A stretch of DNA of 63,066 bases, the filler included. It is 8 parts of 8 records of this genome, joined end to end, with 100 filler letters (N's around TTAATTAATTAA, not from the genome) between each part and the next. Parts side by side here need not be neighbours in the genome. Positions count along the whole stretch, not along the records: positions 25,604 to 34,109 come from SRR31156797_42031; 7 more parts are not named here. One strand, written 5' to 3'. Made by a program: the position numbers and the translations under genes. Below are positions 1 to 63,066 of the stretch, piece after piece. The notes beneath the pieces are model-generated. The model ran no database searches and was not told where the DNA came from. It saw only the letters and a program-made list of their open reading frames with translations. Position 1 is the stretch's first letter, and the number at the start of each line of letters is the position of its first letter.

Positions 1-738
1 TATGCTTTGAGCAGCTTCAATTGCCTCCATCACCTTATCACTGGCAAGCATGCTACGGATTGTGAATTCTTTTGAGCAAAGCATGAAATTATCAACCGAA
101 GATTTTCGGATAAGTTTTTTCATGATATCCTGACCTGCAGTATTTATATCTTTCACCGTACCAGGGTTGCTTAGAACTGATCTTGTGGAAAGCTCTCCGA
201 GAACAACACAATAAACCTCGTTCTCCTGTGAGGGGATCTGGTCAATTAAAGCTATAGATGGGGCACCGGGTGTTTTTCTGATAGTAATGCCTCCATGTGC
301 CTGTCCGGTGGCATCCCCCAGTCCGCTGCCATTGCTGACCTCTGCCACATGTGCAATGTCATTGAGCAGGTTTGCGGAGTGACCAAGCGAGAGGGCATGG
401 TTCAAGGCATATGCTGTCCCGAGGGCTCCGGCCCCGGATGCCCCAAATCCACATCCTATTGGTATCTCTGATATGCTTTCAACCTTTGCCGGAAGTTCTG
501 TCATCGATTCAACAACTGCCTGACTGGTATCTCCAGAAACTTTCTTTCCATTAAGATATATCTCTGTAGTTTTTATCTCTTCAGTGACCGTCACGGTAGT
601 GCGAACTCCTCTGTCAAGCACCACCCCACATCCGGTAGAGCCTTTTTTCATGGGATCTTTGTGGTCATGTATCTGAAAAAAACCTGTAATATGAGCTGGC
701 GCAAAAGCCGTGGCTGTTAAGGTATTCTTCTGTGGCAT
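1..738 (-). CDS. Archaeal pantoate kinase (GHMP family), 3' end runs off the window
   Basis: Not in the ORF track; translated manually from ATG at 738: MPQKNTLTATAFAPAHITGFFQIH..KGSTGCG, GHMP loop PIGCGFGASGAG, AHVAEVSNGSGLGD; directly follows coaBC. Confidence 0.9.
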   Translation of the reverse strand, partial: MPQKNTLTATAFAPAHITGFFQIHDHKDPMKKGSTGCGVVLDRGVRTTVTVTEEIKTTEIYLNGKKVSGDTSQAVVESMTELPAKVESISEIPIGCGFGASGAGALGTAYALNHALSLGHSANLLNDIAHVAEVSNGSGLGDATGQAHGGITIRKTPGAPSIALIDQIPSQENEVYCVVLGELSTRSVLSNPGTVKDINTAGQDIMKKLIRKSSVDNFMLCSKEFTIRSMLASDKVMEAIEAAQSI

Positions 739-1983
739 CTATTCTTCGTCCTTGGTGCTCAACAGTGTTGTTATCTCATTCATAAGCACATTTGCAATCA
801 GACTTTTGGAACCTTCAATGTTAAGATTCTCTTTCTCACCTGAGTATAGTATAGTAACATTGTTGTTGTCCGTGCCAATGCCACCCTGACTGACTTCATT
901 GGCCACTATCATATCAAGTCCGGAATCTGCAAGTGTCTGTTTTGCCCTTTTTAGCAGTTCTTCAGTGCCGACTCCGGCCTCTGCCTTAAAACCTACGATT
1001 TTTGCCTGCGGATGGGCCTGTCTGGCCTCTTTAATAAGCTTGCGCGTGGACCGGAATGAGAGTTCAAGCCCATCCCCGGACTTAATCTTCTGCTCGTTTG
1101 CATTAATAGTATAATCAGCAATTGCAGCAGAACTTATGAGAACATCATAATCCTTTGCCATCTCACCAAGCACTGCATCGGTCATCTGTGCTGCTGTTTC
1201 GACATGAATTTCGTTTATTCCTGAAACCCCAAGCCTGTTCCTATGGACTAGTGTAACTTCAGCACCCCTGCGATATGCTTCCAGTGCCAGTTCGTTCCCG
1301 GTCTTCCCTGATGCCCTGTTGGTAAGGATGCGTATGGGGTCAATTGGCTCTGCAGTGGAACCGCTGGTAATGAGTATCTTCTTTCCGCAAAGCGTTCTTT
1401 TTCCGATCGTCCTTTCAACTTCCAGGACAATGTCATAATTTCCAGCTATTTTGGCAATTCCTTCCTCGGTCCTCGGCCCGACAAAGCTGATTCCCCAGCC
1501 CTTGATCTTTTCAATGTTCTCCATAACAGCAGGATGATCATACATATCCTCATGCATTGCAGGCATTACCACCACTGGTTTTCCTGCGCCGATGGCTGTG
1601 GTCGCAAAGGTTGTCACAGGTGTGTCGTCTATCCCTGCTGCGATCTTCCCTATGGTGTTAGCTGTTGCAGGTGCTATAAGCAACAGGTCCGCTCTGCCAA
1701 GATTGCCAAAGAACTCCACATGCTCCACTTTTCCTGTAATGGCTGTGATCACTTCATTTCCTGTAGCGTAATGCAGAGCCATTGGATTGATTATCCAGCC
1801 TGCGGCCTCACTCATGACTGCATAGACCTCAGCTCCCCTGCGGATGAACTCACGGGCAAGTTCTACTGTCCTTACAGCAGCGATGCTGCCTGTGACTGCA
1901 AGTACGATGGTCTTGCCTTTCAGTGAGTCTGATCTTGTGGACTGTATCCAGAGAGTGGGGTGTTCGTTTGGAGTTTGGGGCAT
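739..1983 (-). CDS. coaBC: Bifunctional phosphopantothenoylcysteine decarboxylase/phosphopantothenate-cysteine ligase
   Basis: VTGSIAA, IAPATANTIGKIAAGIDD, PAMH, EPIDPIRILTNRASGKTG, SAAIADY, VGFKAE motifs. Confidence 0.96.
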   Translation of the reverse strand: MPQTPNEHPTLWIQSTRSDSLKGKTIVLAVTGSIAAVRTVELAREFIRRGAEVYAVMSEAAGWIINPMALHYATGNEVITAITGKVEHVEFFGNLGRADLLLIAPATANTIGKIAAGIDDTPVTTFATTAIGAGKPVVVMPAMHEDMYDHPAVMENIEKIKGWGISFVGPRTEEGIAKIAGNYDIVLEVERTIGKRTLCGKKILITSGSTAEPIDPIRILTNRASGKTGNELALEAYRRGAEVTLVHRNRLGVSGINEIHVETAAQMTDAVLGEMAKDYDVLISSAAIADYTINANEQKIKSGDGLELSFRSTRKLIKEARQAHPQAKIVGFKAEAGVGTEELLKRAKQTLADSGLDMIVANEVSQGGIGTDNNNVTILYSGEKENLNIEGSKSLIANVLMNEITTLLSTKDEE

Positions 1984-2121
1984 GTTATGTCCTTTATTTG
2001 TCTATAAGTGGATTAGTGGATTTTTAGTATTTAAAAGGAGAAGGTAAACTCAGGTTGGATAGTCTTTCACCTGAGACGGTACACTCTATTGTTTCTTGTG
2101 CCTGATACGCTTTAATTCATT

Positions 2122-2799
2122 TCAGGAGAGTTTTGCCCTTGCTGATTCCAGAGCGGTTTTACCTGCTATCTTTTCTGCAAACCTGTCTGCAAGCATCTCC
2201 AGTTCATTTTCGGACCGGTTCTTAGTAAAGCTCATTAGTGCCAGTTGTCTAAGTAGTGGGGTCCTGTTATTGTAACGAAGATGCCATACTTCATGTGCAA
2301 GAATGGCTTTTAGTTCCGTTTCGTCAACCAGCTCCAGCATTCCAAGGGATAGGAAAATAGCCTTTCCGGAAGCAAATGCCCTGGGTACTGCGGAATCAAA
2401 ATAATACACATCGGACTTTGTTCCAAGACCATTGACAAAGTCCTGAGGCCAGTCCATAATGTCTGTTATTGGCCTGGCATCATATCTTTTGATTAGTACC
2501 TTATAATATACTCTTGGAAGGAGAAGGATGATTGCAGTGGACAGTGTCACATAGCCCAGATATATTTCAATACTTAACATCTGGCTGCACTGCATTGCAT
2601 ATACGATTGCTGCGATAGCAGAAATAATTAACAACTGGCCTGCCACAAAGGATGAAAGTCTTGTCACTGGCTTACTTGTCTTGAAATATATGCTGAACAT
2701 CAACAAGGCCAGAATTACAGTGATGCCTATAAATGGGAGAAGAGTGGACTCATTAATGCAGGCGATATAGCATTCCATTTCATCCTGTATGGAGAACAT
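2122..2799 (-). CDS. Membrane Zn-metallopeptidase, M48/M56 (BlaR1-like, no penicillin-sensor domain)
   Basis: Three N-terminal TM segments, PRAF, ELKAILAHEVWH (HExxH), E-x-x-A-D (EMLAD); directly downstream of the BlaI-family gene. Confidence 0.82.
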   Translation of the reverse strand: MFSIQDEMECYIACINESTLLPFIGITVILALLMFSIYFKTSKPVTRLSSFVAGQLLIISAIAAIVYAMQCSQMLSIEIYLGYVTLSTAIILLLPRVYYKVLIKRYDARPITDIMDWPQDFVNGLGTKSDVYYFDSAVPRAFASGKAIFLSLGMLELVDETELKAILAHEVWHLRYNNRTPLLRQLALMSFTKNRSENELEMLADRFAEKIAGKTALESARAKLS

Positions 2800-2818
2800 G
2801 TTTCGTATCCTGAAAAAT

Positions 2819-3178
2819 TCACTTCTTGTTATGATATGTATGGAAATTCTCTATCGCTACTTTTCCAAAAGTGTCCACAAGACTGTCAAGTACCTTTTTT
2901 GTGATGGTGTTTGCAGTATTGTCCATGGAATCGGATGCAGAATAGAGGTATCTGACCTTTTTTCCGCCCTTATCAAGTTCCCGTGTCGCAAAGCCGGCTT
3001 TAACGAGTCTGTCCAGAGTACCAGCTACGCTGGACAATGGAATATCGGTTTTTTCAGTTATCTCAGGGGTTGTCAGCTCTTCATTTTCCCATAGAACCTG
3101 CATTATCTGTGATTCAATGGGGCTGAAAAATTTAGTTAACCCTTCATTGGAGAGGTTTATTCTGTCCAATTTTACCAT
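2819..3178 (-). CDS. BlaI/MecI/CopY family transcriptional repressor
   Basis: SPIESQIMQVLW..LTTPEI..SSVAGTLDRLVKAGF..YLYSA winged-helix signature, 119 aa. Confidence 0.88.
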   Translation of the reverse strand: MVKLDRINLSNEGLTKFFSPIESQIMQVLWENEELTTPEITEKTDIPLSSVAGTLDRLVKAGFATRELDKGGKKVRYLYSASDSMDNTANTITKKVLDSLVDTFGKVAIENFHTYHNKK

Positions 3179-3180
3179 GG

Positions 3181-3280
3181 CTTTACAACTGCTGTAAAGT
3201 CATATAAATCTTATGTTTCTCCATTTTGTGTTACTTTACATCTGGCGTAAAGCTTATTTACGTTTACACCTGTTGTAAAC
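3181..3280. promoter_or_regulatory. Three palindromic operators TTTACA-N5-YGTAAA in the divergent promoter region
   Basis: CTTTACAactgcTGTAAAG (3181-3199), CTTTACAtctggCGTAAAG (3234-3252), GTTTACAcctgtTGTAAAC (3262-3280); TACA/TGTA half-sites are typical of BlaI/MecI/CopY; candidate minus-strand TATA box TTTATATG at 3208-3201. Confidence 0.75.
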
Positions 3281-3371
3281 AAAGTTGCTTTACATTTAGT
3301 GAATAACAGTGTGTCGCCATTTTTCAATGACGAAATACAAAAAAACAGAAATAAATATTGAGGATAACAAG

Positions 3372-4547
3372 ATGCATTTACACTCTTTTGTATTAAAAGA
3401 CGTATTCCGCAGGAAAACAAAACTTATAGTGGCTGTGCTTGGTGTTGTCGTTGCTGCTGCTGCAATAGTGGCTGTTATAACCACATTCTCCGCAGCAACG
3501 GAAGGCTTCCATGAAGCTTCGAATAAATTCGGTGCAAACATAATGGTCCGCCCGGAGATAGAATCCATACCTCTGGTAGATGGATACACTTCCATGGGCT
3601 CTCTCTATACAGGAAACAACTACATCGAAGAATCAGATATCTCAAAGATATACACTATCGAGGATAATGCAAGCCTGTCAGTTGTAGCACCAAAGCTCTA
3701 CGGTGTTGCAAAACTTGGTGAATCTTCTGTTGTTGTGATGGGTGTTGACCCTGAGCAGGAGAGAAATCTCAAACCCTGGTGGAATATCCAGGGTCAATGG
3801 ATATCAGCAGAGGACACTGAACAGGTGGAAGTAATGGTTGGTTCGGATATTTCTACTGCACTCGGACTGAAAGAAGGTTCAATGCTAACACTTTCAAACG
3901 GCAATATCACAATCGATGCCCAGATCTCAGGTGTGATAGAGAGCACCGGAGATAATGAGGACAGCTACATTATACTCCCGCTTGCCGCCTCCCAATACCT
4001 GCTTTCTAAAGAAGGAAAAGTCAGCAGTCTGGAAGTACGTGCATTGTGTACTGCCTGTCCGGTAGAGGAAATGAGCCAGCAGATAGAAGGCGTTCTTCCG
4101 GGAATGGAAGCACGGGCAATGAGCCAGATAGTGCAAAATGAGATGGCAATTATTAATCATACAAAGTCCTCAGCTATGGCAGTTTCAATTATCACGCTGC
4201 TTGTAAGCACCCTTACTGTTGCTTCCACGATGCTTGCTTCCATCAACGAGAAAATGAAAGAAATTGGTATCATGCGTGCTATCGGTGCCAGTGACCTTCA
4301 GGTAGTTTCAATGCTCTTCTTTGAAGGTGCACTGATAGGAGCTGTGGGAGGTGTCATTGGTTTCTTTGTCGGTACGCTGGCTTCGTTTGTTGCAGCCCCT
4401 ATGCTGGTCTCAGAAATTCCGGAGCCGATGTGGAATATTCTTCTTCCTGTTGTCGGCATTTGTATCCTCACAGGAATGCTTGCTTCCCTCGTTCCTGCAA
4501 AAAGGGCTCTGGGTATCGATCCTGCGGAGGTGTTGAGAAGTGTCTAA
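3372..4547 (+). CDS. ABC transporter permease, MacB/FtsX family, with an extracytoplasmic CxxC
   Basis: Start re-assigned to ATG 3372 (MHLHSFVLKDVFRRK, GAGG upstream); N-terminal TM, large loop containing CTAC, EIGIMRAIGA, three C-terminal TMs. Confidence 0.88.
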   Translation: MHLHSFVLKDVFRRKTKLIVAVLGVVVAAAAIVAVITTFSAATEGFHEASNKFGANIMVRPEIESIPLVDGYTSMGSLYTGNNYIEESDISKIYTIEDNASLSVVAPKLYGVAKLGESSVVVMGVDPEQERNLKPWWNIQGQWISAEDTEQVEVMVGSDISTALGLKEGSMLTLSNGNITIDAQISGVIESTGDNEDSYIILPLAASQYLLSKEGKVSSLEVRALCTACPVEEMSQQIEGVLPGMEARAMSQIVQNEMAIINHTKSSAMAVSIITLLVSTLTVASTMLASINEKMKEIGIMRAIGASDLQVVSMLFFEGALIGAVGGVIGFFVGTLASFVAAPMLVSEIPEPMWNILLPVVGICILTGMLASLVPAKRALGIDPAEVLRSV

Positions 4548-5235
4548 TGATAAAACTAAGAATGGTAACAACCAGGGTAAGGATATGATCAGGGTCACGG
4601 ATGTGACTAAGAACTATAGTATAGGTTCCGGTGAAGTGGAGGTCCTACATGGTATAAACCTCTCCATCAAAAAAGGTGAATTTGTTTCCATTATGGGCCA
4701 ATCCGGCTCAGGAAAGACCACTCTGATGAACCTCATCGGAATGCTGGACAGTCCCACAGGTGGAAGTATCAATATAAACGGTACTGAGATCACAGGTCGT
4801 TCCCAGAAAGAACTTGTTCATATGAGGCGAAAGACAGCGGGTTTCATTTTCCAGCAGTTCCACCTCATTCCTTCACTGACAGCTTATGAAAATGTAGCCC
4901 TGCCGCTGGTATTTGCTGGTGAGAAGGATAATGGTGAAGTAGCAAAAGCAATGGAGAAAGTAGGTTTGCATCACAGGATGCATCACAGGCCATCTGAACT
5001 AAGTGGTGGTGAACAGCAGCGTGTGGCAATTGCAAGAGCTGTTGTCATGCAACCCCAGATCCTGCTTGCAGATGAGCCTACAGGTGCCCTGGATGCAATT
5101 ACCGGTGCTAAAATAATGTCCCTGCTGGAATCCCTTGCAGGTGAGATGACAGTAATCATGGTTACGCACAACCGGGAACTTGCTGATCATTCAGATAGAA
5201 TTATCGAATTACAGGATGGTTACGTGAAGAAATAG
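4540..5235 (+). CDS. ABC transporter ATP-binding protein (LolD/MacB type)
   Basis: [36 protein letters not shown]; start is GTG 4540 or ATG 4585. Confidence 0.95.
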
Positions 5236-5274
5236 AGTTTAGAAGCATTTTAAAATGATATCAGGAGTAATAAT

Positions 5275-5769
5275 ATGAATAGAAAATTGGTCTTTGTTTC
5301 TTTGTTAACAATAATAGTATCCCTTTCAGTGTTGGGATGCGTTGGTTCCAGCGATTCTGCATCTGCAGGCCCGTCTGAATCTGTAGTAGGGACATGGATA
5401 GAATCAAAGGTAAGCGGAGATACTGTATCCATACCTGTAAGTTCAGTCGAACACTATACCAATGTCCATTCAAACGTGAATACTGAACTTGGCGAAGTTG
5501 CTATTATGGCTTACATACTGAATGACGAGATCATCATCAGGTCCAATGTATGCCCACCATGCCGTTCAATAGGATTCACTCTGGAGGAGGACATTCTTGT
5601 TTGTGATTCATGTGGTACGGTTTTTGATGCGCCCACAGGTAATGGTATCAGTGGAGGCTGTGTTGCCTATCCTAAGGAGAGTATTCCATACACAATATCA
5701 GACGGGAATATTGTCATGAAACTGGATGATGTTGTGACTGCACACAAGAAGACTGAGGAGATATATTGA
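5275..5769 (+). CDS. Predicted membrane-anchored Cys-rich (Fe-S/metal-binding) lipoprotein, DUF2318-like
   Basis: Lipobox-like SVLGC; CPPC..GF..LVCDSCG..F..GGC pattern; co-operonic with an FtsX-type ABC transporter. Confidence 0.72.
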   Translation: MNRKLVFVSLLTIIVSLSVLGCVGSSDSASAGPSESVVGTWIESKVSGDTVSIPVSSVEHYTNVHSNVNTELGEVAIMAYILNDEIIIRSNVCPPCRSIGFTLEEDILVCDSCGTVFDAPTGNGISGGCVAYPKESIPYTISDGNIVMKLDDVVTAHKKTEEIY

Positions 5770-6022
5770 ACATCTCCTGCGTTTTAATCTTTGATGAATG
5801 AGGCTTCTTTGCCTTATTCTCTATTTTTTATTTCTGATTAGTTTTCAATAAAAATGATCGCTGTCTTGAAGAGACAATTCTTTCTTCATTTAAAAAGCAA
5901 AGCTTTTATCCTATAAATATAATTTTAAATTTATCTAATTTGATGTTGTTTATTCAATATGATGCAGAGTGTTTCTCGCAGGAACAGAAAACAACAAAAA
6001 ATTAAGCTAAAGTGGTGACCTC

Positions 6023-6814
6023 ATGAAAACAAAAACCATTCTTGTAATGATCATTTTATTACTCGTTCTTGGTGCCGGATGTATTGGCTCCGATTCAAGG
6101 AATGCAGAAAAGTTCTATGCTACGGCAATGGACTACTACAATAACGGGCAGTACGAGCTTGCGCTGGAATCATGTGACAGTGCTCTTGATCTCAAGCCTG
6201 AACATGCGGATGCATGGTACCTGAAAAGTATGTGCTATTATCATCTGGGTGAGTATGATGAAGGTCTGAGTTCTGTCGATAAGGCTCTTGATCTCAAGCC
6301 TGATCATATGGATGCGTGGGAGATGAGGGGAACTTATTGTGCTATATATGAAGACTATGACGGAGCACTTGATGCAGCCGATAAAGTACTGGAGTCATAT
6401 CCGGAAAACGCTGATGCGTGGGTTTTGAGGAGTATGAGCTATTATGATCATGGTGACTATGCTGAATCTCTGAGCTCTGTCGATAAGGCTTTGGAATACG
6501 ATCCTGAAAATAGCACTGCATGGACTTTGAAAGGAAATCTGCATGAATCACTGGATCAGCCAGAGGAAGCTATCAATGCATTCGACAAAGCTATTGAACT
6601 GAACCCTGATGATGTCGAAGCCCTGACAATGAAAGGAGTAGTTTATGAATCCACGGGACAATACGATAAAGCTCTCGAAGCTTATGAAAAGGTTCTGGAA
6701 ATAAACCCTGAATCAATTGAGGTTCTGAAACTCGAAGGAAACATCCTTGAAGAGTTGAACAGGACTGAAGAAGCAGAAGAATGCTATGTTAAGGCTGAAG
6801 AATTATTAGGTTGA
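6023..6814 (+). CDS. TPR-repeat lipoprotein
   Basis: LGAGC lipobox; about six 34-aa repeats (AW..KG..Y..A....DKALEL.P). Confidence 0.9.
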   Translation: MKTKTILVMIILLLVLGAGCIGSDSRNAEKFYATAMDYYNNGQYELALESCDSALDLKPEHADAWYLKSMCYYHLGEYDEGLSSVDKALDLKPDHMDAWEMRGTYCAIYEDYDGALDAADKVLESYPENADAWVLRSMSYYDHGDYAESLSSVDKALEYDPENSTAWTLKGNLHESLDQPEEAINAFDKAIELNPDDVEALTMKGVVYESTGQYDKALEAYEKVLEINPESIEVLKLEGNILEELNRTEEAEECYVKAEELLG

Positions 6815-7000
6815 AAACTATTTTCCAGGCATTGGCTCTTCAGTAAAAAGTAGAAATTACGGCTCTGTAGAAATACCCATTTGAATGGCTCATGCAATCC
6901 TGACGTACCAGTCATGATTGCAGCCTATCAATTTTATGGAAAATATTGTGCTTTTTTATTATCGTTATGCAGAAAAAGAGTTGAAAGCAGCAGATTATTT

Positions 7001-7100
7001 NNNNNNNNNNNNNNNNNNNNNNNNNNNNNNNNNNNNNNNNNNNNTTAATTAATTAANNNNNNNNNNNNNNNNNNNNNNNNNNNNNNNNNNNNNNNNNNNN
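7001..7100. other. Artificial contig spacer
   Basis: N44-TTAATTAATTAA-N44, stops in all six frames; composition changes across it. Confidence 0.98.
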
Positions 7101-7928
7101 TTGGGAACGGAGGTGACGGTTGTGGAGCTGACGGACCAGATCATCCCCCCCGCCGATCCGGACCTGGTCAAACCCCTTGCCAGGATGTACAAGAAAAAAC
7201 TGAAAGCCGTACTCACATCCGTATCCGTAAGCTCCGCCGAGGCGAAGGATGAAGGCATCCTGATCAGCTTCGAGGGCGGCAAGGCTCCCGGGCCGACCCT
7301 CTTCGACAGGGTACTGGTCAGCGTGGGCCGGCGTCCCAACAGCGCCGGCATCGGCCTGGAGGAGCTGGGGCTAAGCGCCGACGAGAAGGGCTTTATCCCC
7401 GTGAACGAGAAAAGGCAGACAGAGATGGACCACATCTATGCCATCGGCGATGTGACGGGACAGCCCATGCTGGCCCACAAGGCGGTGCAGGAAGGGAAGG
7501 TCGCCGCAGAGGTGATAGCCGGTCAGCCCTCCGAGTTCTCCCCCGCCGCCATTCCCTCGGTCTGTTATACCGATCCCGAGATCGCCTGGACCGGACTGAG
7601 CGAGAAGGAGGCGGCGGAGAAGGGCATCCCCTACGAGAAGGGAGTCTTCCCCTGGAGCGCCAGCGGACGATCCCTGAGCAACGGCAGAAGCGAGGGATGC
7701 ACCAAGGTCGTCTACGACCCCGAGTCCAAACGCATCCTGGGCGCCGGCATATGCGGCACCAACGCGGGCGAGCTGATCGCCGAAGGCAACCTGGCCGTGG
7801 AGATGGGAGCGGATCTGGAGGACCTCTCCCTCACCATCCATGCCCACCCCACCCTCTCGGAGACCCTGGCCCTGGCCGCGGAGATGGCGGAAGGAACCAT
7901 AACGGACCTGATGCCTCCGAAAAAGTAG
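7101..7928 (+). CDS. lpdA: Dihydrolipoamide dehydrogenase, 5'-truncated
   Basis: VGRRPN, IYAIGDVTGQPMLAHKA, YTDPEIAW, C-terminal HAHPTLSE. Confidence 0.93.
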   Translation: MGTEVTVVELTDQIIPPADPDLVKPLARMYKKKLKAVLTSVSVSSAEAKDEGILISFEGGKAPGPTLFDRVLVSVGRRPNSAGIGLEELGLSADEKGFIPVNEKRQTEMDHIYAIGDVTGQPMLAHKAVQEGKVAAEVIAGQPSEFSPAAIPSVCYTDPEIAWTGLSEKEAAEKGIPYEKGVFPWSASGRSLSNGRSEGCTKVVYDPESKRILGAGICGTNAGELIAEGNLAVEMGADLEDLSLTIHAHPTLSETLALAAEMAEGTITDLMPPKK

Positions 7929-7958
7929 CCCCCCTACAGCCCCGGAAGAGGAGCAAAC

Positions 7959-7990
7959 AAAAAAAGAGTCCTGTCAGGGACTCTTTTTTT
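7959..7990. terminator. Bidirectional intrinsic terminator
   Basis: AAAAAAAGAGTCC-tgtcag-GGACTCTTTTTTT between convergent lpdA and the PfkB kinase gene. Confidence 0.85.
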
Positions 7991-8013
7991 GCACCATCGA
8001 TAGATACGGCGGA

Positions 8014-8955
8014 TCAGGGCAGATCGAACGCGGGGCTGCTCATCTCCGCCCTGGTGGGAGGATTGGCCCCCGAACGGTGGCAGTTGATCCCCGCCGCTTT
8101 GTTGGCGAAGGCCCCCAGTTCCTCCAGGGCCCCCCTGTCCAGGGCGGCCACGGCCTCCCGGCTGAAGATATCCCGATCATGGAGAAAGGTCAGCAGGGCC
8201 CCGTGAAAGGTGTCCCCCGCCCCGATGGTATCGGCCACCGGGAGATCGTAAAGGGGAGACACGACCTGCTCTTTTCTGGTGATAAGACGGGCCCCCGCCT
8301 TCCCTTCTGTCAGGGCGACCAGGGCGATCCCCTTCTCCAGGAGACCGGCCACGGCCTGGTCATGGGAGAGATCGGGGTAGAGCCATTCCAGATCCTCATC
8401 GCTCAGCTTGATAAGGGTGCAGAAACGGCAGATCCTCTCAAAGCGCTCCATAAAAACCTTCCTGTCGGGGACGAGGGAGGGACGGATATTTGGGTCGAAG
8501 GAGAGGAAAAGCTTCGATGCCTTCTCTTCGAGGAAGCTGCTGATCAGGGTTCCGCAGGGCTCCAGAGAGAAGGAGATGGAACCGAAGTGGATCATCCTGG
8601 CCTCTTCGGGCAGGGTGACCGAGGCGAAGTCCTCCTCCGTCCAGAACCGGTCGGCCGTGCCGTTGGCGAAGAAGGCGTAGCGGGCCTGGCCGTCGCTCTG
8701 CTTCTTGACGAAAGAAAGGGTGGTGGCGTCGTCGGTGCGAATCAAGAGCTCCGTCCCCACTCCGTTCTCTTCCAGATAGGAGCTCAGCTGCTCTCCGAAC
8801 AGATCCCGACTCATCCTGCCCAGAAAGCGGCAGGGCACGCCCATGCGGGCGACGGCCACCGAGGTGTTGAAGGGCGATCCCCCGGGGAAACCGGAAAAAT
8901 CCAGATCCTTCTGACTGATAAAGTCGATCAGCGCTTCTCCCAGACTGATAACCAT
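8014..8955 (-). CDS. PfkB-family carbohydrate kinase (fructokinase-like)
   Basis: Start re-assigned to ATG 8955 after AAGGAG; GEALID, PGGSPFN, FDPNIRP, KLSDED, DTIGAGDTF. Confidence 0.9.
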   Translation of the reverse strand: MVISLGEALIDFISQKDLDFSGFPGGSPFNTSVAVARMGVPCRFLGRMSRDLFGEQLSSYLEENGVGTELLIRTDDATTLSFVKKQSDGQARYAFFANGTADRFWTEEDFASVTLPEEARMIHFGSISFSLEPCGTLISSFLEEKASKLFLSFDPNIRPSLVPDRKVFMERFERICRFCTLIKLSDEDLEWLYPDLSHDQAVAGLLEKGIALVALTEGKAGARLITRKEQVVSPLYDLPVADTIGAGDTFHGALLTFLHDRDIFSREAVAALDRGALEELGAFANKAAGINCHRSGANPPTRAEMSSPAFDLP

Positions 8956-9289
8956 ATGTTTACTCCTTCTTGTTTCCAGGACTCCGTCAGAGCCCTTGCT
9001 ATTGGTTTGGATAGGGCCCAACGGCCTTTATACCTCCGGGGCTCCAGCTGAGCTCCGGATCTTTGCTTGGATTAGGCCTGAGGGCCATTCTTTAATTTTA
9101 ATCCCATTAAATAGTCATATAGGCGGAAAGATCAACTCATCTGGAGGAGAAGATTGAGATCTCCTTCTCAATCGATGCCGCCTTCAGCGGGACTCTCCTC
9201 TATAAGGAAATCGGATACCGGGCCTGTCTCCCCGCGCGGGGCTGGAGCTTATTCAAAAGAAACCGGGTGCCATGCCCATTCCCTTCGGA

Positions 9290-10159
9290 TCAGCAGAGAG
9301 TCCTGCGCACGAACTCCGCCGACTTCGCCGCTTCCTCATCCAGATCGGCGCCGGGCATCAGATCCCGCCAGACGGCTATGTCCTTGCCCACCTGTCCTCC
9401 CGGACGGACAAAGGGCTCCATGACCAGGGGACCGTCAAAATGAATGGCGTCCAGGGCCCGTTTGATCTCGCCCCAGGGCATGCGCCCGCATCCGGGGGGC
9501 TTCCGGTTGGTCTCTCCCAGATGGAGGGACGAGAGATAGGGCCCCGCCAGCTTGATGGCCTCCTCGATGGAGTCCTCTTCGATGTTCATATGGAAGGTAT
9601 CCAGCAGGATACGGCACCAGGGGCTGTCCACCTCTTTCACATAGCGGACCGCCTCCTCGCAGGTATTGAGAAGGAACTGCTCGAAGCGGTTGATCACCTC
9701 GACGTTGAGGATGACCCCGCACTCCTCCGCCACAGGCAGCATCTCCCTCATGCTCTTAATGCTCTGATCCCATACGAGCTGTTTGCCCCGGACCCCTTCA
9801 GCAGGCGGCTTGGCAGGCCAGTAGCTGTGCACGGTTCCGCTGATCATCCTGCCGTCTATGGAACCCACGGCCCTGATGATATCCTTCATAAAGGCGACTC
9901 CCCGCCGACGGGTCTCCTCATCCAGAGAGGACACATTCATATCCTCCGTCAGGCCGATGCCGTAGGAGAGCTCTACTCCATGCCTGTCCGCCTCCTCTTT
10001 CAGGGCCTGTCTTTTCGCGTCTCCCATATTCAGGACGGCGGCGGCCTGAACCTCCAGCTGATCGAAGCCGAGTCTCTTCACCTTGCCCACATAGGGCAGG
10101 AAGTCGGCCTCCCAGGCCTCCTCCCAGAAGGCATAGTAGATTCCTATATTACGGCTCAT
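9290..10159 (-). CDS. Ketose 3-epimerase (D-psicose/D-tagatose 3-epimerase family)
   Basis: GIYYAFW, EVINRFE, LLDTFHMNIEE, HLGETNRKPPG, VMEPF, VWRDL. Confidence 0.9.
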   Translation of the reverse strand: MSRNIGIYYAFWEEAWEADFLPYVGKVKRLGFDQLEVQAAAVLNMGDAKRQALKEEADRHGVELSYGIGLTEDMNVSSLDEETRRRGVAFMKDIIRAVGSIDGRMISGTVHSYWPAKPPAEGVRGKQLVWDQSIKSMREMLPVAEECGVILNVEVINRFEQFLLNTCEEAVRYVKEVDSPWCRILLDTFHMNIEEDSIEEAIKLAGPYLSSLHLGETNRKPPGCGRMPWGEIKRALDAIHFDGPLVMEPFVRPGGQVGKDIAVWRDLMPGADLDEEAAKSAEFVRRTLC

Positions 10160-11697
10160 GGCTGCTCTCCTTCGAAAAACTTATTCTGGTAGCGGCTCAG
10201 CTCTCCGCTCAGCTCGGCATAGGGCTCGTACAGGGACTGATACTCCCGGAATACATGCTCGTACACCTCGCGTTGGGACGGATCGGGACCGTAATCCCTT
10301 TCAAACTGAATCAGAGTCGATGCGGATTCATAATCGGGGAAGAGTCCGGCCCCCACGGCCGCGGCGATGGCGGCACCCAGGCTGGTTGCCTGTTTGGGGG
10401 AAGCGGGGATCTTCACGGGCCGGCCGTAGATGCTGCTCATCATCCTGTTCCAGAAGGGCGACATGGCCCCGCCCCCCGAGAGGGCCAGCTCCTGCACCGA
10501 CAGCCCGTTCTCCTTGAAGACCTCAAGGACATCCCTCAAGGCCAGGGCGACTCCTTCGAAGACGGCGCGGATCATATCCTCCCGCCTGTGAATCAGCGAG
10601 AGGCCCAGGAATCCCCCCTTCAGGGCGGGATTCCAGTGGGGGGTCCGCTCGCCCATCATGTAGGGGATGAAGAAAACTCCGGAGGAGCCCGGAGGAGAGC
10701 TGTCTGCTCTCGCCTCCACCTCCCGGTAGGAGGGCGTCCCCTCCGCTCCCGCGGCGAGTTCCTTCACCATCCAGTCCAGGGCGATGCCGGCGCTCTGCAC
10801 GGTTCCGCAGACATTGATGTTTTTCCCGTCGATATCATAGAAATTCTGGATCCTGCGGCGGCTGTCCATAAGAGGTTCGGGCGAAAGCACGGAGATCCAT
10901 GAGCTGCTGCCTATATAGTTCTGGGCCGTAGAGTAATCGCTCACCCCCGCTCCTCTGGCAGAACAGGAGGCGTCTCCCCCTCCGGCGAAGACCGGAATCC
11001 CCTGGGTGAGCCCCAGAAGCTCCGAGGCCTCCCGGCTCAGCTCACCAACCCTGTCGTGAGAGCTCAGCAGCCCGGGCATCTTGTCGACCTCCAGAGAGCA
11101 GGCCTTCAGAATACGGTCGGACCAGCTCCTCTTTCTGAGATTCAGGGCGCATGTCAGAGACGCGTCGGAAAGGTCGGTAGTGCCGAAGCGGCCTGTCAGC
11201 CGTCCGGCGATATAGTCCTTGCTCTGGAGGAACCAGGCCGTCTTTTTATAAAGATCGGGGTGGCTGTCCCGGAACCAGAGCATCTTGGGCAGGGAGAGAT
11301 GGGAGTCTATGCGGTTTCCCGTGATCTCAAAGAACTCATCGTCCCCCACCTCCTTCCGTATCAGATCGCAGAACCCTGCGGAGCGGTTGTCCGAATGGAT
11401 GATCTCGGGAATAAGGGCGTTCCCCTCCCCGTCTACCGGCAGCATCCCGTTCATATGCCCGCTGAGCCCGATACAGCTGATGCGGTCGGTCAGCTCCGGG
11501 AAGCCCCGGACCAGCTCCCTCGTACCCCTGACGACGCTGGACCAGTAATCCTCCGCATTCTGCTGTGACCAGCCCGGCCGGGGATACTCGGTACCGTAGG
11601 GAACGGTTTCCGACGCCAGGGTCTTTCCCGCCCTGTCGAAGACGGTGCATTTGTTGCCTGTGGTGCCTATGTCGTAGGTGAGGATCAGCTCTCCCAT
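10156..11697 (-). CDS. FGGY-family sugar kinase (xylulokinase-like)
   Basis: DIGTTGNK, SGHMNG, DxSDAS, GGGD, PYMMGERTPHW, RAVFEGV, GGGAMS. Confidence 0.9.
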   Translation of the reverse strand: MGELILTYDIGTTGNKCTVFDRAGKTLASETVPYGTEYPRPGWSQQNAEDYWSSVVRGTRELVRGFPELTDRISCIGLSGHMNGMLPVDGEGNALIPEIIHSDNRSAGFCDLIRKEVGDDEFFEITGNRIDSHLSLPKMLWFRDSHPDLYKKTAWFLQSKDYIAGRLTGRFGTTDLSDASLTCALNLRKRSWSDRILKACSLEVDKMPGLLSSHDRVGELSREASELLGLTQGIPVFAGGGDASCSARGAGVSDYSTAQNYIGSSSWISVLSPEPLMDSRRRIQNFYDIDGKNINVCGTVQSAGIALDWMVKELAAGAEGTPSYREVEARADSSPPGSSGVFFIPYMMGERTPHWNPALKGGFLGLSLIHRREDMIRAVFEGVALALRDVLEVFKENGLSVQELALSGGGAMSPFWNRMMSSIYGRPVKIPASPKQATSLGAAIAAAVGAGLFPDYESASTLIQFERDYGPDPSQREVYEHVFREYQSLYEPYAELSGELSRYQNKFFEGEQP

Positions 11698-11700
11698 AGG

Positions 11701-12453
11701 CTAGATGCAGGTAAAGGCGCCGTCGACGACCAGATCCATACCCGTCGTAAAGGAGGACGCGTCATCAGCCATATAGAGAACGGCGCTGACCAGCTCCTCG
11801 GGGGTTCCCATCCGCCCGTAGGGCGAAAGATCCATCCAGCGGTCTTTCCACTCCTCGGGAGCCGATTTAGTCATCTCCGTACCGATGTAACCGGGGCTCA
11901 GGCTGTTGACCCTCACCTTGTAGGGAGCCCACTCGACGGCCAGGGATTTGGTCAGCATGATCACAGCCGCTTTGGAGGCGTTATAGGCGCACTGGGGCTG
12001 GGGGGTATTGACGATATGTCCTGACATGGAGGCCGTATTGATGATGGAACCTCCCTTCTGGGCGATCATGGCCCGGCCTGCGGCCTGGGCGGTGTAGAAC
12101 ACGCCGCTCAGATTAATGTCTATGACCTTTTTCCACTGTTCGGGAGTCATTTCTTCGGCGGGAACGTTGACGCAGATCCCCGCGTTATTGAAGGCTATAT
12201 CAAGGCGGCCCCAGTCGGCGACGATCTTGTCCACCATGGCCTGGCAGCTCTCGGGGCTAGTGACATCACAGGAAATGGCCATGGAACGGCGTCCCATAGC
12301 CTCGATCTCTTTAACAACGCCCTCCGCCGATGCCATATCGATATCGGCGATGGCCACGTCGGCCCCCGCCTTGGCCAGTCCCAGAGCGACGGCCTTTCCA
12401 ATGCCTCTGGCTCCGCCGGTCACATAGGCGGTCTTGTTCGTTAAATCACTCAT
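11701..12453 (-). CDS. SDR oxidoreductase (polyol dehydrogenase/ketose reductase-like)
   Basis: TGGARGIG, NNAG, SMSGHIVNTPQPQCAYNASK (YxxxK), PGYIGT. Confidence 0.9.
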   Translation of the reverse strand: MSDLTNKTAYVTGGARGIGKAVALGLAKAGADVAIADIDMASAEGVVKEIEAMGRRSMAISCDVTSPESCQAMVDKIVADWGRLDIAFNNAGICVNVPAEEMTPEQWKKVIDINLSGVFYTAQAAGRAMIAQKGGSIINTASMSGHIVNTPQPQCAYNASKAAVIMLTKSLAVEWAPYKVRVNSLSPGYIGTEMTKSAPEEWKDRWMDLSPYGRMGTPEELVSAVLYMADDASSFTTGMDLVVDGAFTCI

Positions 12454-12460
12454 AGATACT

Positions 12461-12585
12461 CCTTATGTCCTACAGAAGCTCCACCGGAGCTTCTGTGATT
12501 TATTCCCATAGGGCCGAAGGGCCTTATGTCCTGCCGAGGCTTCGCCGGAGCCTCGGTGATTTATTCCCATAGGGCCGAAGGGCCT
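12461..12585. repeat. Two tandem 61-bp units, each with a GC-rich hairpin (REP-like)
   Basis: CCTTATGTCCT-hairpin-GATTTATTCCCATAGGGCCGAAGGG starting at 12461 and 12522; differences confined to the hairpin. Confidence 0.85.
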
Positions 12586-12621
12586 GTTCTTTATTTTTTA
12601 ATCTGTTCGAAACGAGATGAC

Positions 12622-13632
12622 TCAGCAGGAGTCACGTATAACGAGGTTTGTGGGAATCCGGTACTCCCCATAGGGTCTCTCGTCCCCCGAGATGCGCGCC
12701 AGAAGGGTCCTGGCGACCCTCTGTCCAATGGAGAACTTGTTCTGATTGACCGCCGTAACCTTCGGTTCCGCCATGGTCAGCCAGAAGGGATCGTCAAAGG
12801 TAACGACGCCGATATCCTCGGGGATGGAGTAACGGCTTTCGGACAGGTAATTGATAACCCCCACCGCAGACAGAACGTTTCCGCAGAAGAACGAGTCCAC
12901 GTCCATATTCTCCACCAGATCCCGGGTCTGATTGTAGAACTCGCCGACCCGCAGCTCGTTCATGCTCCTGGGTATGCCGCTTCCCGTCCGGATAAGGTCC
13001 TCATCCACGGTCAATCCGTTCTTCAAGAGGGCATCTCTGAAACCGTCTTCCCGTTCCCCCATGGTTTCGTCGTAACGGGATCCCAGAAACGCCGGCCGCC
13101 TGTATCCGCTTTTGATAAGCAGTTCCGTGCCTCCGGCGGCCCCTTCCCTGTTGGTGGACATGATCACATCCCTGTCAAAACCGAGGGGAGCCCTGTCGAA
13201 GAAGACACAGGGGCACTGGTCGCCGATGAGATCCTGCATATAGCTGCAGTCCTGCCCCACGGGAGCGATGATCAGGCCGTCCACATTCTGCATGACAAGG
13301 CTTCTGAGATTCTCCTTCTCCTTGTCCGGATCCTCGTTCGAATTGATATAGATAAGATGGTACCCCTGCTCGCTCAGAGTCTCGTCTATACTCAAAGCGA
13401 TATCCGTATAGAAATAGTTGGCCAGGTTGGAAACCACATACCCTATCATCCGCGAGCTGCCGCTGCGCAGATTGCGGGCCACCGGATTCACCTTGTACTT
13501 GAGATCGCTTATGGCCTTGAGAACCTTCTCCCTTGTTTCGGGATTGACATTCCTCGTCTGATTGATAACATGGGAGACCGTAGCCGTAGATACATTGGCC
13601 AGTCTTGCCACATCCTTCATGGAAGCTCCCAT
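12622..13632 (-). CDS. LacI-family transcriptional regulator
   Basis: SMKDVARLANVSTATVSHVIN HTH, YKVNPVARNL hinge, IPEDIGVVTFD. Confidence 0.95.
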   Translation of the reverse strand: MGASMKDVARLANVSTATVSHVINQTRNVNPETREKVLKAISDLKYKVNPVARNLRSGSSRMIGYVVSNLANYFYTDIALSIDETLSEQGYHLIYINSNEDPDKEKENLRSLVMQNVDGLIIAPVGQDCSYMQDLIGDQCPCVFFDRAPLGFDRDVIMSTNREGAAGGTELLIKSGYRRPAFLGSRYDETMGEREDGFRDALLKNGLTVDEDLIRTGSGIPRSMNELRVGEFYNQTRDLVENMDVDSFFCGNVLSAVGVINYLSESRYSIPEDIGVVTFDDPFWLTMAEPKVTAVNQNKFSIGQRVARTLLARISGDERPYGEYRIPTNLVIRDSC

Positions 13633-13654
13633 AGCGTTCCGTCCCCCTCTGCAC

Positions 13655-13770
13655 GTAATCGATTAACTATTTCAGAATACAACAGGCTTCTGCCAGCGTC
13701 AAGGAAAAGAAAGGAAACATTTTCCCCTCTCCTCTTTCAATACAGGAAAACATAAATGTAATCGTTTACG
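13655..13770. promoter_or_regulatory. LacI-type operator copies upstream of the regulator
   Basis: GTAATCGATTAA (13655-13666) and TGTAATCGTTTACG (13757-13770), CG-centred imperfect palindromes matching the copy at 14002. Confidence 0.6.
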
Positions 13771-13963
13771 CAATCGTTTCTATCTTGCGGATCTATGTAT
13801 TTGTTTATTTTTAACAGGAAATATTCAAACGGATATCTTAGAATATAACGGAGTGGGGAAATTCAATAGGCAAGCTCTAAAGGGATCATATTAATTAACT
13901 GAGAGATTCGGACCTCGCCTGTCCCGACCCGGGAAGACGAGTATATCGCTAAACTTTTATTCA

Positions 13964-14015
13964 TTGACAGCTGGATTTTTCAATGCTAGCATTTGTATAC
14001 AGTTAATCGTTTACG
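13964..14015 (+). promoter_or_regulatory. sigma70 promoter plus LacI-type operator for the ABC operon
   Basis: TTGACA (13964-13969), 17 bp, TAGCAT (13987-13992) preceded by TGn; GTTAATCGTTTACG at 14002-14015. Confidence 0.7.
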
Positions 14016-14123
14016 CAAAGGATTAACTACAGACTTCATTATAAGATAACAGTTAAAAAGAGAATTGTTTGTTCAGGTATCAATTTGGCGTAGCCAAGTT
14101 AATTTTTAATGAAGGAGGATTCC

Positions 14124-15500
14124 ATGAAAAGGAATCAAAAAGTCATCTCAATGCTGCTGGCGCTTCTGATGCTCAGCACCGGATTTCTGTTTGCCGGCGG
14201 CCAACAGGAAGAGGCCGCATCCGAAGGCGGAACCGTGGTTGTCAACATAGCTCTTCCCAACAACCCCATCAACCAGGCTCTGGAAAAAATCGCCAGGGAA
14301 AACTACATGGCCGAAGGCGTTGATATTCAGATCGCCGTTCTTCCCGAGAACGACCTGAGACAGAAGCTGACCACCGAAGCCTCCACCGGCGGCGATACCT
14401 ATGACATCTTCGTCATAGGCCCCTACGAAGCCACCAACTGGGCCAAATTCGGCTGGCTGGAAAACCTGGAACCCTACTTCGACAAGCTCAGCTCCGATAA
14501 GGCGGCATGGTATGACAAGGACGACCTGATTCAGGGAATGGTAGGTTCCCTTTCGCTGGACGGAGACGCGTACGCCCTCCCCTTCTACGGCGAAAGCTCC
14601 TTCATTATGTACAACAAGGAACTCTTCGCGGCCAAGGGCCTGACCATGCCCGATGAACCCTCATGGGACGAGATCTATGAGCTGGCTAAGAAAATCCACG
14701 ATCCCGCCAACGGAATCGTCGGTATGACCATGCGCGGCGCCCCCGGCTGGGGAATGAGCGGCGCTCCCTTCGTAACCATGGTGAACGCCTTCGGCGGAAG
14801 ATTCTACGACATGGACTGGAACGCCACCGTCGACACTCCCGAGCAGAGAGGTGCATGGCAGATGTACAAGAAGATCCTCCGGGAAGCCGGCCAGGAAGAC
14901 ATCCTCTCCTACACCTATAATGAGTGCATCGCCCTGATGCAGTCCGGAAAGTGCGGTATCTACTACGACGCGACCTCCATCGCTCCTCCCCTCGAGTCCG
15001 ACGGCTCCGCCGTGCAGGGCAAGATGGGCTACGTAATGCCTCCCCACCAGAAGATGAAAACTAACACCGCATGGCTGTGGAACTGGGCCATGGGCCTGAA
15101 CCCCAAGAGCTCCAAGGCCAAGAAACAGGCTGCCTTCGACTTCATGCTCTGGGCCACCTCCAAGGATTACATCAAGATGACCACCGAAATGGATCCCTCC
15201 GGCGCCCTGACTCCCCCCGCTTCCCGCTCGTCCACCTACAGGCTGGAAGCCTACAAGTCGGCTCCCTACGCCGAGATGACCCTGAAGACCCTGGAATCCA
15301 CCGATTTCACCAAGCCGACCATGGAACCCGTTCCCTACGTCGGCCTGCAGTACATCGCCATCCCCGAGTTCGCCGATGCCGGAACCAAGATGACCCAGTA
15401 TCTGGCCGACTACGTGGTTGACAAGATCTCCCTGGACGAGGCCATCGCCAAGACCCAGGATGTATTTGATCAGGTCGCCGTAGACGGTGACTATCGCTAA
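14124..15500 (+). CDS. Sugar/polyol ABC transporter substrate-binding protein (SmoE/MtlE-like)
   Basis: Start after GGAGG; spirochaete-style signal ..LFAGGQQE; LPENDLRQK, YALPFYGESS, MRGAPGWG, PVPYVGLQYIAIPEF. Confidence 0.9.
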   Translation: MKRNQKVISMLLALLMLSTGFLFAGGQQEEAASEGGTVVVNIALPNNPINQALEKIARENYMAEGVDIQIAVLPENDLRQKLTTEASTGGDTYDIFVIGPYEATNWAKFGWLENLEPYFDKLSSDKAAWYDKDDLIQGMVGSLSLDGDAYALPFYGESSFIMYNKELFAAKGLTMPDEPSWDEIYELAKKIHDPANGIVGMTMRGAPGWGMSGAPFVTMVNAFGGRFYDMDWNATVDTPEQRGAWQMYKKILREAGQEDILSYTYNECIALMQSGKCGIYYDATSIAPPLESDGSAVQGKMGYVMPPHQKMKTNTAWLWNWAMGLNPKSSKAKKQAAFDFMLWATSKDYIKMTTEMDPSGALTPPASRSSTYRLEAYKSAPYAEMTLKTLESTDFTKPTMEPVPYVGLQYIAIPEFADAGTKMTQYLADYVVDKISLDEAIAKTQDVFDQVAVDGDYR

Positions 15501-15524
15501 GACAAACCTCCTTTAAGTGATCCT

Positions 15525-15556
15525 ATCCGGGCGGTCCATCACCGCCCGGATTTTTT
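15525..15556 (+). terminator. Stem-loop with U-tract after the SBP gene
   Basis: ATCCGGGCGGT-ccatc-ACCGCCCGGAT-TTTTT. Confidence 0.75.
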
Positions 15557-15638
15557 AAATGCGTTATTTTACATTTTGATTTAAAATACTGAATACCCGA
15601 TACTTATTTGTAATAAACCAGTTATTAAGGAATACCCT

Positions 15639-16526
15639 ATGAAAAAGGAAAAAGACTGGCTGTTCCTTCTCCCCGCCGTAGTGGTGGTAGCAGTCATGAC
15701 TCAGGTTCCCTTTCTACTGACCATTATCTATTCGACGCTGAAATGGAACCTGTCCCGTCCCGACCTTGGAATCAAATTCAACGGGCTGAAAAACTATGCG
15801 TACTTCCTGAAGATTGCGGATATCACCCAGCTCCCCGAATTTTACAGCATATTCTGGCAGACCGTCGTTCTGACCCTGTCTACCCTGGTCATCTGCGCGG
15901 CCCTGGGTTTTCTCTTCTCCATCCTTCTGGACCATCAGGTCCCCGGAATCAATATCGCCCGGACCCTGATCATGGGCCCCTTCTTCGTCATGTCCACGGC
16001 CAGCGGCGTCATCTGGAAGACCACCATACTCAACACCACCTTCGGATGGTACGGGGTCATCATGAAGGCCCTCGGCTTCACCCCCGTGGACCTTCTGAGC
16101 TACAGGCCCCTGCTCGTGATCATCGTCCTCTTCTCCTGGCAGTGGATCCCCTTCTTCGTCCTGATCATCCTGGCGGGGCTGCAGGGGATCTCCCGGGATG
16201 TGGAAGACAGCATGAGGGTGGACGGGGCCAACTGGTTCCAGGCCACCTTCAAGATAAAGCTCCCCATGATCTCCCAGCATATGATGGTCGCCATCATGCT
16301 CGGCCTGATCTTTATCGTCAAAGAGATCGGGCTCATCCTGGTCACTACGGCGGGAGGTCCCGGAACCCGTTCCTACAACCTCCCCTACGCGGTGTATATG
16401 GAGATCTTCAACGGATCCCAGGTAGGACGGGCCGGCGCCCTTGCGGCCATGACCGTCATCATCACGCTGCTCGCCGTCAATCTGCTCTACAGGATCATCA
16501 AGAAGAGCAACGCGGCCTACGAGTGA
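15639..16526 (+). CDS. Carbohydrate ABC transporter permease (MalF-like)
   Basis: Six TMs, WQWIPF, EAA-like loop SMRVDGANWFQ, TAGGPG. Confidence 0.92.
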   Translation: MKKEKDWLFLLPAVVVVAVMTQVPFLLTIIYSTLKWNLSRPDLGIKFNGLKNYAYFLKIADITQLPEFYSIFWQTVVLTLSTLVICAALGFLFSILLDHQVPGINIARTLIMGPFFVMSTASGVIWKTTILNTTFGWYGVIMKALGFTPVDLLSYRPLLVIIVLFSWQWIPFFVLIILAGLQGISRDVEDSMRVDGANWFQATFKIKLPMISQHMMVAIMLGLIFIVKEIGLILVTTAGGPGTRSYNLPYAVYMEIFNGSQVGRAGALAAMTVIITLLAVNLLYRIIKKSNAAYE

Positions 16527-16541
16527 GGAAGGATTAAGAAA

Positions 16542-17399
16542 ATGAGTAATATGACAATAGAACAGAGACACCGCATGAAAAAGCGGATCCAGATGACCGT
16601 CCTGACCGTCGTCATCTTCGCCATTGCGATCTTCTACTTCTCTCCCATCCTGTATATGTTCCTCTCGGCCTTCAAGACCGAGCATCAGGCGGTCATGCCC
16701 AAGCTGTTCTTCAAACCGACCCTGGAGACCATCAGGAAAGTCGTCAGCGACCCCAATATGTTCGGCTATCTGCAGAACTCGCTCTTCCAGGTCTTCTTCA
16801 CGACCCTGTTCTGCCTGGCCCTTGCCATCCCGGCCTCCTTCGTCCTGGTCTTCGGGAAGTTCAGGAAGAGGGATACGGGGGAGAAGTTCTACGTCTGGTT
16901 TATCACCACCATCCTTCTTCCGCCGGTAGCGGTCATCATTCCCCTGTACACCTGGTATCAGAAGTTCAACCTGATAAAGTCGCCTGTCGGTCTACTGATA
17001 GCCTATATAGGCTTCCACGTTCCCATCGTGGTCTGGATGCTCCACTCCTTCTTCACGGATGTGCCCAAGTCCATCATAGAAGCCTCCGAGATAGACGGAT
17101 GCTCCCGCTTCCGCCAGCTCGTATCCATCGCCCTGCCCCTGGTCAGGACGGGAATCATATCCTCGGGCCTTCTGGTAGCCATCTTCGTATGGAACGAGTT
17201 CTTCCTGGCCTTCAACCTGACGGGTAACGACACGGCGACCCTTCCCGTTTACATGGCCCGGTTCAGGGAACAGCAGGGCATGTTCGTCGCCCAGCTCTCG
17301 GCATCCTCCACGGTCGCCGTCCTGCCGGCCGTCCTTCTGGGATGGATCACCCAGAAATCCCTGGTAAGGGGGCTCACCCTGGGAGCCGTAAAGGGCTGA
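16542..17399 (+). CDS. Carbohydrate ABC transporter permease (MalG-like)
   Basis: VPKSIIEASEIDGCS EAA loop, WNEF, LVRGLTLGAVKG. Confidence 0.93.
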   Translation: MSNMTIEQRHRMKKRIQMTVLTVVIFAIAIFYFSPILYMFLSAFKTEHQAVMPKLFFKPTLETIRKVVSDPNMFGYLQNSLFQVFFTTLFCLALAIPASFVLVFGKFRKRDTGEKFYVWFITTILLPPVAVIIPLYTWYQKFNLIKSPVGLLIAYIGFHVPIVVWMLHSFFTDVPKSIIEASEIDGCSRFRQLVSIALPLVRTGIISSGLLVAIFVWNEFFLAFNLTGNDTATLPVYMARFREQQGMFVAQLSASSTVAVLPAVLLGWITQKSLVRGLTLGAVKG

Positions 17400-17422
17400 T
17401 AGAGCGAATCCTTTGCAATCGG

Positions 17423-17457
17423 AACACCGGTGCCATTCAGGACGCCGGTGTTTTTTT
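17423..17457 (+). terminator. Intrinsic terminator closing the ABC operon
   Basis: AACACCGGTG..CGCCGGTGTT followed by a T run. Confidence 0.75.
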
Positions 17458-17625
17458 GCCAGAAAAACAAGGATGTTATGAAACTTTTCGGGCCCCCCGG
17501 ACTCTTAGTAGTAAATACCGGAAGGGGATCTTCAAGGAATCTACAGGCGGCTTCGCTTTATTCTGAAACCCAAAGCGTGCTATATTCGTCGCATCCTCCG
17601 GGATAAGTTTTTAAAAAGGTTAACC

Positions 17626-18317
17626 ATGAAATATCTTATATATACGTTGCTGATATCCGTTGTCCTGCTGGGATCCTGTACCATGAAAAACAATGTTCTC
17701 CTCGAAAAGGACGGCTCAGGCGAATTGAGCTTTGAGCTGGACATGGCCCCCTATCTGGGCGAGGTGATAGAGCAGGTACGGACCCTGATGGACGGAGAGG
17801 TCCCCGAAACGGGAGAGAGCTTCTTCGATCTCGAGGCTATCAGAGAGGGCTTCGCATCCAATGAAGACGTAGAACTGAAAACCCTGGAATCTCCCGATGA
17901 TCTGAGCCTGCGCGGCTCCTTCAGCTTCGATACGGTGGAGAGCATGCTCCAGAAGATGGACGAGGGATCGGCCGGAGAGAAGATGATCACATTCTCCCGC
18001 AGCGGAGGGGTTTCCCGGATGGAGCTTGTGCTCAACAGGGAGACGGTGAGCAGCCTGCTGGCCGAGAACGAGGCCTTTGACAATCCCCTGATAGAGAGCT
18101 TCGGCCCCGCTTCGACCGAGGGGATGAGCCGGAGCGACTACCTGGACATGATGGAGTTCGCCATGGGCGAAGAGAGCCGTATGGGCATCAGCGAATCCCG
18201 CCTCTCCGTTAACGTCCGGACAGCGGGTACGGTCACCGGGCAGAAGGGGGGCACCCGGACAGGCGACGACAGCGTACGCTTCGACATCCCCCTGCTCGAC
18301 CTTCTGATGCTGGAAAA
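17626..18317 (+). CDS. Hypothetical lipoprotein, 3'-truncated
   Basis: LLGSC lipobox, DGSG motif; coding-like ORF cut by the spacer. Confidence 0.7.
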
Positions 18318-18417
18318 NNNNNNNNNNNNNNNNNNNNNNNNNNNNNNNNNNNNNNNNNNNNTTAATTAATTAANNNNNNNNNNNNNNNNNNNNNNNNNNN
18401 NNNNNNNNNNNNNNNNN
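18318..18417. other. Artificial contig spacer
   Basis: N44-TTAATTAATTAA-N44. Confidence 0.98.
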
Positions 18418-19414
18418 TCAGGTTCTGAACCTCCAACTCCAACGCCTCGGCATAAGTACAACCAAACATGTCCTGCATTCCTATGTTCACATCGGCGATG
18501 TTCCCGGTTTTTGCATTGATCAGAAAAATTGCATCGGTTGGAGTATTGAAAATTTCCCGGTATCGCTGTTCACTTTCAACAAGAGCAGCAGTAGCCTGTC
18601 GTCGCTGCTTGATTTCATCTTTTAATGCCACATTTTTCTGGGCAGAATCGGCGAGCTGTTTTTTTACCGCATCCTGCATCAACATAAAATTCCGGGTGAG
18701 TTCTCCTACTTCATCATTTCTTTCATCCTTGAGTTCTATCTGCAGATCACCCTCGGCAATAGCTCTCGATGCCCTGGAAAGTTTGATGATAGGGTTGATA
18801 ACGTGGTAAAGCAGCAGGGAAATCACAGCCAGAACCAGTGCACAAATAAAAATAAGCAGACCGCTGATCTCTCTTTTAAACTGAACGACTTCCCGATATT
18901 TGTATTCCTTGGGAACAGTAAACAGGACAACCCACTCCCATGGCGAAAAGGTCCGAAAGACGCACCATTTTTCCTCGCCGTCCCGGTATACATAATCCAG
19001 CGAACCATTTTCCATTGAAATAGCTTTGCGGATCACCTCCTCCCCTGCCACTGACACATCTCCAACAGGGAGGGTGGGATGAAGAACAATCCTGCCACGA
19101 TAATCAACAATAACGAGATAGTCAGGCAATTGATTGGTGTGGTAATAGATTGATCGTAATGATTGCAGGGCCATCTCCTGGAAGCCTTGTTTATAGGCCT
19201 CCACTATCCCGGTCTTAAACAGTTTCTCTTCATTCAACTCCAACATGTTGATGACAGCTGTCAACTTTTCCGAATAGATCAATTGCTGTTCCTGGTCAAT
19301 AATTTCAACCAGTTTCTTTTCGCTGAAATACAAAACAATTAATGCGGCGAGCAAAAAGGCTATTGCAATAACGCTCAACAAGCGAAACAAAAGAGATTGA
19401 GGTATTTTCATCAT
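18418..19414 (-). CDS. Membrane sensor (Cache-HAMP-PAS, probably histidine kinase), 3'-truncated
   Basis: TM, GRIVLHP..FSPWEWVV Cache-like region, TM, HAMP (PIIKL..GDL..DEVGEL), ESEQRYREIF PAS start. Confidence 0.82.
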
Positions 19415-20505
19415 TCTACGAGTACCGCCTGATTAACGAGAGGCAGAGGAAAAGTAATGCCGAGTTTCCTTGCTAGCTTCATATTTAAATATACCCTTGC
19501 GACCTTATTGTAGGCAAGTTCAATGGACCCTGGCGATGCCCCCTGCAGGATCTGTAGTGCCTTTTCAGCAGACCATTCCCCCTGCTCTTCCGGCTTAGTG
19601 GCAAGTGTTACCAGCGCGTAGGGTGCCATCCACAGGTCCCAGTTCCCACTGGGCACGACAGTATGCTGAGTTACCAGTTGCTGAGCCTCCAGGTCATCCC
19701 AATCCTCAAGGGCGGCCGAATTACCGATTAAGATCATGTCAGCCTCATCTTGCAGCAGGAGATATTGTTCCTTCCACAACGAGAAGGACGCAACAAATCG
19801 CTTATCAAGCTCGATCCCCAAGTGCTCTTCAAAAAACAGGGCTTCCTTCCTGGCTGAGTTATCGTCACCTTTAAGAAAGGCAACCCGATCACCTTGGGCA
19901 TATCTTTTTATGATATCCAAGATCTGATCAACTAGCTGCACCTCGACCATTCCGGTAACATTAGAACCGGAAAGTCCATATTCTGCAGCGCTCCAGTTAA
20001 CACCGCAAAAAACAACTGGTATATCAGTATTTTTATAATAGGGGACGACAAGGTATTTTACAGCATTGTCATCGGAAGTGATAATCAAATCAGGCTGCCA
20101 TCGCTCTATCACCTGCTTTGCGTGCAAGGCGGCAGTTTTGACAAAAGATTTGTCAGTATTGCGCTTGGTGTCCATGTCGATTATTTTTAGATTAACCAAA
20201 CTGTCAGGTGATGTGAGAACCATGCCCTCTTGACTGAGTGGCACTTTAAACCACGCAGCAATGGAACGGGTTATTCCGTTGGTCCAGGGATAATGAAAAT
20301 GGTAAGAATTCACCAGCACTACCTTTGGCAGTTGATCGCCGCTAAGAGTACTGGCTGCCTTTATTTTCTTGTTTTGCATCTCATCATCAGGGGGAGAGCA
20401 GCCAGAACAGAAAAAACAGAGAAGGCACAGGCAAAAGCACCAATGAACTGAAATAGGTTCCCAACTGGTCTTTGCAGTAATACAAATGTTGTCAAGGTTT
20501 ACCAT
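19411..20505 (-). CDS. ABC-substrate-binding-like periplasmic (lipo)protein
   Basis: VNSYH..WT, MDTKRN, PDLIITSDDNA, PVVFCGVN, EQGEWSA; 4-nt overlap with the sensor gene; start uncertain. Confidence 0.75.
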   Translation of the reverse strand: MVNLDNICITAKTSWEPISVHWCFCLCLLCFFCSGCSPPDDEMQNKKIKAASTLSGDQLPKVVLVNSYHFHYPWTNGITRSIAAWFKVPLSQEGMVLTSPDSLVNLKIIDMDTKRNTDKSFVKTAALHAKQVIERWQPDLIITSDDNAVKYLVVPYYKNTDIPVVFCGVNWSAAEYGLSGSNVTGMVEVQLVDQILDIIKRYAQGDRVAFLKGDDNSARKEALFFEEHLGIELDKRFVASFSLWKEQYLLLQDEADMILIGNSAALEDWDDLEAQQLVTQHTVVPSGNWDLWMAPYALVTLATKPEEQGEWSAEKALQILQGASPGSIELAYNKVARVYLNMKLARKLGITFPLPLVNQAVLVE

Positions 20506-20768
20506 AACTGCTCACCACTTCTCCTCGTACTGCAAGATACACGGATACGACAGTACAGCTGGTCAACATAAATTTGGAGCATATTGCTGTCGACTTTTCC
20601 GGCCAGCTATTTATATTCTTGCAAATATAACCCTGAAGATCAAGAAATCGAATTTTTTTTCTATCAAGAGAGGACCTTCAGCATTTACAAAGCTCCCAAA
20701 AGACGCTCAATAAACGCCAGCTCTCTCCCCACTCACAACAGGCACTTATTAACGACAACAGCTGCTCC

Positions 20769-21929
20769 ATGAATCTTCAAACTGCCCTGCGCACCCTTAA
20801 ACTTAACAGCCAAGCAACCCGTGACGATGTCAAACAAGCCTATAGAAGACTTGCTGCACAGTGGCACCCAGATCTTCACGCTCAAAATCCCAAAATGGCT
20901 CCCAAGGCAGTTAAAAAGATGCAGGAACTTAACAGCGCCTACGCCATTGCCCTTGGCAGTTTAGGCTCACTGCCCTCTGGTACTGCAAAAAAAAACACAG
21001 CATCCCCCACAGTATCTTTCAATTCAAGATTTACTCTTTTCCTGCTCAGCGTGGTTGGTTTTCTCGCACTAGTCGCCCTGCTTTTTTTCCTTTATTACAG
21101 CCGCTCCACAGACAAAACCAGTATACCCAGCCCAAGTCGGGCTCATTCAACAATTAAAGGTCACCCCCGCCAGATATTCAAGTCCATTGATTTCCAACAC
21201 TTCAATCAGGATATCCTCAAAAATGCGCAACTCCACCTTGCGACCATCGGTTTCCCGACGGGAAAAATTGATGGCATTTTCGGCCCTCAATCCATTGCAG
21301 CCATAAATAGTTTTCATACCGCCTTTTCCTCACTCACCACCTTCGATACACCCGAAATTTTGCTGCGTATCTTGGCTGTGCATGCACAGATAGCAACTGC
21401 CCACCCGAATTGGCTGTCAATCGTGCAATCAGATGATTTCCATACTTGGCTTGCCAGGCCAAGCATCAGTGCCCAAAAACAGGAAAGGAGTTTGGGCACA
21501 GTACCGCAACTAACCCACCTGCTTAACAGCTATACCTTTGCAACCACTATGCCTGCAGCACAGCCACTCCCCCTGACAGAATCACTTTGGCAGAATGCGG
21601 CCTCACCTACTACCAAAACAATGACACTCGTTGGTAAAGCATCACCCAAGCAGCATAGTTTTATCAAACTGATATCCGCTGAATCCAAGCAAGAACTTAT
21701 GTATGCTTTTATACGCCAAGGTGACCAGTTAACTCTTCCCTGGCCAGAAAAAAAATGTCTCCTCAAAATGGCAACAGGCGAACAATGGTATGGTAAGCGT
21801 TTTCTGTTTGGCCCGAAAACAGAACACGGCAGTGCAGTGGTTGAACCTAGAAAAGGTAACAGCCACATCACCCTTCACCTCTCTACCCTTGCGACCGACA
21901 AGGCGATGACACCAGAAGATTCTTTTTAA
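20769..21929 (+). CDS. J-domain protein with TM, peptidoglycan-binding-like domain and uncharacterised C-terminal domain
   Basis: VKQAYRRLAAQWHPD..MQELNSAY; TM near aa 88-110; AQLHLATIGF..GKIDGIFGPQSIAAINSF; C-terminal ATGEQWYG..FGP. Confidence 0.82.
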   Translation: MNLQTALRTLKLNSQATRDDVKQAYRRLAAQWHPDLHAQNPKMAPKAVKKMQELNSAYAIALGSLGSLPSGTAKKNTASPTVSFNSRFTLFLLSVVGFLALVALLFFLYYSRSTDKTSIPSPSRAHSTIKGHPRQIFKSIDFQHFNQDILKNAQLHLATIGFPTGKIDGIFGPQSIAAINSFHTAFSSLTTFDTPEILLRILAVHAQIATAHPNWLSIVQSDDFHTWLARPSISAQKQERSLGTVPQLTHLLNSYTFATTMPAAQPLPLTESLWQNAASPTTKTMTLVGKASPKQHSFIKLISAESKQELMYAFIRQGDQLTLPWPEKKCLLKMATGEQWYGKRFLFGPKTEHGSAVVEPRKGNSHITLHLSTLATDKAMTPEDSF

Positions 21930-22074
21930 AATTTGTGAAGGCAGCACTTGCACGATTGCCATTTTCCGCTGAAAGATCTCACTTTTTGCACCTTCAGGGT
22001 AACTAGCCACTATTACATAACAGGAGCGTTCGGGCGAGGTAAGGACTCTGAGTATGTTCAAAGAAGATGACCAA

Positions 22075-22102
22075 TTGACAAATAAAAAATATTTGCTATA
22101 AA
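22075..22102 (+). promoter_or_regulatory. sigma70-type promoter of the TrpR-like/SphA operon
   Basis: TTGACA at 22075-22080, 16 bp, TATAAA preceded by TGn. Confidence 0.55.
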
Positions 22103-22136
22103 CACATTGTTTCTACTCACAGAAACGAAGGCGACT

Positions 22137-22424
22137 ATGAATTCACCATACGAACTGGCACAAGTACTGGCCGATATTGACGACACTACCCTCATGAACA
22201 GGTTTCTTGAGGAAATTCTGACACCGAGTGAAAAAAAAGATATCTCCCTTCGCTGGCAGCTGCTGAAAGATCTCCATGCCGGGAAGACGCAAAGGGATAT
22301 TGCTGCAGAATATCGCATCAGTTTATGCAAGATTACCAGGGGATCAAAAATCCTCAAAAATGACAAATCCGTTACCAGGGAGCTGCTGCAACGCTATGAT
22401 GAGAAGGGAGAGAAGAAACAATGA
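22137..22424 (+). CDS. TrpR-family repressor (TrpR/YerC-like)
   Basis: [36 protein letters not shown]; start re-assigned to ATG 22137. Confidence 0.85.
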
Positions 22425-23380
22425 AAAGAAATAATTTGACCAGGCAGATGATGCTGTTTTGTGCAGCATCGCTCTTGTTAGTACCGTCTGCCATGGCCTA
22501 TGAACTCCCGGCAGTAAACCTGGGATTTACCTCCTTCATGGATGGCGGGCCTCCAGCCGGCCCTGGGGTCTATTTTACCCAGTACCTCCAGTATTATACT
22601 GCCGATTCATTGATGGACGGTAATGGAAATGAGCTGGCCCTTCCCGAGCCAGACCTTGATGGCTGGATCAGTTTATCGCAGTTCATCTATCAGTCAGACC
22701 AGGAGCTGCTCTGGGGAGGAAAATGGGGCGTAGACGTCATCATTCCCTACGTTTCCATGGGCCTTGAGTACAGCGAGAACAATCCTATGCTGCCTCAGGC
22801 CAACAATGCGGGCTTCGGAGACATTCTGGTAGGCCCATTTTTACAGTGGGATCCGATCATGGGTGCCAATGGTCCCAAATTCATGCACCGTGTAGAGCTG
22901 CAGATGCTTTTTCCCACCGGTAAGTATGATCAGGACAAATCCATTAACCCGGGCAGTAATTTCTTTTCTTTCAACCCCTACTGGACCGGCACCTACTTTG
23001 TTACCCCTCAGTGGACAGTTACAAGTCGTATCCACTATCTCTGGAACGCAGAAAACGACGACCCGCACGCATCTTACGGACCGGTGGATGACATTCAGGC
23101 CGGCCAAGCCATACATCTCAATTTTTCGACTGCCTACGAGGTGCTGCCCAAGCAACTTCGGATCGGCATCAACGGCTATTATCTAAAACAGATCACAGAA
23201 AGTGAAGCTGATGGCAATGACCTGGAAAACAGTAAAGAACAGGTCCTGGGTATTGGCCCAGGCGTAGTGTGGCACATTTCACAAAATGATCACCTCTTCT
23301 TTAATGCCTACTGGGAAACCAATGCTGAAAACCGCCCTGAAGGAAGTCGCTACAACCTGCGCTGGGTGCATCATTTTTAA
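22421..23380 (+). CDS. SphA/MetA (phenol-degradation MetA-like) outer-membrane beta-barrel channel
   Basis: Signal peptide ending [52 protein letters not shown], terminal F. Confidence 0.85.
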
Positions 23381-23410
23381 AATCGATTTAACACAACACT
23401 GCCAAAATTT

Positions 23411-23444
23411 AAAAAGCTGACTCTTATCGGAGTCAGCTTTTTTT
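23411..23444. terminator. Bidirectional intrinsic terminator
   Basis: AAAAAGCTGACTC-ttatcg-GAGTCAGCTTTTTTT. Confidence 0.85.
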
Positions 23445-23574
23445 ATGTACACCAGCTTTTTTACAGACCACACAACTCTGGTTAACGCTTTTGCAGGATC
23501 TTCGTTTGGTTTATATCGCCACAATTTTGATCAAAACAACTCCGTAATACGAAAGAATGAGGAATGCGGTAGTC

Positions 23575-23755
23575 AAACTCAGCCATAAGCATGGGAAGAC
23601 CATAAAATAATATAGCAACCAGATACACCAAAACAAAGGCACCGCCACCGTTCATTCCTGCAATACAAAAAAAGTTTCCATATATTTCCAGGGCCAACTA
23701 CTGATCCTACAGCGGCTAGAATAGAACCAAGACCACCACTCCAATGAGTACGCAT
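23575..23755 (-). pseudogene. N-terminal remnant of an NSS (SNF) sodium-dependent transporter
   Basis: AAGGAGG then MRTHWSGGLGSILAAVGSVVGPGNIWK, frameshift, then AGMNGGGAFVLVYLVAILFYGLPMLMAEF; similarity stops after ~60 codons. Confidence 0.8.
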
Positions 23756-24206
23756 TACGATCCTCCTTTAATCAAAGAGTACGAAAGGCGCGCCTTTGTA
23801 GATCAAAGTTTGACCACGTCAACATTTTCACACGTACTTTATGTCCCCCCAATCTCCATCTCACGTTTCCCAAAAAAAGATAATCGATCTGCAGCAATAC
23901 AATTACCTCACCAAAAACACCACTGTTCACCATGCTTATAACAACATCATTTTAAGCTGCTCTGATTCATAAATCTTCCTCGCCCATCAGTCGAAGGGAT
24001 AATGAAAAAGAAAGTTCTGCAGTTATCAAGTATGGGTAACATTCGTGTTTTTACCGGCCCCACCTTGATTTCACAAAAGTGGCTCGGCTATAATTATTGA
24101 GATGGTTGGATACTAGCAAAAAAATGCAACAGAAATTTGACAAAATATTTTCAGGAACGCATGATACGACTTTGTGGTTCATTCACTCAATAATAAGGAG
24201 TCTAAA

Positions 24207-25503
24207 ATGCTTAATCGCTTTTCTGTAAAAGGCAGAATGTTTCTCATAGTAGGTGCAATATTATTCCTCTTTGCTGTCATGGTATTTTTCACCATGCAAC
24301 TCGGTAAAAAAATAGAGGATTTAGGGGTCAGCAAAACCGGTGAAATTATGCTGGCCGACCAAAAAGCGAAGCTCAAAGTGGCGGGGCACTCAATAGCACT
24401 CGCACTGGGAAATACTATTTCTAAAGCAGGCACCCTCGACGAAAAAATAGAAATAATTCGTCAAGATATCGATAACATCCGATTTGAAGATGATAAATCC
24501 GGTTACTACTTCGTATACAACAAGACAACAAATATCGCCCTCCCTCCCAAAAAAGAATTCCAGGGCAATGACTTGGGAGGATTAAAAGATAAAAATGGGG
24601 TGTATCTTGTCCGGGATCTGTATAAAAAAGCTTCGGCCGGTGGAGGGTTTGTTGAGTATATCTGGGCCAAACCGCAGGCTGGAGATGTGCCAAAATTAAG
24701 CTACGCTGAAATGATACCCGGAACAGACATGTGGGTTGGTACGGGTGTTTACCTGGACAACATAACCCAAAACCAGGCTGCAATGGCATCCGAGATTTCA
24801 AGTCGTGTCAAAAAAGAGCTTATTACTATGCTTATAATTTCAGGAGCAATTTTTCTTGGTATAATTACCCTCAGCATGGTAATCGCCCTCGGCCTTGTAA
24901 GTCGCCTCAAAATGATGGTCGTTAACTTCCAGGATATAGCAGAAGGTGAAGGCGATTTAACAAAACGTATAGATATCAAGTCAAACGATGAAATCGGTGA
25001 ACTGGCGGGGTGGTTCAATACTTTTATCGAAAAATTACAGGGCATTGTTAAACAGATCGCGGAGAACTCCACAAATGTAAGCTCCAGCTCCAACATGCTG
25101 ACAGGAATATCAAAAAATCTTTTAGAAAATTCTGGAGATACTTCACAGCGCGCAACAAACGTTGCCGCTTCCTCCGAAGAAATGAGTGCGAATTTAAGTA
25201 GTGTAGCTGCAGCCATGGAAGAGTCAGCGACCAATGCCAACATGGTTGCTGTTGCTGCAGAAGAGATGAGTTCCACAATTAATGAGATTGCTGAAAACGC
25301 AGAAAGAGCGCGAGGGGTTTCTCTTGATGCTGTTAATCAAGCGAAGGAAGCTTCTGTTTTTATGGACGAACTCGGTACAGCTGCCAATGAAATCGGTAAA
25401 ATGACCGAAACTATTACCGAAATATCTGAACAGACTAACCTGCTGGCGTTAAATGCAACCATTGAAGCTGCACGAGCAGGAGAGGCGGGCAAGGGTTTTG
25501 CTG
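24207..25503 (+). CDS. Methyl-accepting chemotaxis protein (Cache-HAMP-MA), 3'-truncated
   Basis: [28 protein letters not shown] Cache; [36 protein letters not shown]. Confidence 0.95.
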
Positions 25504-25603
25504 NNNNNNNNNNNNNNNNNNNNNNNNNNNNNNNNNNNNNNNNNNNNTTAATTAATTAANNNNNNNNNNNNNNNNNNNNNNNNNNNNNNNNNNNNNNNNN
25601 NNN
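25504..25603. other. Artificial contig spacer
   Basis: N44-TTAATTAATTAA-N44. Confidence 0.98.
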
Positions 25604-25885
25604 GTTCAGATTGTCCATGAATTGAGTCAGGTCCGCATTTAACTGGTTGGACACGGCTTTCAGTTCGGCCCGGGTGCTCTTTCGACGGTCCGAATTGGAA
25701 GATTCCAGGTCCGCCTTGAATTGACCCAGATCGCGCCTCAATTCTTGACCCATCTCGTTGCGGTCTTTTTCGAATTCACCCAACATCTCTTCGGTGTTCT
25801 CCCGCAGCTTTTCTACCCCTTGCACCCTCTCCTCATAGGCATTGGCAATCTCTTCCGCCAGTCTTCTCATTTGGTCTGCTAACAT
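25604..25885 (-). CDS. GvpC-like acidic amphipathic helical protein, 3'-truncated
   Basis: AAGGAGG SD; all-helical with periodic L..F (MLGEF, DLGQF, DLTQF); lies in the gvpA gene run. Confidence 0.55.
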
Positions 25886-26082
25886 TTTTGTCCTCCTTCA
25901 TGGATGATGGCAAAAGACATGCTTGAGATTATCGTTCAAAAAAAAGGGGCCAAATGCGCCTCAATCTCATCTTCAAGGACGTCCTGTTAGGTTGGCTTTT
26001 GCGAATCTGATCTTTGCGAATGCAGATTGGCGAATACTGGATATCGGTTTTTTAATATTGCTTTTGGGATGCCCCCGACTCA

Positions 26083-26715
26083 TTAATGGCCCGGGACCAC
26101 CGTTTGCCATTGGCTCCGGACCTTGTCTCGCACCATGGCCAGTTCTTCCAGCATCCGGCCGAACTGGTTGTCCCTGACGCCCTGTTGCGCCCTGAGAGAG
26201 TTGAGCATGACCTTGAAGTCCCTGACCCTTACGGATTCTCCCTTTTCCAGGAGTTTTTTAAGGGCGACCTTCAGTTCTTCCTGTTCAATCTGGATGCGTT
26301 TAAGAACCTGGATAATCCCTGTTTCCCGTTCCTTTTGTCGTTTCAGGATGTCTTCCCTGATGGCTTCCATATCCTCCAGCCTGGAACAGCCCCCTGAGGC
26401 GATGACTTTTCTGAGCCGGTCAACCATTCCCATCTCTTCTTCCTGGAAACGGTTGAAGACATTTTTCGCCTCCTTTTCCCGGGATAGCCGTCTTTCCGTG
26501 AGATCGGCCATCATGCGGTCAAAGTCCTTTTTCCTGAGGCTTTCCGTTCTGGCAAGGTTATCTCTCAAACGAATGATCATGTCTTCCAGTTCCGTTTGAA
26601 AGCTTCTGAGAAAATGATAGGACTGTTCCATCAACCCGTTTACGGTTTTTATTCGCATCTCATAGGAATCTATGATGCTGTAAGCCAGTGTTTTCAGGTC
26701 TTCTCCGGTTCCCAT
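26083..26715 (-). CDS. Gas-vesicle-cluster coiled-coil hypothetical protein
   Basis: GAGGTG SD; 210 aa charged helical protein directly downstream of gvpA; N-terminus resembles that of the next gene. Confidence 0.75.
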   Translation of the reverse strand: MGTGEDLKTLAYSIIDSYEMRIKTVNGLMEQSYHFLRSFQTELEDMIIRLRDNLARTESLRKKDFDRMMADLTERRLSREKEAKNVFNRFQEEEMGMVDRLRKVIASGGCSRLEDMEAIREDILKRQKERETGIIQVLKRIQIEQEELKVALKKLLEKGESVRVRDFKVMLNSLRAQQGVRDNQFGRMLEELAMVRDKVRSQWQTVVPGH

Positions 26716-26960
26716 CTTTCACCTCATTATAACAAAAAAACCGCAAATAACTCGGACAATTACGCGCAACTTCCATACATAGAAGGGAGCATTGTCAGAC
26801 TTATTTACGGTCTTCCAAAAATACAGCCGGAGATTTCAGATATGCTTAAGACTTCCGTGCCGAAATTCTTTTCCTGACGGGGAGGGGTTTAGAACGCCTC
26901 GCCGATCTCAAGGATACCTGGCAATCTCCCTTCAAGTTTTTTTAATCAGGGATAAAGGGT

Positions 26961-27164
26961 CTATGCGGTCGCGGTGAGTCCCACGGCCTCGGCATATTTC
27001 AGATAAGTTTCAACACCGGCGACCACGACCCTTGCTTCCACGGCCAGGAGTTCGATCCCCACCAGGGAAACCCTTGCCCATGCATCGACAACCACGCCCT
27101 TGTCCAGAATTCTGTCAACCACCTCGGCCAGACTTGAAGAAGCCATTGCTTTTTCCATTGCCAT
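26961..27164 (-). CDS. gvpA: Gas vesicle structural protein GvpA
   Basis: [56 protein letters not shown], the canonical GvpA sequence; AAAGGAG SD. Confidence 0.97.
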
Positions 27165-27234
27165 GATGAATCTCCTTTCTCATTCTAGGGTTTTAGATAT
27201 ACATAATTGTCCATTGTCCATGTCCATCATGACT

Positions 27235-27250
27235 TGCATTTGTCGTGCCA
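27235..27250 (-). promoter_or_regulatory. sigma54 (-24/-12) promoter for gvpA
   Basis: Minus strand TGGCACGACAAATGCA: GG-N10-GC with a TGGCAC -24 box, 70 bp upstream of the gvpA ATG. Confidence 0.78.
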
Positions 27251-27602
27251 TAATCGTTGCTGTTTTTATCTATTTGGATTTGATGATATAATTTGCCACC
27301 CGGTTTAATGTGCCAGCATTTGGGGCGTGGTAGGGTATGGCATTGCACCCCCAATTAGGGCATGGATGCCATAAGTGGGAGGCTGGTGCGATGAATCATA
27401 AGGAGAAATGATTTCAAAAAGAAACTTTTTTGTGTTGACTCAATTCCACTGTGTTCTTATAATGACCGTTGAATTTTCCGAAATCATATAACCCTCTATT
27501 TTTGTTCCTTATCACCTGGTCTTCTGTCAAAAAAAACAAGAAGTTCGTTGGCTAAAAAACCTAAAATCTAAAATTTAAATCAGACGAAATCCTTCCGGGC
27601 CT

Positions 27603-28523
27603 TTGGACACGTCGGTTTCTCAAATGGACAGTTTGCCTCAATTCAAAGACGGTCTGGCGGATATTCGAAAAGACCGGGCCGGTCTTCGGAATCTGGTGGC
27701 GTATATCCATCATGAGCGCGGGATTGATTTCAGCGGTTATATGGAATCCACCCTCGCCCGCAGGATCGCGGTTCGGGTCAATGCCCGGGGGGCGAAAAGC
27801 TTTGCCGGATATGAGAAGGTCCTGGAAAAAGATCCGGCGGAGTATTCGCGGCTCCTGGACCATCTTACCATCAATGTGAGCCGGTTTTTCAGGAACAGGG
27901 GTGCCCTGGAAACCCTGGTGCGGGTGTTGCTTTCCCTTCGCAAAACCGATCCGCATCGGCCCATCAGCATCTGGAGCGCCGGATGTGCCACGGGTCAGGA
28001 GCCTTTTTCCATCGCCATGCTTCTGGATAGGCAACTGGGGGATTCGGCGCGGGAGGGCGTCAGCATACTGGCCACGGACATTGATGGGGAAGCCCTGAAA
28101 TCTGCCCGGAAAGGGGTGTTCGGCAAAGAACAGGTTCAGGATGTGCCGTCGCAAATGCTGGAACAGTATTTTGACGGGGGAAAAAGCGGCTATCAAGTCA
28201 AAGAGCGCTTGAGGCAATGGGTTGATTTTCAGCACCATAACCTTTTATATGACAAACCGCCCGGGGCCGTGGACGTGGTGGCGTGCCGCAATGTATTGAT
28301 CTATTTTCGAATACCCGTTCAGGTACAGGTGGTTTGGAATTTCCATGGGGCCCTGAAAGCGGGGGGGGTTTTGCTCCTGGGGCGATATGAGATGCTGGGT
28401 CGGGAAACGCGGCATGGATTCAGGGCCGTGGATTTCGACGCAAGGTTGTATGAGAAGCAGGCTGTGAACGGAGGACGGAAGTGGGCGACCAATGGCCAAA
28501 CTATACCCATTACCCTATATTAA
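27603..28523 (+). CDS. cheR: CheR-type protein-glutamate O-methyltransferase
   Basis: GIDFSGY..TLARRI, LTINVSRFFRN, IWSAGCATGQEPFSIAM, ILATDID, CRNVLIYF; exact start uncertain. Confidence 0.93.
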   Translation: MDTSVSQMDSLPQFKDGLADIRKDRAGLRNLVAYIHHERGIDFSGYMESTLARRIAVRVNARGAKSFAGYEKVLEKDPAEYSRLLDHLTINVSRFFRNRGALETLVRVLLSLRKTDPHRPISIWSAGCATGQEPFSIAMLLDRQLGDSAREGVSILATDIDGEALKSARKGVFGKEQVQDVPSQMLEQYFDGGKSGYQVKERLRQWVDFQHHNLLYDKPPGAVDVVACRNVLIYFRIPVQVQVVWNFHGALKAGGVLLLGRYEMLGRETRHGFRAVDFDARLYEKQAVNGGRKWATNGQTIPITLY

Positions 28524-29142
28524 ATTCAAGTCATTGCGCGGGAAGACCCTGCATAAAACCCGCAACCTCCACCGCCTTCCCCCCGAAAAGGTGGTGGTCA
28601 TGGGCGCTTCCGCCGGTGGCCTTGACGCCCTGTGTACCGTTATGAGAACCCTGCCGGATGGATTGCCCCTGACCGTTCTGGTTTTGCAGCACCTGAGGGA
28701 GGGGCATAACACCCACCTGGCCGATATCCTCGGCCGCAGTACCCGTCTGGCGGTACGTGAGGCGGAACCGGGGGTGCTTCTGGAAAAGGGCGTCGTATAT
28801 GTGGCCGTTCCCGGAAAACACCTGCTGGTCCGGGACCGACGGATTGTTCTGGGAAACGGACTTCCGGTGCGGCATGTGAAGCCTTCCGTGGACGTGCTCT
28901 TTAAATCGGTCGCCGCCATTTGGGGACCCGCCGTCATGGGGATTATCCTTTCGGGTACGGGGAGCGACGGCGCCGCCGGATGCCGGGCCGTAAAGGCGGC
29001 GGGCGGCGTGATCATGGCCCAGGACCCGGGCGAAGCCGCCTTTTCCGGCATGCCCGAGGCCGCCGTGAAGACCGGCTGCGTGGATCATGTGCTGCCCGCG
29101 GGGGAGATCGGGGAGAAGATTGCGGCGTTGACAGTCCAATAA
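28492..29142 (+). CDS. cheB: CheB-type methylesterase without a receiver domain
   Basis: GASAGG (Ser), LQH (His), KPSVDVLF, LSGTGSDGA (Asp), GMPEAA; no N-terminal REC. Confidence 0.92.
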   Translation: MAKLYPLPYIKFKSLRGKTLHKTRNLHRLPPEKVVVMGASAGGLDALCTVMRTLPDGLPLTVLVLQHLREGHNTHLADILGRSTRLAVREAEPGVLLEKGVVYVAVPGKHLLVRDRRIVLGNGLPVRHVKPSVDVLFKSVAAIWGPAVMGIILSGTGSDGAAGCRAVKAAGGVIMAQDPGEAAFSGMPEAAVKTGCVDHVLPAGEIGEKIAALTVQ

Positions 29143-29163
29143 CCAACCAAGGAGGCATCCATC

Positions 29164-30225
29164 ATGGCCAAACCCAAAACACCCATGCAGATCCGAGCGG
29201 CCAGGCACCTGGCCCTGCTTCGGAAGACCACCACCAATGTGACCCAGAGCAAGTTGCCGCCGCGCACCTCCAAACATTTGAAGTTGTCCCATGGGGTGCC
29301 GGGCGGGCGGTATATCACGAGGCTGGACAAAGGGGAGTGGGAGGAGCGCGTGGACCAAATCCTCCGTAACCTGGAGGAGAACCGCTACAGCCGAAGCAAC
29401 GCCCTTTATTTCGCCCTTTCCAACGTGAAAACGCTGCTGAATGAGATGGAGAAGAAAAAGGCCGATTTGGAGACCTACATGGAGGAACTCCAGGCCTCCA
29501 ACGAAGAGATGAGGGCCAGCAACGAAGAGATGCGCATCCTTCAAAACGAGGCGGAGCGAACCCATGAGGACACGGAAAGTATCCTTGCGGCGGCGCCCGT
29601 GCTTTTTGAAACACCTTTGAAGCGTATTAAAGGGGATGCCAGCGCCCTGGCGGAAGCCTGTGGGGATCGGTTGGACCCGGAAGAACTTGAACGGCTTTTC
29701 GCCATGGCGGAAGAAGCCGCCCTGATGGAAAAGAGGCTCGGCGGATTAACGGACTACTGGCGCATGGATGTGGAAGGGGGCGCTTTCGAGACAGTGGATT
29801 GTGAAGGCATCATGGGCCGGGTGGAAGAAGACCTGGAGGAGTTGATCAACACCGCCGGCGCCGAAATCACCCATGACCCCCTTCCGGCGGTGAAAGGGGA
29901 TGGGGATCAGATGACCCTTCTTTTCACGATTCTGCTGAATCGGGCCCTCTCTCTGCCCGGGGGCCATCCTCTCCGCATTCACGTGGCGGCGAGCCCCGTT
30001 GAGGCGGAAGATACGCCTGAGGTGGAAAAGGGGTGGGCCTTCCGGGTGGAGGACAACGGCGCCGACATTCCGGAAGAAGACCGGGAACGGATGTTCAAAG
30101 TGAACCCGACGGGGACCATGGATCCGGCCGTTGCCTGGCGCATCGTGAGCCGGCACGGCGGAGGCATGACGGTTGCGCCCAAAGCGGGCGGGGGGAATGT
30201 GTTTGAATTTTCCCTTCCTGCCTAG
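29164..30225 (+). CDS. Degenerate histidine kinase (pseudokinase) with unknown N-terminal domain and methyl-accepting coiled coil
   Basis: Aligns along its length with the next gene but has Val at the H-box His, Arg at the N-box Asn, DNGAD at G1 and no G2; carries EELQASNEEMRASNEEM. Confidence 0.8.
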   Translation: MAKPKTPMQIRAARHLALLRKTTTNVTQSKLPPRTSKHLKLSHGVPGGRYITRLDKGEWEERVDQILRNLEENRYSRSNALYFALSNVKTLLNEMEKKKADLETYMEELQASNEEMRASNEEMRILQNEAERTHEDTESILAAAPVLFETPLKRIKGDASALAEACGDRLDPEELERLFAMAEEAALMEKRLGGLTDYWRMDVEGGAFETVDCEGIMGRVEEDLEELINTAGAEITHDPLPAVKGDGDQMTLLFTILLNRALSLPGGHPLRIHVAASPVEAEDTPEVEKGWAFRVEDNGADIPEEDRERMFKVNPTGTMDPAVAWRIVSRHGGGMTVAPKAGGGNVFEFSLPA

Positions 30226-30240
30226 GTTGGCCATTGACCC

Positions 30241-31476
30241 ATGACCAATATGGTTAAGCTGTTTCAAAAACAGACGGGTAGAAGACCCTGGGACCGTCGA
30301 GGGCGGACGGAAGATTCAACCCCAATCGTGGAACCGGTTGTGGAGGCCGGTGCTCCTTTTTCCATGGGAGGGACGGCATGCAGATCCCCGGGAGAACCGA
30401 AAAAGCCCCGGGAGATCCGACGGCACACGGATCTGGAAATCCTGGAACGGACCACCACCAGTGTAACCCACAAGCGGTTGCCCCCGCGCACGGGAAAGAA
30501 TCTCAAACACTGCCATTTCCTGAAGGGGGGACGGGAGATAGCCCGCCTGGGCAAACACCCCTGGGAGGAACGGGTGGCCGGGAATCTGCGAACCCTTGAG
30601 GCGAACCGTTTTGCCCGGCACAACGCCATTTACCATGCCCTGGCCCATATCTCGGGACTGCTGGGCGAAGCCGAAACCCGGGAATCGGTGCTGCACGCCA
30701 CCTCCGAGGAGTTGAAGCGTACGAGCGAGGTACGGGAGCGGTATGCCCGTGAACTGGCCCGGGCCAATGAGGATCTTGAGCAGTTTGCGTCGGTGGCATC
30801 CCATGACCTGCAGGAGCCCCTGAAAAAGGTGATCCGGCATGCGCGACGCATTTTGAAGTCATCCGGCGCCGACCTGGATCCCGAAACCGAAAAAGACCTG
30901 GAGACGGTCATGGATGAGACCGTCCACATGCAGGCACTTATCAAGGCGGTTCTGGCCTATGCCCGGGTGGAGACCGTAGGGGAAATCGAGGAAACGGCAG
31001 ACTGCGATTCAATCCTGGACCAGGCCTTGAGCAACCTGTCGGCTTCCCTGGAGGAATCTTCGGCAAGAATTGTTCGGGATCCCCTGCCGACCCTGAAGGG
31101 GGATTTCGAACAGTTGATCCGCCTGTTTCAGAACCTGGTGGGGAACGCACTGAAATATTATGACCCGGAAAAGGCGGACCCCTTTGTCCACGTCTCCGCG
31201 AAACGGATGGAGGAGGCATCCGTCCCCATGCCCGATTCCGCCGGAAATGCCGGGTGGCTGTTCCGGGTAAAAGACAATGGGGTCGGTATTGACGAGGATT
31301 TCCAGGATGATATATTCAATATGTTCATACGTCTCTACACCCGGGATGAAATCCCCGGCGAAGGCATGGGGCTCGCCATCTGCAAGCGGATCGTAAAACG
31401 GCACCGGGGCGAAATCTGGGTGGAATCGGAATACGGAGTGGGGTCGAGGTTTTATTTTACCATTCCGGACCAGTGA
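30241..31476 (+). CDS. Cytoplasmic histidine kinase with the same unknown N-terminal domain
   Basis: ASHDLQEPL, FQNLVGNALKY, DNGVGI, GEGMGLAICKRIV; no TM. Confidence 0.92.
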   Translation: MTNMVKLFQKQTGRRPWDRRGRTEDSTPIVEPVVEAGAPFSMGGTACRSPGEPKKPREIRRHTDLEILERTTTSVTHKRLPPRTGKNLKHCHFLKGGREIARLGKHPWEERVAGNLRTLEANRFARHNAIYHALAHISGLLGEAETRESVLHATSEELKRTSEVRERYARELARANEDLEQFASVASHDLQEPLKKVIRHARRILKSSGADLDPETEKDLETVMDETVHMQALIKAVLAYARVETVGEIEETADCDSILDQALSNLSASLEESSARIVRDPLPTLKGDFEQLIRLFQNLVGNALKYYDPEKADPFVHVSAKRMEEASVPMPDSAGNAGWLFRVKDNGVGIDEDFQDDIFNMFIRLYTRDEIPGEGMGLAICKRIVKRHRGEIWVESEYGVGSRFYFTIPDQ

Positions 31477-31501
31477 CCAGCAACCCAAAAAGGGGAGATC
31501 C

Positions 31502-32716
31502 ATGACCCAAAAAGAGATCAGACTTCTCCTTGTGGAAGACAACCCCAAGGATGCCCGCGACCTGGAGAAAATGCTCGGCTGCTGCAAGAGGGGACCCTAT
31601 GCCGTTGAACTCGCCGACCGTCTGGCGACGGCCTACCGTAAACTGGCCGGCGGTTCCTTTGATCTGCTGCTTCTGGATCTTTTTCTGCCCGAGAGCAAGG
31701 GGCTCGGCACCCTTAAAAAGGTGAAGGCCAAGTCCCCCGGAACGCCCATTGTGGCCCTCACCCGCTTTGACGATGAACAAACCGGGATGAATGCGGTGCG
31801 CGAAGGGGCCCAGGACTATTTGGTCAAGGGCCAGTTCGACGGTAATCTGCTGGAGCGATCCATTTATCATGCCATCGAGCGGCACCGGGGGGAAGAGGCC
31901 CTTCGATTGAAAAATATCGAACTGGAGGTGCTCAACCAAAAACTCATGGAGGCGGACCGCCTTAAATCGGTGTTTGTGGCCAACATGAGCCATGAACTGC
32001 GTACCCCCCTTAATTCCGTCATCGGCTTTACCAGCATTATCCTCAAAGGGATGTCGGGCCCCGTGACCCCGGACCAGAAAAAGCAGTTGGCCATGGTGAA
32101 GAAAAACGGCCAACATCTGCTTCAGCTCATTAATGATGTGTTGGATGTATCCAAAATCGAGGCGGGAAAGATCGAGCTTTCCTTTGACCGATTCCTGCTC
32201 TCGGAGCTGTTAACCGAAACCCTTGCCGGCTTCAGGCCCGAGCTGGATCGGAAGAACCTGACCCTGACCACAAACCTTGACATCGATCCGGAAATGATTT
32301 CGGACCGGATCCGCCTCAAGCAGATTCTCCTGAACCTGACCAACAACGCGGTCAAGTTCACGGACCGGGGTGGCATAACCATTGCCGCGTGTCATTTGAA
32401 GAATCAAAACGGCGGGACCGATTCTTTACCAATGCCCAATAACCGATCCCCCATGACCCATAAGCATTTGGTTCAAATTTCCGTGGCGGATACGGGGATC
32501 GGAATACGGGAGGAGGACATGGATAAACTTTTCATCCCCTTTCATCAACTGGACATGTCCATGACAAAGACCCACCAGGGAACCGGCCTGGGACTCCATC
32601 TTTCCCAAAAAATGGCCCATCTCCTGGGGGGACACATTACGGCCCGGAGCCTGCATGGAAAGGGGAGCCGCTTTACCCTGACCCTTCCCGTGAAACATGA
32701 GGAGGGCAGCCCATGA
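31502..32716 (+). CDS. REC-HisKA-HATPase hybrid kinase
   Basis: LLVEDN..LLDL..GAQDYLVK receiver; MSHELRTPL; NNAVKFT; DTGIGI; GTGLGL. Confidence 0.93.
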   Translation: MTQKEIRLLLVEDNPKDARDLEKMLGCCKRGPYAVELADRLATAYRKLAGGSFDLLLLDLFLPESKGLGTLKKVKAKSPGTPIVALTRFDDEQTGMNAVREGAQDYLVKGQFDGNLLERSIYHAIERHRGEEALRLKNIELEVLNQKLMEADRLKSVFVANMSHELRTPLNSVIGFTSIILKGMSGPVTPDQKKQLAMVKKNGQHLLQLINDVLDVSKIEAGKIELSFDRFLLSELLTETLAGFRPELDRKNLTLTTNLDIDPEMISDRIRLKQILLNLTNNAVKFTDRGGITIAACHLKNQNGGTDSLPMPNNRSPMTHKHLVQISVADTGIGIREEDMDKLFIPFHQLDMSMTKTHQGTGLGLHLSQKMAHLLGGHITARSLHGKGSRFTLTLPVKHEEGSP

Positions 32717-33084
32717 AAAAGATTCTGATGGTGGAAGACAATGAATCCAACCGCTATCTGATGCGCTATATCCTTGAGAAGAGCGGTTTCCAGGTGATGG
32801 CGGCCATGGACGGGGCCTCGGGGATTGAGCGGGCCCGAAAGGAGAGGCCGGACCTGATTCTCATGGATATTCAACTCCCCGGAATGGACGGCCATGCGGC
32901 AACGCGCATCCTCCGGGAAGATCCGGCCTGTGGACGGATCCCCATTATTGCGGTCACCTCCTATGCCATGCCGGCGGACCGGGATCGGGCCCTGGCGGCC
33001 GGCTGCAACGGATACATTGAAAAACCCATCGACACGGACCGGTTTGTGGCTCAAATCAAAAAAATCCTCCCCGATGACCCGTAG
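32713..33084 (+). CDS. Single-domain response regulator (DivK/CheY-like)
   Basis: VEDN, PDLILMDIQLPGMDG, AVTS, GCNGYIEKP. Confidence 0.94.
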   Translation: MKKILMVEDNESNRYLMRYILEKSGFQVMAAMDGASGIERARKERPDLILMDIQLPGMDGHAATRILREDPACGRIPIIAVTSYAMPADRDRALAAGCNGYIEKPIDTDRFVAQIKKILPDDP

Positions 33085-33095
33085 GAGATTATCTC

Positions 33096-34109
33096 GTGAT
33101 GAACGATTCCCCCACCTTTGAAGAAACGGCCCCCCGGATCCTGGCCGTTGAAGACCGGGCCGAAGACCGTTACCTTCTGGAAACCATGCTGAAGGGGGGC
33201 GGCTACCGGGTAACCTCCTCCCGGAACGGTTGGGATGCCTACCACAGGCTGCTGGGGGAGGGACCTTTTGATTTGATGGTCTCCGACATCCTCATGCCCG
33301 AGATGGACGGCTATCAACTCTGCGCCAAGGTTAAAACCCATGAGCGGTTCAAGGAAATTCCTTTCATCTTTCTGACCGCCACCTATATGAGCCATTCCGA
33401 CGAGACATTCGCCATGAACCTGGGCGCGGACCGGTTTTTTAGAAAACCCGTGGACATGGATGATTTGCTGGCAGCGGTGGCGGATCTGCTCAGACAAACG
33501 GCCGAAGGGAAGTACGCCCCCAAAGCGTCCCTGAATGAGGCGGTTTTCTCCGATGCCCATGTCAAACATGTGCTCCAAGGCCTGGAAAGAAAATCCGGTG
33601 AGTTGGAATCCCTCCTTCGGAAACAGAAGGGTACCGAGGAGGCCCTGCGGAAAAGCGAAGCGCGTTACCGCCTCGTCTCTTCCCTGGCCAGCGATTATTT
33701 TTATCAGCTGAGCCTTACGGATAAGGGCGGCTGGGTCATTGACTGGATCGGCGGCGCCTTTGAGGAGATGACCGGTTACGGGAAGGACGAGATCAAGGAT
33801 CTGGATGACTGGGTGGGCATTGTGGCGCCCGAAGATATGGATGAGGTGAAGGGGAAGTTCCCTCCGCTCCCGAAAGGACAAAACACCCGGATTGAGTACC
33901 GGATCATCACCAAGAGCGGGGAGGTGCGTTGGCTGACGGATTACAACAGGCCTTTTATGGATGATGAACAGCGCGTTACCGGGATCATCGGCGCGGTCAA
34001 GGATATTACCCACGAAAAAATATTGGAGCGACAGCTTCGCCAAAGCCAGAAGCTGGAGGCCATGGGGACTCTGGCGGGGGGCATTGCCCATGATTTCAAC
34101 AATATCCTC
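33096..34109 (+). CDS. REC-PAS-HisKA hybrid kinase, 3'-truncated
   Basis: SDILMPEMDG receiver; PAS/PAC (EYRIITKSGEVRWL..DIT); QKLEAMGTLAGGIAHDFNNIL. Confidence 0.9.
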
Positions 34110-34209
34110 NNNNNNNNNNNNNNNNNNNNNNNNNNNNNNNNNNNNNNNNNNNNTTAATTAATTAANNNNNNNNNNNNNNNNNNNNNNNNNNNNNNNNNNN
34201 NNNNNNNNN
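34110..34209. other. Artificial contig spacer
   Basis: N44-TTAATTAATTAA-N44. Confidence 0.98.
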
Positions 34210-35716
34210 CTATCAGCTAACTGGTTTGATTGACACTGACGGCCGGTTGCTCGCCGCGAACCGGACTGCCTTACATTTTGCCGGCGCCGAGGAATCGGAG
34301 GTTATTGGGCAGTACTTCTGGAATGGTCCATGGTGGGGCCCGTCACAGAAATCCGAATTGCAGAACGCGGTTGAACGCGCTGTGAAAGGCGAATTCGTCC
34401 GGTTCGAAACTACGCATCCAAGTGCAGAAGGGCAGATCAGGGACATCGACTTCTCACTGAGCCCGGTTCGGGACGACGATGGTAACGTGATTTATGTCGT
34501 GCCGGAAGGACGCGATATTACGGAGGTAAAGCGAGCGGAGCAAGAGAAGGCAAAGCTTCAAGAGCAACTCAACCAGGCTCAGAAGATGGAAGCCCTGGGA
34601 ACTCTGGCCGGCGGTATTGCACACGACTTTAATAATATTCTTGCCGCAATTTTCGGCTATGCAGAGCTTGCAAAGATGCTATTACCAACTTCGAACAAAG
34701 CTTCAGGTTATATAGGCGAAATTCTTAAGGCAGGAAACCGCGCCAAGGAGTTGGTTCAACAAATTCTTACTTTCAGCCGCCAGACTGAGCATGAATTAAA
34801 ACCGGTATCGGTGAAAATAGTTACGAAAGAGGCTCTCAAGCTCATCCGGGCAACTTTACCGTCAACTATCGAAATCAGGCAAAACATCGTTTGTGATTCC
34901 CTTGTCTTGGGCGACCCAACACAACTTCACCAAATTATAATGAATCTTTGCACCAACGCCGGTCACGCCATGAGTGAAGATGGAGGCGTACTTGAGGTTG
35001 AACTCAAATCAGTAACGCCTGATTCCATGTTTACCGCGAACTATCCGGAACTGAAACCAGGGGAATACGTGAATTTGACCGTAACCGATACCGGTCATGG
35101 AATGACCGCAGATATCTTAAACCGGATATTTGACCCTTTTTTCACCACCAAGGAAAAAGGCGAAGGAACTGGTATGGGGCTGGCTGTAATCCATGGTATC
35201 GTCACAAGCTATGGGGGCATGATACAGGCCTACAGTGAGCCAGGGAAAGCGTCCAGTTTCAAGGTTTTCCTGCCAGCGATTGAAGGCCGCCATGAATTGG
35301 AAAAAGAACACGAGGCTGTGCTGCCACAAGGTAACGAGCGAATTCTTTTTGTGGATGATGAGCCTGCCATAATCGATATAAGCAAACAAATACTCGAGTA
35401 TCTTGGGTATCATGTTACCGTGCAATCAAGCAGCCTGGATGCTCTGGAATTGTTTAAGACTCAACCGGACGCATTTGATCTGGTTATTACTGACTTGACC
35501 ATGCCAAAGATGGCTGGGGATAGGCTCGCCATGGAGTTGATGTCCATCCGACTGGACATTCCGATCATAATTTGCACTGGATTCAGCAACCGAATCGCTG
35601 AGGAAACCGCTAGGAAGATGGGCATAAAAGGATTGCTTATGAAGCCGATCATCAGCTCAGAATTGGCCAGAAAGGTGCGAGCTGTTTTGGATTTACATAA
35701 AGGCTACCAGCTATAG
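34210..35716 (+). CDS. PAS-HisKA-HATPase-REC hybrid kinase (CckA-like architecture), 5'-truncated
   Basis: AHDFNNIL, NLCTNAGHAM, DTGHGM, FFTTK..GTGMGL, VDDE..TDLTMP..KP; the last codons overlap IS21-derived DNA. Confidence 0.93.
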
Positions 35717-36759
35717 GAGCGTGGCTTCGATCTTGAAAAACGGCTTGGATAAAAGACCGGCCATGGAAAAGGAAGGCGACAGCCCGCCCCTCAGACACAC
35801 CAATATCAGGGGGGCCGAATATTACTCGTCACAGAAAGGAGAAGAAAATGCTGACCCATCCGACAATGGACAAACTAAAAGCCATGAAGCTTTGGGGCAT
35901 GCCAAGGCTTTGGAGGAGCAGACAGCCTCTTCAGAGGCCAGCTCCCTCTCATTTGAAGAACGCCTCGGGCTGATGGTGGACCGGGAGATGGACGAGAGGC
36001 AAAACCGCCGCATGGCCGCCAGACTCAGAAAGGCGAAATTGCGTTTGCCTGCCTGCATGGAGGATATTGATTACCGCCACAAAAGGGGTCTGGACAAGGC
36101 CCTGATGCTGTCCCTGGCTTCCTGCTCCTTTGTCCGAAAAGGACAAAATGTCATCATCACCGGATCAACGGGCGTGGGTAAAACATACCTGGCCGTGGCC
36201 CGGGGAGACGGCCGCTATCCCAAAGTCATGGCCGCCTACGCCAAAGCCGACCTGCTGGTCCTGGACGATTGGGGGCTTGACCGCATAAGCAGAGGGGAGC
36301 GCCTCGATCTGCTGGAATTGCTTGAAGACCGATACGGCTTGAAATCAACTCTTGTCGCCGCCCAGGTAACCATCGATCAATGGCACGAGATCATAGGCGA
36401 CCCGACTCTGGCCGACGCCATCTTGGATCGGCTGGTCCACAACGCTTACAAAATCCAACTCAAGGGAGAATCAATGCGAAAAAAATACGGCGGACTGACA
36501 TGAAACAGGAAGAAGATTTTCTACCGAATCCCAATACGAGGCTTGGAGTCCTCTCTGACCGCTTTGCGGCTTTATATAAAAAACAAGAAAAAAGAAGAGG
36601 CAAAAGCTGCATCGCCTTACCGACCCAACTTGATTTGGAAGCGCATTTGTATATATGATTACTAAAACAGCGTCGCTCCGCTCCGAAGAGTGGCCGGAAT
36701 GACCGGATCAGCCGGCCGGATTAAATCGGAACCACTGGCCACATTCAACGGAATACGCA
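35702..36759 (+). mobile_element. Decayed IS21-family element (istA C-terminal stub, broken istB, intact right end)
   Basis: SYRSVASILKNGLD..HTNIRGAEYY is an IstA C-terminus; right end has three ~22-bp GGCC..CGGA repeats (36690-36759) ending GGAATACGCA. Confidence 0.88.
35848..36503 (+). pseudogene. istB: istB helper ATPase pseudogene
   Basis: True start MLTHPTMDKLKAMKLWGM is out of frame with AKALEEQ..LSFEERLGL; Walker A GSTGVGKTYLA is joined directly to VARGDG (apparent internal deletion); LVLDDWG, LADAILDRLVH, GESMRK. Confidence 0.88.
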
Positions 36760-36912
36760 CTGGGATACGAATCAGTGGAAACCACACAGATTTATATCCA
36801 TGCCAACATGGAAATCAAAGAACAGGCCTTGGCTAAGACATCCCCGCTGAATGTAATCCCCGGACGATACAGGCCGGACGACCAGTTACTGGCCTTTCTG
36901 CAGAGCCTCTGA
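36760..36912 (+). pseudogene. C-terminal remnant of a tyrosine recombinase (RIT-element third-integrase type)
   Basis: Manual translation LGYESVETTQIYIHANMEIKEQALAKT..GRYRPDDQLLAFLQSL*, i.e. LG(H)xSxxTTxxY box II, starting exactly at the IS21 end. Confidence 0.78.
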
Positions 36913-37199
36913 TTATGTCGAGCATTATGTATCAAAAAGCTCGGAATCCACCAGCTTTTCTTCGACCGGACAGGATTACTCCGCATAATCCGGAGTAAGA
37001 TATAAAAGTTAAGATTTTCCCTTACAGTTTTACAATTATGCAAATCGTTATCGCAGGAAGCCGCCCCAGAGGGATCCATAAAAATCCCCCTGGTGTGTGG
37101 TGGTCAGACCGTAAAAAGTCCAATTCACCCATAGCCAGGGATAGCTTCTTTGGCGTTTTTGCTCCCAGCCCGCGAAGGCTGTCCCGCAATAATCAGGAT

Positions 37200-37592
37200 C
37201 TAGTGCCGGTAGCCCTTCTTGGTTGGACCAGTGGTGGAGTTCGACCGTTCCGGTCCCAGGATCTCCTCCCGGTGGGACTCGATTTCCCGGTATATTATTT
37301 CCATCGCTTCCGGCGGAACCCTCGATCGGGGTCTGATAGAGGACGCGTCGAGTCCCCAAACCTCTGTGTAAAGGCTCGGGTCCATCGGCGTCTCGGTCAG
37401 ATACTCCGGTATCTCCACCATCCACTCCGCCGGGGCCGTCCCCTCGTCGTGTCCCGTCCCGGCCCAATTCAGCCCAGTCCAGCTCTTCCTTGTAAGAGGA
37501 ATCAACTGTTTGATCAGAGACTCGACCGTCAGGTCCGGCCCATGCTGGCGGATCAATTCCTTCAACTCTTCTATGGATCTCGCTTCTGACAT
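37200..37592 (-). CDS. Hypothetical protein, possibly frameshifted (continuing to 37048)
   Basis: GAGG SD, 130-aa protein-like ORF; an alternative frame from ~37250 reads VELHHWS..YPWLWVNWTFYG. Confidence 0.5.
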   Translation of the reverse strand: MSEARSIEELKELIRQHGPDLTVESLIKQLIPLTRKSWTGLNWAGTGHDEGTAPAEWMVEIPEYLTETPMDPSLYTEVWGLDASSIRPRSRVPPEAMEIIYREIESHREEILGPERSNSTTGPTKKGYRH

Positions 37593-37918
37593 CGTCTATT
37601 GACCTCTTCCCTTTTACATAATTATTCCTTGTGGGATTAACCCGGCAGCACCGGGCCTCAAGATAACGGCCCGGCTAAGCAACACGTCATTCTTTTTCCT
37701 TAATCTTTTGGGCTTGGTTCTTTAGCTTCCATCCATCTTTCCGTTCCCCATGGAATTCACGAAGCTCGTCCGGCCCGCCTTTTCGTTTGCACCATCCGCA
37801 GCCAAACTGGTTCTTTGCTGCGTTTATATATAGGAGGTGATTGGTTCCATGGCGCCTCGCCCGCCAGGAGTCCGGGCCGTAGCCGTTGGTTCGGAGTAGA
37901 GCCCTAACTCCCTGTATA

Positions 37919-38911
37919 TCAAAAATCATGCCCAGGGATCCGATGTGTGTGGAGATTCCCACCTTTGATTCGATATAGGGTCACGGTATATCCCGATATT
38001 TTGGAGCCAGACCTCTTGAATTTAAAAACATTGTCAGCTTTGCTATATACCGTGTCCGGCCCGAAATAATGCTCATAACCATACCAAACCTCTCCAGAGG
38101 CATATTTCATGACATAAGAGCCCAATGGCACCTTGATTTCGGTGGTCTCTCCGCCATGTATGAAAATAGTCAGGACAGGTTCTTTTGATATCAGGTCTTC
38201 CAGTTTTACAAGGAAGTGGCTGCCGGGTCTTGTATGTATTTGGAGAGGAGCAATAGGCTCTGCTGCTGTAAAGCGCCGAATCTCGAAATTTGGCGGCAAT
38301 GGCAGAGGGGGCTCCGTAAAGGCTGGTTTAACGGGCGCCCTGGAATCACGAGCTGAATTAACACCTATCCCGGCAGTCGATCTATCTGCTTCGGAGAAAC
38401 TTGACTTATTCTTCGATTCTGATGCTGGCTGAGACCCAATCCAAGCCGCAATACAAAAAATAACGAGGATGCTAAAAATTACATAAAAGACTGTTGCAAC
38501 CGGATCCCCTGATTTTTCAACTCGTGGTGAAGGTTTCGAAAAAGATTGCGGTTGTGGACGATGAGTTTGTCTTTGATGAGGATGTGTTGATTTCTCTAAT
38601 GATGGTTTTGGGGGCCTCAGTTTGCTCATTAGGGCTTCATACCTTGAAAAAGGTTTTACCTGGACCGTAAAATCTTCCGCCGCGGGACCGGTCCAATTTT
38701 CAGTATGCGTTAAACCGAGCCTTGAGCGAAGTCGGCCGACTGTAAAAACCGCCCTGTGAGTAATATCGTATATTTCTTTCTTAGCCGGGTCAGTCAATAC
38801 CGTTTCTATATCTGTGTTTATCTGTCGGTGATTAACAAGGTTAAGGGCCTCTTTTATCACATGAATAGGAGCATAAGGCTTTAATCCAAGCCTCTTGTAC
38901 AGATCACGCAT
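37919..38911 (-). CDS. Membrane protein with degenerate J-like N-terminus (no HPD) and uncharacterised C-terminal domain
   Basis: DLYKRLGL..IKEA..VLTDPAKKEIYD; Pro/Ser linker; TM; KYASGEVWYG..FGPDT. Confidence 0.78.
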   Translation of the reverse strand: MRDLYKRLGLKPYAPIHVIKEALNLVNHRQINTDIETVLTDPAKKEIYDITHRAVFTVGRLRSRLGLTHTENWTGPAAEDFTVQVKPFSRYEALMSKLRPPKPSLEKSTHPHQRQTHRPQPQSFSKPSPRVEKSGDPVATVFYVIFSILVIFCIAAWIGSQPASESKNKSSFSEADRSTAGIGVNSARDSRAPVKPAFTEPPLPLPPNFEIRRFTAAEPIAPLQIHTRPGSHFLVKLEDLISKEPVLTIFIHGGETTEIKVPLGSYVMKYASGEVWYGYEHYFGPDTVYSKADNVFKFKRSGSKISGYTVTLYRIKGGNLHTHRIPGHDF

Positions 38912-39638
38912 GATTCACCAGGTATGTATAGGCTTCTTCGATTCTTTGAAAGGTTACAGTGGCAGCCGCAAAAGCTTCGTCTCCCAGGGAAAGAAAGCGG
39001 TCAGGGTGATGTATCTTGGCCATCCGTCTGTACGCTTTTTTAACATCATCTATATTGGCCTCTTCAGCCAAGCCTAGAATTGCAAGCGCCCGCAGCCTTT
39101 TAAAAAAAGATTCATCTTTTCTTTTTGAATGTTCCTGTTTCTCTTCCGAACCACGTTTTTTATTTTCTTTCTCCTCGTGTTTCCGCCACCATCGAGAACT
39201 ACTAATGTCGGGGATTTCAACAATGGGTTTGGACGTGAGATTAATAAAAGCCTGGTTAAGTTGGTCACGTTTCATACCCATCAAGTCGGCAAGGTATCTG
39301 ATTATGTAGTTCTCGGAATAGGTAAGGTAATTATCCGCAATGGCTACACCTATGGCCATGTCCATAAAAAGGGAAGCTTTCTCGCCTTTGAAGGACTTCT
39401 GAACAATCTCTGAGGCCAATTGTAATGAGTCAAGATCACCCTCTATCGCCAAACGAATCAAAGGTTCCATATCGTGTTGATGATTGCTCGACGAAGAGAT
39501 TTCACGCAGCCTTTTCGTCTCCCGTTCATCAATATTTCCGTCTGATGCCGCAATCCAGGAAAGGATCAGTAATACTGATGCGCCTAATTGGTTTTTGCTT
39601 TTCAACAGTAACTTTTCGAATTCTGTAAACTCGAACAT
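38904..39638 (-). CDS. TerB-domain plus C-terminal J-domain protein (DjlA-like, no N-terminal TM)
   Basis: IAASDGNIDERE and VAIADNYLTYSE TerB motifs; ALAILGL..VKKAYRRMAKIHHPD..FQRIEEAY; start probably ATG 39638 (ORF open to 39731). Confidence 0.85.
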   Translation of the reverse strand: MFEFTEFEKLLLKSKNQLGASVLLILSWIAASDGNIDERETKRLREISSSSNHQHDMEPLIRLAIEGDLDSLQLASEIVQKSFKGEKASLFMDMAIGVAIADNYLTYSENYIIRYLADLMGMKRDQLNQAFINLTSKPIVEIPDISSSRWWRKHEEKENKKRGSEEKQEHSKRKDESFFKRLRALAILGLAEEANIDDVKKAYRRMAKIHHPDRFLSLGDEAFAAATVTFQRIEEAYTYLVNHA

Positions 39639-40550
39639 AGGCCCCCTGCGCTGTTGGAGATTTGAAAAAGCAATAGTGTAATGTTTAACTTTTGATTTAA
39701 GCCCCGTATGGGAGGCGATTTTCAGCTTCAATAATCTTAAAGAATGATGTGATCATTTTTACCGAGTGCACCGAGTTATCACTAGTCAGAACAGATTCAA
39801 TTGATTGCATGGTTATTCTTATCGTGTAATCATATACTGCGAGTTACGTTCTTTGCCCCGAAAGAACATGTTAAAGACCCAGTTTGCCATCCTGACAGTG
39901 GGTCCCCCTGACTCCACATTATTAGAAAATAGCATGCATGCCATGCCATAATCAAGCTGTTTTACAGCACCAAACCTGACCCACTCCTTATTAGCCGGGA
40001 GAATCCTGCCCGGTTAATCCTTCTTATTTCTTGAGGTTTTGTAGGTTCAAAAATAAAACTACACCCCCTGCTCTTGACTCATTTCGACTTTTTTCCACCG
40101 ATAGGCGTTTTAGGCCTGCTTTTAGGGCCTCCCCGGCCCCGGCCATTTTTATATTCGACTGGGAGACGGCGGAGTTTTATAATTTGCCTCCCCCAAATCC
40201 TGCATTTGCTTTTCATGAAGCTTGATATACAGGGAAAGAAATTCTTCCGAGATCGGCTTCCGCCGGTCAACGCATTCCAGGAAATGCTGCCCGGCTTCAG
40301 ACAACCAGAGTGAACGAAGCTCGATTATCTTTATGTTCATGGGCCCCCTCCACTTTTGCTTTTGCAGACGTCTGCAAAAATATAAAAACAGGTTGTCGCC
40401 GGGGCAGTAAGGGATTTAGCGGCGCCCTCTCTAAAACCCTGGCAATCCTCCGGTTGATATCCAGCCCACTATTTTGGATTATTATTAAGTTTAAAAGCAG
40501 AATTCGGTTCGCGCAACATCAATTTATAGTGGTTCTCAAAAGTATTTTCC

Positions 40551-40650
40551 NNNNNNNNNNNNNNNNNNNNNNNNNNNNNNNNNNNNNNNNNNNNTTAATT
40601 AATTAANNNNNNNNNNNNNNNNNNNNNNNNNNNNNNNNNNNNNNNNNNNN
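40551..40650. other. Artificial contig spacer
   Basis: N44-TTAATTAATTAA-N44. Confidence 0.98.
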
Positions 40651-40711
40651 AAAAGGGGAGTCCAGAGGGGAAAAACTTTTACAAAAGTTTTTCCCCTCCG
40701 GCCGCCGGAGG
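40651..40711. repeat. Palindromic REP-like element at the contig end
   Basis: Perfect 16-bp inverted repeat GAGGGGAAAAACTTTT-ac-AAAAGTTTTTCCCCTC (40665-40698) plus small hairpin CTCCGG-ccg-CCGGAG. Confidence 0.7.
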
Positions 40712-40716
40712 AATTC

Positions 40717-43700
40717 TTATTTAATTATCATCTTACCTAATGCGGTCGCTGCGGATTTTTCAGGATCATACATACCTTCCACTTGCACTGGGGGCACCTT
40801 GAACTCCCCACGGGTCACGGCGCGAAGCAGGGTCACGTTTTCGACCTTGCCCTTGGCGGGTACGTCGGAGAAGACCAGCACCCGGTCATCACGGATATCC
40901 ACGTGATCCGGGCGTACATTGCCCTTGGCGATCCACGGCAGATCTTCGCGGGTGGCGAGTTTGGTGTTCTCCGGTTCCAAACCGGACGGCAGCAGACAGC
41001 TTATGACCGCATTGGATACGGGCTTGGCTGTGGAACTGACCACGGTGCGCATGGCTACAAGCTGACCCTGCTGGATATCGTTGATGTCGAGCGGTTCACC
41101 ATCGCGGGTCAGGAATTCGCGGGTAATTTCTAAACCGTTGGAATACGGCTTCCAGTTTTCAATGGTCGGAACAGCACGGCTGTTGATAGCCCAGACAAAT
41201 GTTCCTTCCTTAGGAGCGGAGTCCAACTCAATGGAAAGGGGAGTCTCGCCTTTGACGGTCACCTGTGCGGTGCCGTTGGCTTCGAAAGCAGCCAGTTCTT
41301 TGTCGCCACTCATGATCTTTCCGGCTGGATGCAGTGCATACTTGGTCTGTCCATAGAAAGTCCCCAAAGCAAGGAATCCGAGACTGTTGTCCTGAGTCAC
41401 ATTGCGACCGTTGTCAGCCATAAGATTGTATAGCTTGTTAGCAATCTGCGGGATGGCGTCGTCCTTGCGGTCAGCTTCCATACGCACCAAAAGTTCAAGG
41501 GCGAGGTCACGGACCTCGGAACTGAAGTGCTGATCCGTGTCCTTGCCCTTTAACGGGGCAGGCTTAGCCGAGAGCAGCTCTCGGTAAGCGGCCATGTCTC
41601 CGGAAGCAGCAAAGGCTCCGGCCAGCAGGGTCAGGGATAGTTTGTCCATGTCCGCTGCTTTGTGCTCACGCAGGTAGTTCATGGGACCGTGCATAACCTT
41701 GCCGGAACGGGCCAGCACATACTGGGCGTAACAGGGCAGACGGTAGGAGTAGCCGTCACGAATGGTGTCAGAATAATTGTTGGCAACAAAACGTTTGGCC
41801 CGGTTGAGGAGCATGCTGTCCACCTGATAACCGGAAATGGCGGCCTGTTGTAGGAAGTGCAGCACGTAGACCGAAATCCACGGTTCGGAACGATGTCCGC
41901 CGGGCCACATGGCAAAACCGCCGTCGGAAGTCTGCATCATGGACAGCCTGCTTAAGGCGGACTGTACCATATATTGCGGGGATTCTTTTTCAAATGATTT
42001 AGGCGAAAGTTCGCGGGCCAGTTCCGGGAATTTCAGTAACGGAAAGGCCTGCGATACGGTTTGCTCTGCACATCCGTATGGATAGTGAAGCAGGTAATCG
42101 AGCTTTCCGGCAAGACGCAGCATGGGCTGGTTACCGATGATGAGCGTACGCTCGGCAGTACCAATACGCATGTTTTCAAGTTTTGCTGGCAATGCCGTTG
42201 ATTTATCTTTGATGAAACCGGACTCGGATGAACGCTGCACAGGCAGTGCTGCACGGATGTTCAGGTCGATGGAAGCCCCGGCTTTTTCATTGTTTCCTTC
42301 AGCTGAGAATTTGAAGTTTACCGGGCCGAGGTCCGCTTTGGTTTGAGTCTTGAAGAAAGCGGTCTTCTGCCTGCCTTGCGGAATTATGAAACCTTCAAAA
42401 CCCATTTCAGTCTTCAAGGACCCGCTGGTGGATACTGAGATATTGAAGGTTCCATCTTCCGGGGTGTCGTTGCGTACACTTACCGGAATGTCGAATATTT
42501 CATCAGGTGCCAGAAAGCGGGGCAGGGTCGGGGTGACCATGAGCGGTGAGCGCACGGTCATGATTTTCGAGCTTGAACCGAATTTCCTGCCGTCACTGAC
42601 CACAGCCATGATGCGCAGGGCTCCACTAAACTCGGGAATCTTGGCACTGAATTCAGCTTTACCATTTTTATCCGCAGTAATGATTCCGGACCAGAAAGTG
42701 ACCGGTTTGACCCTGCGGATAGCGGAACTTCCTGCAAACTGCTTCATCATGGCCAGTTCCATGCCGCCGCCTGCAAGAGCTTTATTTATGGGGCCTGCAT
42801 CGGGCATGAGAAGTCCGAAGGTATCGGACCAGCGTACACCTAGGGCGCGTTTGGCGTAGAAGTACTCAAAGGGGCTGGGTGTCTTTTGCCCGGAAAGGCG
42901 CAGGATGCCTTCGTCCACAGCGGCAATGGTCAGCTTGGCACCGGGCTTTGTCTGGACCTGCAAGGCCACGGTCCGTTCTGGACGGGTGGTCTTGGGGCAG
43001 GTGATGTCGATACCGAGCCTGTTGCTTTCGCGGTCCACAAACAAGGGAACTGCGCCGACAGCCCGCGCACTGGAGCCTGCCTCAAGCTTGTTCACAGAGC
43101 GGATCAGTGTGGCGGTTACGTAAGCATTGGTACTGATACCTTTTTGTACCGGAACCTTGATGGTGGCGGTGTTGCCCTTGATTTCAAGAGTTTTGGTCCA
43201 GCGGATGGAATTATCTTCAATGGCTACCAGCATACGTCCCGCAAAAGGCGTGCGGATCTGGTACTCAGCCATTTCTCCGGGCTTGTAGTCGCCCTTGCGG
43301 GTGGGGATAATCTCAAGGCGGGCCGGATTTTCCAATGCCCACGGGGAATAGCCCCAGCCACCGCAGAAGAAGTCCGCCTGTGCGGAAACACCGGACTGGG
43401 GATCGCTGAGGATTACCCGATAGCTGCCGAATTCCGGCGGGCTGACCTTGAATGAACCGGTCGCGTCCTTGGCGAAAATTTCGCGGGTCTCCAGCAATTG
43501 CGGGTCGCGTTCAGTTACATACTTATATGAACCGGAAGGGGTGGTCCGGACAATGGTCTGCCAGCGGTCGCGGTATAGCTTCATAAGCAGCTTTCCGGCC
43601 TTGGTCTTTTCGCCTTGCGGGGTCAGAGTCACGTAGTCGAGTTTGACGGATTCACCTTGTTCGTAGCCTTGCTTGGTCAGTTTTTTCAGGCCGGGATAGA

Positions 43701-46116
43701 ACTTGGAGATAAGTACCGGGTCGACTTTGGAAGCAGTAACTCCGCGTCCACCGGTTTCACTGACCCGTGCGGTCATCCTTGCCTGAATCGCAGAGTCAGA
43801 CTTGAGACTTGCCGGAATCGTAGCGTTGAATGATAACTTGCCGGATTCATTCAGCTTGGCCTCAGTCTTTAAAATCTCGCGGGGCTTGAAGGAGCTTGCA
43901 TCGGTGTTGAAACGGTAAGCTTCATATCCTTCAGGATTAAATATAGCAGGCTCAAGCATGACCATTGCAGATACCGGAAGGCCTTCAGCCGGGGGACCGA
44001 ACAGGTACCGTCCTTCCACTTCGAAATTCAAATCGTGTCCAACAGCAGCTGGCTTGGCGGTAATGATTTCCGCGCTGATGCGGTCGGGCATGAAGTCTTC
44101 AACAGAATAACGGAAGTTGCCGATCCGTTCCTTCCCGGCCAGCAGTTTGATGTTGAACTGTCCGGTGGGTGAGTAGTCGGGGATGGCTCGTTTGAATTCA
44201 ACCATGCCTTGGTCGTCGGTATGGACGGTGCGTCTGAAAAGTTCGCGTCCGCGCTGGTCGGAGTAAAGCAGTACCACGGGCATTTTTTGGGGTGGTATAA
44301 GCTTGCGGTCACGGACCACAGCTACGCCTTTGACTGTTTCACCGGGACGGTAGAGGTTGCGTTCCCCGTAGGTAAAGGCAGTCAGCCCCCTGGGTGAGAG
44401 CCGCTGTCCTGCAATATCAAGTCCGGAGCGGTCGGTGGCGAAACGGTCCATGAGCATGAAGGTCATGTCGTTTTTACGGGTGATCACAGCCATGTATGGA
44501 CGGCCGAGGTCCTTGCGTATGTCTCTTTTCTTGAGCACCAACATGCCCCGGGAGTTGGTGGTCCCGGAGCCCATTATCTGGTTGCGGTTACTGATCAGCT
44601 GTACTTTAGCGTCAACAACGGGCTTGAGGTCTGAGAGTGAAGAAATCCAGAACAAGGTTTCTTCATCGCCCTGCTTGGCGACCACACCGAGGTCGGTGAT
44701 CATGACCCAGCGTTGTACACCCCTTCCCTTGCCCGGAATTGTTGCTGCGATGCGGTAAAGTCCTTTGCCGCCTTTGGCAATGAAGCTTTTTATGGACAGG
44801 GGAGTAGTTGTCTTAATGTTCTTTTTACCCGAAGTCTTAATTTTACCCGAGAAAATGCGATTACCCAATGCTGCGGAGATTCCTCCGCCATAGGTATTAG
44901 GATCAAAGGCCATGTATCCGTAATGGGTAAAGAGCGAAAAAAGGTTGTTGGGAAACACGCGGTCAACTGTGATGCTTACATCGCGGGTGTTGACGGTTTC
45001 AATGCCGAGAGTTTTGTAACCCGATTCAGATAGAAACATACCTGCGGAAGAAAAGTCGGCGGTAGGTTCAATATCCGGGATGTGGATGTTTTCAGTGATT
45101 GTTTTTTCAAGCAGGGCCCCGTCTGCTGCAGTCAGACCTTTTCTTAGGGTGATGGAATATTTTTTACCCGGTTTGAAGGGGCCGGAAAGGATCAGTTTTT
45201 TACCGGATGCGGCAGCAGAAACATTGATGGCAGGCTTGATGCTTAGCATTTCAAGTCCCTGCGCCGGGATGACCGGACTGGAAAAGCCCAGCTCCACCCT
45301 TGCCCCGGAAAGGGAACTGAAAGCCTTGTATCCAGAATAGCCGAGCACCGGATCGAAAACTATTTCGATTTTCTTTTCATAATCTTTGCCCAGTACCATG
45401 GCCCTGCGTCCATCCGGCAGATCTTTGTTTATCTTGAGAACATAGGTTTTCGGCTCGATTTCTTTTTCAACGGGTGAACTCACAAAACGTTGATAGTAAT
45501 CATCGTAATTGGTGGTAATGCTTAAGGGGATTTCTTTGCCGTCGGGTCCGGTCAGGGAAAGATTTTTGAGTGTGTTTTCCGGGGTTACATAATTGCTGAA
45601 ATTAATATGCCCTTCAATGCGCACCTTGCGCCCTTGCCCTGCGACAGGCTCGGTGCGCATCCCGATTTCCTTAACCCCGAAACTTCCGGTCTGTACGGAA
45701 AAGGTCTTCTCACCTGTAAGTTTTTGCCCGTTGAGCAGGAAATTTTCCGGCTTAAGTTCAATGGTGAAGTGGGTTTCGCCTTTAAAAGCAGGGTCGGCGG
45801 TAAAGCGTAGTGCATAGGGGTTGATCCAGCGCCATTCCCCTTTCACTTTCGGGGTGATAGTGGCCGGGGCTTTTTTCAGGGCATAGGAGGGGGCTTCCGG
45901 TCCGATGGGCATGTCAAAGGCAAGCAGTAATTGCGAATAGCCCTGACTGTCGAGGCTTACGTCAGTTACTTTAACCCCTTCCCCGGAATCCATTCTAGCA
46001 GATACTGATTCGTGTTTTGCTTTGAGAAGTCCCGCTGCCTGAATGATGCAGATCATGAGCAACAGGGCGATGATGATATTCTTTTTATCTTTGAACGGGG
46101 TAGGTCCTCTGTCCAT
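40717..46116 (-). CDS. Bacterial alpha-2-macroglobulin (YfhM-like)
   Basis: 1799 aa; ERNLYRPGE, AAVDEGIL, PEFSGALRIMAV, LPRFLAP, thioester YPYGCAEQT, DIRDDRV, RAVTRGEF..EGMYDP. Confidence 0.96.
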   Translation of the reverse strand: MDRGPTPFKDKKNIIIALLLMICIIQAAGLLKAKHESVSARMDSGEGVKVTDVSLDSQGYSQLLLAFDMPIGPEAPSYALKKAPATITPKVKGEWRWINPYALRFTADPAFKGETHFTIELKPENFLLNGQKLTGEKTFSVQTGSFGVKEIGMRTEPVAGQGRKVRIEGHINFSNYVTPENTLKNLSLTGPDGKEIPLSITTNYDDYYQRFVSSPVEKEIEPKTYVLKINKDLPDGRRAMVLGKDYEKKIEIVFDPVLGYSGYKAFSSLSGARVELGFSSPVIPAQGLEMLSIKPAINVSAAASGKKLILSGPFKPGKKYSITLRKGLTAADGALLEKTITENIHIPDIEPTADFSSAGMFLSESGYKTLGIETVNTRDVSITVDRVFPNNLFSLFTHYGYMAFDPNTYGGGISAALGNRIFSGKIKTSGKKNIKTTTPLSIKSFIAKGGKGLYRIAATIPGKGRGVQRWVMITDLGVVAKQGDEETLFWISSLSDLKPVVDAKVQLISNRNQIMGSGTTNSRGMLVLKKRDIRKDLGRPYMAVITRKNDMTFMLMDRFATDRSGLDIAGQRLSPRGLTAFTYGERNLYRPGETVKGVAVVRDRKLIPPQKMPVVLLYSDQRGRELFRRTVHTDDQGMVEFKRAIPDYSPTGQFNIKLLAGKERIGNFRYSVEDFMPDRISAEIITAKPAAVGHDLNFEVEGRYLFGPPAEGLPVSAMVMLEPAIFNPEGYEAYRFNTDASSFKPREILKTEAKLNESGKLSFNATIPASLKSDSAIQARMTARVSETGGRGVTASKVDPVLISKFYPGLKKLTKQGYEQGESVKLDYVTLTPQGEKTKAGKLLMKLYRDRWQTIVRTTPSGSYKYVTERDPQLLETREIFAKDATGSFKVSPPEFGSYRVILSDPQSGVSAQADFFCGGWGYSPWALENPARLEIIPTRKGDYKPGEMAEYQIRTPFAGRMLVAIEDNSIRWTKTLEIKGNTATIKVPVQKGISTNAYVTATLIRSVNKLEAGSSARAVGAVPLFVDRESNRLGIDITCPKTTRPERTVALQVQTKPGAKLTIAAVDEGILRLSGQKTPSPFEYFYAKRALGVRWSDTFGLLMPDAGPINKALAGGGMELAMMKQFAGSSAIRRVKPVTFWSGIITADKNGKAEFSAKIPEFSGALRIMAVVSDGRKFGSSSKIMTVRSPLMVTPTLPRFLAPDEIFDIPVSVRNDTPEDGTFNISVSTSGSLKTEMGFEGFIIPQGRQKTAFFKTQTKADLGPVNFKFSAEGNNEKAGASIDLNIRAALPVQRSSESGFIKDKSTALPAKLENMRIGTAERTLIIGNQPMLRLAGKLDYLLHYPYGCAEQTVSQAFPLLKFPELARELSPKSFEKESPQYMVQSALSRLSMMQTSDGGFAMWPGGHRSEPWISVYVLHFLQQAAISGYQVDSMLLNRAKRFVANNYSDTIRDGYSYRLPCYAQYVLARSGKVMHGPMNYLREHKAADMDKLSLTLLAGAFAASGDMAAYRELLSAKPAPLKGKDTDQHFSSEVRDLALELLVRMEADRKDDAIPQIANKLYNLMADNGRNVTQDNSLGFLALGTFYGQTKYALHPAGKIMSGDKELAAFEANGTAQVTVKGETPLSIELDSAPKEGTFVWAINSRAVPTIENWKPYSNGLEITREFLTRDGEPLDINDIQQGQLVAMRTVVSSTAKPVSNAVISCLLPSGLEPENTKLATREDLPWIAKGNVRPDHVDIRDDRVLVFSDVPAKGKVENVTLLRAVTRGEFKVPPVQVEGMYDPEKSAATALGKMIIK

Positions 46117-46333
46117 GTTGAAATCCTCGTTTTATGTAAAATTTATGAAATAGCGTTTGATAACTGGGCAGATAATGCCATTTTTTTTGCGCGTAGTCAT
46201 CGTACGAAAATTGGCGGATTTAATATTAATAACACGTTTTTTATGACTTTGCCTGTTTGTTTTGGAAGCGTTTGCAAGATACCATCAATTATGTATAGTT
46301 ATAATTAATATCTTAGTTTTGATTGGATAACTT

Positions 46334-46756
46334 ATGAAGTTAAGGGAGTTTGCTTTGGAGAATCATAATATTGCGATTGTGGGACTCGGAAGGGTTGGGT
46401 CTATTTTTCTTCAGAAAGCGTTGGCTGCTGAAAGTGCAATGAAAGTCAGGGCTGTTTGCGAAATGTGCGATACTCCTGGCAAGGAGTTGGCAGAAGAGAA
46501 CAATATACCAGTGATGGATCTTCGAGACATTATTGATTTAGGAGTTGAGGTCGATGTGATTTTTGATCTTACCGGAGATAAGAATGTATCCGGTATCTTG
46601 CAGGAAAAACTGTGTCAGGAATGTAACAGCTATACGCAGGTGGCCCCTTTACGGTTGGCCAGACTGGTCTGGTCCCTTATCGCCGGTGATGAATACCTGC
46701 CGGATATGGGTAAAAGCAAAAGCCAGATTTATGCTGACATGCTTCTGAAGGGGTGA
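46334..46756 (+). CDS. Small Rossmann-like (GxGxxG) hypothetical protein
   Basis: IAIVGLGRVG, TPGKELAEENNIP, VDVIFDLTGD; 140 aa, no second domain. Confidence 0.7.
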   Translation: MKLREFALENHNIAIVGLGRVGSIFLQKALAAESAMKVRAVCEMCDTPGKELAEENNIPVMDLRDIIDLGVEVDVIFDLTGDKNVSGILQEKLCQECNSYTQVAPLRLARLVWSLIAGDEYLPDMGKSKSQIYADMLLKG

Positions 46757-46769
46757 GCCAGCATGATTT

Positions 46770-47509
46770 CTAAGTCAGTATCGGTAGGGAGATAGTGAAT
46801 CTGGTCCCTTCTCCGAGATTGGAGTCTGCTGTAATTGTTCCCCCATGGTTGTGGGTTATGATGTAGTTGGATACCGACAGGCCCAGACCTGTGCCGACTC
46901 CCGGTACTTTCGTAGAATAGAAGGGTTCAAATATCATATTCAGCTCTTCGGGACTAATTCCGGGGCCGTTATCTTCTATCTCCACCCTTATAAATTTTTC
47001 ATCAGAAGAGGTTCTGATGGTGATGGTCGGTATCTTGTGGGTGTTTTTTTCTTCCACAAGAGCCTGAGCTGCATTTTTTATCAGGTTGAGGATGACCTGA
47101 CTGATTTCCATCTCCGTGAAATTGAACATGGGTGATGAATTGAAGTCGCGGATAATCTTAATTTTTTTGAAATCATACTTCTTTTTGAAATCATAGTCGT
47201 TAGCTGCCAGCGAAAGAGCGGTCTCAATCACCGGTTCAATGCTGCCGGAAGACTTTGAAGAATTACTTTTACGACTGAATTCCAGCATGGATTTTACTAT
47301 GTCTGCAGCTCGTGTCCCGGCCTCCTGAATGCTGCGCAGGTATTCGTTGATCCCCCTTTTATCCATGTAGTTGCGCAGGTTATCCAAATCAATGTTGCAT
47401 TTGTCGGCAACAGGAAGATTGCTTTTCAATGTAGGTGATGTCCGGCGAATGATATTCTGGGTGACCTGCATGATGATCCCCAGCGGGTTGTTGATTTCAT
47501 GGGCCATGC
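46770..47509 (-). CDS. Histidine kinase C-terminal part (NtrB-like), 5'-truncated
   Basis: MAHEINNPL, NLIKNAAQA, DNGPGI, FEPFYSTK, GTGLGL. Confidence 0.92.
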
Positions 47510-47609
47510 NNNNNNNNNNNNNNNNNNNNNNNNNNNNNNNNNNNNNNNNNNNNTTAATTAATTAANNNNNNNNNNNNNNNNNNNNNNNNNNNNNNNNNNN
47601 NNNNNNNNN
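47510..47609. other. Artificial contig spacer
   Basis: N44-TTAATTAATTAA-N44. Confidence 0.98.
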
Positions 47610-48096
47610 CAAGATGCATGTGCGGGTGCTGCAGCGCGAGACCTTCCGCAACCGCATCTTCGCCGGCACGACGGTGATGAGCGTCTGGTCGGGACTGGAA
47701 AACGGCATCCCGACGGCCGATCTGCCGCCGCGCGAACTGGCGCCGACATCGCAGGTGCAGTATCAGTGGCCGAAATGGGGGCAGTACCACGACACCATGG
47801 GCCAGGCCGGCGAGGCCATCGACCTGGAACCGGCGAAGCGTTTGGACAGCCTGAACGACGCCTGGATGGTGGCAAAAACCACCGAGGAACGGGAAAAAAT
47901 CTGGACCGAAATGCTGGAAATCCATGCCGATCAGATGTTTTCGATCGGCATCGTATCGGGCGTCTTCCAGCCGGTCGTCGTCAGCAACCGGCTGCGCAAC
48001 GTGCCGGAAGAAGGCGTCTTCAACTGGGACCCGGGTGCCCAGTTCGGGATCTATCGGCCCGATACCTTCTGGCTGGTGGACGGCGGCAAAAGTTAA
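47610..48096 (+). CDS. Family-5 (Dpp/Opp-type) ABC substrate-binding protein, 5'-truncated
   Basis: WPKWGQY..G..GE, MLEIHADQMFSIG, VVVSNRLRNVP, YRPDTFW; precedes two permeases. Confidence 0.85.
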
Positions 48097-48147
48097 GTTT
48101 GGTTTGGTTAGTTTAGGTTAGGCAGGAAGAAAGCGGGAAACCGGATC

Positions 48148-49146
48148 GTGTCGAATTATTTCGTCCGTAGACTGTTGACGATGATGGTGACGCTGATCGT
48201 GATCAGCGGCCTTGTTTTCGTCATCATCCAACTGCCGCCCGGCGACTTCCTGAGCAACCAGATCGCCGAACTGCAAAGCCAGGGCGAAATGATGCAGAAG
48301 GAAAGGATCGACTTCCTGCGCGCCGAATACGGCCTCGACAAACCATTGCATGAGCAATACTGGGTGTGGGTGACCGGCCTTCTTCAGGGCGACATGGGGT
48401 GGTCCTTCGAGGACAACGTGCCGGTTTCGCAAATCCTCGGCAATACCCTGTTTTTGACCATTGTCCTAAATCTAGGGGTCATCCTGTTCATCTATATCGT
48501 CGCCTTTCCCATCGGCGTCTATTCGGCAACCCACCAATACAGCTGGGGCGACCACGGTTTGACCTTTCTGGGATTCATTGGCTTGGCGACGCCGAATTTC
48601 CTGCTGGCGCTGATTTTGATGTTTCTCAGCCACCGCTGGTTCGGCACCTCGATCGGCCGCATGATGGCCGAACAGTATCTGAACCAGCCCTGGTCCATGG
48701 ACAAAGCGCTTTCGGTGCTGCTTCACATGTGGATACCGGTCTTCGTCATCGGCACGTCGGGAACGGCCGGGATGATCCGCCGCCTGCGCGCCAATATGCT
48801 GGACGAATTGCAGAAGCAGTATGTGGTCACGGGGCGCGCCAAGGGCCTGCCGCCGGGACGCCTGCTGGTCAAATACCCGTTGCGCATGTCGCTTAACCCG
48901 TTCATCGCCGACATCGGCAACCTGTTGCCGCAGATGGTTTCGGGTTCGGTCATCGTATCGGCGGTGATGAATCTGCCGACCACCGGCAAGAAGCTGCTCG
49001 AAGCGCTGCAGAACCAGGACTTCTTCATGGCCGGATCGTTCCTGATGTTTCTGGCGCTATTGACGGTGATCGGCATGTTCCTGTCCGACCTGCTGCTGGC
49101 GGCGCTGGACCCACGCATCCGGCTCGACGGGGGGGCGAAACGATGA
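48148..49146 (+). CDS. Dpp/Opp-type ABC permease (DppB-like)
   Basis: QLPPGD, YGLDKP, GDMGWSF, TGRAKGL, LDPRIR. Confidence 0.93.
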   Translation: MSNYFVRRLLTMMVTLIVISGLVFVIIQLPPGDFLSNQIAELQSQGEMMQKERIDFLRAEYGLDKPLHEQYWVWVTGLLQGDMGWSFEDNVPVSQILGNTLFLTIVLNLGVILFIYIVAFPIGVYSATHQYSWGDHGLTFLGFIGLATPNFLLALILMFLSHRWFGTSIGRMMAEQYLNQPWSMDKALSVLLHMWIPVFVIGTSGTAGMIRRLRANMLDELQKQYVVTGRAKGLPPGRLLVKYPLRMSLNPFIADIGNLLPQMVSGSVIVSAVMNLPTTGKKLLEALQNQDFFMAGSFLMFLALLTVIGMFLSDLLLAALDPRIRLDGGAKR

Positions 49147-50291
49147 GGGAGCCGATCCCCCACTTCGTCTCGGACGAACCCTTCGATCCGATCGAGGCCG
49201 AGGCCCTGACGCCGGAACAGGAACGCATCTTCATGGCGTCGCAATGGCGCATGATGTGGTGGCGTTTCAAGCAGCACAAGCTGGCCATGGCATCGCTGAC
49301 GGTGCTGATTTTAAGCTATCTATCGATCGTCTTTGTCGAGTTTTTAGTCCCCTACGAACTACGCCATCGGGGCCACATCTACGCACCGCCGCAGGCGATC
49401 CATATGTTTCACGAAGGCGACTTCGTCGGCCCCTTCGTCTATAAAATAAAATCAAAAATGAACATGGAGACGATGAAGCGCGAATACACGACCGACACCA
49501 GCAAACCGATGCCAATTCGCTTTTTCTGCAAGGGCGACCGGTACAAACTCTGGGGTCAGTTTCCGTCGCGCCTGCACCTGTTCTGCCCGCCCCGGGGCGG
49601 AACACTGTATTTGCTGGGAACCGACCGGCTGGGAGGGGACGTTTTTTCGCGCCTGATCTATGGCGGCCGCATCTCGCTGACCATCGGCCTGGTTGGGGTG
49701 ACGCTGAGTTTCCTTTTGGGCATCACGTTTGGCGGCATCGCCGGATATTTCGGCGGCATCGCCGACAATATCATCCAGCGCGTCATCGAGGTCCTGCGAT
49801 CGTTGCCGGAATTGCCGCTGTGGATGGCCCTTTCCGCCGCCCTGCCGGTGACCTGGAGCCCGTTGTGGATCTATTTCGGCTTGACGATGATTTTGGCCTT
49901 GCTCGACTGGCCCGGCCTGGCACGCGCGGTCCGATCGAAGCTGCTGGCCCTGCGCGAAGAGGATTACTGCGCGGCGGCGCGCCTGATGGGGGCAAAGCCG
50001 CGCCGCATCATCGGCCGGCATCTGCTGCCCAACTTCATGAGCCACCTGATCGCGTCCGCCACCCTGTCGATCCCGTCGATGATCCTGGCCGAAACGGCAT
50101 TGAGCTATCTCGGGCTTGGGTTACGGCCGCCGACGACCAGTTGGGGCGTGCTTTTGACCGAAGCGCAGAACTTCGACAACGTCGCCCTTTATCCCTGGCT
50201 GTTGACGCCGATGATCCCGGTGATCATTACCGTGCTGGCCTTCAATTTCCTGGGCGACGGTCTGCGCGACGCCGCCGACCCCTACGACTAA
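49143..50291 (+). CDS. Dpp/Opp-type ABC permease (DppC-like)
   Basis: LLGTDRLGGDVFSR, AARLMGA, ETALSYLGLG, NFLGDGLRDAADP. Confidence 0.93.
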   Translation: MREPIPHFVSDEPFDPIEAEALTPEQERIFMASQWRMMWWRFKQHKLAMASLTVLILSYLSIVFVEFLVPYELRHRGHIYAPPQAIHMFHEGDFVGPFVYKIKSKMNMETMKREYTTDTSKPMPIRFFCKGDRYKLWGQFPSRLHLFCPPRGGTLYLLGTDRLGGDVFSRLIYGGRISLTIGLVGVTLSFLLGITFGGIAGYFGGIADNIIQRVIEVLRSLPELPLWMALSAALPVTWSPLWIYFGLTMILALLDWPGLARAVRSKLLALREEDYCAAARLMGAKPRRIIGRHLLPNFMSHLIASATLSIPSMILAETALSYLGLGLRPPTTSWGVLLTEAQNFDNVALYPWLLTPMIPVIITVLAFNFLGDGLRDAADPYD

Positions 50292-50410
50292 CCACAACGA
50301 GCGCCCGTCACATCGGCTCAAAACGCCGTGAAGGCCCCTAACAAGGGCGCTTCGGGCGCCCCATCATCTCGTCAAGCCAACCGGCTAACCGATTTGACGA
50401 GGAGAAAGGC

Positions 50411-51064
50411 ATGTCCCGCCGCGCGATACGCAAAAGGACATTCCCGGTATTGGCGGTCGCCGCCATTGCGATGGCGTTCGGGTTCGTTCAAATACCCGGC
50501 CATGCCGCCGAGCCCGACGACCCGTTGCGTCCGAAAAAACATTTCGACGTCAAGCGTCCGGCCAACCTGACGGCGAACGAATCCCTGACCATTTATCAGA
50601 ACATCGCCGACGAGATGGCCAATGGGTACGCCATCTCGCAACACCCGGTCACGACGCGATTCCGCAAGTGGCGGCAATACAACATGTCGCCGTATAAGTC
50701 CGCCACCCACGGCAATCGCTACGTCAACAATTATGCCAATGCCGTCGCCGCCGGCGCCAACTACGGCGAGATGCCGGAAGGCGGGCAGATGCCGGCCGGA
50801 TCGATCCTGGCCAAGGACAGCTTCACCGTGACCGCCGACACCGCCGTCTTCGCCGGTGCGCTTTTCATCATGGAGAAGATGCCCAAGGATACGAAACCGG
50901 CCTTCGGCGACTGGCGCTATGCGATGATACTGCCGGACGGCAGCTATTTCGGCGACAGCGAGGGCGACAACGCCGAGGCGGTCGGTTTTTGCCACGACTG
51001 CCACAAGGCGAAAGCCAAAAACGACTTTCTGTTCTTCCTGCCGAAGAAATACCGGATGCCGTAG
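50411..51064 (+). CDS. Cytochrome P460/c'-beta family monoheme protein
   Basis: Signal peptide; SATHGNRYVNNYAN, MPAGSILAKDSF, FIMEKM, GDWRYA, C-terminal CHDCH..DFLF. Confidence 0.82.
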   Translation: MSRRAIRKRTFPVLAVAAIAMAFGFVQIPGHAAEPDDPLRPKKHFDVKRPANLTANESLTIYQNIADEMANGYAISQHPVTTRFRKWRQYNMSPYKSATHGNRYVNNYANAVAAGANYGEMPEGGQMPAGSILAKDSFTVTADTAVFAGALFIMEKMPKDTKPAFGDWRYAMILPDGSYFGDSEGDNAEAVGFCHDCHKAKAKNDFLFFLPKKYRMP

Positions 51065-51119
51065 GAAATATGCAAGAGAGCGGCTTTCCTTCCTTCGTCG
51101 GCTTCAGGCTTCGATAGTG

Positions 51120-52427
51120 CTATCTGGCGAAACCGAACGAGCGCGGCAGCCACATGAAAAGCTCGGGCATGAAGGTCACGAAGAACAGGACCGACAGCAT
51201 GATAGCCAGAAGCGGCAGCAACGGTTTGATGAGCTCGGTCATCTGAATATTGGCTATTCGGCACCCGACAAACAACGATGTTCCCACCGGCGGCGTGATC
51301 AGCCCGAATGTCAGGTTCACGACCATGACGACGCCCAGGTGAATGAGGTCGATTTCAAGCTTGTCGGCGAGCGGCAGCAGGATCGGCACCAGCATGATCA
51401 GCGCCGGGGCCAGGTCGATGAACAGGCCGACCGCCAACAGCAGGACGTTGATCATCAACAACAACACCCATTTTTTATCGGTAATCGCCAGGACGTTCTC
51501 GGCGATCCAGTCGGGGATGTTCTCGTAGGTTACGAGATAGGTGAACACGCTGGTCGTGGCGATCAGCATCATCACCACGGCGTTGGTCAGGCAGGCTTCC
51601 CACATGATGCCGGGAAGGTCGCGCACGGTTACCGAACGATAGACCGCCATGGTCAGGAACAACGCATAAACGGCGGCCACAGCACCGGCCTCGGTGGCCG
51701 TGAAGTAGCCGCTGGTGATGCCCACCAGGATGATGACCAGGGCAAAAAGCGCGCCCAGGCCGTCGATAATCCGCAAGAATTTCTCGCGCAGGCTTAGCTG
51801 CGGGGTCTTGGTCGGGTGATACAGCTTGCCGTGGATGTAGGACGCCAAAAGCAGGCCGCTGCCGATCATCACACCGGGGATGAAACCGGCCAGCAACAGG
51901 CCGGCGACCGAGACGTTGCCCGCGATGTAGGCGTACAGGATGAAGGGGATCGATGGCGGGATGATCGGACCCATGGTCGCCGAGGCCAGCGTGATGGCGG
52001 TGGCGAAGCGCCGGGTGTAACCGTCCTTCTCCATGGCGTTGATCATCATACGCCCGATCGAGGATACATCTGCGACCGCCGACCCCGAAACGCCGCCGAA
52101 CAGCATCGACGACATAACGTTCATCTGGGCGAGGCCGCCGGGAAAACGGCCGACCAGCACCTCGGCCATGCGAACCATGCGCACGGCGACGCCGCCGCGT
52201 ACCATGACGACGCCGGTAAAGACGAAAAATATACACGCCAGCAAGGGGAAAGAGTTGATGCCGAACAGCATGCGCTGGACCAGCGTCACATTGTCCATGA
52301 CGAACGGGTTGCCCATCAGCAGGTAAGTCAATCCGCCCAGCGCAGAAGCGATACCGATACCGAAGGCGATTGGCATGCCGACCATCAGCAGAATGACGAA
52401 GGTGGCGACGAGGACGATGATGGTCAT
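51120..52427 (-). CDS. dctM: TRAP transporter large permease
   Basis: Start re-assigned to ATG 52427; GGVSGSAVAD, GPIIPPSIP, FTATEAG, GLITPPVG. Confidence 0.93.
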   Translation of the reverse strand: MTIIVLVATFVILLMVGMPIAFGIGIASALGGLTYLLMGNPFVMDNVTLVQRMLFGINSFPLLACIFFVFTGVVMVRGGVAVRMVRMAEVLVGRFPGGLAQMNVMSSMLFGGVSGSAVADVSSIGRMMINAMEKDGYTRRFATAITLASATMGPIIPPSIPFILYAYIAGNVSVAGLLLAGFIPGVMIGSGLLLASYIHGKLYHPTKTPQLSLREKFLRIIDGLGALFALVIILVGITSGYFTATEAGAVAAVYALFLTMAVYRSVTVRDLPGIMWEACLTNAVVMMLIATTSVFTYLVTYENIPDWIAENVLAITDKKWVLLLMINVLLLAVGLFIDLAPALIMLVPILLPLADKLEIDLIHLGVVMVVNLTFGLITPPVGTSLFVGCRIANIQMTELIKPLLPLLAIMLSVLFFVTFMPELFMWLPRSFGFAR

Positions 52428-52479
52428 GGCGTGGCAATCCGTAATGAAAAAATATCGTTGTGAAAAACGATGGCGTCGA

Positions 52480-52989
52480 TCATGCGGCGTTAAGGTCCGG
52501 ACGTTCCGTGCGCAGATGCGGCGCAAACCAGTAATTCAGAATGTCGCGCAGGCTGAACAACACAATCAGGAAGCCCGACAGCGGCAGCGATGTGTAGTAC
52601 CAGACGTTGGTGAAGGGGATCGATTCCATGCCGTCGCTACCGAAGTCCTGCAAGAACTGGTAGCCGTAGACCGTCATAATTCCGCCGAACCCCAATATCC
52701 CGAAATTCACCAGATTATGGACAAATACGGCGGCTCGGCCGTCCAGCTTCTGATAGAAATACTCAAATGCGATGTGATCCTTGATATCGACGGCGACCGC
52801 ACCGGTCATGAAAGATATCCAGATCAACAGATAACGCGGCACTTCCTCGGACCACGAAAGGACCCAGGAGCAGCACTCGCGGGTAATCACCGTCGAGATA
52901 ACAATGGCGAACAGCGCGGTGGCGAGAACCAGGACATAGGCGCGGGCAGCGTACCGCAGCACATCGCAAAATCGATTAAACACAATCAT
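52480..52989 (-). CDS. dctQ: TRAP transporter small permease
   Basis: Four TMs, WSEEVPRYLLIW, HI; start ATG 52989. Confidence 0.9.
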   Translation of the reverse strand: MIVFNRFCDVLRYAARAYVLVLATALFAIVISTVITRECCSWVLSWSEEVPRYLLIWISFMTGAVAVDIKDHIAFEYFYQKLDGRAAVFVHNLVNFGILGFGGIMTVYGYQFLQDFGSDGMESIPFTNVWYYTSLPLSGFLIVLFSLRDILNYWFAPHLRTERPDLNAA

Positions 52990-53079
52990 TGAGGATACTC
53001 TCAGTACGGTATGATGTGGGGCGCCCAAGCAATCGACGCCCCACACCGTGCTTATCCCTTGCGGGAGAGACGAGAACGC

Positions 53080-54063
53080 CTAGAAGTTCTTTTGAGTGTC
53101 GAGCAGGTACTGAACCTCGGCGGCGACGCCAAGACGCTTGCCTTCTTTGTCCAACAGCGGCTTGACGCTATCGACGAAGGGCTGCTTTTCGACTTCCTCA
53201 ATGACCTTGAAGTTCGGCACGGTCTTCAGGAAGGCCAGCGAGGCCTTCTCATCCGCCGCCCAGGCGCCACGCATATAGGCTTCAGCTTCGTCACCGGCTT
53301 GCTTGATCGCGGCAACTTGGCTGTCGGAAAGCTTGCTCAGAACCTTCTGGGACGCAATCAGGACGTCCGGAATACGGGCATGTTCGTTCATCACATAGAA
53401 TTTCGTGACTTCGTAGAACTTCATGGAACGGATCGACGGCGGGTTGTTTTCCGCACCGTCAACAACGCCGGTCTGCAGAGCGTTGTAGAGCTCGCCCCAG
53501 GCCACCGGTACGCCGGTGCCGCCCATGGCGCCAACCATGGCGATCTGAACCGGCGAGGCCATCGTGCGGATCTTCTTGCCTTCCAGGCCGGCCGGGGTCG
53601 ACAGGTCGTTCTGGCCGAAGAAGCTACGTGCACCGGAATCGATGAAGCCAAGCGCGACGATGCCCTTGTCTTCAAGCGGCTTAATGAACTTCGCGGCGTT
53701 TTCCGAGTTCAGGTAGGACCAGTAGTGCCGGGCATTCTTGAAAATGAACGGCAACGAAAACATGTCCATGCGCTTGTCGACCTGCGACAGGTTGGCCGCC
53801 GAAACCGTGAAGAACGCAAGCGTGCCGTTGCGGATTGACTGCACGGAATCAACCGCATCGCCGAGGGCGCGGGCATAGTTCACATCAATGGTGATTTCGC
53901 CGTTGGTGAGTTCGGCCACGCGGTCGGCGAAGAATTCATGGGTCATCGAACCGGAGTGATCCGGCGGATGAAGGCCGTTCAGCTTCAGTTCAATTGCACT
54001 GGCGGTACCGGTCAGCGCAAGGACGCCGATCGTGGTAAGAGCTGCTGTGATTATGCGCTTCAT
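53080..54063 (-). CDS. dctP: TRAP transporter substrate-binding protein (probably uronate/sugar acid)
   Basis: Signal peptide; LPFIF, GARSFF, GKKIRT, GELYNALQTGVVDGAENN, FYEV. Confidence 0.93.
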   Translation of the reverse strand: MKRIITAALTTIGVLALTGTASAIELKLNGLHPPDHSGSMTHEFFADRVAELTNGEITIDVNYARALGDAVDSVQSIRNGTLAFFTVSAANLSQVDKRMDMFSLPFIFKNARHYWSYLNSENAAKFIKPLEDKGIVALGFIDSGARSFFGQNDLSTPAGLEGKKIRTMASPVQIAMVGAMGGTGVPVAWGELYNALQTGVVDGAENNPPSIRSMKFYEVTKFYVMNEHARIPDVLIASQKVLSKLSDSQVAAIKQAGDEAEAYMRGAWAADEKASLAFLKTVPNFKVIEEVEKQPFVDSVKPLLDKEGKRLGVAAEVQYLLDTQKNF

Positions 54064-54198
54064 TGTGGTGTTTCCACCTCCCTGTGTTTCGGCCTGCCCC
54101 CAAGCGGGCGTACTCCTGGCCCTACGAAATCTCTGTGTCGGCGCGGTTTGTTTTTATTGCTCGCGCCCGGACTTTCCTTCCATTCTCCGCCGATGCCC

Positions 54199-55272
54199 TC
54201 AGTCTCCTGATTGGACGACAGACATGGCCGCTTTCATGTACCCCAACGCGTACGCCATTCCGGCGTGCCAGGGCGCATCGCATTGCATGTGCGGGGTGTG
54301 ATCGGGAATCAATACGCCGTCATAGCCGATGTCTTTGAGGACCCGAAGCGCCTTTATCATGTCGATGTCGCCCTCATCCACAAAGACCTCGTAATACTCG
54401 GGCACCTTGCCGCGAACATTGCGAAAATGGATGTAACCGATGGCGTCTTGCCGACCGTACTTGTCCAGCGTCGAATACACGTCCCCTTCCGTCATCTCCT
54501 GGATGGAACCCATGCAAAGCTCAATGGCGTTCGAGCGGCTGGGAACCAGATCCAGAACCTTTTGATACAGATGCGGTTGATTGACGAGACGCGGCGTACC
54601 GCGCAGTGTCAGCATCGGCGGATCGTCGGGGTGCAGCGCCAGCCGAACACCCGCTTCCTCGGCAACCGGCACCACATCCTTGAGGAAGCCTTCCAACCGT
54701 TGCCAAAGCACGTCCGATCCGAAAGGCTCGATGACGCCATCCGGTGCGTCCGGGTCATAGACCATATTCCAGATCTCGCCGCTTGGTATCGGCGTTTCCT
54801 TTGGGCCTTTGTCGCCCAGGAAGGCGACGGTTTCGGCGTCGCCACGGGCGAACTTTCCGCGCACGTGTCCCCAGACACCGGCGATCGAGAAATTGTAGCC
54901 CATAACCGGAATACCGGCGGCGCCGATGGCCCGAATATTGGTTTTGACGGTTTCGATCTGCTGCTCGCGGTTCGGACCATCGAGCAAAATGTCATACCAG
55001 TGGGAAGGATCGAAGTTTTCGATGGCTTCGAGTTTCAGTCCTTCCGCCTCTACCGACTTGCGCAAACCGATCAGTTCTTCCGCCGTCCAGGGTTTGCCCT
55101 GGTTGCGCGTAACGCCCCAATTTTGTGATTCGCCACCGGTCTCGGGCAAGGCCGGATCCTTCGCGAAGTAGTTCGTCCAGTGAGCAACGATATGGCTACA
55201 CCCCGCCTGTTTGGCGAACTGGAAGTTCCCGGCCGTCAACATGTGTCGGTAGAGCCCGAAACCAAGCTTCAT
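54199..55272 (-). CDS. uxuA: Mannonate dehydratase
   Basis: PVMGYNF, VPVAEEAGVRLALHPDDPP, IHFRNVRG, EGDIDM, IPDHTP, ALGYMKA. Confidence 0.9.
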   Translation of the reverse strand: MKLGFGLYRHMLTAGNFQFAKQAGCSHIVAHWTNYFAKDPALPETGGESQNWGVTRNQGKPWTAEELIGLRKSVEAEGLKLEAIENFDPSHWYDILLDGPNREQQIETVKTNIRAIGAAGIPVMGYNFSIAGVWGHVRGKFARGDAETVAFLGDKGPKETPIPSGEIWNMVYDPDAPDGVIEPFGSDVLWQRLEGFLKDVVPVAEEAGVRLALHPDDPPMLTLRGTPRLVNQPHLYQKVLDLVPSRSNAIELCMGSIQEMTEGDVYSTLDKYGRQDAIGYIHFRNVRGKVPEYYEVFVDEGDIDMIKALRVLKDIGYDGVLIPDHTPHMQCDAPWHAGMAYALGYMKAAMSVVQSGD

Positions 55273-55381
55273 GCAGCGCCTCTCTTTTTTAACGTGGGCG
55301 TTCTCATGTCAAAGCCATGTTCGCCCTTCGTCAATTTATTGATCGAAATAATGGCCCAACCAATTTGATCGGGCAAGGGCA

Positions 55382-55430
55382 ATGTTTTGCTGTCCAACAA
55401 GCTTCCCAAAAATGTTAAACAGTTTAACAT
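55382..55430. promoter_or_regulatory. Palindromic operator(s) between divergent uxuA and uxaC
   Basis: Perfect ATGTTAAAC-a-GTTTAACAT (55412-55430) and degenerate ATGTTttgctgtccAACAA (55382-55400). Confidence 0.65.
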
Positions 55431-55500
55431 ATTCATGTTGACATATTCGCTTTCGCTCCGCCATCCTTCAGACAGAATGAAGGGGACGGAGGAAACATCC

Positions 55501-56916
55501 ATGGCCGCGCTATCGCTCGACAGGGATCGCCTGTTTCCGGGGGATCCCACAATTCGGGCGGTTGCCGGAAGCCTATACGAGACGGTCCGTCACCTGCCGA
55601 TCATCAGCCCGCATGGCCATACCGATCCGCGCTGGTTCGCCGAAGACATCCCTTTCGAGAACGCGACCCAGCTTCTGGTCACGCCGGACCATTACGTATT
55701 TCGACTGTTGTACAGCCTTGGGGTGCGGATGGAGGACATCGGCATCCCGCCCCGTGACGGCGCCGCTTTCGAACAGGACCCGCGGACGATCTGGCGGACC
55801 TTCGCCGAACACTGGTACGCGTTCCGGGGAACACCCACCCGGATGTGGATCGACCACGAACTGTCCGAGGTCCTTGGAATCAAAGTCCGTCTTGACGCAG
55901 ATTCGGCGGATGAGATTTTTGATGCTATAAATGACCGGCTTGCGACACCGGATTTTCGGCCTCGTGCGCTGTATGAACGGTTTAATCTGGCGGCTATTTC
56001 GACCACGGACTCGCCGCTTTCGGACCTTCGTCACCATAAGAAGATAGCCGAAGACGGTTGGTCGGGCCGGGTCGTTCCGGCCTTTCGCCCTGACTGTGTC
56101 ATCGATCCCGAGTACTTCCCAGACTTTCACGAAAACGTGGAGGAAATGGGAGCGTTGGCGAAGGAAGACGTCGCTCATTGGCGGGGTTACCTGAGGGCGT
56201 TGGAGGCGCGGCGACGGTATTTTATCGAAAATGGCGCCACCTCCACCGATCACGGCCACCCGACCGCCGGAACGGCCGATTTGGAACTGGGCGAATGCGA
56301 GCGTCTGTACCAGAAGATTATCAAGGGAACGTACACGCCGGACGAGGCCGAGCTATTCCGTCGGCAAATGCTGACCGAGATGGCGCGGATGAGTATCGAA
56401 GACGGACTTGTGATGCAAATTCACCCCGGATGCCTGCGAAGCCACAACGATGCCGTTTACCGGCGTTTCGGCCGCGACATGGGTGGCGACATTCCGGTTC
56501 CCACCGATTACGTCACCAACCTTCGTCCGCTTCTGAACAAGTTTGGCAACAACGCCTCGTTGACGGTGATCCTGTTTACGCTCGACGAAACCTCCTTCTC
56601 GCGGGAACTGGCGCCGCTGGCCGGTCACTATCCCAGTGTGCGTTTGGGGCCGCCCTGGTGGTTCCTGGACAGCCCCGAAGCGATGATGCGCTTCCGCGAG
56701 GCCGCGACGGAAACGGCGGGTTTTTACAACACGGTCGGCTTCAATGACGATACGCGGGCCTTTCTTTCCATTCCGGCACGTCATGACATCGCGCGCCGTG
56801 TGGATTGTTCCTATCTCGCCAGATTGGTCGTGGAGCATCGAATCGACGAAGATGAGGCGCACGACGTTGTCCGTGCGCTGGCCTACGACCTGCCCAAGGC
56901 TGCCTACAAACTGTAG
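55501..56916 (+). CDS. uxaC: Glucuronate (uronate) isomerase
   Basis: ATG 55501 after GGAGG; LPIISPHGHTDP, PDHYVFR, STDHGH, MQIHPG, GPPWWFLDS, GFNDDTRAFLSIPARHD. Confidence 0.96.
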   Translation: MAALSLDRDRLFPGDPTIRAVAGSLYETVRHLPIISPHGHTDPRWFAEDIPFENATQLLVTPDHYVFRLLYSLGVRMEDIGIPPRDGAAFEQDPRTIWRTFAEHWYAFRGTPTRMWIDHELSEVLGIKVRLDADSADEIFDAINDRLATPDFRPRALYERFNLAAISTTDSPLSDLRHHKKIAEDGWSGRVVPAFRPDCVIDPEYFPDFHENVEEMGALAKEDVAHWRGYLRALEARRRYFIENGATSTDHGHPTAGTADLELGECERLYQKIIKGTYTPDEAELFRRQMLTEMARMSIEDGLVMQIHPGCLRSHNDAVYRRFGRDMGGDIPVPTDYVTNLRPLLNKFGNNASLTVILFTLDETSFSRELAPLAGHYPSVRLGPPWWFLDSPEAMMRFREAATETAGFYNTVGFNDDTRAFLSIPARHDIARRVDCSYLARLVVEHRIDEDEAHDVVRALAYDLPKAAYKL

Positions 56917-56960
56917 GAATACGATGATTGTACGGCGGCACGATTGAGGAAAGTTATTGA

Positions 56961-57610
56961 ATGGTTCGCCGGGAAACATTAGCGGATCAGGTAGCGGATC
57001 ACATTCGGGAAGTGATCGACGTTCAGGGCTTGCAGCCCGGCGATCCAATCCCGACCGAGATCGAAATTACGCAAAAACTAGGCGTCAGCCGCGGAATCGT
57101 GCGCGAAGCTTTCCACGCCCTTTCGGCCTCGGGACTGATCAACGTTTCCAGCGGCAGGCGTTCGACCGTCGGTCAATTGCAAAGCGGCGTTTTGGAGAAT
57201 TTTTTCTCCCACGCGTTGATTACCAGCCAAGCCGATGTCCACAACATGATGGCGCTTCGCCAAGCCATCGAGTACGGCGCGGTCCGCATGGCGGCCGCCA
57301 ACCGCACCTATGCTCACCTCGATCAGCTGAAGACGACCCTGGATGCGATGCGAAGCTCGCTGGACGATCGCGAGCAGTTTATCCGTCATGATTTCAGGTT
57401 CCATTGTCTGGTCAGCGAAGCGTCCGGCAACGTGCTGTTTTGCCTGCTGATAGAAGGTTTGACCGGACCCATTCACCAAACCATGCGGGCCGGCATTCAG
57501 AACCGGGTGACGCCTGAAGACAAAAAGCATGTGCAGGCGGTGCATGAAAACATCTTCAAGGCCATTGAGGCCGGAGATGAAGGCGAAGCCGAGGCTGCGA
57601 TGCATCGTCA
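56961..57610 (+). CDS. GntR/FadR-family regulator, 3'-truncated
   Basis: LQPGDPIPTE..LGVSRGIVREA wHTH; FCD R..IE, DFRFH, SGN, H..I..AI. Confidence 0.92.
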
Positions 57611-57710
57611 NNNNNNNNNNNNNNNNNNNNNNNNNNNNNNNNNNNNNNNNNNNNTTAATTAATTAANNNNNNNNNNNNNNNNNNNNNNNNNNNNNNNNNN
57701 NNNNNNNNNN
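57611..57710. other. Artificial contig spacer
   Basis: N44-TTAATTAATTAA-N44. Confidence 0.98.
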
Positions 57711-58828
57711 GAATCGCCGAATTCCAGCACTCCGCCTTCCATGGCCACGGCCATGGCCGTCCCGGCTTCAATCGTATCCAGACCGAAGTCGTCGCACATA
57801 CGGTCGTACCGGGCAATGGCGTCAAGATCGTCAATACCGCAGTTCGGCCCCCAGGCCCACACGGTTTCATATTCCGGCCACTTGGATACGTAAGATCCGT
57901 CCGGGCCGAGATATATACCGGAACATTTGATAGTACAACCGGCCATGCATCCATGGGTCGGATTTCCGCCCCTTTTGACCGTGATCTCGTTTAGCGTTTC
58001 ACCGGCGACTTTTTCAGCCCCTTCAAAACGGCCGTCGCTGAAATTCCTGGTCGGCAAGGCGCCTGCTTCGTTAATTATGTTAATCAATACGTCAGTGCCG
58101 TACGTCGGCAGACCGCCGCTGGTTACCGGGTGCTCGGCCAAAGCCTTGGCAAAACGTTTTGCCGCCTCTTTAAAGGCTTCAGGGTTTTGCAACGGAGCCA
58201 GTTCGCCTCCAGCCGGATCGATGACCATGGCCTTCAAGCCCTTTGATCCCATTACCGCGCCCAAGCCGCCGCGGCCGGCATGCCTGGTCGGGTGAAGCTC
58301 CCTGTCCGTAAAAGCAACACTGGCGCCGCTCAGCTTCCATTCGCCCGCCTGGCCGATCGAAACGTAACCGGCTTTGTCGCCGTAAGTTTCCCTGAGCGCG
58401 CCCACTGTATCGTAGTTGCCCAGGCCGCTCAAATCGTCAGCCGGCAGAAGCTCGGCCTTGTCCTTGCCCAGAACAAGCTTGAACAGCTTGCCCTTTTCGG
58501 GCTGGCCTTCCACGACAATGGCCTGCACCCCAAGACGACCCAAATACTGGCCGGCCTGGCCGCCGGAATTGGCTTCCTTTATGGTTCCGGTCAGAGGGCT
58601 TTTGCCGCCGACCGAAATACGGCCTGAATTGGCGCAGTTCGTGGCCGCAAGCAGCCCTGGTGCAAAAATCAGTTTGTTTACGGGGCTAAGCGCATGACAG
58701 GTCGGATCGACTTCGGCGGCTATTATGGCCGATGTCAGTCCCCTGCCCCCAAGCCCTTGATACTGCTCGGGAATGTCTTCATACTTGATCGATTGGTCAG
58801 ACATGTTTACTCGAATTATCTTGAACAT
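57711..58828 (-). CDS. aor: Aldehyde:ferredoxin oxidoreductase family tungstoenzyme, 3'-truncated
   Basis: LGGRGL, KSPLTGTIKEANSGG, AGRGGLGAVMGSKGLKA, LPTRNF, CMAGCTIKC, PEYET, GLDTIE; start ATG 58828 after GGAGG. Confidence 0.93.
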
Positions 58829-59211
58829 TGGACACCTCCGGATGTTTTTATGAATCAATCTCTCACCCGCAGAAAAGTATAATGCGCTCTTAATATATTA
58901 TCAAGGTATTTTGCTAATTATTTTAATGGGTTAACTCTGTCGGGCTTGACATAATTCTTTCGCTGTCTCTTATTAATTTTAAAAATGCGGCTCAATCGTG
59001 AATTACCATTTTCATGGCCCGGTCAAGGCGTCAATTCATCAAAAACCCGCATGTCCCGCAACCACAACCCTTTACCGGCGGCCTGTAGACAAGCGTGTTC
59101 CAAAGTTCAATTTTCAACACATTTTCAATCGTTTTAATTGCTTGGCAAAATAGTTCCTTCTGTGACATAATTTGTTTGCCCAACCGGGGCCTGTTGGTAA
59201 AATAACTTGTT

Positions 59212-60447
59212 ATGAAGAGTTTTTTTAAAGTTAAAACAGTTGAAGAAGTACTGGATTATATCTCACGATTTCCGCGCCTGGAACCTGAATCCGTAAACCT
59301 GGATCAAGCCTTGGGCCGCGTCCTGTATAATGATGTAAAATCCGAAGAAGAAGTTCCGGATTTCGACAGGTCGACAATGGACGGCTTCGCGGTCCGCGCT
59401 CGCGACACTTTCGGGGCCTCCGAGAGCATCCCGGCCCTGTTTTCCCTGAACGGCGAAATTCAAATGGGCCGTAAGCCCGACATGCAGATTCAGCCGGGCC
59501 AGGCCGCGCGCATCTGGACCGGAGGCATGCTGCCCCCTGGCGCGGACGCCGTGGTAATGATTGAATACGCCCGTGAAGTTGATGAAGAAAACATTGAACT
59601 GGCCAAGCCGGTCGCCCCGTACGAAAACATCATCCGGCGAGGTGAAGACATAAAAACAGGCCAGGTGCTGTGCCCGGCCGGCAGGAGGCTCCGCCCGCAG
59701 GATATAGGCCTTTTGGCCTCCATGGGCGTCGCCTCGGTGGAAGTATCCCAAATACCGACAGTCGCAATTATTTCCACTGGTGATGAAGTAATACCCATAA
59801 CCCATAAACCGAAGCCGGGTCAGGTCAGGGACGTCAACAGTTATTCCCTTGGGGCCATGATTCAATCAAATCACGCCATGCCCATTTATCTGGGCCTGGT
59901 TCCCGACGATCCCGAATCCCTGAAAAAAGCCGCGGCCGAAGGCATGGAAAAAGCCGACATGGTCATCCTCTCGGGCGGCAGCAGCGTGGGTGTGAGAGAT
60001 TACACTGTCGAAGCATTGGAATCTTTTCCCGGTTCCGAAATACTGGTGCACGGAGTTTCCGTCAGTCCGGGCAAGCCCACGATCATGGCCCGGGCCGGTA
60101 ACAAAAGCATGTGGGGCCTGCCAGGGCACACGGTCAGCGCCATGATAACAGCCGAACTTTTTATCAAGCCTCTGCTTGACGTTTTAACGGGTAAAAAAGA
60201 TTCCGGCTATCAGGGCGGCCGTAAAGTCAGCGCCAAGCTGGCCCGCGGCCTTCCTTCCGTTCACGGAAGGCAGGATTATGTCAGAGTAAAGATAAAGGAA
60301 GAACCCGAAGGACCGGTCGCCCATCCCATACTGGGCAAATCCGGCCTAATATCAACCATGGTCAAGGCCGACGGCCTGGTGTGCATAGGCCGGAACGAAG
60401 AAGGCCGCCCAAAGGATTCCGTGGTTGAAGTCGTACTTTTTGAATAG
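59212..60447 (+). CDS. moeA: Molybdopterin molybdo/tungstotransferase MoeA
   Basis: PDFDRSTMDGFAV, TGGMLPPGADAVVMIE, STGDE, SGGSSVG, PGKP, GLPGH. Confidence 0.95.
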   Translation: MKSFFKVKTVEEVLDYISRFPRLEPESVNLDQALGRVLYNDVKSEEEVPDFDRSTMDGFAVRARDTFGASESIPALFSLNGEIQMGRKPDMQIQPGQAARIWTGGMLPPGADAVVMIEYAREVDEENIELAKPVAPYENIIRRGEDIKTGQVLCPAGRRLRPQDIGLLASMGVASVEVSQIPTVAIISTGDEVIPITHKPKPGQVRDVNSYSLGAMIQSNHAMPIYLGLVPDDPESLKKAAAEGMEKADMVILSGGSSVGVRDYTVEALESFPGSEILVHGVSVSPGKPTIMARAGNKSMWGLPGHTVSAMITAELFIKPLLDVLTGKKDSGYQGGRKVSAKLARGLPSVHGRQDYVRVKIKEEPEGPVAHPILGKSGLISTMVKADGLVCIGRNEEGRPKDSVVEVVLFE

Positions 60448-60467
60448 ATAAATGGAGTTGATCCCGA

Positions 60468-62420
60468 ATGAGTGATAACGGCAAATTCAAGCGCCATGTT
60501 TACCTGGATATGAAAACCCTGGCCGAAGCAAAGGCTATTTTTAAAGAGAAATTCGGCGGCAATATCATCAGTCGAACTGAAATAACGCCCACCGCGGAAT
60601 CCCTGGGCCGCATCACAGCCAAGCCCGTGTTTGCACGGTTTTCCTCCCCTTCCTTTCACTCCGCGGCCATGGACGGCATAGCCGTAAACGCCGAAGACAC
60701 CTATGGCGCTTTTCCGGACGAACCCAAAACGCTTGATATCGGCGTGAACGCTTTTTACGTCAATACCGGGCACGCCCTGCCCCCGGAAGCCAATGCGGTC
60801 ATAATGATCGAGCATGTAGAAACAATCGATGAAAAAACGGTTCAAATAGAATCCGCTGCGTACCCCTGGCAGCATGTCCGAAAAGTCGGCGAAGACATTG
60901 TGGCCACGGAAATGGTCCTGCCACAGGGCTGCAAGCTCGGTCCGTATGAAATGGGCGCCCTGGTCGCTTCCGGCGCCGTGGATGTTGAAGTCCGAAGCAG
61001 ACCCCGCGTAGTCATCATGCCCACCGGCTCCGAACTGATTTCCCACCAGGCCGTTAAAGACTCCTCTCCCGAACCCGGCCGCCTGGTGGAATTCAATTCC
61101 GTGATTCTGAGCGCCCTGGTGCGTCAATCGGGCGGCGAACCGCTCGTTTCCGATATTGTTACGGATGATTTTGAATTAATTAAAGACAAACTTAAAAAGG
61201 CAGCGGATGGAGACGCGGACCTCATCATTATCAATGCCGGTTCCTCAGCCGGCAGCGCGGATTACACCGCCTCGGCCATATCCGAACTCGGCCGGGTCCT
61301 TGTTCACGGCGTGACCATAATGCCGGGCAAACCCACCATACTTGGAGAAATAAACGGCAAGCCGGTCATCGGAAACCCCGGCTATCCGGTTTCGGCGGTT
61401 ATTTCCTTCGAACAATTCGGCGCTCCCTTACTTGCCTGGCTTCAGGGAACGCCTGAACTCAAGCGCACGGAAATAGACGTCATTCCATCACAGGCCCTTC
61501 CTTCCAAGTTGGGGCTTGAGGAGTTTCTGAGGGTCAAACTGGGCAGGATAGACAACAATATTGTGGCCGCGCCCCTGCCGCGAGGCGCGGGTTCAATAAC
61601 CAGCCTCACCAGGGCGGACGGCGTGATCCGGATCCCGGTGGAAAAAGAGGGCGTCGGCAGCCAGGAAACAGCAAAAGCCGAACTCCTCCGCCCTGTCGAA
61701 GAAATCGACGGCGCCGTCATTGCCATTGGCAGCCACGACAACACCCTGGACATACTGGGCGACCTTTTGCGAAGAAAGGATTCCCGCCTGTCCCTGTCTT
61801 CGGGAAACGTGGGCAGCCTTGGAGGCCTGCTGACCCTCAAAAGAGGCTTTTCCCATGTCGCGGGCAGTCATCTCCTGGACACCGAAACCGGAGATTACAA
61901 TTACAGCTATATAAAAAAACATATGCAGGGCTTCCCCATCAGGCTGGTAAACCTGGTCACCAGGGAGCAGGGCTTTATTGTCGCTCCCGGCAATCCCAAG
62001 CAAATCAAATCATTTGAAGACCTGGTCCAAAAAGACATTGTCTATATAAACCGTCAACCCGGTTCGGGCACCAGGATTCTGCTGGATTACTACCTGGATA
62101 AATCAGGTCTGGCCTCTCAGGATATAGCCGGCTATGAAAACGATGAGTTCACGCACATGGCCGTAGCCGCGGCCGTGCTTTCATCCCGGGCCGACGCCGG
62201 CCTGGCGGTTTACTCGGCCGCCAGGGCCCTTAACCTGGATTTTGTCCCCATAACCGTGGAAAGATACGACCTGGTCATCCCGGAACACCTGTGGGAAGAT
62301 GAAAAAATCCAAACCATGCTCGAAGTTATGCGCTCGGATGAATTCAAGAACATTGTAACGCAAATGGGCGGGTACGGGACTGAACAAACCGGCGAATTTC
62401 TGTGGAAATGGGAAGGATAA
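60468..62420 (+). CDS. moeA: MoeA fused to a C-terminal periplasmic-binding-protein-like domain
   Basis: AAMDGIAV, PTGSEL, AGSSAG, PGYPVS; then IGSHD, GSLGGL, GSHLLD, REQG, INRQPGSGTR, ERYDL. Confidence 0.93.
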   Translation: MSDNGKFKRHVYLDMKTLAEAKAIFKEKFGGNIISRTEITPTAESLGRITAKPVFARFSSPSFHSAAMDGIAVNAEDTYGAFPDEPKTLDIGVNAFYVNTGHALPPEANAVIMIEHVETIDEKTVQIESAAYPWQHVRKVGEDIVATEMVLPQGCKLGPYEMGALVASGAVDVEVRSRPRVVIMPTGSELISHQAVKDSSPEPGRLVEFNSVILSALVRQSGGEPLVSDIVTDDFELIKDKLKKAADGDADLIIINAGSSAGSADYTASAISELGRVLVHGVTIMPGKPTILGEINGKPVIGNPGYPVSAVISFEQFGAPLLAWLQGTPELKRTEIDVIPSQALPSKLGLEEFLRVKLGRIDNNIVAAPLPRGAGSITSLTRADGVIRIPVEKEGVGSQETAKAELLRPVEEIDGAVIAIGSHDNTLDILGDLLRRKDSRLSLSSGNVGSLGGLLTLKRGFSHVAGSHLLDTETGDYNYSYIKKHMQGFPIRLVNLVTREQGFIVAPGNPKQIKSFEDLVQKDIVYINRQPGSGTRILLDYYLDKSGLASQDIAGYENDEFTHMAVAAAVLSSRADAGLAVYSAARALNLDFVPITVERYDLVIPEHLWEDEKIQTMLEVMRSDEFKNIVTQMGGYGTEQTGEFLWKWEG

Positions 62421-62425
62421 TTAAT

Positions 62426-62938
62426 ATGGAACAAAACCTGAACGGGGCGCCGATCGTATGCATAGTCGGACGTTCCGACGCCGGCAAAACAACCCTTTTG
62501 GAAAAACTGCTTCCTGAACTCAAAAAACTGAACCTTTCCGTGGGAACCGTCAAGCATGACGTCCACGGCTTTGACATAGATCATCCAGGCAAAGACAGTT
62601 GGCGTCATAAAAAAGCCGGCGCCAACGCAACAATCATATCCTCGCCGCAAAAACTCGCCCTGATCAAGGATACAGGCCGGGACAGCACCCTTGACGAGTT
62701 GTCCGCTTATTTTCAGGATATGGACATAATCATTACCGAAGGGTACAAAAGAGAGAAAAAGCCGAAAGTGGAAATATTCCGCCCCGAAGCTCACCCCGAA
62801 CCCTTGTGCACGGATGACGAAAACCTTGTCGCCCTTGTCAGCGACGAACCCATAGACCTTGGCGTGCCTCGCTTCGGCCTTGATGACGCCGCCGGTCTGG
62901 CCTCTTTTCTAAAAGAAAAATTCTGCCCGGATGGGTAA
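62426..62938 (+). CDS. mobB: Molybdopterin-guanine dinucleotide biosynthesis protein B
   Basis: GRSDAGKTTL, VKHDVHGFDIDHPGKDSWRH, ITEGYK, PKVE. Confidence 0.94.
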   Translation: MEQNLNGAPIVCIVGRSDAGKTTLLEKLLPELKKLNLSVGTVKHDVHGFDIDHPGKDSWRHKKAGANATIISSPQKLALIKDTGRDSTLDELSAYFQDMDIIITEGYKREKKPKVEIFRPEAHPEPLCTDDENLVALVSDEPIDLGVPRFGLDDAAGLASFLKEKFCPDG

Positions 62939-63066
62939 GCAAGCCTAATAAGGGCAGGGAAAGAATCTGTTCTGTATATGAAGCAAATTGCGAGTTCCCC
63001 AAAGAACAGAAGCCGGCATTGATCACCACAAAAATAGAAGAAGGGCGCCATGGCCGCTTGTCGGCC

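Follow-up and report, generated by a model that had tools for sequence, protein, structure and literature searches.

A candidate MAC2-type methylation and kinase module beside a gas-vesicle gene cluster

The window analysed here is a 63,066-nt stretch of DNA that joins eight contigs through spacers of N44-ttaattaattaa-N44, and the locus at 25604-34109 is exactly one entire contig, 8,506 bp long, of a draft assembly. gvpA and two coiled-coil genes lie on one side of a 438-bp divergent region (27165-27602, between gvpA and cheR), and a run of cheR, cheB and kinase genes lies on the other (Table 1). The gene calls of an earlier note on this DNA, including a pseudokinase and a CheB lacking a receiver (REC) domain, agree with Pfam domains and translations, and its estimate of ~440 bp for the divergent region is borne out. 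In an assembly of the probable source run by an independent assembler, the corresponding contig is identical across 8,503 bp and has flat read depth over the gvpA-cheR junction, which gives no hint of a chimera. The terminal 33 bp of the contig have a depth of 450 compared with 38.9 elsewhere and are present on many contigs of the run, which accounts for the assembly break at this end.

Table 1 Features of the gas-vesicle and signalling locus (positions in the window)
Feature	Position	Strand	Basis or remark
Third gvp-operon gene, coiled coil	25604..25885	-	ORF; 94 aa kept, 3' end cut at contig end
coil210, 210-aa four-helix protein	26083..26715	-	Conserved gene directly after gvpA
gvpA, major gas-vesicle structural protein, 67 aa	26961..27164	-	PF00741 E 1.1e-15
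Sigma-54-like -24/-12 element TGGCACGACAAATGCA	27235..27250	-	70 nt upstream of gvpA ATG
Sigma-70-like promoter TTGACT-17-TATAAT	27435..27463	+	Upstream of cheR; consensus match only, 11/12 positions
cheR, MAC-lineage protein-glutamate methyltransferase	27603..28523	+	CheR_N E 2.6e-11, CheR E 1.5e-54
cheB, methylesterase domain alone	28492..29142	+	CheB_methylest residues 35-210 of 216, E 4.5e-58
psK, His-less kinase-like protein	29164..30225	+	Weak HATPase_c; no HisKA match
MACK, kinase	30241..31476	+	HisKA E 2.4e-8, HATPase_c E 9.6e-24
REC-HisKA-HATPase_c kinase	31502..32716	+	Pfam
Single-domain response regulator, 123 aa, CheY/DivK-like	32713..33084	+	Response_reg E 1.7e-29
REC-PAS-kinase, cut in H-box (..GGIAHDFNNIL) by contig end	33096..34109	+	Response_reg, PAS_3

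The gvpA product also matches NF006874 (E 4.4e-37; 126 bits, above the cut-off of 100) and is 84% identical to GvpA of two further gvp loci, L113 (a Bacteroidales operon) and L114. It is the sole named gvp gene on the contig because the operon is cut after its third gene. The slot directly after gvpA is the position of GvpC elsewhere. Here it is occupied by coil210, which matches no Pfam or NCBIfam family and whose AF2 model, four long helices at pLDDT 81, has no significant match in the PDB. At 60-90% identity the coil210 family falls into 320 clusters, of which those with names come from Desulfobacteraceae or Deltaproteobacteria MAGs. coil210 shares 29% identity (E 4e-14) with the gene after gvpA in L113, a type of which 33 of the 39 Bacteroidota genomes with gvp have a single copy, always inside the gvp cluster. 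The third gene has a weak GvpC-repeat match (TIGR02641, E 0.0022, 18.1 bits against a cut-off of 18.8) and 44% identity over 32 aa (E 6e-6) to the third-position gene of L113, which encodes a 409-aa coiled coil. By these similarities, both coiled-coil genes downstream of gvpA are conserved members of gvp operons.

The sigma-54-like element before gvpA is the only match at ≤1 mismatch in the 63-kb window, against 2.1 expected by chance, so that only its position is telling; in L113 and L114 the sole matches at this threshold precede gvpA by 77 and 73 nt. A sigma-54-like gvpA promoter at a conserved position would therefore need an activator, one that is not on this contig: neither the contig nor the rest of the window carries a DNA-binding regulator, a sigma-54 activator or an HPt domain. 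L113 encodes a REC-Sigma54_activat-HTH_8 (NtrC-type) activator directly upstream of gvpA, together with a kinase just upstream. On the cheR side, the six sigma-70-like matches in the region are not above the number in shuffles (4.4 +/- 2.5).

Either TTG at 27603 or ATG at 27624 could be the start of cheR. Across 80 GTDB loci, the best matches of its product are the CheR parts of L003 (45%), a CheR-coil (CheR-MAC) fusion, and of L001, a CheB-CheR-MAC1 protein. In a tree of 83 rows, 77 of them classical CheRs from che operons, the window's CheR joins those of two metagenome loci, L081 and L082 (SH-aLRT 91), and these three with L001, L003 and L025 split from the 77 classical CheRs (SH-aLRT 95). 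The cheB product matches CheB catalytic domains of solved structure (1chd, 1a2o and 3sft; E 1e-28 to 1e-30) and has no Response_reg match in Pfam; lacking a REC domain, it cannot receive phosphoryl feedback. Its translation contains the motifs GASAGG, QH and GTGSDG, among which we take the catalytic residues to lie.

psK consists, in order, of an N-terminal domain, a coiled coil (EELQASN EEMRASN EEMRILQ), a DHp-like segment lacking the His and a degenerate ATP-binding domain. In a HMMER alignment with the solved kinase 8f71_A, Val stands at the phospho-His position and Arg at the N-box Asn, and the G2 box is lost. The canonical His is found in none of 12 psK-type sequences compared with all four short N-domain kinases; without a phospho-acceptor His, psK would not be phosphorylated. 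The N-box Asn, G1 and G2 are retained in 10 of the 12, the window's psK and P0245 being those that have lost them. The classical receptor methylation consensus is Glx-Glx-x-x-Ala-Ser/Thr, and the EExxA[S/T]N heptads of psK fit it. Each psK-type protein carries 2-5 heptads of the form EExxA[AST]N, and residues E107, E108, Q110, A111, N113, E121 and E122 are invariant across 11 psK-family sequences. EExxA heptads of the psK type also occur in L001, a 1,435-aa CheB-CheR-PAS-coil-PAS-HK-REC protein, and in the L003 fusion.

MACK, 35% identical to psK over 366 aa, has the same kind of N-terminal domain, followed by a short coiled coil, in which no more than a single poor methylation-like site can be seen, and by an intact HisKA (SHDLQEPL) and HATPase_c. 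Its N-domain aligns with those of 11 Desulfobacterales-type kinases of N-domain-PAS architecture, whose N-termini lie ~15 residues before the domain, and MACK itself probably starts some 40-55 codons further in. The N-terminal domain common to psK and MACK is rare and unnamed and has no model in Pfam or NCBIfam. In two further assemblies, a psK-type protein and an N-domain-PAS-kinase are encoded on same-size contigs (8,091; 27,461 bp). Among the downstream genes, the REC-kinase has an orthologue in L082 (34% identity over the full length) in the same slot after a psK-type gene. The REC-only gene overlaps it by 4 nt, encodes no output domain, has a weak DVU0259/DivK-family match and is likewise found in the same slot in L082 (33% identity). 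The best NCBIfam similarity of the REC-PAS-kinase, CckA, falls below the cut-off. No kinase of the contig has a 19-residue Kyte-Doolittle mean above 1.1 and thus none has a transmembrane segment, as the earlier note had it.

From its gene layout, heptads and CheR affinity, the module is best classed as a putative MAC2-type (methyl-accepting coiled-coil) system, which upholds the earlier assignment: separate cheR and cheB sit beside a soluble, coiled-coil kinase-like protein with methylation-type heptads, no MCP, CheA or CheW is in the cluster, and the CheR groups with MAC1 fusions. MAC2 systems, with CheR and CheB as separate proteins, reportedly go back to Wuichet and Zhulin in 2010. As far as the available parts of the sources that define it extend (bioRxiv preprint of 2022, 10.1101/2022.05.07.491037; PMC6943060, MiST 3.0), MAC2 is a described class, known bioinformatically and uncharacterised, and the locus is consequently not the new system that had been proposed. 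What are new are the N-domain common to psK and MACK, the psK family's methylation-type heptads without a His, and the gvp linkage of L081 and L082. The locus differs from MAC2 in that its acceptor protein lacks the phospho-acceptor His family-wide and is paired with a second kinase, in the N-terminal domain of both proteins, and in the gvp linkage. MAC1 proteins (CheB-CheR-PAS-coiled coil-kinase; for example, L001 and L114, the latter heading a gvp operon) share the heptads (..NEELxxxNEEL..) and a related CheR domain, but unite enzymes and methyl-accepting coil in one polypeptide, have no N-domain and, where a kinase is present (L001), retain the His. Classical chemotaxis adaptation (MCP, CheR and CheB-REC) uses the same enzyme families and the same acceptor consensus at heptad spacing on a coiled coil; here, by contrast, a transmembrane receptor, CheA and CheW are absent, CheB has no REC and the acceptor is a kinase-like protein.

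Neither MCP, CheA nor CheW is encoded on this 8.5-kb contig, which is cut at both ends, and the description of the system as receptor-less can be applied only to these 8.5 kb. A truncated MCP gene (sCache_2-HAMP-MCPsignal, 24174-25503) terminates the preceding contig of the window; the genome therefore encodes classical receptors, and other substrates for CheR and CheB are possible. This fragment and the shortness of the contig would suit a reading in which CheR and CheB are spare adaptation enzymes for classical chemoreceptors, with MCP, CheA and CheW beyond the contig ends and the adjoining kinases being unrelated two-component genes. We consider that reading improbable, given a CheB without a receiver domain, a CheR that clusters with MAC-type CheRs and not with those of che operons, invariant methylation-type heptads in the gene directly after cheB, and, in L082, a module whose last gene is REC, with unrelated AAA_21 and HNH genes beyond it and neither MCP, CheA nor CheW.

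A profile of the N-domain recovered only two metagenome loci, L081 and L082, both from one lineage whose nearest named relative is Candidatus Magnetomorum. Their proteins are 80-90% identical to one another and 33-44% identical to those of the window, with psK orthologues at 34% and 33% over the full length. In both, genes for GET3/ArsA-like, GvpM/J-like, GvpK and GvpJ/A-like proteins are followed after ~40 bp by cheR, a REC-less cheB and a psK-type gene; L081 ends there and L082 continues with a REC-kinase and REC. The module is thus divergent from gvpA in the window, and in L081 and L082 it follows the final gvp genes tail-to-head. Genome G255, of the Bacteroidota, has a gene for a 995-aa CheB-CheR-coil-PAS protein 163 bp upstream of its tandem gvpA, on a contig whose end overlaps that of the contig with the rest of the gvp operon by 55 nt at 100% identity. 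The link, which in the earlier note rested only on adjacency, therefore extends to a second, distant lineage and to a MAC1-like case in Bacteroidota.

MAC systems are generally not gvp-linked. GvpA is absent from all 80 loci around related CheRs, and a CheB-CheR-coil gene heads a gvp operon in 1 of 39 gas-vesicle-positive Bacteroidota genomes. Of 23 Bacteroidota genomes that have CheR as well as gvp, the two are together in one (~0.3 cases estimated by chance) and on different contigs or >100 kb apart in 22. These counts would fit an adjacency that is coincidental or inherited, the module being a general-purpose MAC2 unit whose output lies elsewhere (in stress, redox or development, for example) and gvp being controlled solely by a kinase and an NtrC-type activator of its own, like the self-sufficient pair at gvpA of L113; the relay's lack of a DNA-binding output on the contig points the same way. 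Gene context for the N-domain family comes from two lineages, both Desulfobacterales-like, 25 of the 27 proteins found having no known neighbours, so that the linkage could be a single inherited arrangement. Against this reading, which we regard as possible yet rather unlikely, the linkage is held between orthologues that are merely 33-44% identical, survives a rearrangement, being divergent in one lineage and tail-to-head with ~40-bp gaps in the other, and has a counterpart in a third, independent MAC-type gene that heads a gvp operon in another phylum. We lean towards reading the locus as a MAC2-type signalling module of the cytoplasm, coupled genetically to the gvp cluster and with its output on gas vesicles, and on sequence grounds a functional link to buoyancy is likely. 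The occurrence of the module beside gas-vesicle genes in two distant sulfate-reducer lineages hints at tuning of cell buoyancy.

We infer the methylation substrates, the psK-kinase pairing, the phosphotransfer path and the effect on gvpA and buoyancy as follows. CheR would methylate, and the REC-less CheB demethylate, Glu pairs in the EExxA[S/T]N heptads of the psK coiled coil. psK would be a methylation-tuned sensory or regulatory subunit that senses through the N-terminal domain it has in common with MACK, and would set the activity of the true kinase or kinases: MACK here, the REC-kinase in the L081/L082 lineage. MACK, the REC-kinase, the single REC protein and the REC-PAS-kinase would then exchange phosphoryl groups. 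In Caulobacter DivL-DivK-CckA, a kinase-like protein lacking the His regulates a true kinase as its partner, and a single-domain response regulator takes part as well; in DivL the His is replaced by Tyr and methylation sites are absent, and the output is the cell cycle. The cluster likewise combines a kinase-like protein without the His with a REC-only protein and a REC-PAS-kinase; this compares how the systems may work only, and there is no sequence orthology.

The output would most likely run through an off-contig GvrA/NtrC-type sigma-54 activator that drives the sigma-54-like promoter of gvpA; a direct action of the single-domain REC protein on gas-vesicle assembly is less likely. In Serratia sp. 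ATCC 39006, gvpA1 depends on sigma-54 and on GvrA, an NtrC-family activator, according to the available part of the report (PMC4982088). As described there, GvrA/GvrB/GvrC resemble the present arrangement in that regulatory genes lie beside the gvp operon and a sigma-54-type promoter precedes gvpA; unlike the Serratia locus, the contig carries no NtrC-type activator, and that part of the report does not name methylation enzymes among the Serratia regulators. The earlier claim that gas-vesicle synthesis is under the control of this relay, with memory, outruns what the contig holds, as it has no DNA-binding output and the activator of the sigma-54-like promoter was not found.

The order of genes in L081 and L082, with cheR directly after gvp structural genes, and the conserved Glu-rich coiled-coil proteins encoded after gvpA in the window could also mean that CheR and CheB modify gas-vesicle proteins (for example, those coiled coils), tuning vesicle strength or clustering post-translationally while the kinases regulate CheR and CheB. 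This seems very improbable to us: the EExxA[S/T] heptad run is in neither coiled-coil protein and is invariant in the psK family, and psK-type heptads recur in CheB/CheR-fused MAC1 proteins outside any gvp context.

The gas-vesicle and chemotaxis-type genes at 25604-34109 make up exactly one contig of 8,506 bp, cut at both ends, in a window of eight stretches joined by N44-ttaattaattaa-N44 spacers. Domain searches and translations agree with the gene content described in an earlier note on this DNA, namely gvpA with two coiled-coil genes, cheR, a cheB without receiver domain (REC) and several kinases, and GvpA is recognized by both PF00741 and NF006874 above cut-off. Genes on the che side follow one another closely, either overlapping or leaving 11 to 25 nt between them. 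The kinases had also been described as free of transmembrane segments, and their highest 19-residue Kyte-Doolittle mean is indeed 1.1, leaving no stretch compatible with a membrane helix. The translated receiver domains have acidic-pocket, Asp, Thr and Lys residues at the positions typical of such domains. A PDB sequence search with CheB returned many weak per-repeat matches to TAL effectors at residues 26-55 (window 28567-28656; LHRLPPEKVVVMGASAGGLDALCTVMRTLP), with summed E-values below those of real CheB structures; since no single stretch passes alone, this similarity is probably a repeat-summing artefact.

Genes of the gas-vesicle and CheR/CheB module, with positions in the window
Gene or product	Position	Strand	Remarks
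coilA, coiled-coil protein	25604-25885	-	cut by contig end
coil210, 210-aa helical protein	26083-26715	-	
gvpA	26961-27164	-	PF00741; NF006874 126 bits against a cut-off of 100
cheR	27603-28523	+	438 bp from gvpA, divergent
cheB	28492-29142	+	methylesterase domain only, no REC
psK, His-less kinase-like protein	29164-30225	+	
MACK, kinase paralogue of psK	30241-31476	+	
REC-HisKA-HATPase_c kinase	31502-32716	+	
REC	32713-33084	+	
REC-PAS-H-box	33096-34109	+	cut by contig end

An identical contig, 8,503 bp long, is present in the Logan assembly of the probable source run; its read depth stays flat at 38.9 over the gvpA-cheR junction, and nothing in the depth or in this independent contig suggests a chimera. 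The last 33 bp (window 34077-34109), which encode the kinase H-box GGIAHDFNNIL, reach a depth of 450 and recur at the ends of many contigs of the run, so the assembly break lies in a repeated kinase H-box; a conserved kinase motif here behaves as an assembly-breaking repeat. No sequencing run besides the probable source run was found to hold the contig, and no RNA run is listed among the holders. Reading frames and gene content show that the flanking contigs of the window are not physical neighbours of this one. Three candidate continuations were rejected: the frame of a truncated MCP on the preceding contig does not run into 25604, the contig starting at 34210 begins inside a different PAS-kinase-REC gene, and the fragmentary kinase gene at 46770-47507, at the end of a further contig, differs in its H-box from the cut REC-PAS kinase. 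That truncated MCP (24174-25503; sCache_2, HAMP and the first 71 of 172 MCPsignal positions) means that the assembly encodes classical chemoreceptors. Third-position GC of cheR and the gvp-side genes is between 0.59 and 0.63, that of the remaining che-side genes between 0.68 and 0.73, and horizontal transfer of the che part was rejected as these values show no clear break. The contig has no Rfam match and no extra small gvp reading frame.

The two kinase-like proteins psK and MACK are paralogues (35% identity over 366 aa) with a common N-terminal region of about 95 residues that matches no Pfam or NCBIfam family. Judged by its sequence, it represents a genuine and rare domain. Eleven proteins of about 480 aa with the architecture N-domain-PAS-HisKA-HATPase_c align with it, the named ones being from Desulfobacterales or 'Proteobacteria' MAGs, and a profile search of 5.8 billion proteins yielded 27 carriers: 19 N-domain-PAS-kinases, 6 short HATPase_c-only proteins and 2 multi-PAS proteins. 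The domain was found in none of 401 sampled Bacteroidota genomes and none of 5 other genomes; searches of viral contigs with profile A3 and coil210 and a plasmid search gave no match. Its consensus reads KTPRDAKG..LKILEKTTxSVxQSRI.P.S..NLKHCH.L..SR.I.RIDRxPWEERV...NAL..AL. An AF2 model consists of a helix, then a disordered loop that contains the KHCH (His/Cys) motif, then a long helix leading into a coiled coil, at a pLDDT of 69 that is too weak for a fold search, and an Atlas look-up of N-domain plus coil returned only clusters without a name, at scores of 0.90 or below.

Behind the N-domain, psK continues as EELQASN-EEMRASN-EEMRILQ, in units seven residues apart. Receptor methylation sites in chemotaxis follow the consensus Glx-Glx-x-x-Ala-Ser/Thr, which each EExxAS of psK fits, and we predict these positions to be methylation sites. 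Relatives of psK, retrieved by scanning 1.84 billion representatives and by the profile search, have two to five such heptads, with E107, E108, Q110, A111, N113, E121 and E122 invariant in 11 sequences. The earlier note had called psK a pseudokinase, and the call extends to its family. In a HMMER alignment with the solved kinase 8f71_A, psK has Val for the phospho-acceptor His and Arg for the N-box Asn and lacks the G2 box; in a MAFFT alignment the canonical column holds His in 0 of 12 distinct psK-type sequences versus all four short N-domain kinases (MACK, P0247, P0252 and P0255). With no His in that column, the psK family is kinase-like but not phosphorylatable at the usual site. A His 11 residues before this site (THED in psK, MHSD in the metagenome loci L081 and L082) was rejected as an alternative phospho-acceptor because it is absent from P0244, P0248, P0391, P0392 and P0394. 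The N-box Asn, G1 and G2 are kept in 10 of the 12 psK-type sequences and lost only in psK itself and its closest relative P0245 (62% identity), and most of the family still looks able, by prediction, to bind ATP. Pairing of a psK-type protein with an N-domain-PAS-kinase seems to be conserved beyond the window: in two other assemblies such proteins lie on contigs of the same size (P0391 and P0387, 8,091 bp; P0394 and P0007, 27,461 bp), where equal size and shared source imply, rather than prove, a single contig. A psK-MACK heterodimer prediction scored 0.18 against a mark of 0.34, which gives no verdict either way.

Methyl-accepting coiled-coil (MAC) systems are widespread. In the portions of the sources drawn on here, MAC proteins are described as uniting receptor and kinase functions, with CheB and CheR either fused to the MAC protein (MAC1) or encoded beside it (MAC2) (10.1101/2022.05.07.491037; PMC6943060), and the preprint, in the same portions, states that to its authors' knowledge MAC systems have had no experimental characterization in any respect (10.1101/2022.05.07.491037). 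The present module resembles MAC2 in two ways: cheR, cheB and psK are consecutive, separate, unfused genes in an order kept in L081 and L082, and psK is a soluble kinase-type protein with a coiled coil bearing receptor-like, predicted methyl-accepting sites. Unlike the MAC2 definition, receptor and kinase are not united, as the heptad-bearing psK family lacks the phospho-acceptor His; the kinase function is placed in the separate MACK or REC-kinase instead of psK. Since the putative methyl acceptor lacks kinase function of its own, we file the module as MAC2-like with one departure. The MAC2 reading of the earlier note thus stands for the separate cheR and cheB, the heptads and, tentatively, the affinity of CheR but not for the union of receptor and kinase in one protein. 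Its statement that MCP, CheA and CheW are missing from the visible contig holds for these 8.5 kb (cut at both ends), and none was found in L081 and L082; the assembly has the truncated MCP on another contig.

The relationships of CheR point tentatively the same way. A CheR scan of GTDB genomes gave 80 loci, all at 45% identity or less, and the best two by E-value encode a 1,435-aa CheB-CheR-PAS-coil-PAS-kinase-REC protein (L001) and a 658-aa CheR-coil fusion (L003), both with runs of ..NEELxxxNEEL.. heptads of the same type as in psK. The other 78 loci have no such runs and resemble ordinary che operons. In a quick maximum-likelihood tree of all 83 CheR rows, none dropped, which has long branches, the window's CheR joins those of L081 and L082 (SH-aLRT 91), and these three together with the two MAC1 CheRs of L001 and L003 and the long-branched L025 split from 77 classical CheRs (SH-aLRT 95). 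L025 is a stand-alone CheR of this clade between REC-kinase and REC genes, in a genome that carries a gvp operon (L113) on another contig. We regard a MAC-type methylation module acting on a psK-type protein as the strongly favoured reading.

On the gvp side, the order gvpA-coil210-coilA is the start of full operons in Bacteroidota, those of L113 (Bacteroidales) and of genome G255. L113 reads, in order, a cut kinase gene, a REC-Sigma54_activat-HTH_8 activator, gvpA, a 202-aa coil210 homologue, a 409-aa coiled-coil protein, a zinc-finger protein, gvpN, a 103-aa gene, gvpJ, hsp20, an arsA-like gene, a cdc48-like gene and gvpF/L. Its gvpA is 84% identical to the window's, its 202-aa protein matches coil210 at 29% (E 4e-14) and its 409-aa protein matches the cut third gene. 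In 33 of 39 gvp-positive Bacteroidota genomes, the 202-aa protein is matched exactly once, by hand comparison of places always inside the gvp cluster (33/33): 31 matches follow directly after a gvpA-type match, and the other 2 are at the start of a contig, 2.6 kb from the next PF00741 match. As this homologue always sits in the gvp cluster, the two coiled-coil genes that the earlier note saw beside gvpA are conserved gvp-operon genes, and coil210, by its place in the gene order, is in the position that gvpC has elsewhere. The coil210 family comprises 320 clusters, mostly metagenomic, with several Desulfobacteraceae MAGs; its model consists of four long helices, a fold search found no PDB match at E <= 0.001, and Atlas gave a weak lead to GvpC (0.86). 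Accessory genes (gvpN, gvpF/L, gvpK, gvpJ/M/S) are found neither on the contig nor elsewhere in the window, the operon being cut after its third gene. L113 and L116, the second gvp contig of G255, have an operon type that occurs in Bacteroidota and whose start recurs on this Desulfobacterales-like contig; among its products are a DnaJ-type zinc-finger protein, HSP20, a GET3/ArsA-like ATPase, a CDC48-like double AAA ATPase and a GvpF/L-DnaJ fusion.

The adjacency of the module to gvp genes recurs in a second lineage. In the JGI metagenome collection, the N-domain profile found only two loci, L081 and L082, which come from the same metagenome and are 80-90% identical to each other and so represent one lineage. 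Identity between their proteins and those of the window is 33-44%, and their DNA has 35% GC versus 55% here; among named proteins, KPA16531.1 of Candidatus Magnetomorum sp. HK-1 is closest to their psK-type protein (63% identity). L081 encodes on one strand a cut GET3/ArsA-type ATPase, a GvpM/J-like protein (64 aa), GvpK, a GvpJ/A-like protein (117 aa) and, 40 bp further, CheR, followed by a REC-less CheB and the psK-type protein. L082 runs, also on one strand, from the 117-aa Gvp gene through cheR, cheB, the psK-type gene, a REC-kinase and REC to an unrelated AAA_21 and HNH pair. Taken with the window, these gene orders define a core of cheR, cheB, His-less MAC protein, REC-kinase and REC, which is gvp-linked in both lineages with any known context, divergent from gvpA in the window versus after the last gvp genes in L081 and L082. 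In L081, the gap between cheB and the psK-type gene (3638-4249) is about 530 bp longer than in L082 and contains two long palindromic, MITE-like inserts (GC 0.415 versus about 0.35). Behind the signalling module of L082 (5547-7375), the AAA_21/AAA_15 ATPase and overlapping HNH endonuclease have a defence-like look and a GC of 0.27-0.29.

Against a general link, tblastn found GvpA in 0 of the 80 loci around related CheRs. As a background control, PF00741 occurs in 39 of the 401 Bacteroidota genomes, 23 of which also have CheR (21 above the family cut-off), and in 22 of these 23 the two are on separate contigs or over 100 kb from each other. The remaining one is G255, where two gvpA copies at the end of a contig are preceded, at a distance of 163 bp, by a gene for a 995-aa CheB-CheR-coil-PAS_10-PAS protein. 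Over its final 55 nt this contig matches, without a difference, the end of the contig with the rest of the operon (gvpA, coil genes, gvpN, gvpJ, hsp20, arsA-like, cdc48-like and three gvpF/L), a join to which the tandem gvpA copies leave others possible. Against the 0.3 cases expected from a rough estimate (about 35 CheR genes and a gvp target of about 25 kb per 2.8-Mb genome), this instance is suggestive, not significant. In the region 7701-11653 of L114, the G255 protein is kinase-less and its gene stands directly upstream of both the tandem gvpA and a sigma-54-like motif; in the related genome G251 an ABC-F gene occupies its place. For the earlier note's link to gas vesicles, then, the adjacency is now repeated while the function is still read from gene order, and on that evidence we lean towards a functional tie between module and gas vesicles. 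In full-text literature, with subscription journals and supplements outside the search, we came across no paper that connects CheR, CheB or MAC proteins with gas vesicles.

A candidate promoter suggests how such a tie could work. The best sigma-54-type (-24/-12) match in the whole window, TGGCACGACAAATGCA, has one mismatch and is located 70 nt before the gvpA ATG, on the same strand as that gene; it is a consensus match only, and the window holds 1 such match in 63 kb versus 2.1 expected by chance. L113 and L114 each have a single one-mismatch match, located 77 and 73 nt, respectively, ahead of gvpA, and L113 has its sigma-54 activator gene beside gvpA. In Serratia, gvpA1 has a sigma-54 promoter under the NtrC-like GvrA, as described in the part of the source consulted (PMC4982088). 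From the conserved motif position, the L113 activator and the Serratia precedent, gvpA here very probably requires an enhancer-binding response regulator. The contig is like the GvrA case in its -24/-12 element upstream of gvpA and unlike it in carrying no enhancer-binding regulator: no Sigma54_activat domain was found on it, and tblastn of the window with the L113 activator gave REC similarity only. The activator may be located beyond the contig ends. A sigma-70-like TTGACT-17-TATAAT lies upstream of cheR. The simplest output path would run from kinase to NtrC-type activator to gvpA; alternatively, the REC-only protein, the last module gene in L082, could act at the protein level. A transcriptional tie through a sigma-54 activator is a possibility we put forward tentatively, at somewhat less than even chances.

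MAC modules are a kind already known but uncharacterized, and what is new is the His-less, putatively methyl-accepting variant with a gvp link. A repeated gvp link offers a first testable output for MAC systems, as flotation and gvpA expression are easy to score, and a MAC2-like module beside gvp genes gives a practical handle on what these systems do. The pairing of a His-less methyl-accepting protein with a true kinase suggests that one subunit handles adaptation and the other catalysis, a division of labour that to our knowledge has not been described for bacterial histidine kinases. Gas vesicles, which are controlled by quorum sensing, oxygen and light and also serve as acoustic reporters, would gain a further signalling input. 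More broadly, MAC-type modules could include a buoyancy-dedicated lineage, a methylation-memory pathway that steers vertical position through gas vesicles, not flagella; the His-less methyl-accepting pseudokinase would be a soluble receptor that senses through the new N-domain with its conserved His and Cys and gates a partner kinase, and the link would have at least two origins, one involving MAC2 in Desulfobacterales and one involving MAC1 in Bacteroidota. We consider this wider picture speculative and rather unlikely.

Other contigs of the window carry further genes. At 34226-36503, a PAS-HisKA-HATPase_c-REC hybrid kinase gene is directly followed by an IS21-type IstB ATPase gene (35721-36503), indicating that an insertion sequence sits at the kinase gene or close by. 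The minus strand of 40717-46116 holds a 1,799-aa reading frame that lies downstream of a truncated kinase gene, and DnaJ-domain proteins are encoded on two other contigs, at 20769-21929 and 38904-39731.

Follow-up and report, generated by a model that had tools for sequence, protein, structure and literature searches.

Methyl-accepting coiled-coil (MAC) systems could reveal that adaptation by glutamate methylation extends beyond chemoreceptors. MAC1 proteins, i.e., CheB-CheR fusion proteins (KEGG K13924), carry both enzymes and the coiled coil in one polypeptide, in the architecture CheB_methylest-CheR_N-CheR-coiled coil-PAS_10. MAC systems were reportedly originally described by Wuichet and Zhulin in 2010 (Sci Signal 3:ra50). 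MAC2 proteins are associated with separate CheB and CheR, and the accessible part of a preprint calls this class experimentally uncharacterized "in any respect" and MAC proteins never tested (bioRxiv 10.1101/2022.05.07.491037).

According to the available excerpts of the relevant papers, chemoreceptor methylation sites follow a consensus and show a 7-residue spacing, as in sites 297, 304 and 311 of Tsr (PMC1079850), and a C-terminal pentapeptide of the NWETF type is a tether for CheR and CheB (PMC7698151, PMC8609364). In Bacillus cereus, the CheR-type enzyme RsbM methylates the signaling helix of the kinase RsbK and controls its output, as described in the accessible part of that report (PMC4574943).

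In this study, we analyzed a locus in which two adjacent kinase-like genes, designated pk1 and hk2, share an N-terminal segment. The window, i.e., the whole stretch of DNA analyzed, has 63,066 nt and consists of 8 parts of 8 records, joined with fillers of 100 N; parts side by side are not necessarily neighbors in the genome. Both genes are on one contig (positions 25604-34109, record SRR31156797_42031), and the only MCP of the whole window (24174-25503) is on another.

The locus and its two paralogous kinases

The features of the contig are as follows.

26961..27164, minus strand: gene for a gas vesicle protein of the gvpA family, transcribed divergently from cheR (Pfam Gas_vesicle, 1.1e-15)
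27603..28523, plus strand: cheR methyltransferase gene (Pfam CheR, 1.5e-54; CheR_N, 2.6e-11)
28492..29142, plus strand: cheB gene, methylesterase domain only, without receiver domain (Pfam CheB_methylest, 4.5e-58)
29164..30225, plus strand: pk1, 353 aa, a His-less pseudokinase comprising the segment, a coiled coil of heptads, DHp-like helices that lack the phospho-acceptor His and a degenerate ATPase domain; AAGGAGG lies 8 nt upstream of its ATG
29164..29334, plus strand: N-terminal basic arm of pk1 (aa 1-57; KxP, TTT.V, LPPRT.K.LK..H, GGR.I.RL), columns conserved in 41 family members
29335..29448, plus strand: conserved helical part of the pk1 segment (aa 58-95), with W59-E60 at the helix start, N79 and A84
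29482..29520, plus strand: tandem heptads EELQAS-N-EEMRAS of pk1, chemoreceptor methylation consensus (motif scan)
30364..31476 (alternative start 30241), plus strand: hk2, intact histidine kinase with segment, degenerate heptads, HisKA and HATPase_c
30394..30678, plus strand: hk2 copy of the N-terminal segment, 47/90 identical to the pk1 copy
31502..32716, plus strand: REC-HisKA-HATPase hybrid kinase gene, downstream in the operon (Pfam)
32713..33084, plus strand: single-domain response regulator gene (Pfam Response_reg, 1.7e-29)
33096..34109, plus strand: gene for a REC-PAS protein (Pfam), cut by the contig end, with the joiner at 34110-34209

The pk1 gene starts 21 nt after the end of cheB, and the Ser, His and Asp columns of CheB are invariant across 7 orthologues. 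Pfam identified both HisKA (2.4e-08) and HATPase_c (9.6e-24) in hk2, and HATPase_c only in pk1. At the H-box site, pk1 has PVLFETPLK where kinases have SHDLQEPLK, such that P-V-L-F replaces S-H-D-L and the phospho-acceptor His is absent. Its N-box carries Arg at the Asn position, its G1 and G2 boxes read DNGAD and TMDPA for DxGxG and GxGL, and its lid is 9 residues shorter. The lost H-box His and the degenerate N, G1 and G2 boxes rule out pk1 as a classical HisKA histidine kinase.

The two proteins are paralogues (BLASTP, 35% identity over 366 columns, E 9e-66). Conservation is highest over the first 92 residues, with 47/92 identities (51%), compared with 29% in the coiled coil, 25% in the DHp region and 36% in the ATPase domain. 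Once translated, 29170-29439 and 30394-30663 form a gapless alignment with 47/90 identities, which exactly reproduces the manual count of a preliminary description of this DNA, and all motifs quoted there (TTTxVT..LPPRTxKxLKxxH, GGR, WEERV and LExNRxxRxNAxYxAL) fall in identical columns; 10,000 shuffles of one copy gave a mean of 6.5 identities (SD 2.4, maximum 17). The DNA identity of the two stretches is 165/270, and the Nei-Gojobori method yielded a dN of 0.44 and a dS of ~1.0, which is near saturation, with a ratio of ~0.4. These values indicate that the two copies diverged long ago and have evolved under constraint.

A tree of kinase cores places pk1 among the His-less proteins (100/99) and joins hk2 to the kinase of locus L003 (96/89). 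The two are thus in separate clades, and their duplication predates those lineages; it is not recent, because the His-less clade that contains pk1 is old and conserved. As judged from these sequences, this clade is older than the split from a Desulfobacter MAG and pk1 is not a case of recent post-duplication decay. The earlier view that the segment was conserved while one kinase core decayed therefore holds for the degree of conservation (51% versus 25-36% in the cores), but the decay did not follow a recent duplication.

The Desulfobacter MAG carries a similar pair, and in both paired genomes the segment is the most similar region of the paralogues (51% and 45%). In these two genomes, the arms of paralogues are closer within a genome (28/57 and 27/57) than between genomes (19-22/57), and in a tree of N-terminal regions hk2 groups with pk1 (90/93). 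Since the AU test of this region did not reject the orthology tree (p 0.18, 0.11 and 0.059), the likeness within genomes is only a hint, resting on two genomes, of concerted evolution of the paralogue arms by gene conversion or co-evolution.

A rare segment family and its predicted structure

An exhaustive profile search of 1.84 billion sequences identified 42 representative proteins with the segment at E<=1e-3, 20 of them at E<=1e-10. The segment is always at the extreme N-terminus, beginning at residues 1-23 in 42/42 representatives. The gene start of hk2 is uncertain (30364 or 30241, giving 370 or 411 aa), and this placement of the segment in all 42 relatives favors the ATG at 30364. In an alignment of 41 sequences (A2, with the hk2 copy as the first sequence), E68 is invariant (41/41), H51 (39/41), R57 (40/41) and N87 are at least 90% conserved, H49 occurs in 24/41 and Cys at position 50 in 10/41, and conservation spans the whole arm. 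Among 53 sequences (pk1 numbering), E60 is invariant and W59, N79 and A84 are at least 90% conserved. Many family members have one to four PAS domains, and pk1, hk2 and several relatives are without other input domains.

The segment was not matched by known families. Pfam returned no family at E<=1 for either copy and none at E<=1e-4 over the first ~100 residues in 23/23 relatives, the segment matched 0 NCBIfam families at E<=0.01, and its profile had no match among PDB sequences (best E 0.3). The earlier failure to assign it to PAS, GAF, REC, HAMP or Cache is therefore confirmed. A word-indexed homologue search (region 40-150, near lengths) found none, and the family emerged only in the exhaustive profile search. 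In contig searches, a two-sequence alignment retrieved no related loci, and the narrower alignments A3 and A5 retrieved 3 and 2 loci, respectively. In our literature search, neither the N-terminal segment nor a His-less paralogue of MAC proteins nor cheR/cheB beside gvp genes came up; the original MAC description may affect how new the segment is. From these sequence data, the segment is best explained as a family-specific N-terminal module of a rare kinase subgroup.

Two genes that are adjacent paralogues could also share a neutral, functionless leftover of a recent tandem duplication. The chance of this is negligible: 42 relatives share the segment, at identities that fall to about 25% and with invariant positions, the kinase-core tree separates pk1 (with the His-less proteins) from hk2, and dS is ~1.0 at a dN/dS of ~0.4. 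The family search, the tree and dN/dS thus refute this reading. The preliminary description had named two outcomes that would speak against its own interpretation, i.e., a confident match to a Pfam/InterPro domain, or no homologues together with a dN/dS near 1; the Pfam searches were empty, 42 relatives were found and dN/dS was ~0.4.

AlphaFold predicts a basic arm of ~55 residues, at low to moderate confidence, and no globular domain. In the segment-only model the hk2 arm has a pLDDT of 65-80 and no regular secondary structure, and in the full-length pk1 model the arm (pLDDT 48-57) has only short low-confidence helices. From the invariant W-E onward, the full-length model shows a single continuous helix (residues 58-165), such that the helical part of the segment (~40 residues) is the start of a long helix running through the heptads into the DHp domain. 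The models thus give an arm and the beginning of a signaling helix instead of a compact domain. The proposal of a "new basic, cytoplasmic sensor or docking domain" stands insofar as the segment is basic, cytoplasmic and family-wide, but the compact domain is missing from the models and a sensor role is unsupported. Structure comparisons, in which the arm was modeled without confidence, returned 0 PDB matches at E<=10 (Foldseek) and, in a wide VIA-align search, generic long helices and hairpins that covered residues 34-112 only (best Z 5.5); the best Protein Atlas look-alike scored 0.82, which is chance level. A poorly placed arm would fit a segment that becomes ordered only on a partner.

The invariant His, Arg, Glu and Asn residues could equally form a ligand or metal site. 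The segment would then act as a small sensor in the cytoplasm, with His-x-His, Arg, Glu and Asn holding a metal or small ligand, a function for which the frequencies of H51, H49, Cys-50, R57 and E68 and the proteins without any other input domain could speak. We consider such a sensor quite improbable, as no compact fold and no pocket to speak of are predicted, the segment resembles no known sensor family or structure, and many members already have PAS domains.

Another use of the segment would be as a dimerization cap, in which the helical part pairs the long helices and sets their register while the arm wraps the partner chain. The continuous helix that begins at the W-E and the composition of the helical part, with a 3-4 hydrophobic spacing and a nearly invariant Asn (39/41), are consistent with such a cap, as is the high similarity of the segment between paralogues. 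In the paired genomes, it could specify pk-hk heterodimers, so that the His-less subunit, when methylated, governs its kinase partner. However, in most cases a locus holds only one family member (L001, L002 and L011; L004, L005 and L034 with pk only), and heteromer specificity is therefore not its general role.

Genomic neighborhood and a proposed role of the segment

The motif scan identified EELQAS and EEMRAS one heptad apart in pk1, and the strict EExxA[ST] motif was absent from hk2. The same difference holds for both pairs, in the window and in the Desulfobacter MAG, with 2 consensus heptads in pk and 0 in hk. In the family, 37/51 members have at least one EExxA[ST] within 60 aa after the segment, and these regions contain 95 motifs in 3060 aa versus 7 in 18920 aa elsewhere.

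We examined the genomic contexts of 9 loci. In 8/8 loci with an intact copy (the window, L001, L002, L003, L004, L005, L011 and L034), a receiver-less cheB is directly upstream of the first kinase gene; cheR is upstream of cheB in 7/7 loci whose contig reaches far enough, and a gvpA-family gene adjoins cheR in 6/6 testable loci (the window, L002, L003, L004, L005 and L034). The ninth locus, L035, has a truncated remnant of 91 aa with no cheB upstream and a fused cheB-cheR gene 3.4 kb off. No MCP, CheA or CheW gene was found in the 14.3 kb of L003. The link to CheR/CheB, initially a guess, is thus strongly backed by synteny. In a CheR tree, the CheRs linked to this kinase family, with that of the window among them, form a clade of their own (89/81) that excludes the fused CheRs and the 9 stand-alone CheRs sampled. 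Because the tree consists of three clades and has no root, a sister relationship of linked and fused CheRs cannot be read from it.

Taken together, the locus very probably encodes a CheR/CheB-modified kinase system. The kinases would be cytoplasmic proteins of the MAC2 type, each with its own signaling coiled coil carrying chemoreceptor-like methylation heptads, and the N-terminal module would combine the basic arm of ~55 residues with the conserved opening stretch (~40 residues) of the long helix. Since the kinase genes always lie just after those of the methylation enzymes and beside gas-vesicle genes, the segment probably helps the enzymes to act on the kinase. A more specific proposal, which synteny makes plausible though still somewhat more doubtful than not, is that the arm recruits or positions CheR and/or CheB on the coiled coil, as a non-covalent docking site that brings them to the heptads. 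The arm would then do the job of the covalent fusion in MAC1 or of the C-terminal pentapeptide in some chemoreceptors. In the window and in the Desulfobacter MAG, labor may be split, with pk1 keeping the consensus heptads and hk2 having lost them but kept the arm.

The conserved neighborhood does not reveal where on the kinase the enzymes make contact, and the heptads alone might suffice, as they do in chemoreceptors without a tether. Moreover, hk2 and its orthologues keep the arm without strict heptads, which fits a structural or dimerization role at least as well as docking. On the other hand, a dimerization cap leaves unexplained both the strict linkage to cheB/cheR and why CheB-CheR-fused proteins with the same heptads are segment-free; on balance, we regard the cap as rather unlikely. 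A predicted complex of CheR, CheB and pk1 residues 1-135 scored 0.00, with alignments unused and the partner fold uncertain, and gives no answer.

The arm might also dock a different partner in the circuit, such as the REC-kinase or the single REC protein encoded downstream, or a protein of the gas vesicles, for example GvpA. A REC-HK gene and a REC gene follow the kinases syntenically in the window, L003 and L005, a REC gene follows the kinase in L001 and L011, the gvpA-family gene is adjacent wherever testable, and the arm is basic and placed without confidence in the models. Locus L003 also has a REC-PAS-PAS-HK-REC gene at the position of the cut REC-PAS gene of the window. However, REC domains normally dock on DHp helices, which pk1- and hk2-type proteins have, and the downstream genes differ by subgroup (REC-HK versus REC and KaiB) while cheB/cheR is constant. 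Docking of such a partner is therefore improbable, and recruitment of CheR/CheB remains our preferred reading of the arm.

Under this preferred reading, methylation of the coiled coil would tune the kinase output to the downstream relay of REC-kinase and REC. Control of gas vesicles, i.e., of buoyancy, is suggested as the output because a gvpA-family gene adjoins cheR wherever testable, and this adjacency makes it a reasonable candidate, at a little less than an even chance. A complete scheme, more speculative and on the whole doubtful, is a receptor-less and CheA-less buoyancy circuit in gas-vacuolate Desulfobacteria, with CheR, a constitutively active CheB, the arm as tether and gas vesicles as output. 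The coiled coil of a soluble kinase or pseudokinase pair would itself be methylated by CheR and demethylated by CheB, and the adapted signal would drive the REC-kinase/REC relay that sets gas-vesicle formation. If true, this circuit would be "taxis by floating", a chemotaxis-style memory without chemoreceptors, and the arm a new kind of tether.

The subgroup offers small, soluble and separable parts, namely the two enzymes (CheR and a CheB without receiver), the methyl-accepting subunit that lacks the His, the kinase subunit and a short conserved arm amenable to deletion or to use as bait, with which one could ask what CheB and CheR target without a receptor and how they reach it. The constant gvpA neighborhood points to floating as a scorable phenotype and suggests how sulfate reducers might regulate buoyancy, a subject on which our literature search found nothing.

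Comparison with described methylation systems

CheB-CheR-fused (MAC1) proteins from genomes of the same class have the same EELQATNEEL-type heptads before PAS/kinase modules. They differ in the fusion of the enzymes and in the ~170 unannotated residues between CheR and the heptads, which are not the segment; an hhalign probability of 0.1 ruled out a hidden copy. Conversely, no CheB or CheR domain was found in pk1, hk2, 23 relatives or 20 longer homologues, which excludes them from MAC1, and neither pk1 and hk2 nor their relatives matched PF00015 (MCPsignal), which excludes them from MCPs.

The pentapeptide tether of chemoreceptors is only 5 residues long and follows a flexible linker at the very C-terminus, whereas the arm described here comprises ~55 conserved residues at the N-terminus. 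The invariant W-E of the segment may be reminiscent of the W-E in NWETF. The likeness is one of concept, as presented in the available excerpts of the pentapeptide literature: a short non-globular receptor segment recruits adaptation enzymes to nearby methylation sites.

RsbK-RsbM is an experimentally shown case of a CheR-type enzyme acting on the signaling helix of a histidine kinase, as is proposed for this locus. In the accessible part of that report, RsbK is membrane-bound, combines CHASE3, HAMP and GAF domains, lacks an N-terminal arm and has sigma-B as its output, and RsbM has no paired esterase (PMC4574943).

The closest likeness is to MAC2. A coiled coil with methylation-type sites is present in pk1 and in 37/51 members, and hk2 lacks the strict motif. 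A histidine kinase module in the same protein is found in hk2 (HisKA and HATPase_c), and only in part in pk1, because pk1 has HATPase_c alone and no phospho-acceptor His. Stand-alone CheB and CheR are encoded alongside (cheB in 8/8 and cheR in 7/7 loci), in an operon without MCP, CheA or CheW. By sequence, then, the overall system is not new and fits the MAC2 category already in print. What goes beyond the MAC2 accounts found, as far as their accessible parts describe this class, is the rare segment (42 representatives among 1.84 billion sequences), the clade of His-less paralogues and the link to gvpA.

Two paralogous kinases with a common N-terminal segment

Two adjacent paralogous genes, pk1 (a His-less pseudokinase gene) and hk2 (an intact histidine kinase gene), open with a common stretch of about 90 residues, here called the segment.

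29164-30225: pk1, with a good ribosome-binding site (AAGGAGG)
30241 or 30364-31476: hk2, with two candidate starts

The likeness claimed in the preliminary description was reproduced on recounting: the two stretches (29170-29439 and 30394-30663) align without gaps at 47/90 identities, compared with a mean of 6.5 and a maximum of 17 when one copy was shuffled 10,000 times. The two complete proteins share 35% identity (E 9e-66), and identity is highest in the N-terminal 92 residues (51%), with 29% in the coiled coil, 25% in the dimerization/phosphotransfer (DHp) helices and 36% in the ATPase domain. The DNA of the two stretches is identical at 165/270 positions, third codon positions being least conserved, with dS of about 1.0 and dN/dS of about 0.4. 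The pair is old and under constraint. A neutral leftover of a recent duplication is refuted by these dS and dN/dS values, by the occurrence of the segment in 42 representatives and by the kinase-core tree described below.

An exhaustive profile search covering 1.84 billion representatives gave these 42 proteins at a threshold of E<=1e-3, with 20 reaching <=1e-10, and the match begins within residues 1-23 in every one. A second search, with a 41-sequence profile, yielded about 15 further proteins, which are named 'PAS domain S-box-containing protein' or are unnamed, and among which no CheB or CheR domains were found. The family alignment is almost gap-free and its conserved positions are spread along the entire segment; E68 does not vary, and H51, R57 and N87 vary very little (hk2 numbering from M42). 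The family is rare, occurring in 2/401 sampled genomes of the order and 3/401 of the phylum, with the query genome in both counts. The three named hits are all Desulfobacteria or Desulfobacteraceae MAGs.

The segment had been called unrecognized, and it remained so in each resource searched. Neither copy matched Pfam at E<=1, the first ~100 residues of 23 relatives had no Pfam match at E<=1e-4, and NCBIfam gave no match at E<=0.01. A profile of 41 segment copies found no PDB sequence (best E 0.3). Foldseek returned no structural match in the PDB at E<=10 and VIA-align only generic long helices (Z<=5.5) covering residues 34-112, the arm being modeled with limited confidence, and look-alikes in the Protein Atlas had chance-level scores only.

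Gene neighborhood of the family

At least eight contigs are joined in the window, and GC content jumps from one to another (41-61%). Seven artificial joiners, each 44 N + TTAATTAATTAA + 44 N, connect the pieces (7001-7100, 18318-18417, 25504-25603, 34110-34209, 40551-40650, 47510-47609 and 57611-57710), and genes flanking a joiner are not true neighbors. The contig bearing pk1 and hk2 spans 25604-34109. Other contigs carry the gene for a chemoreceptor (24174-25503) and, beyond 34210, those for a PAS-kinase and IstB, and none of these is a neighbor of the pair. The order on this contig is a weak GvpC-like ORF, an unmatched coiled-coil ORF, gvpA (minus strand), cheR, receiver-less cheB, pk1, hk2, a REC-HisKA-HATPase kinase, a single receiver (REC) and a REC-PAS gene. 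Both coiled-coil ORFs sit downstream of gvpA.

Further features of the window
25604-25885, minus strand: weak GvpC-like coiled-coil ORF; GvpC repeat match sub-threshold (E 0.0022, 18.1 bits vs a cut-off of 18.8)
26083-26715, minus strand: second coiled-coil ORF, no family match
26961-27164, minus strand: gvpA-family gene
35721-36503: IS21-type IstB helper gene, other contig
40717-46116, minus strand: bacterial alpha-2-macroglobulin gene, 1799 residues, other contig

The REC-PAS gene (33096-34109) is cut by the contig end within its H-box (…GGIAHDFNNIL), and a kinase on the next contig (34226-35716) also has this motif; a repeat shared among paralogous kinases probably caused the break in the assembly. 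At the corresponding position, locus L003, from a Desulfobacter MAG, has one REC-PAS-PAS-HK-REC gene.

Gene neighborhoods were readable in nine loci. A methylesterase-only cheB lies directly upstream of the first family gene in all eight loci with an intact copy, and cheR precedes cheB in all seven whose contig extends that far. In L003 every gene has its counterpart in the same order as in the window (cheR, cheB, His-less protein, kinase, REC-kinase, REC, REC-PAS-kinase-REC), and no MCP, CheA or CheW was found there within 14.3 kb. The exception is L035, in which a stop codon terminates a 91-residue remnant of the segment; no kinase follows it and cheB is missing upstream. A fused cheB-cheR gene lies 3.4 kb downstream on the same strand.

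Features of related loci
gvpA-family genes: L002 3-392; L003 3757-3918; L004 1598-1951; L005 413-766; L034 214-555
cheR genes with an extra N-terminal stretch: L003 3924-5159; L004 1992-3026; L005 696-1841
His-less genes: L003 5846-6958; L004 4250-5413; L005 2536-3696; L034 2082-3185
KaiB-like/REC region: L001 2581-2970; L011 1601-1924 and 185-493 (both minus strand)
L035 segment remnant: 5620-5895, minus strand
L035 fused cheB-cheR gene: 1-2200, minus strand

A gvpA-family gene adjoins cheR in 6/6 loci with upstream DNA (the window, L002, L003, L004, L005 and L034), GvpK is encoded in L004, and ArsA-like ATPases are encoded in L003 and L004. This arrangement suggests that the circuit controls gas vesicles. 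In L002, a TumE-family toxin gene (578-1003, minus strand) stands between gvpA and cheR. The CheR proteins of L003, L004 and L005 have a conserved extra N-terminal stretch of ~60-120 residues, which has no Pfam match and is absent from the CheR of the window. In the PAS-containing subgroup (L001 and L011), the operon goes on with REC and KaiB-like genes in place of the REC-kinase, a clock-type protein being an unexpected companion for a CheR/CheB-linked kinase.

A conserved clade of His-less proteins

The pk1 product has neither the phospho-acceptor His nor the N-box Asn; its G1 and G2 boxes are also lost, as is part of its lid. The preliminary description had taken this for decay of one kinase core; pk1 is instead a member of a conserved clade. 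Eight distinct His-less proteins were found: pk1, four relatives (P0001, P0004, P0005 and P0007, of which P0004 is apparently the L005 protein), those of L003 and L004, and that of L034, which was read by eye. They share a Y-W after DHp helix 2 and an A-W-R-I-V in the ATPase domain. In the kinase-core tree, seven of them form a clade (support 100/99) and hk2 pairs with the L003 kinase (96/89); the duplication therefore predates the split of these lineages. ATP-binding motifs are kept in most members and lost in pk1 and its closest relative, P0001. L004 has a His-less gene and no second family gene before the contig end, in L005 a REC-kinase directly follows the His-less gene, and the L034 contig stops shortly beyond its own His-less gene.

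Possible roles of the segment and comparison with known systems

An AlphaFold model of the segment alone, built on a 41-sequence alignment (pLDDT 82), has almost no regular secondary structure in residues 1-65 (pLDDT 65-80), followed by helices at 66-86 and 88-111. In the full-length pk1 model (pLDDT 86 overall, only 48-57 over the first 55 residues), a single helix (58-165) starts at the invariant W-E, spans the remainder of the segment as well as the heptads, and continues into DHp helix 1. The models thus point to a basic arm of about 55-57 residues plus the conserved start of a signaling helix. The earlier reading of a selected domain, possibly one tethering CheR/CheB, is supported in part: the segment is conserved across a family and its genes are linked to cheR and cheB, and a globular fold is not predicted.

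EELQATN-type heptads directly follow the segment in most family members, and methylation-type motifs number 95 in the 3060 residues after the segment vs 7 in 18920 residues elsewhere. These heptads match the chemoreceptor methylation consensus, and the same seven-residue spacing separates the Tsr sites 297, 304 and 311 (PMC1079850). Consensus heptads number two in pk1 and none in hk2, and the same split is seen in L003.

Our proposals start from the existence of the family, the position of the segment before methylation-consensus heptads, the strict cheB/cheR linkage, the absence of the segment where the two enzymes are fused, and an arm without a predicted compact fold. The arm may recruit CheR and/or CheB to the coiled coil or position them there; methylation of the coiled coil would tune the relay. 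We advance this docking role tentatively. Arms of the two paralogues within a genome are 28/57 and 27/57 identical in the two genomes that have a pair, and those across genomes 19-22/57, a hint in favor of docking; a tree-based test of this likeness was not significant (p 0.18). Counting against docking, the arm is retained in hk2-type proteins although their consensus heptads are missing, which fits a dimerization cap, including heterodimerization, as well, a reading we consider rather unlikely. That the arm docks another partner is less likely still, and a sensor is improbable.

The locus fits a class already in print, MAC2 (a kinase with a methyl-accepting coiled coil and separate CheB and CheR); a preprint (10.1101/2022.05.07.491037) states that the MAC class has not been characterized experimentally 'in any respect'. 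In the literature searched, no description was found of the N-terminal arm, of the conserved His-less partner or of the constant gvpA neighborhood. MAC1-type fusions from genomes of the same taxonomic class have the same heptads, but ~170 unannotated residues between CheR and the heptads instead of the segment, and the segment profile did not match these fusion proteins (probability 0.1). The family-linked CheRs cluster together (89/81) and separately from both the fused CheRs and the 9 stand-alone CheRs sampled, in an unrooted tree of three clades that gives no sister relation among them. For methylation of a kinase's signaling helix, the RsbM-RsbK system provides an experimental precedent (PMC4574943).
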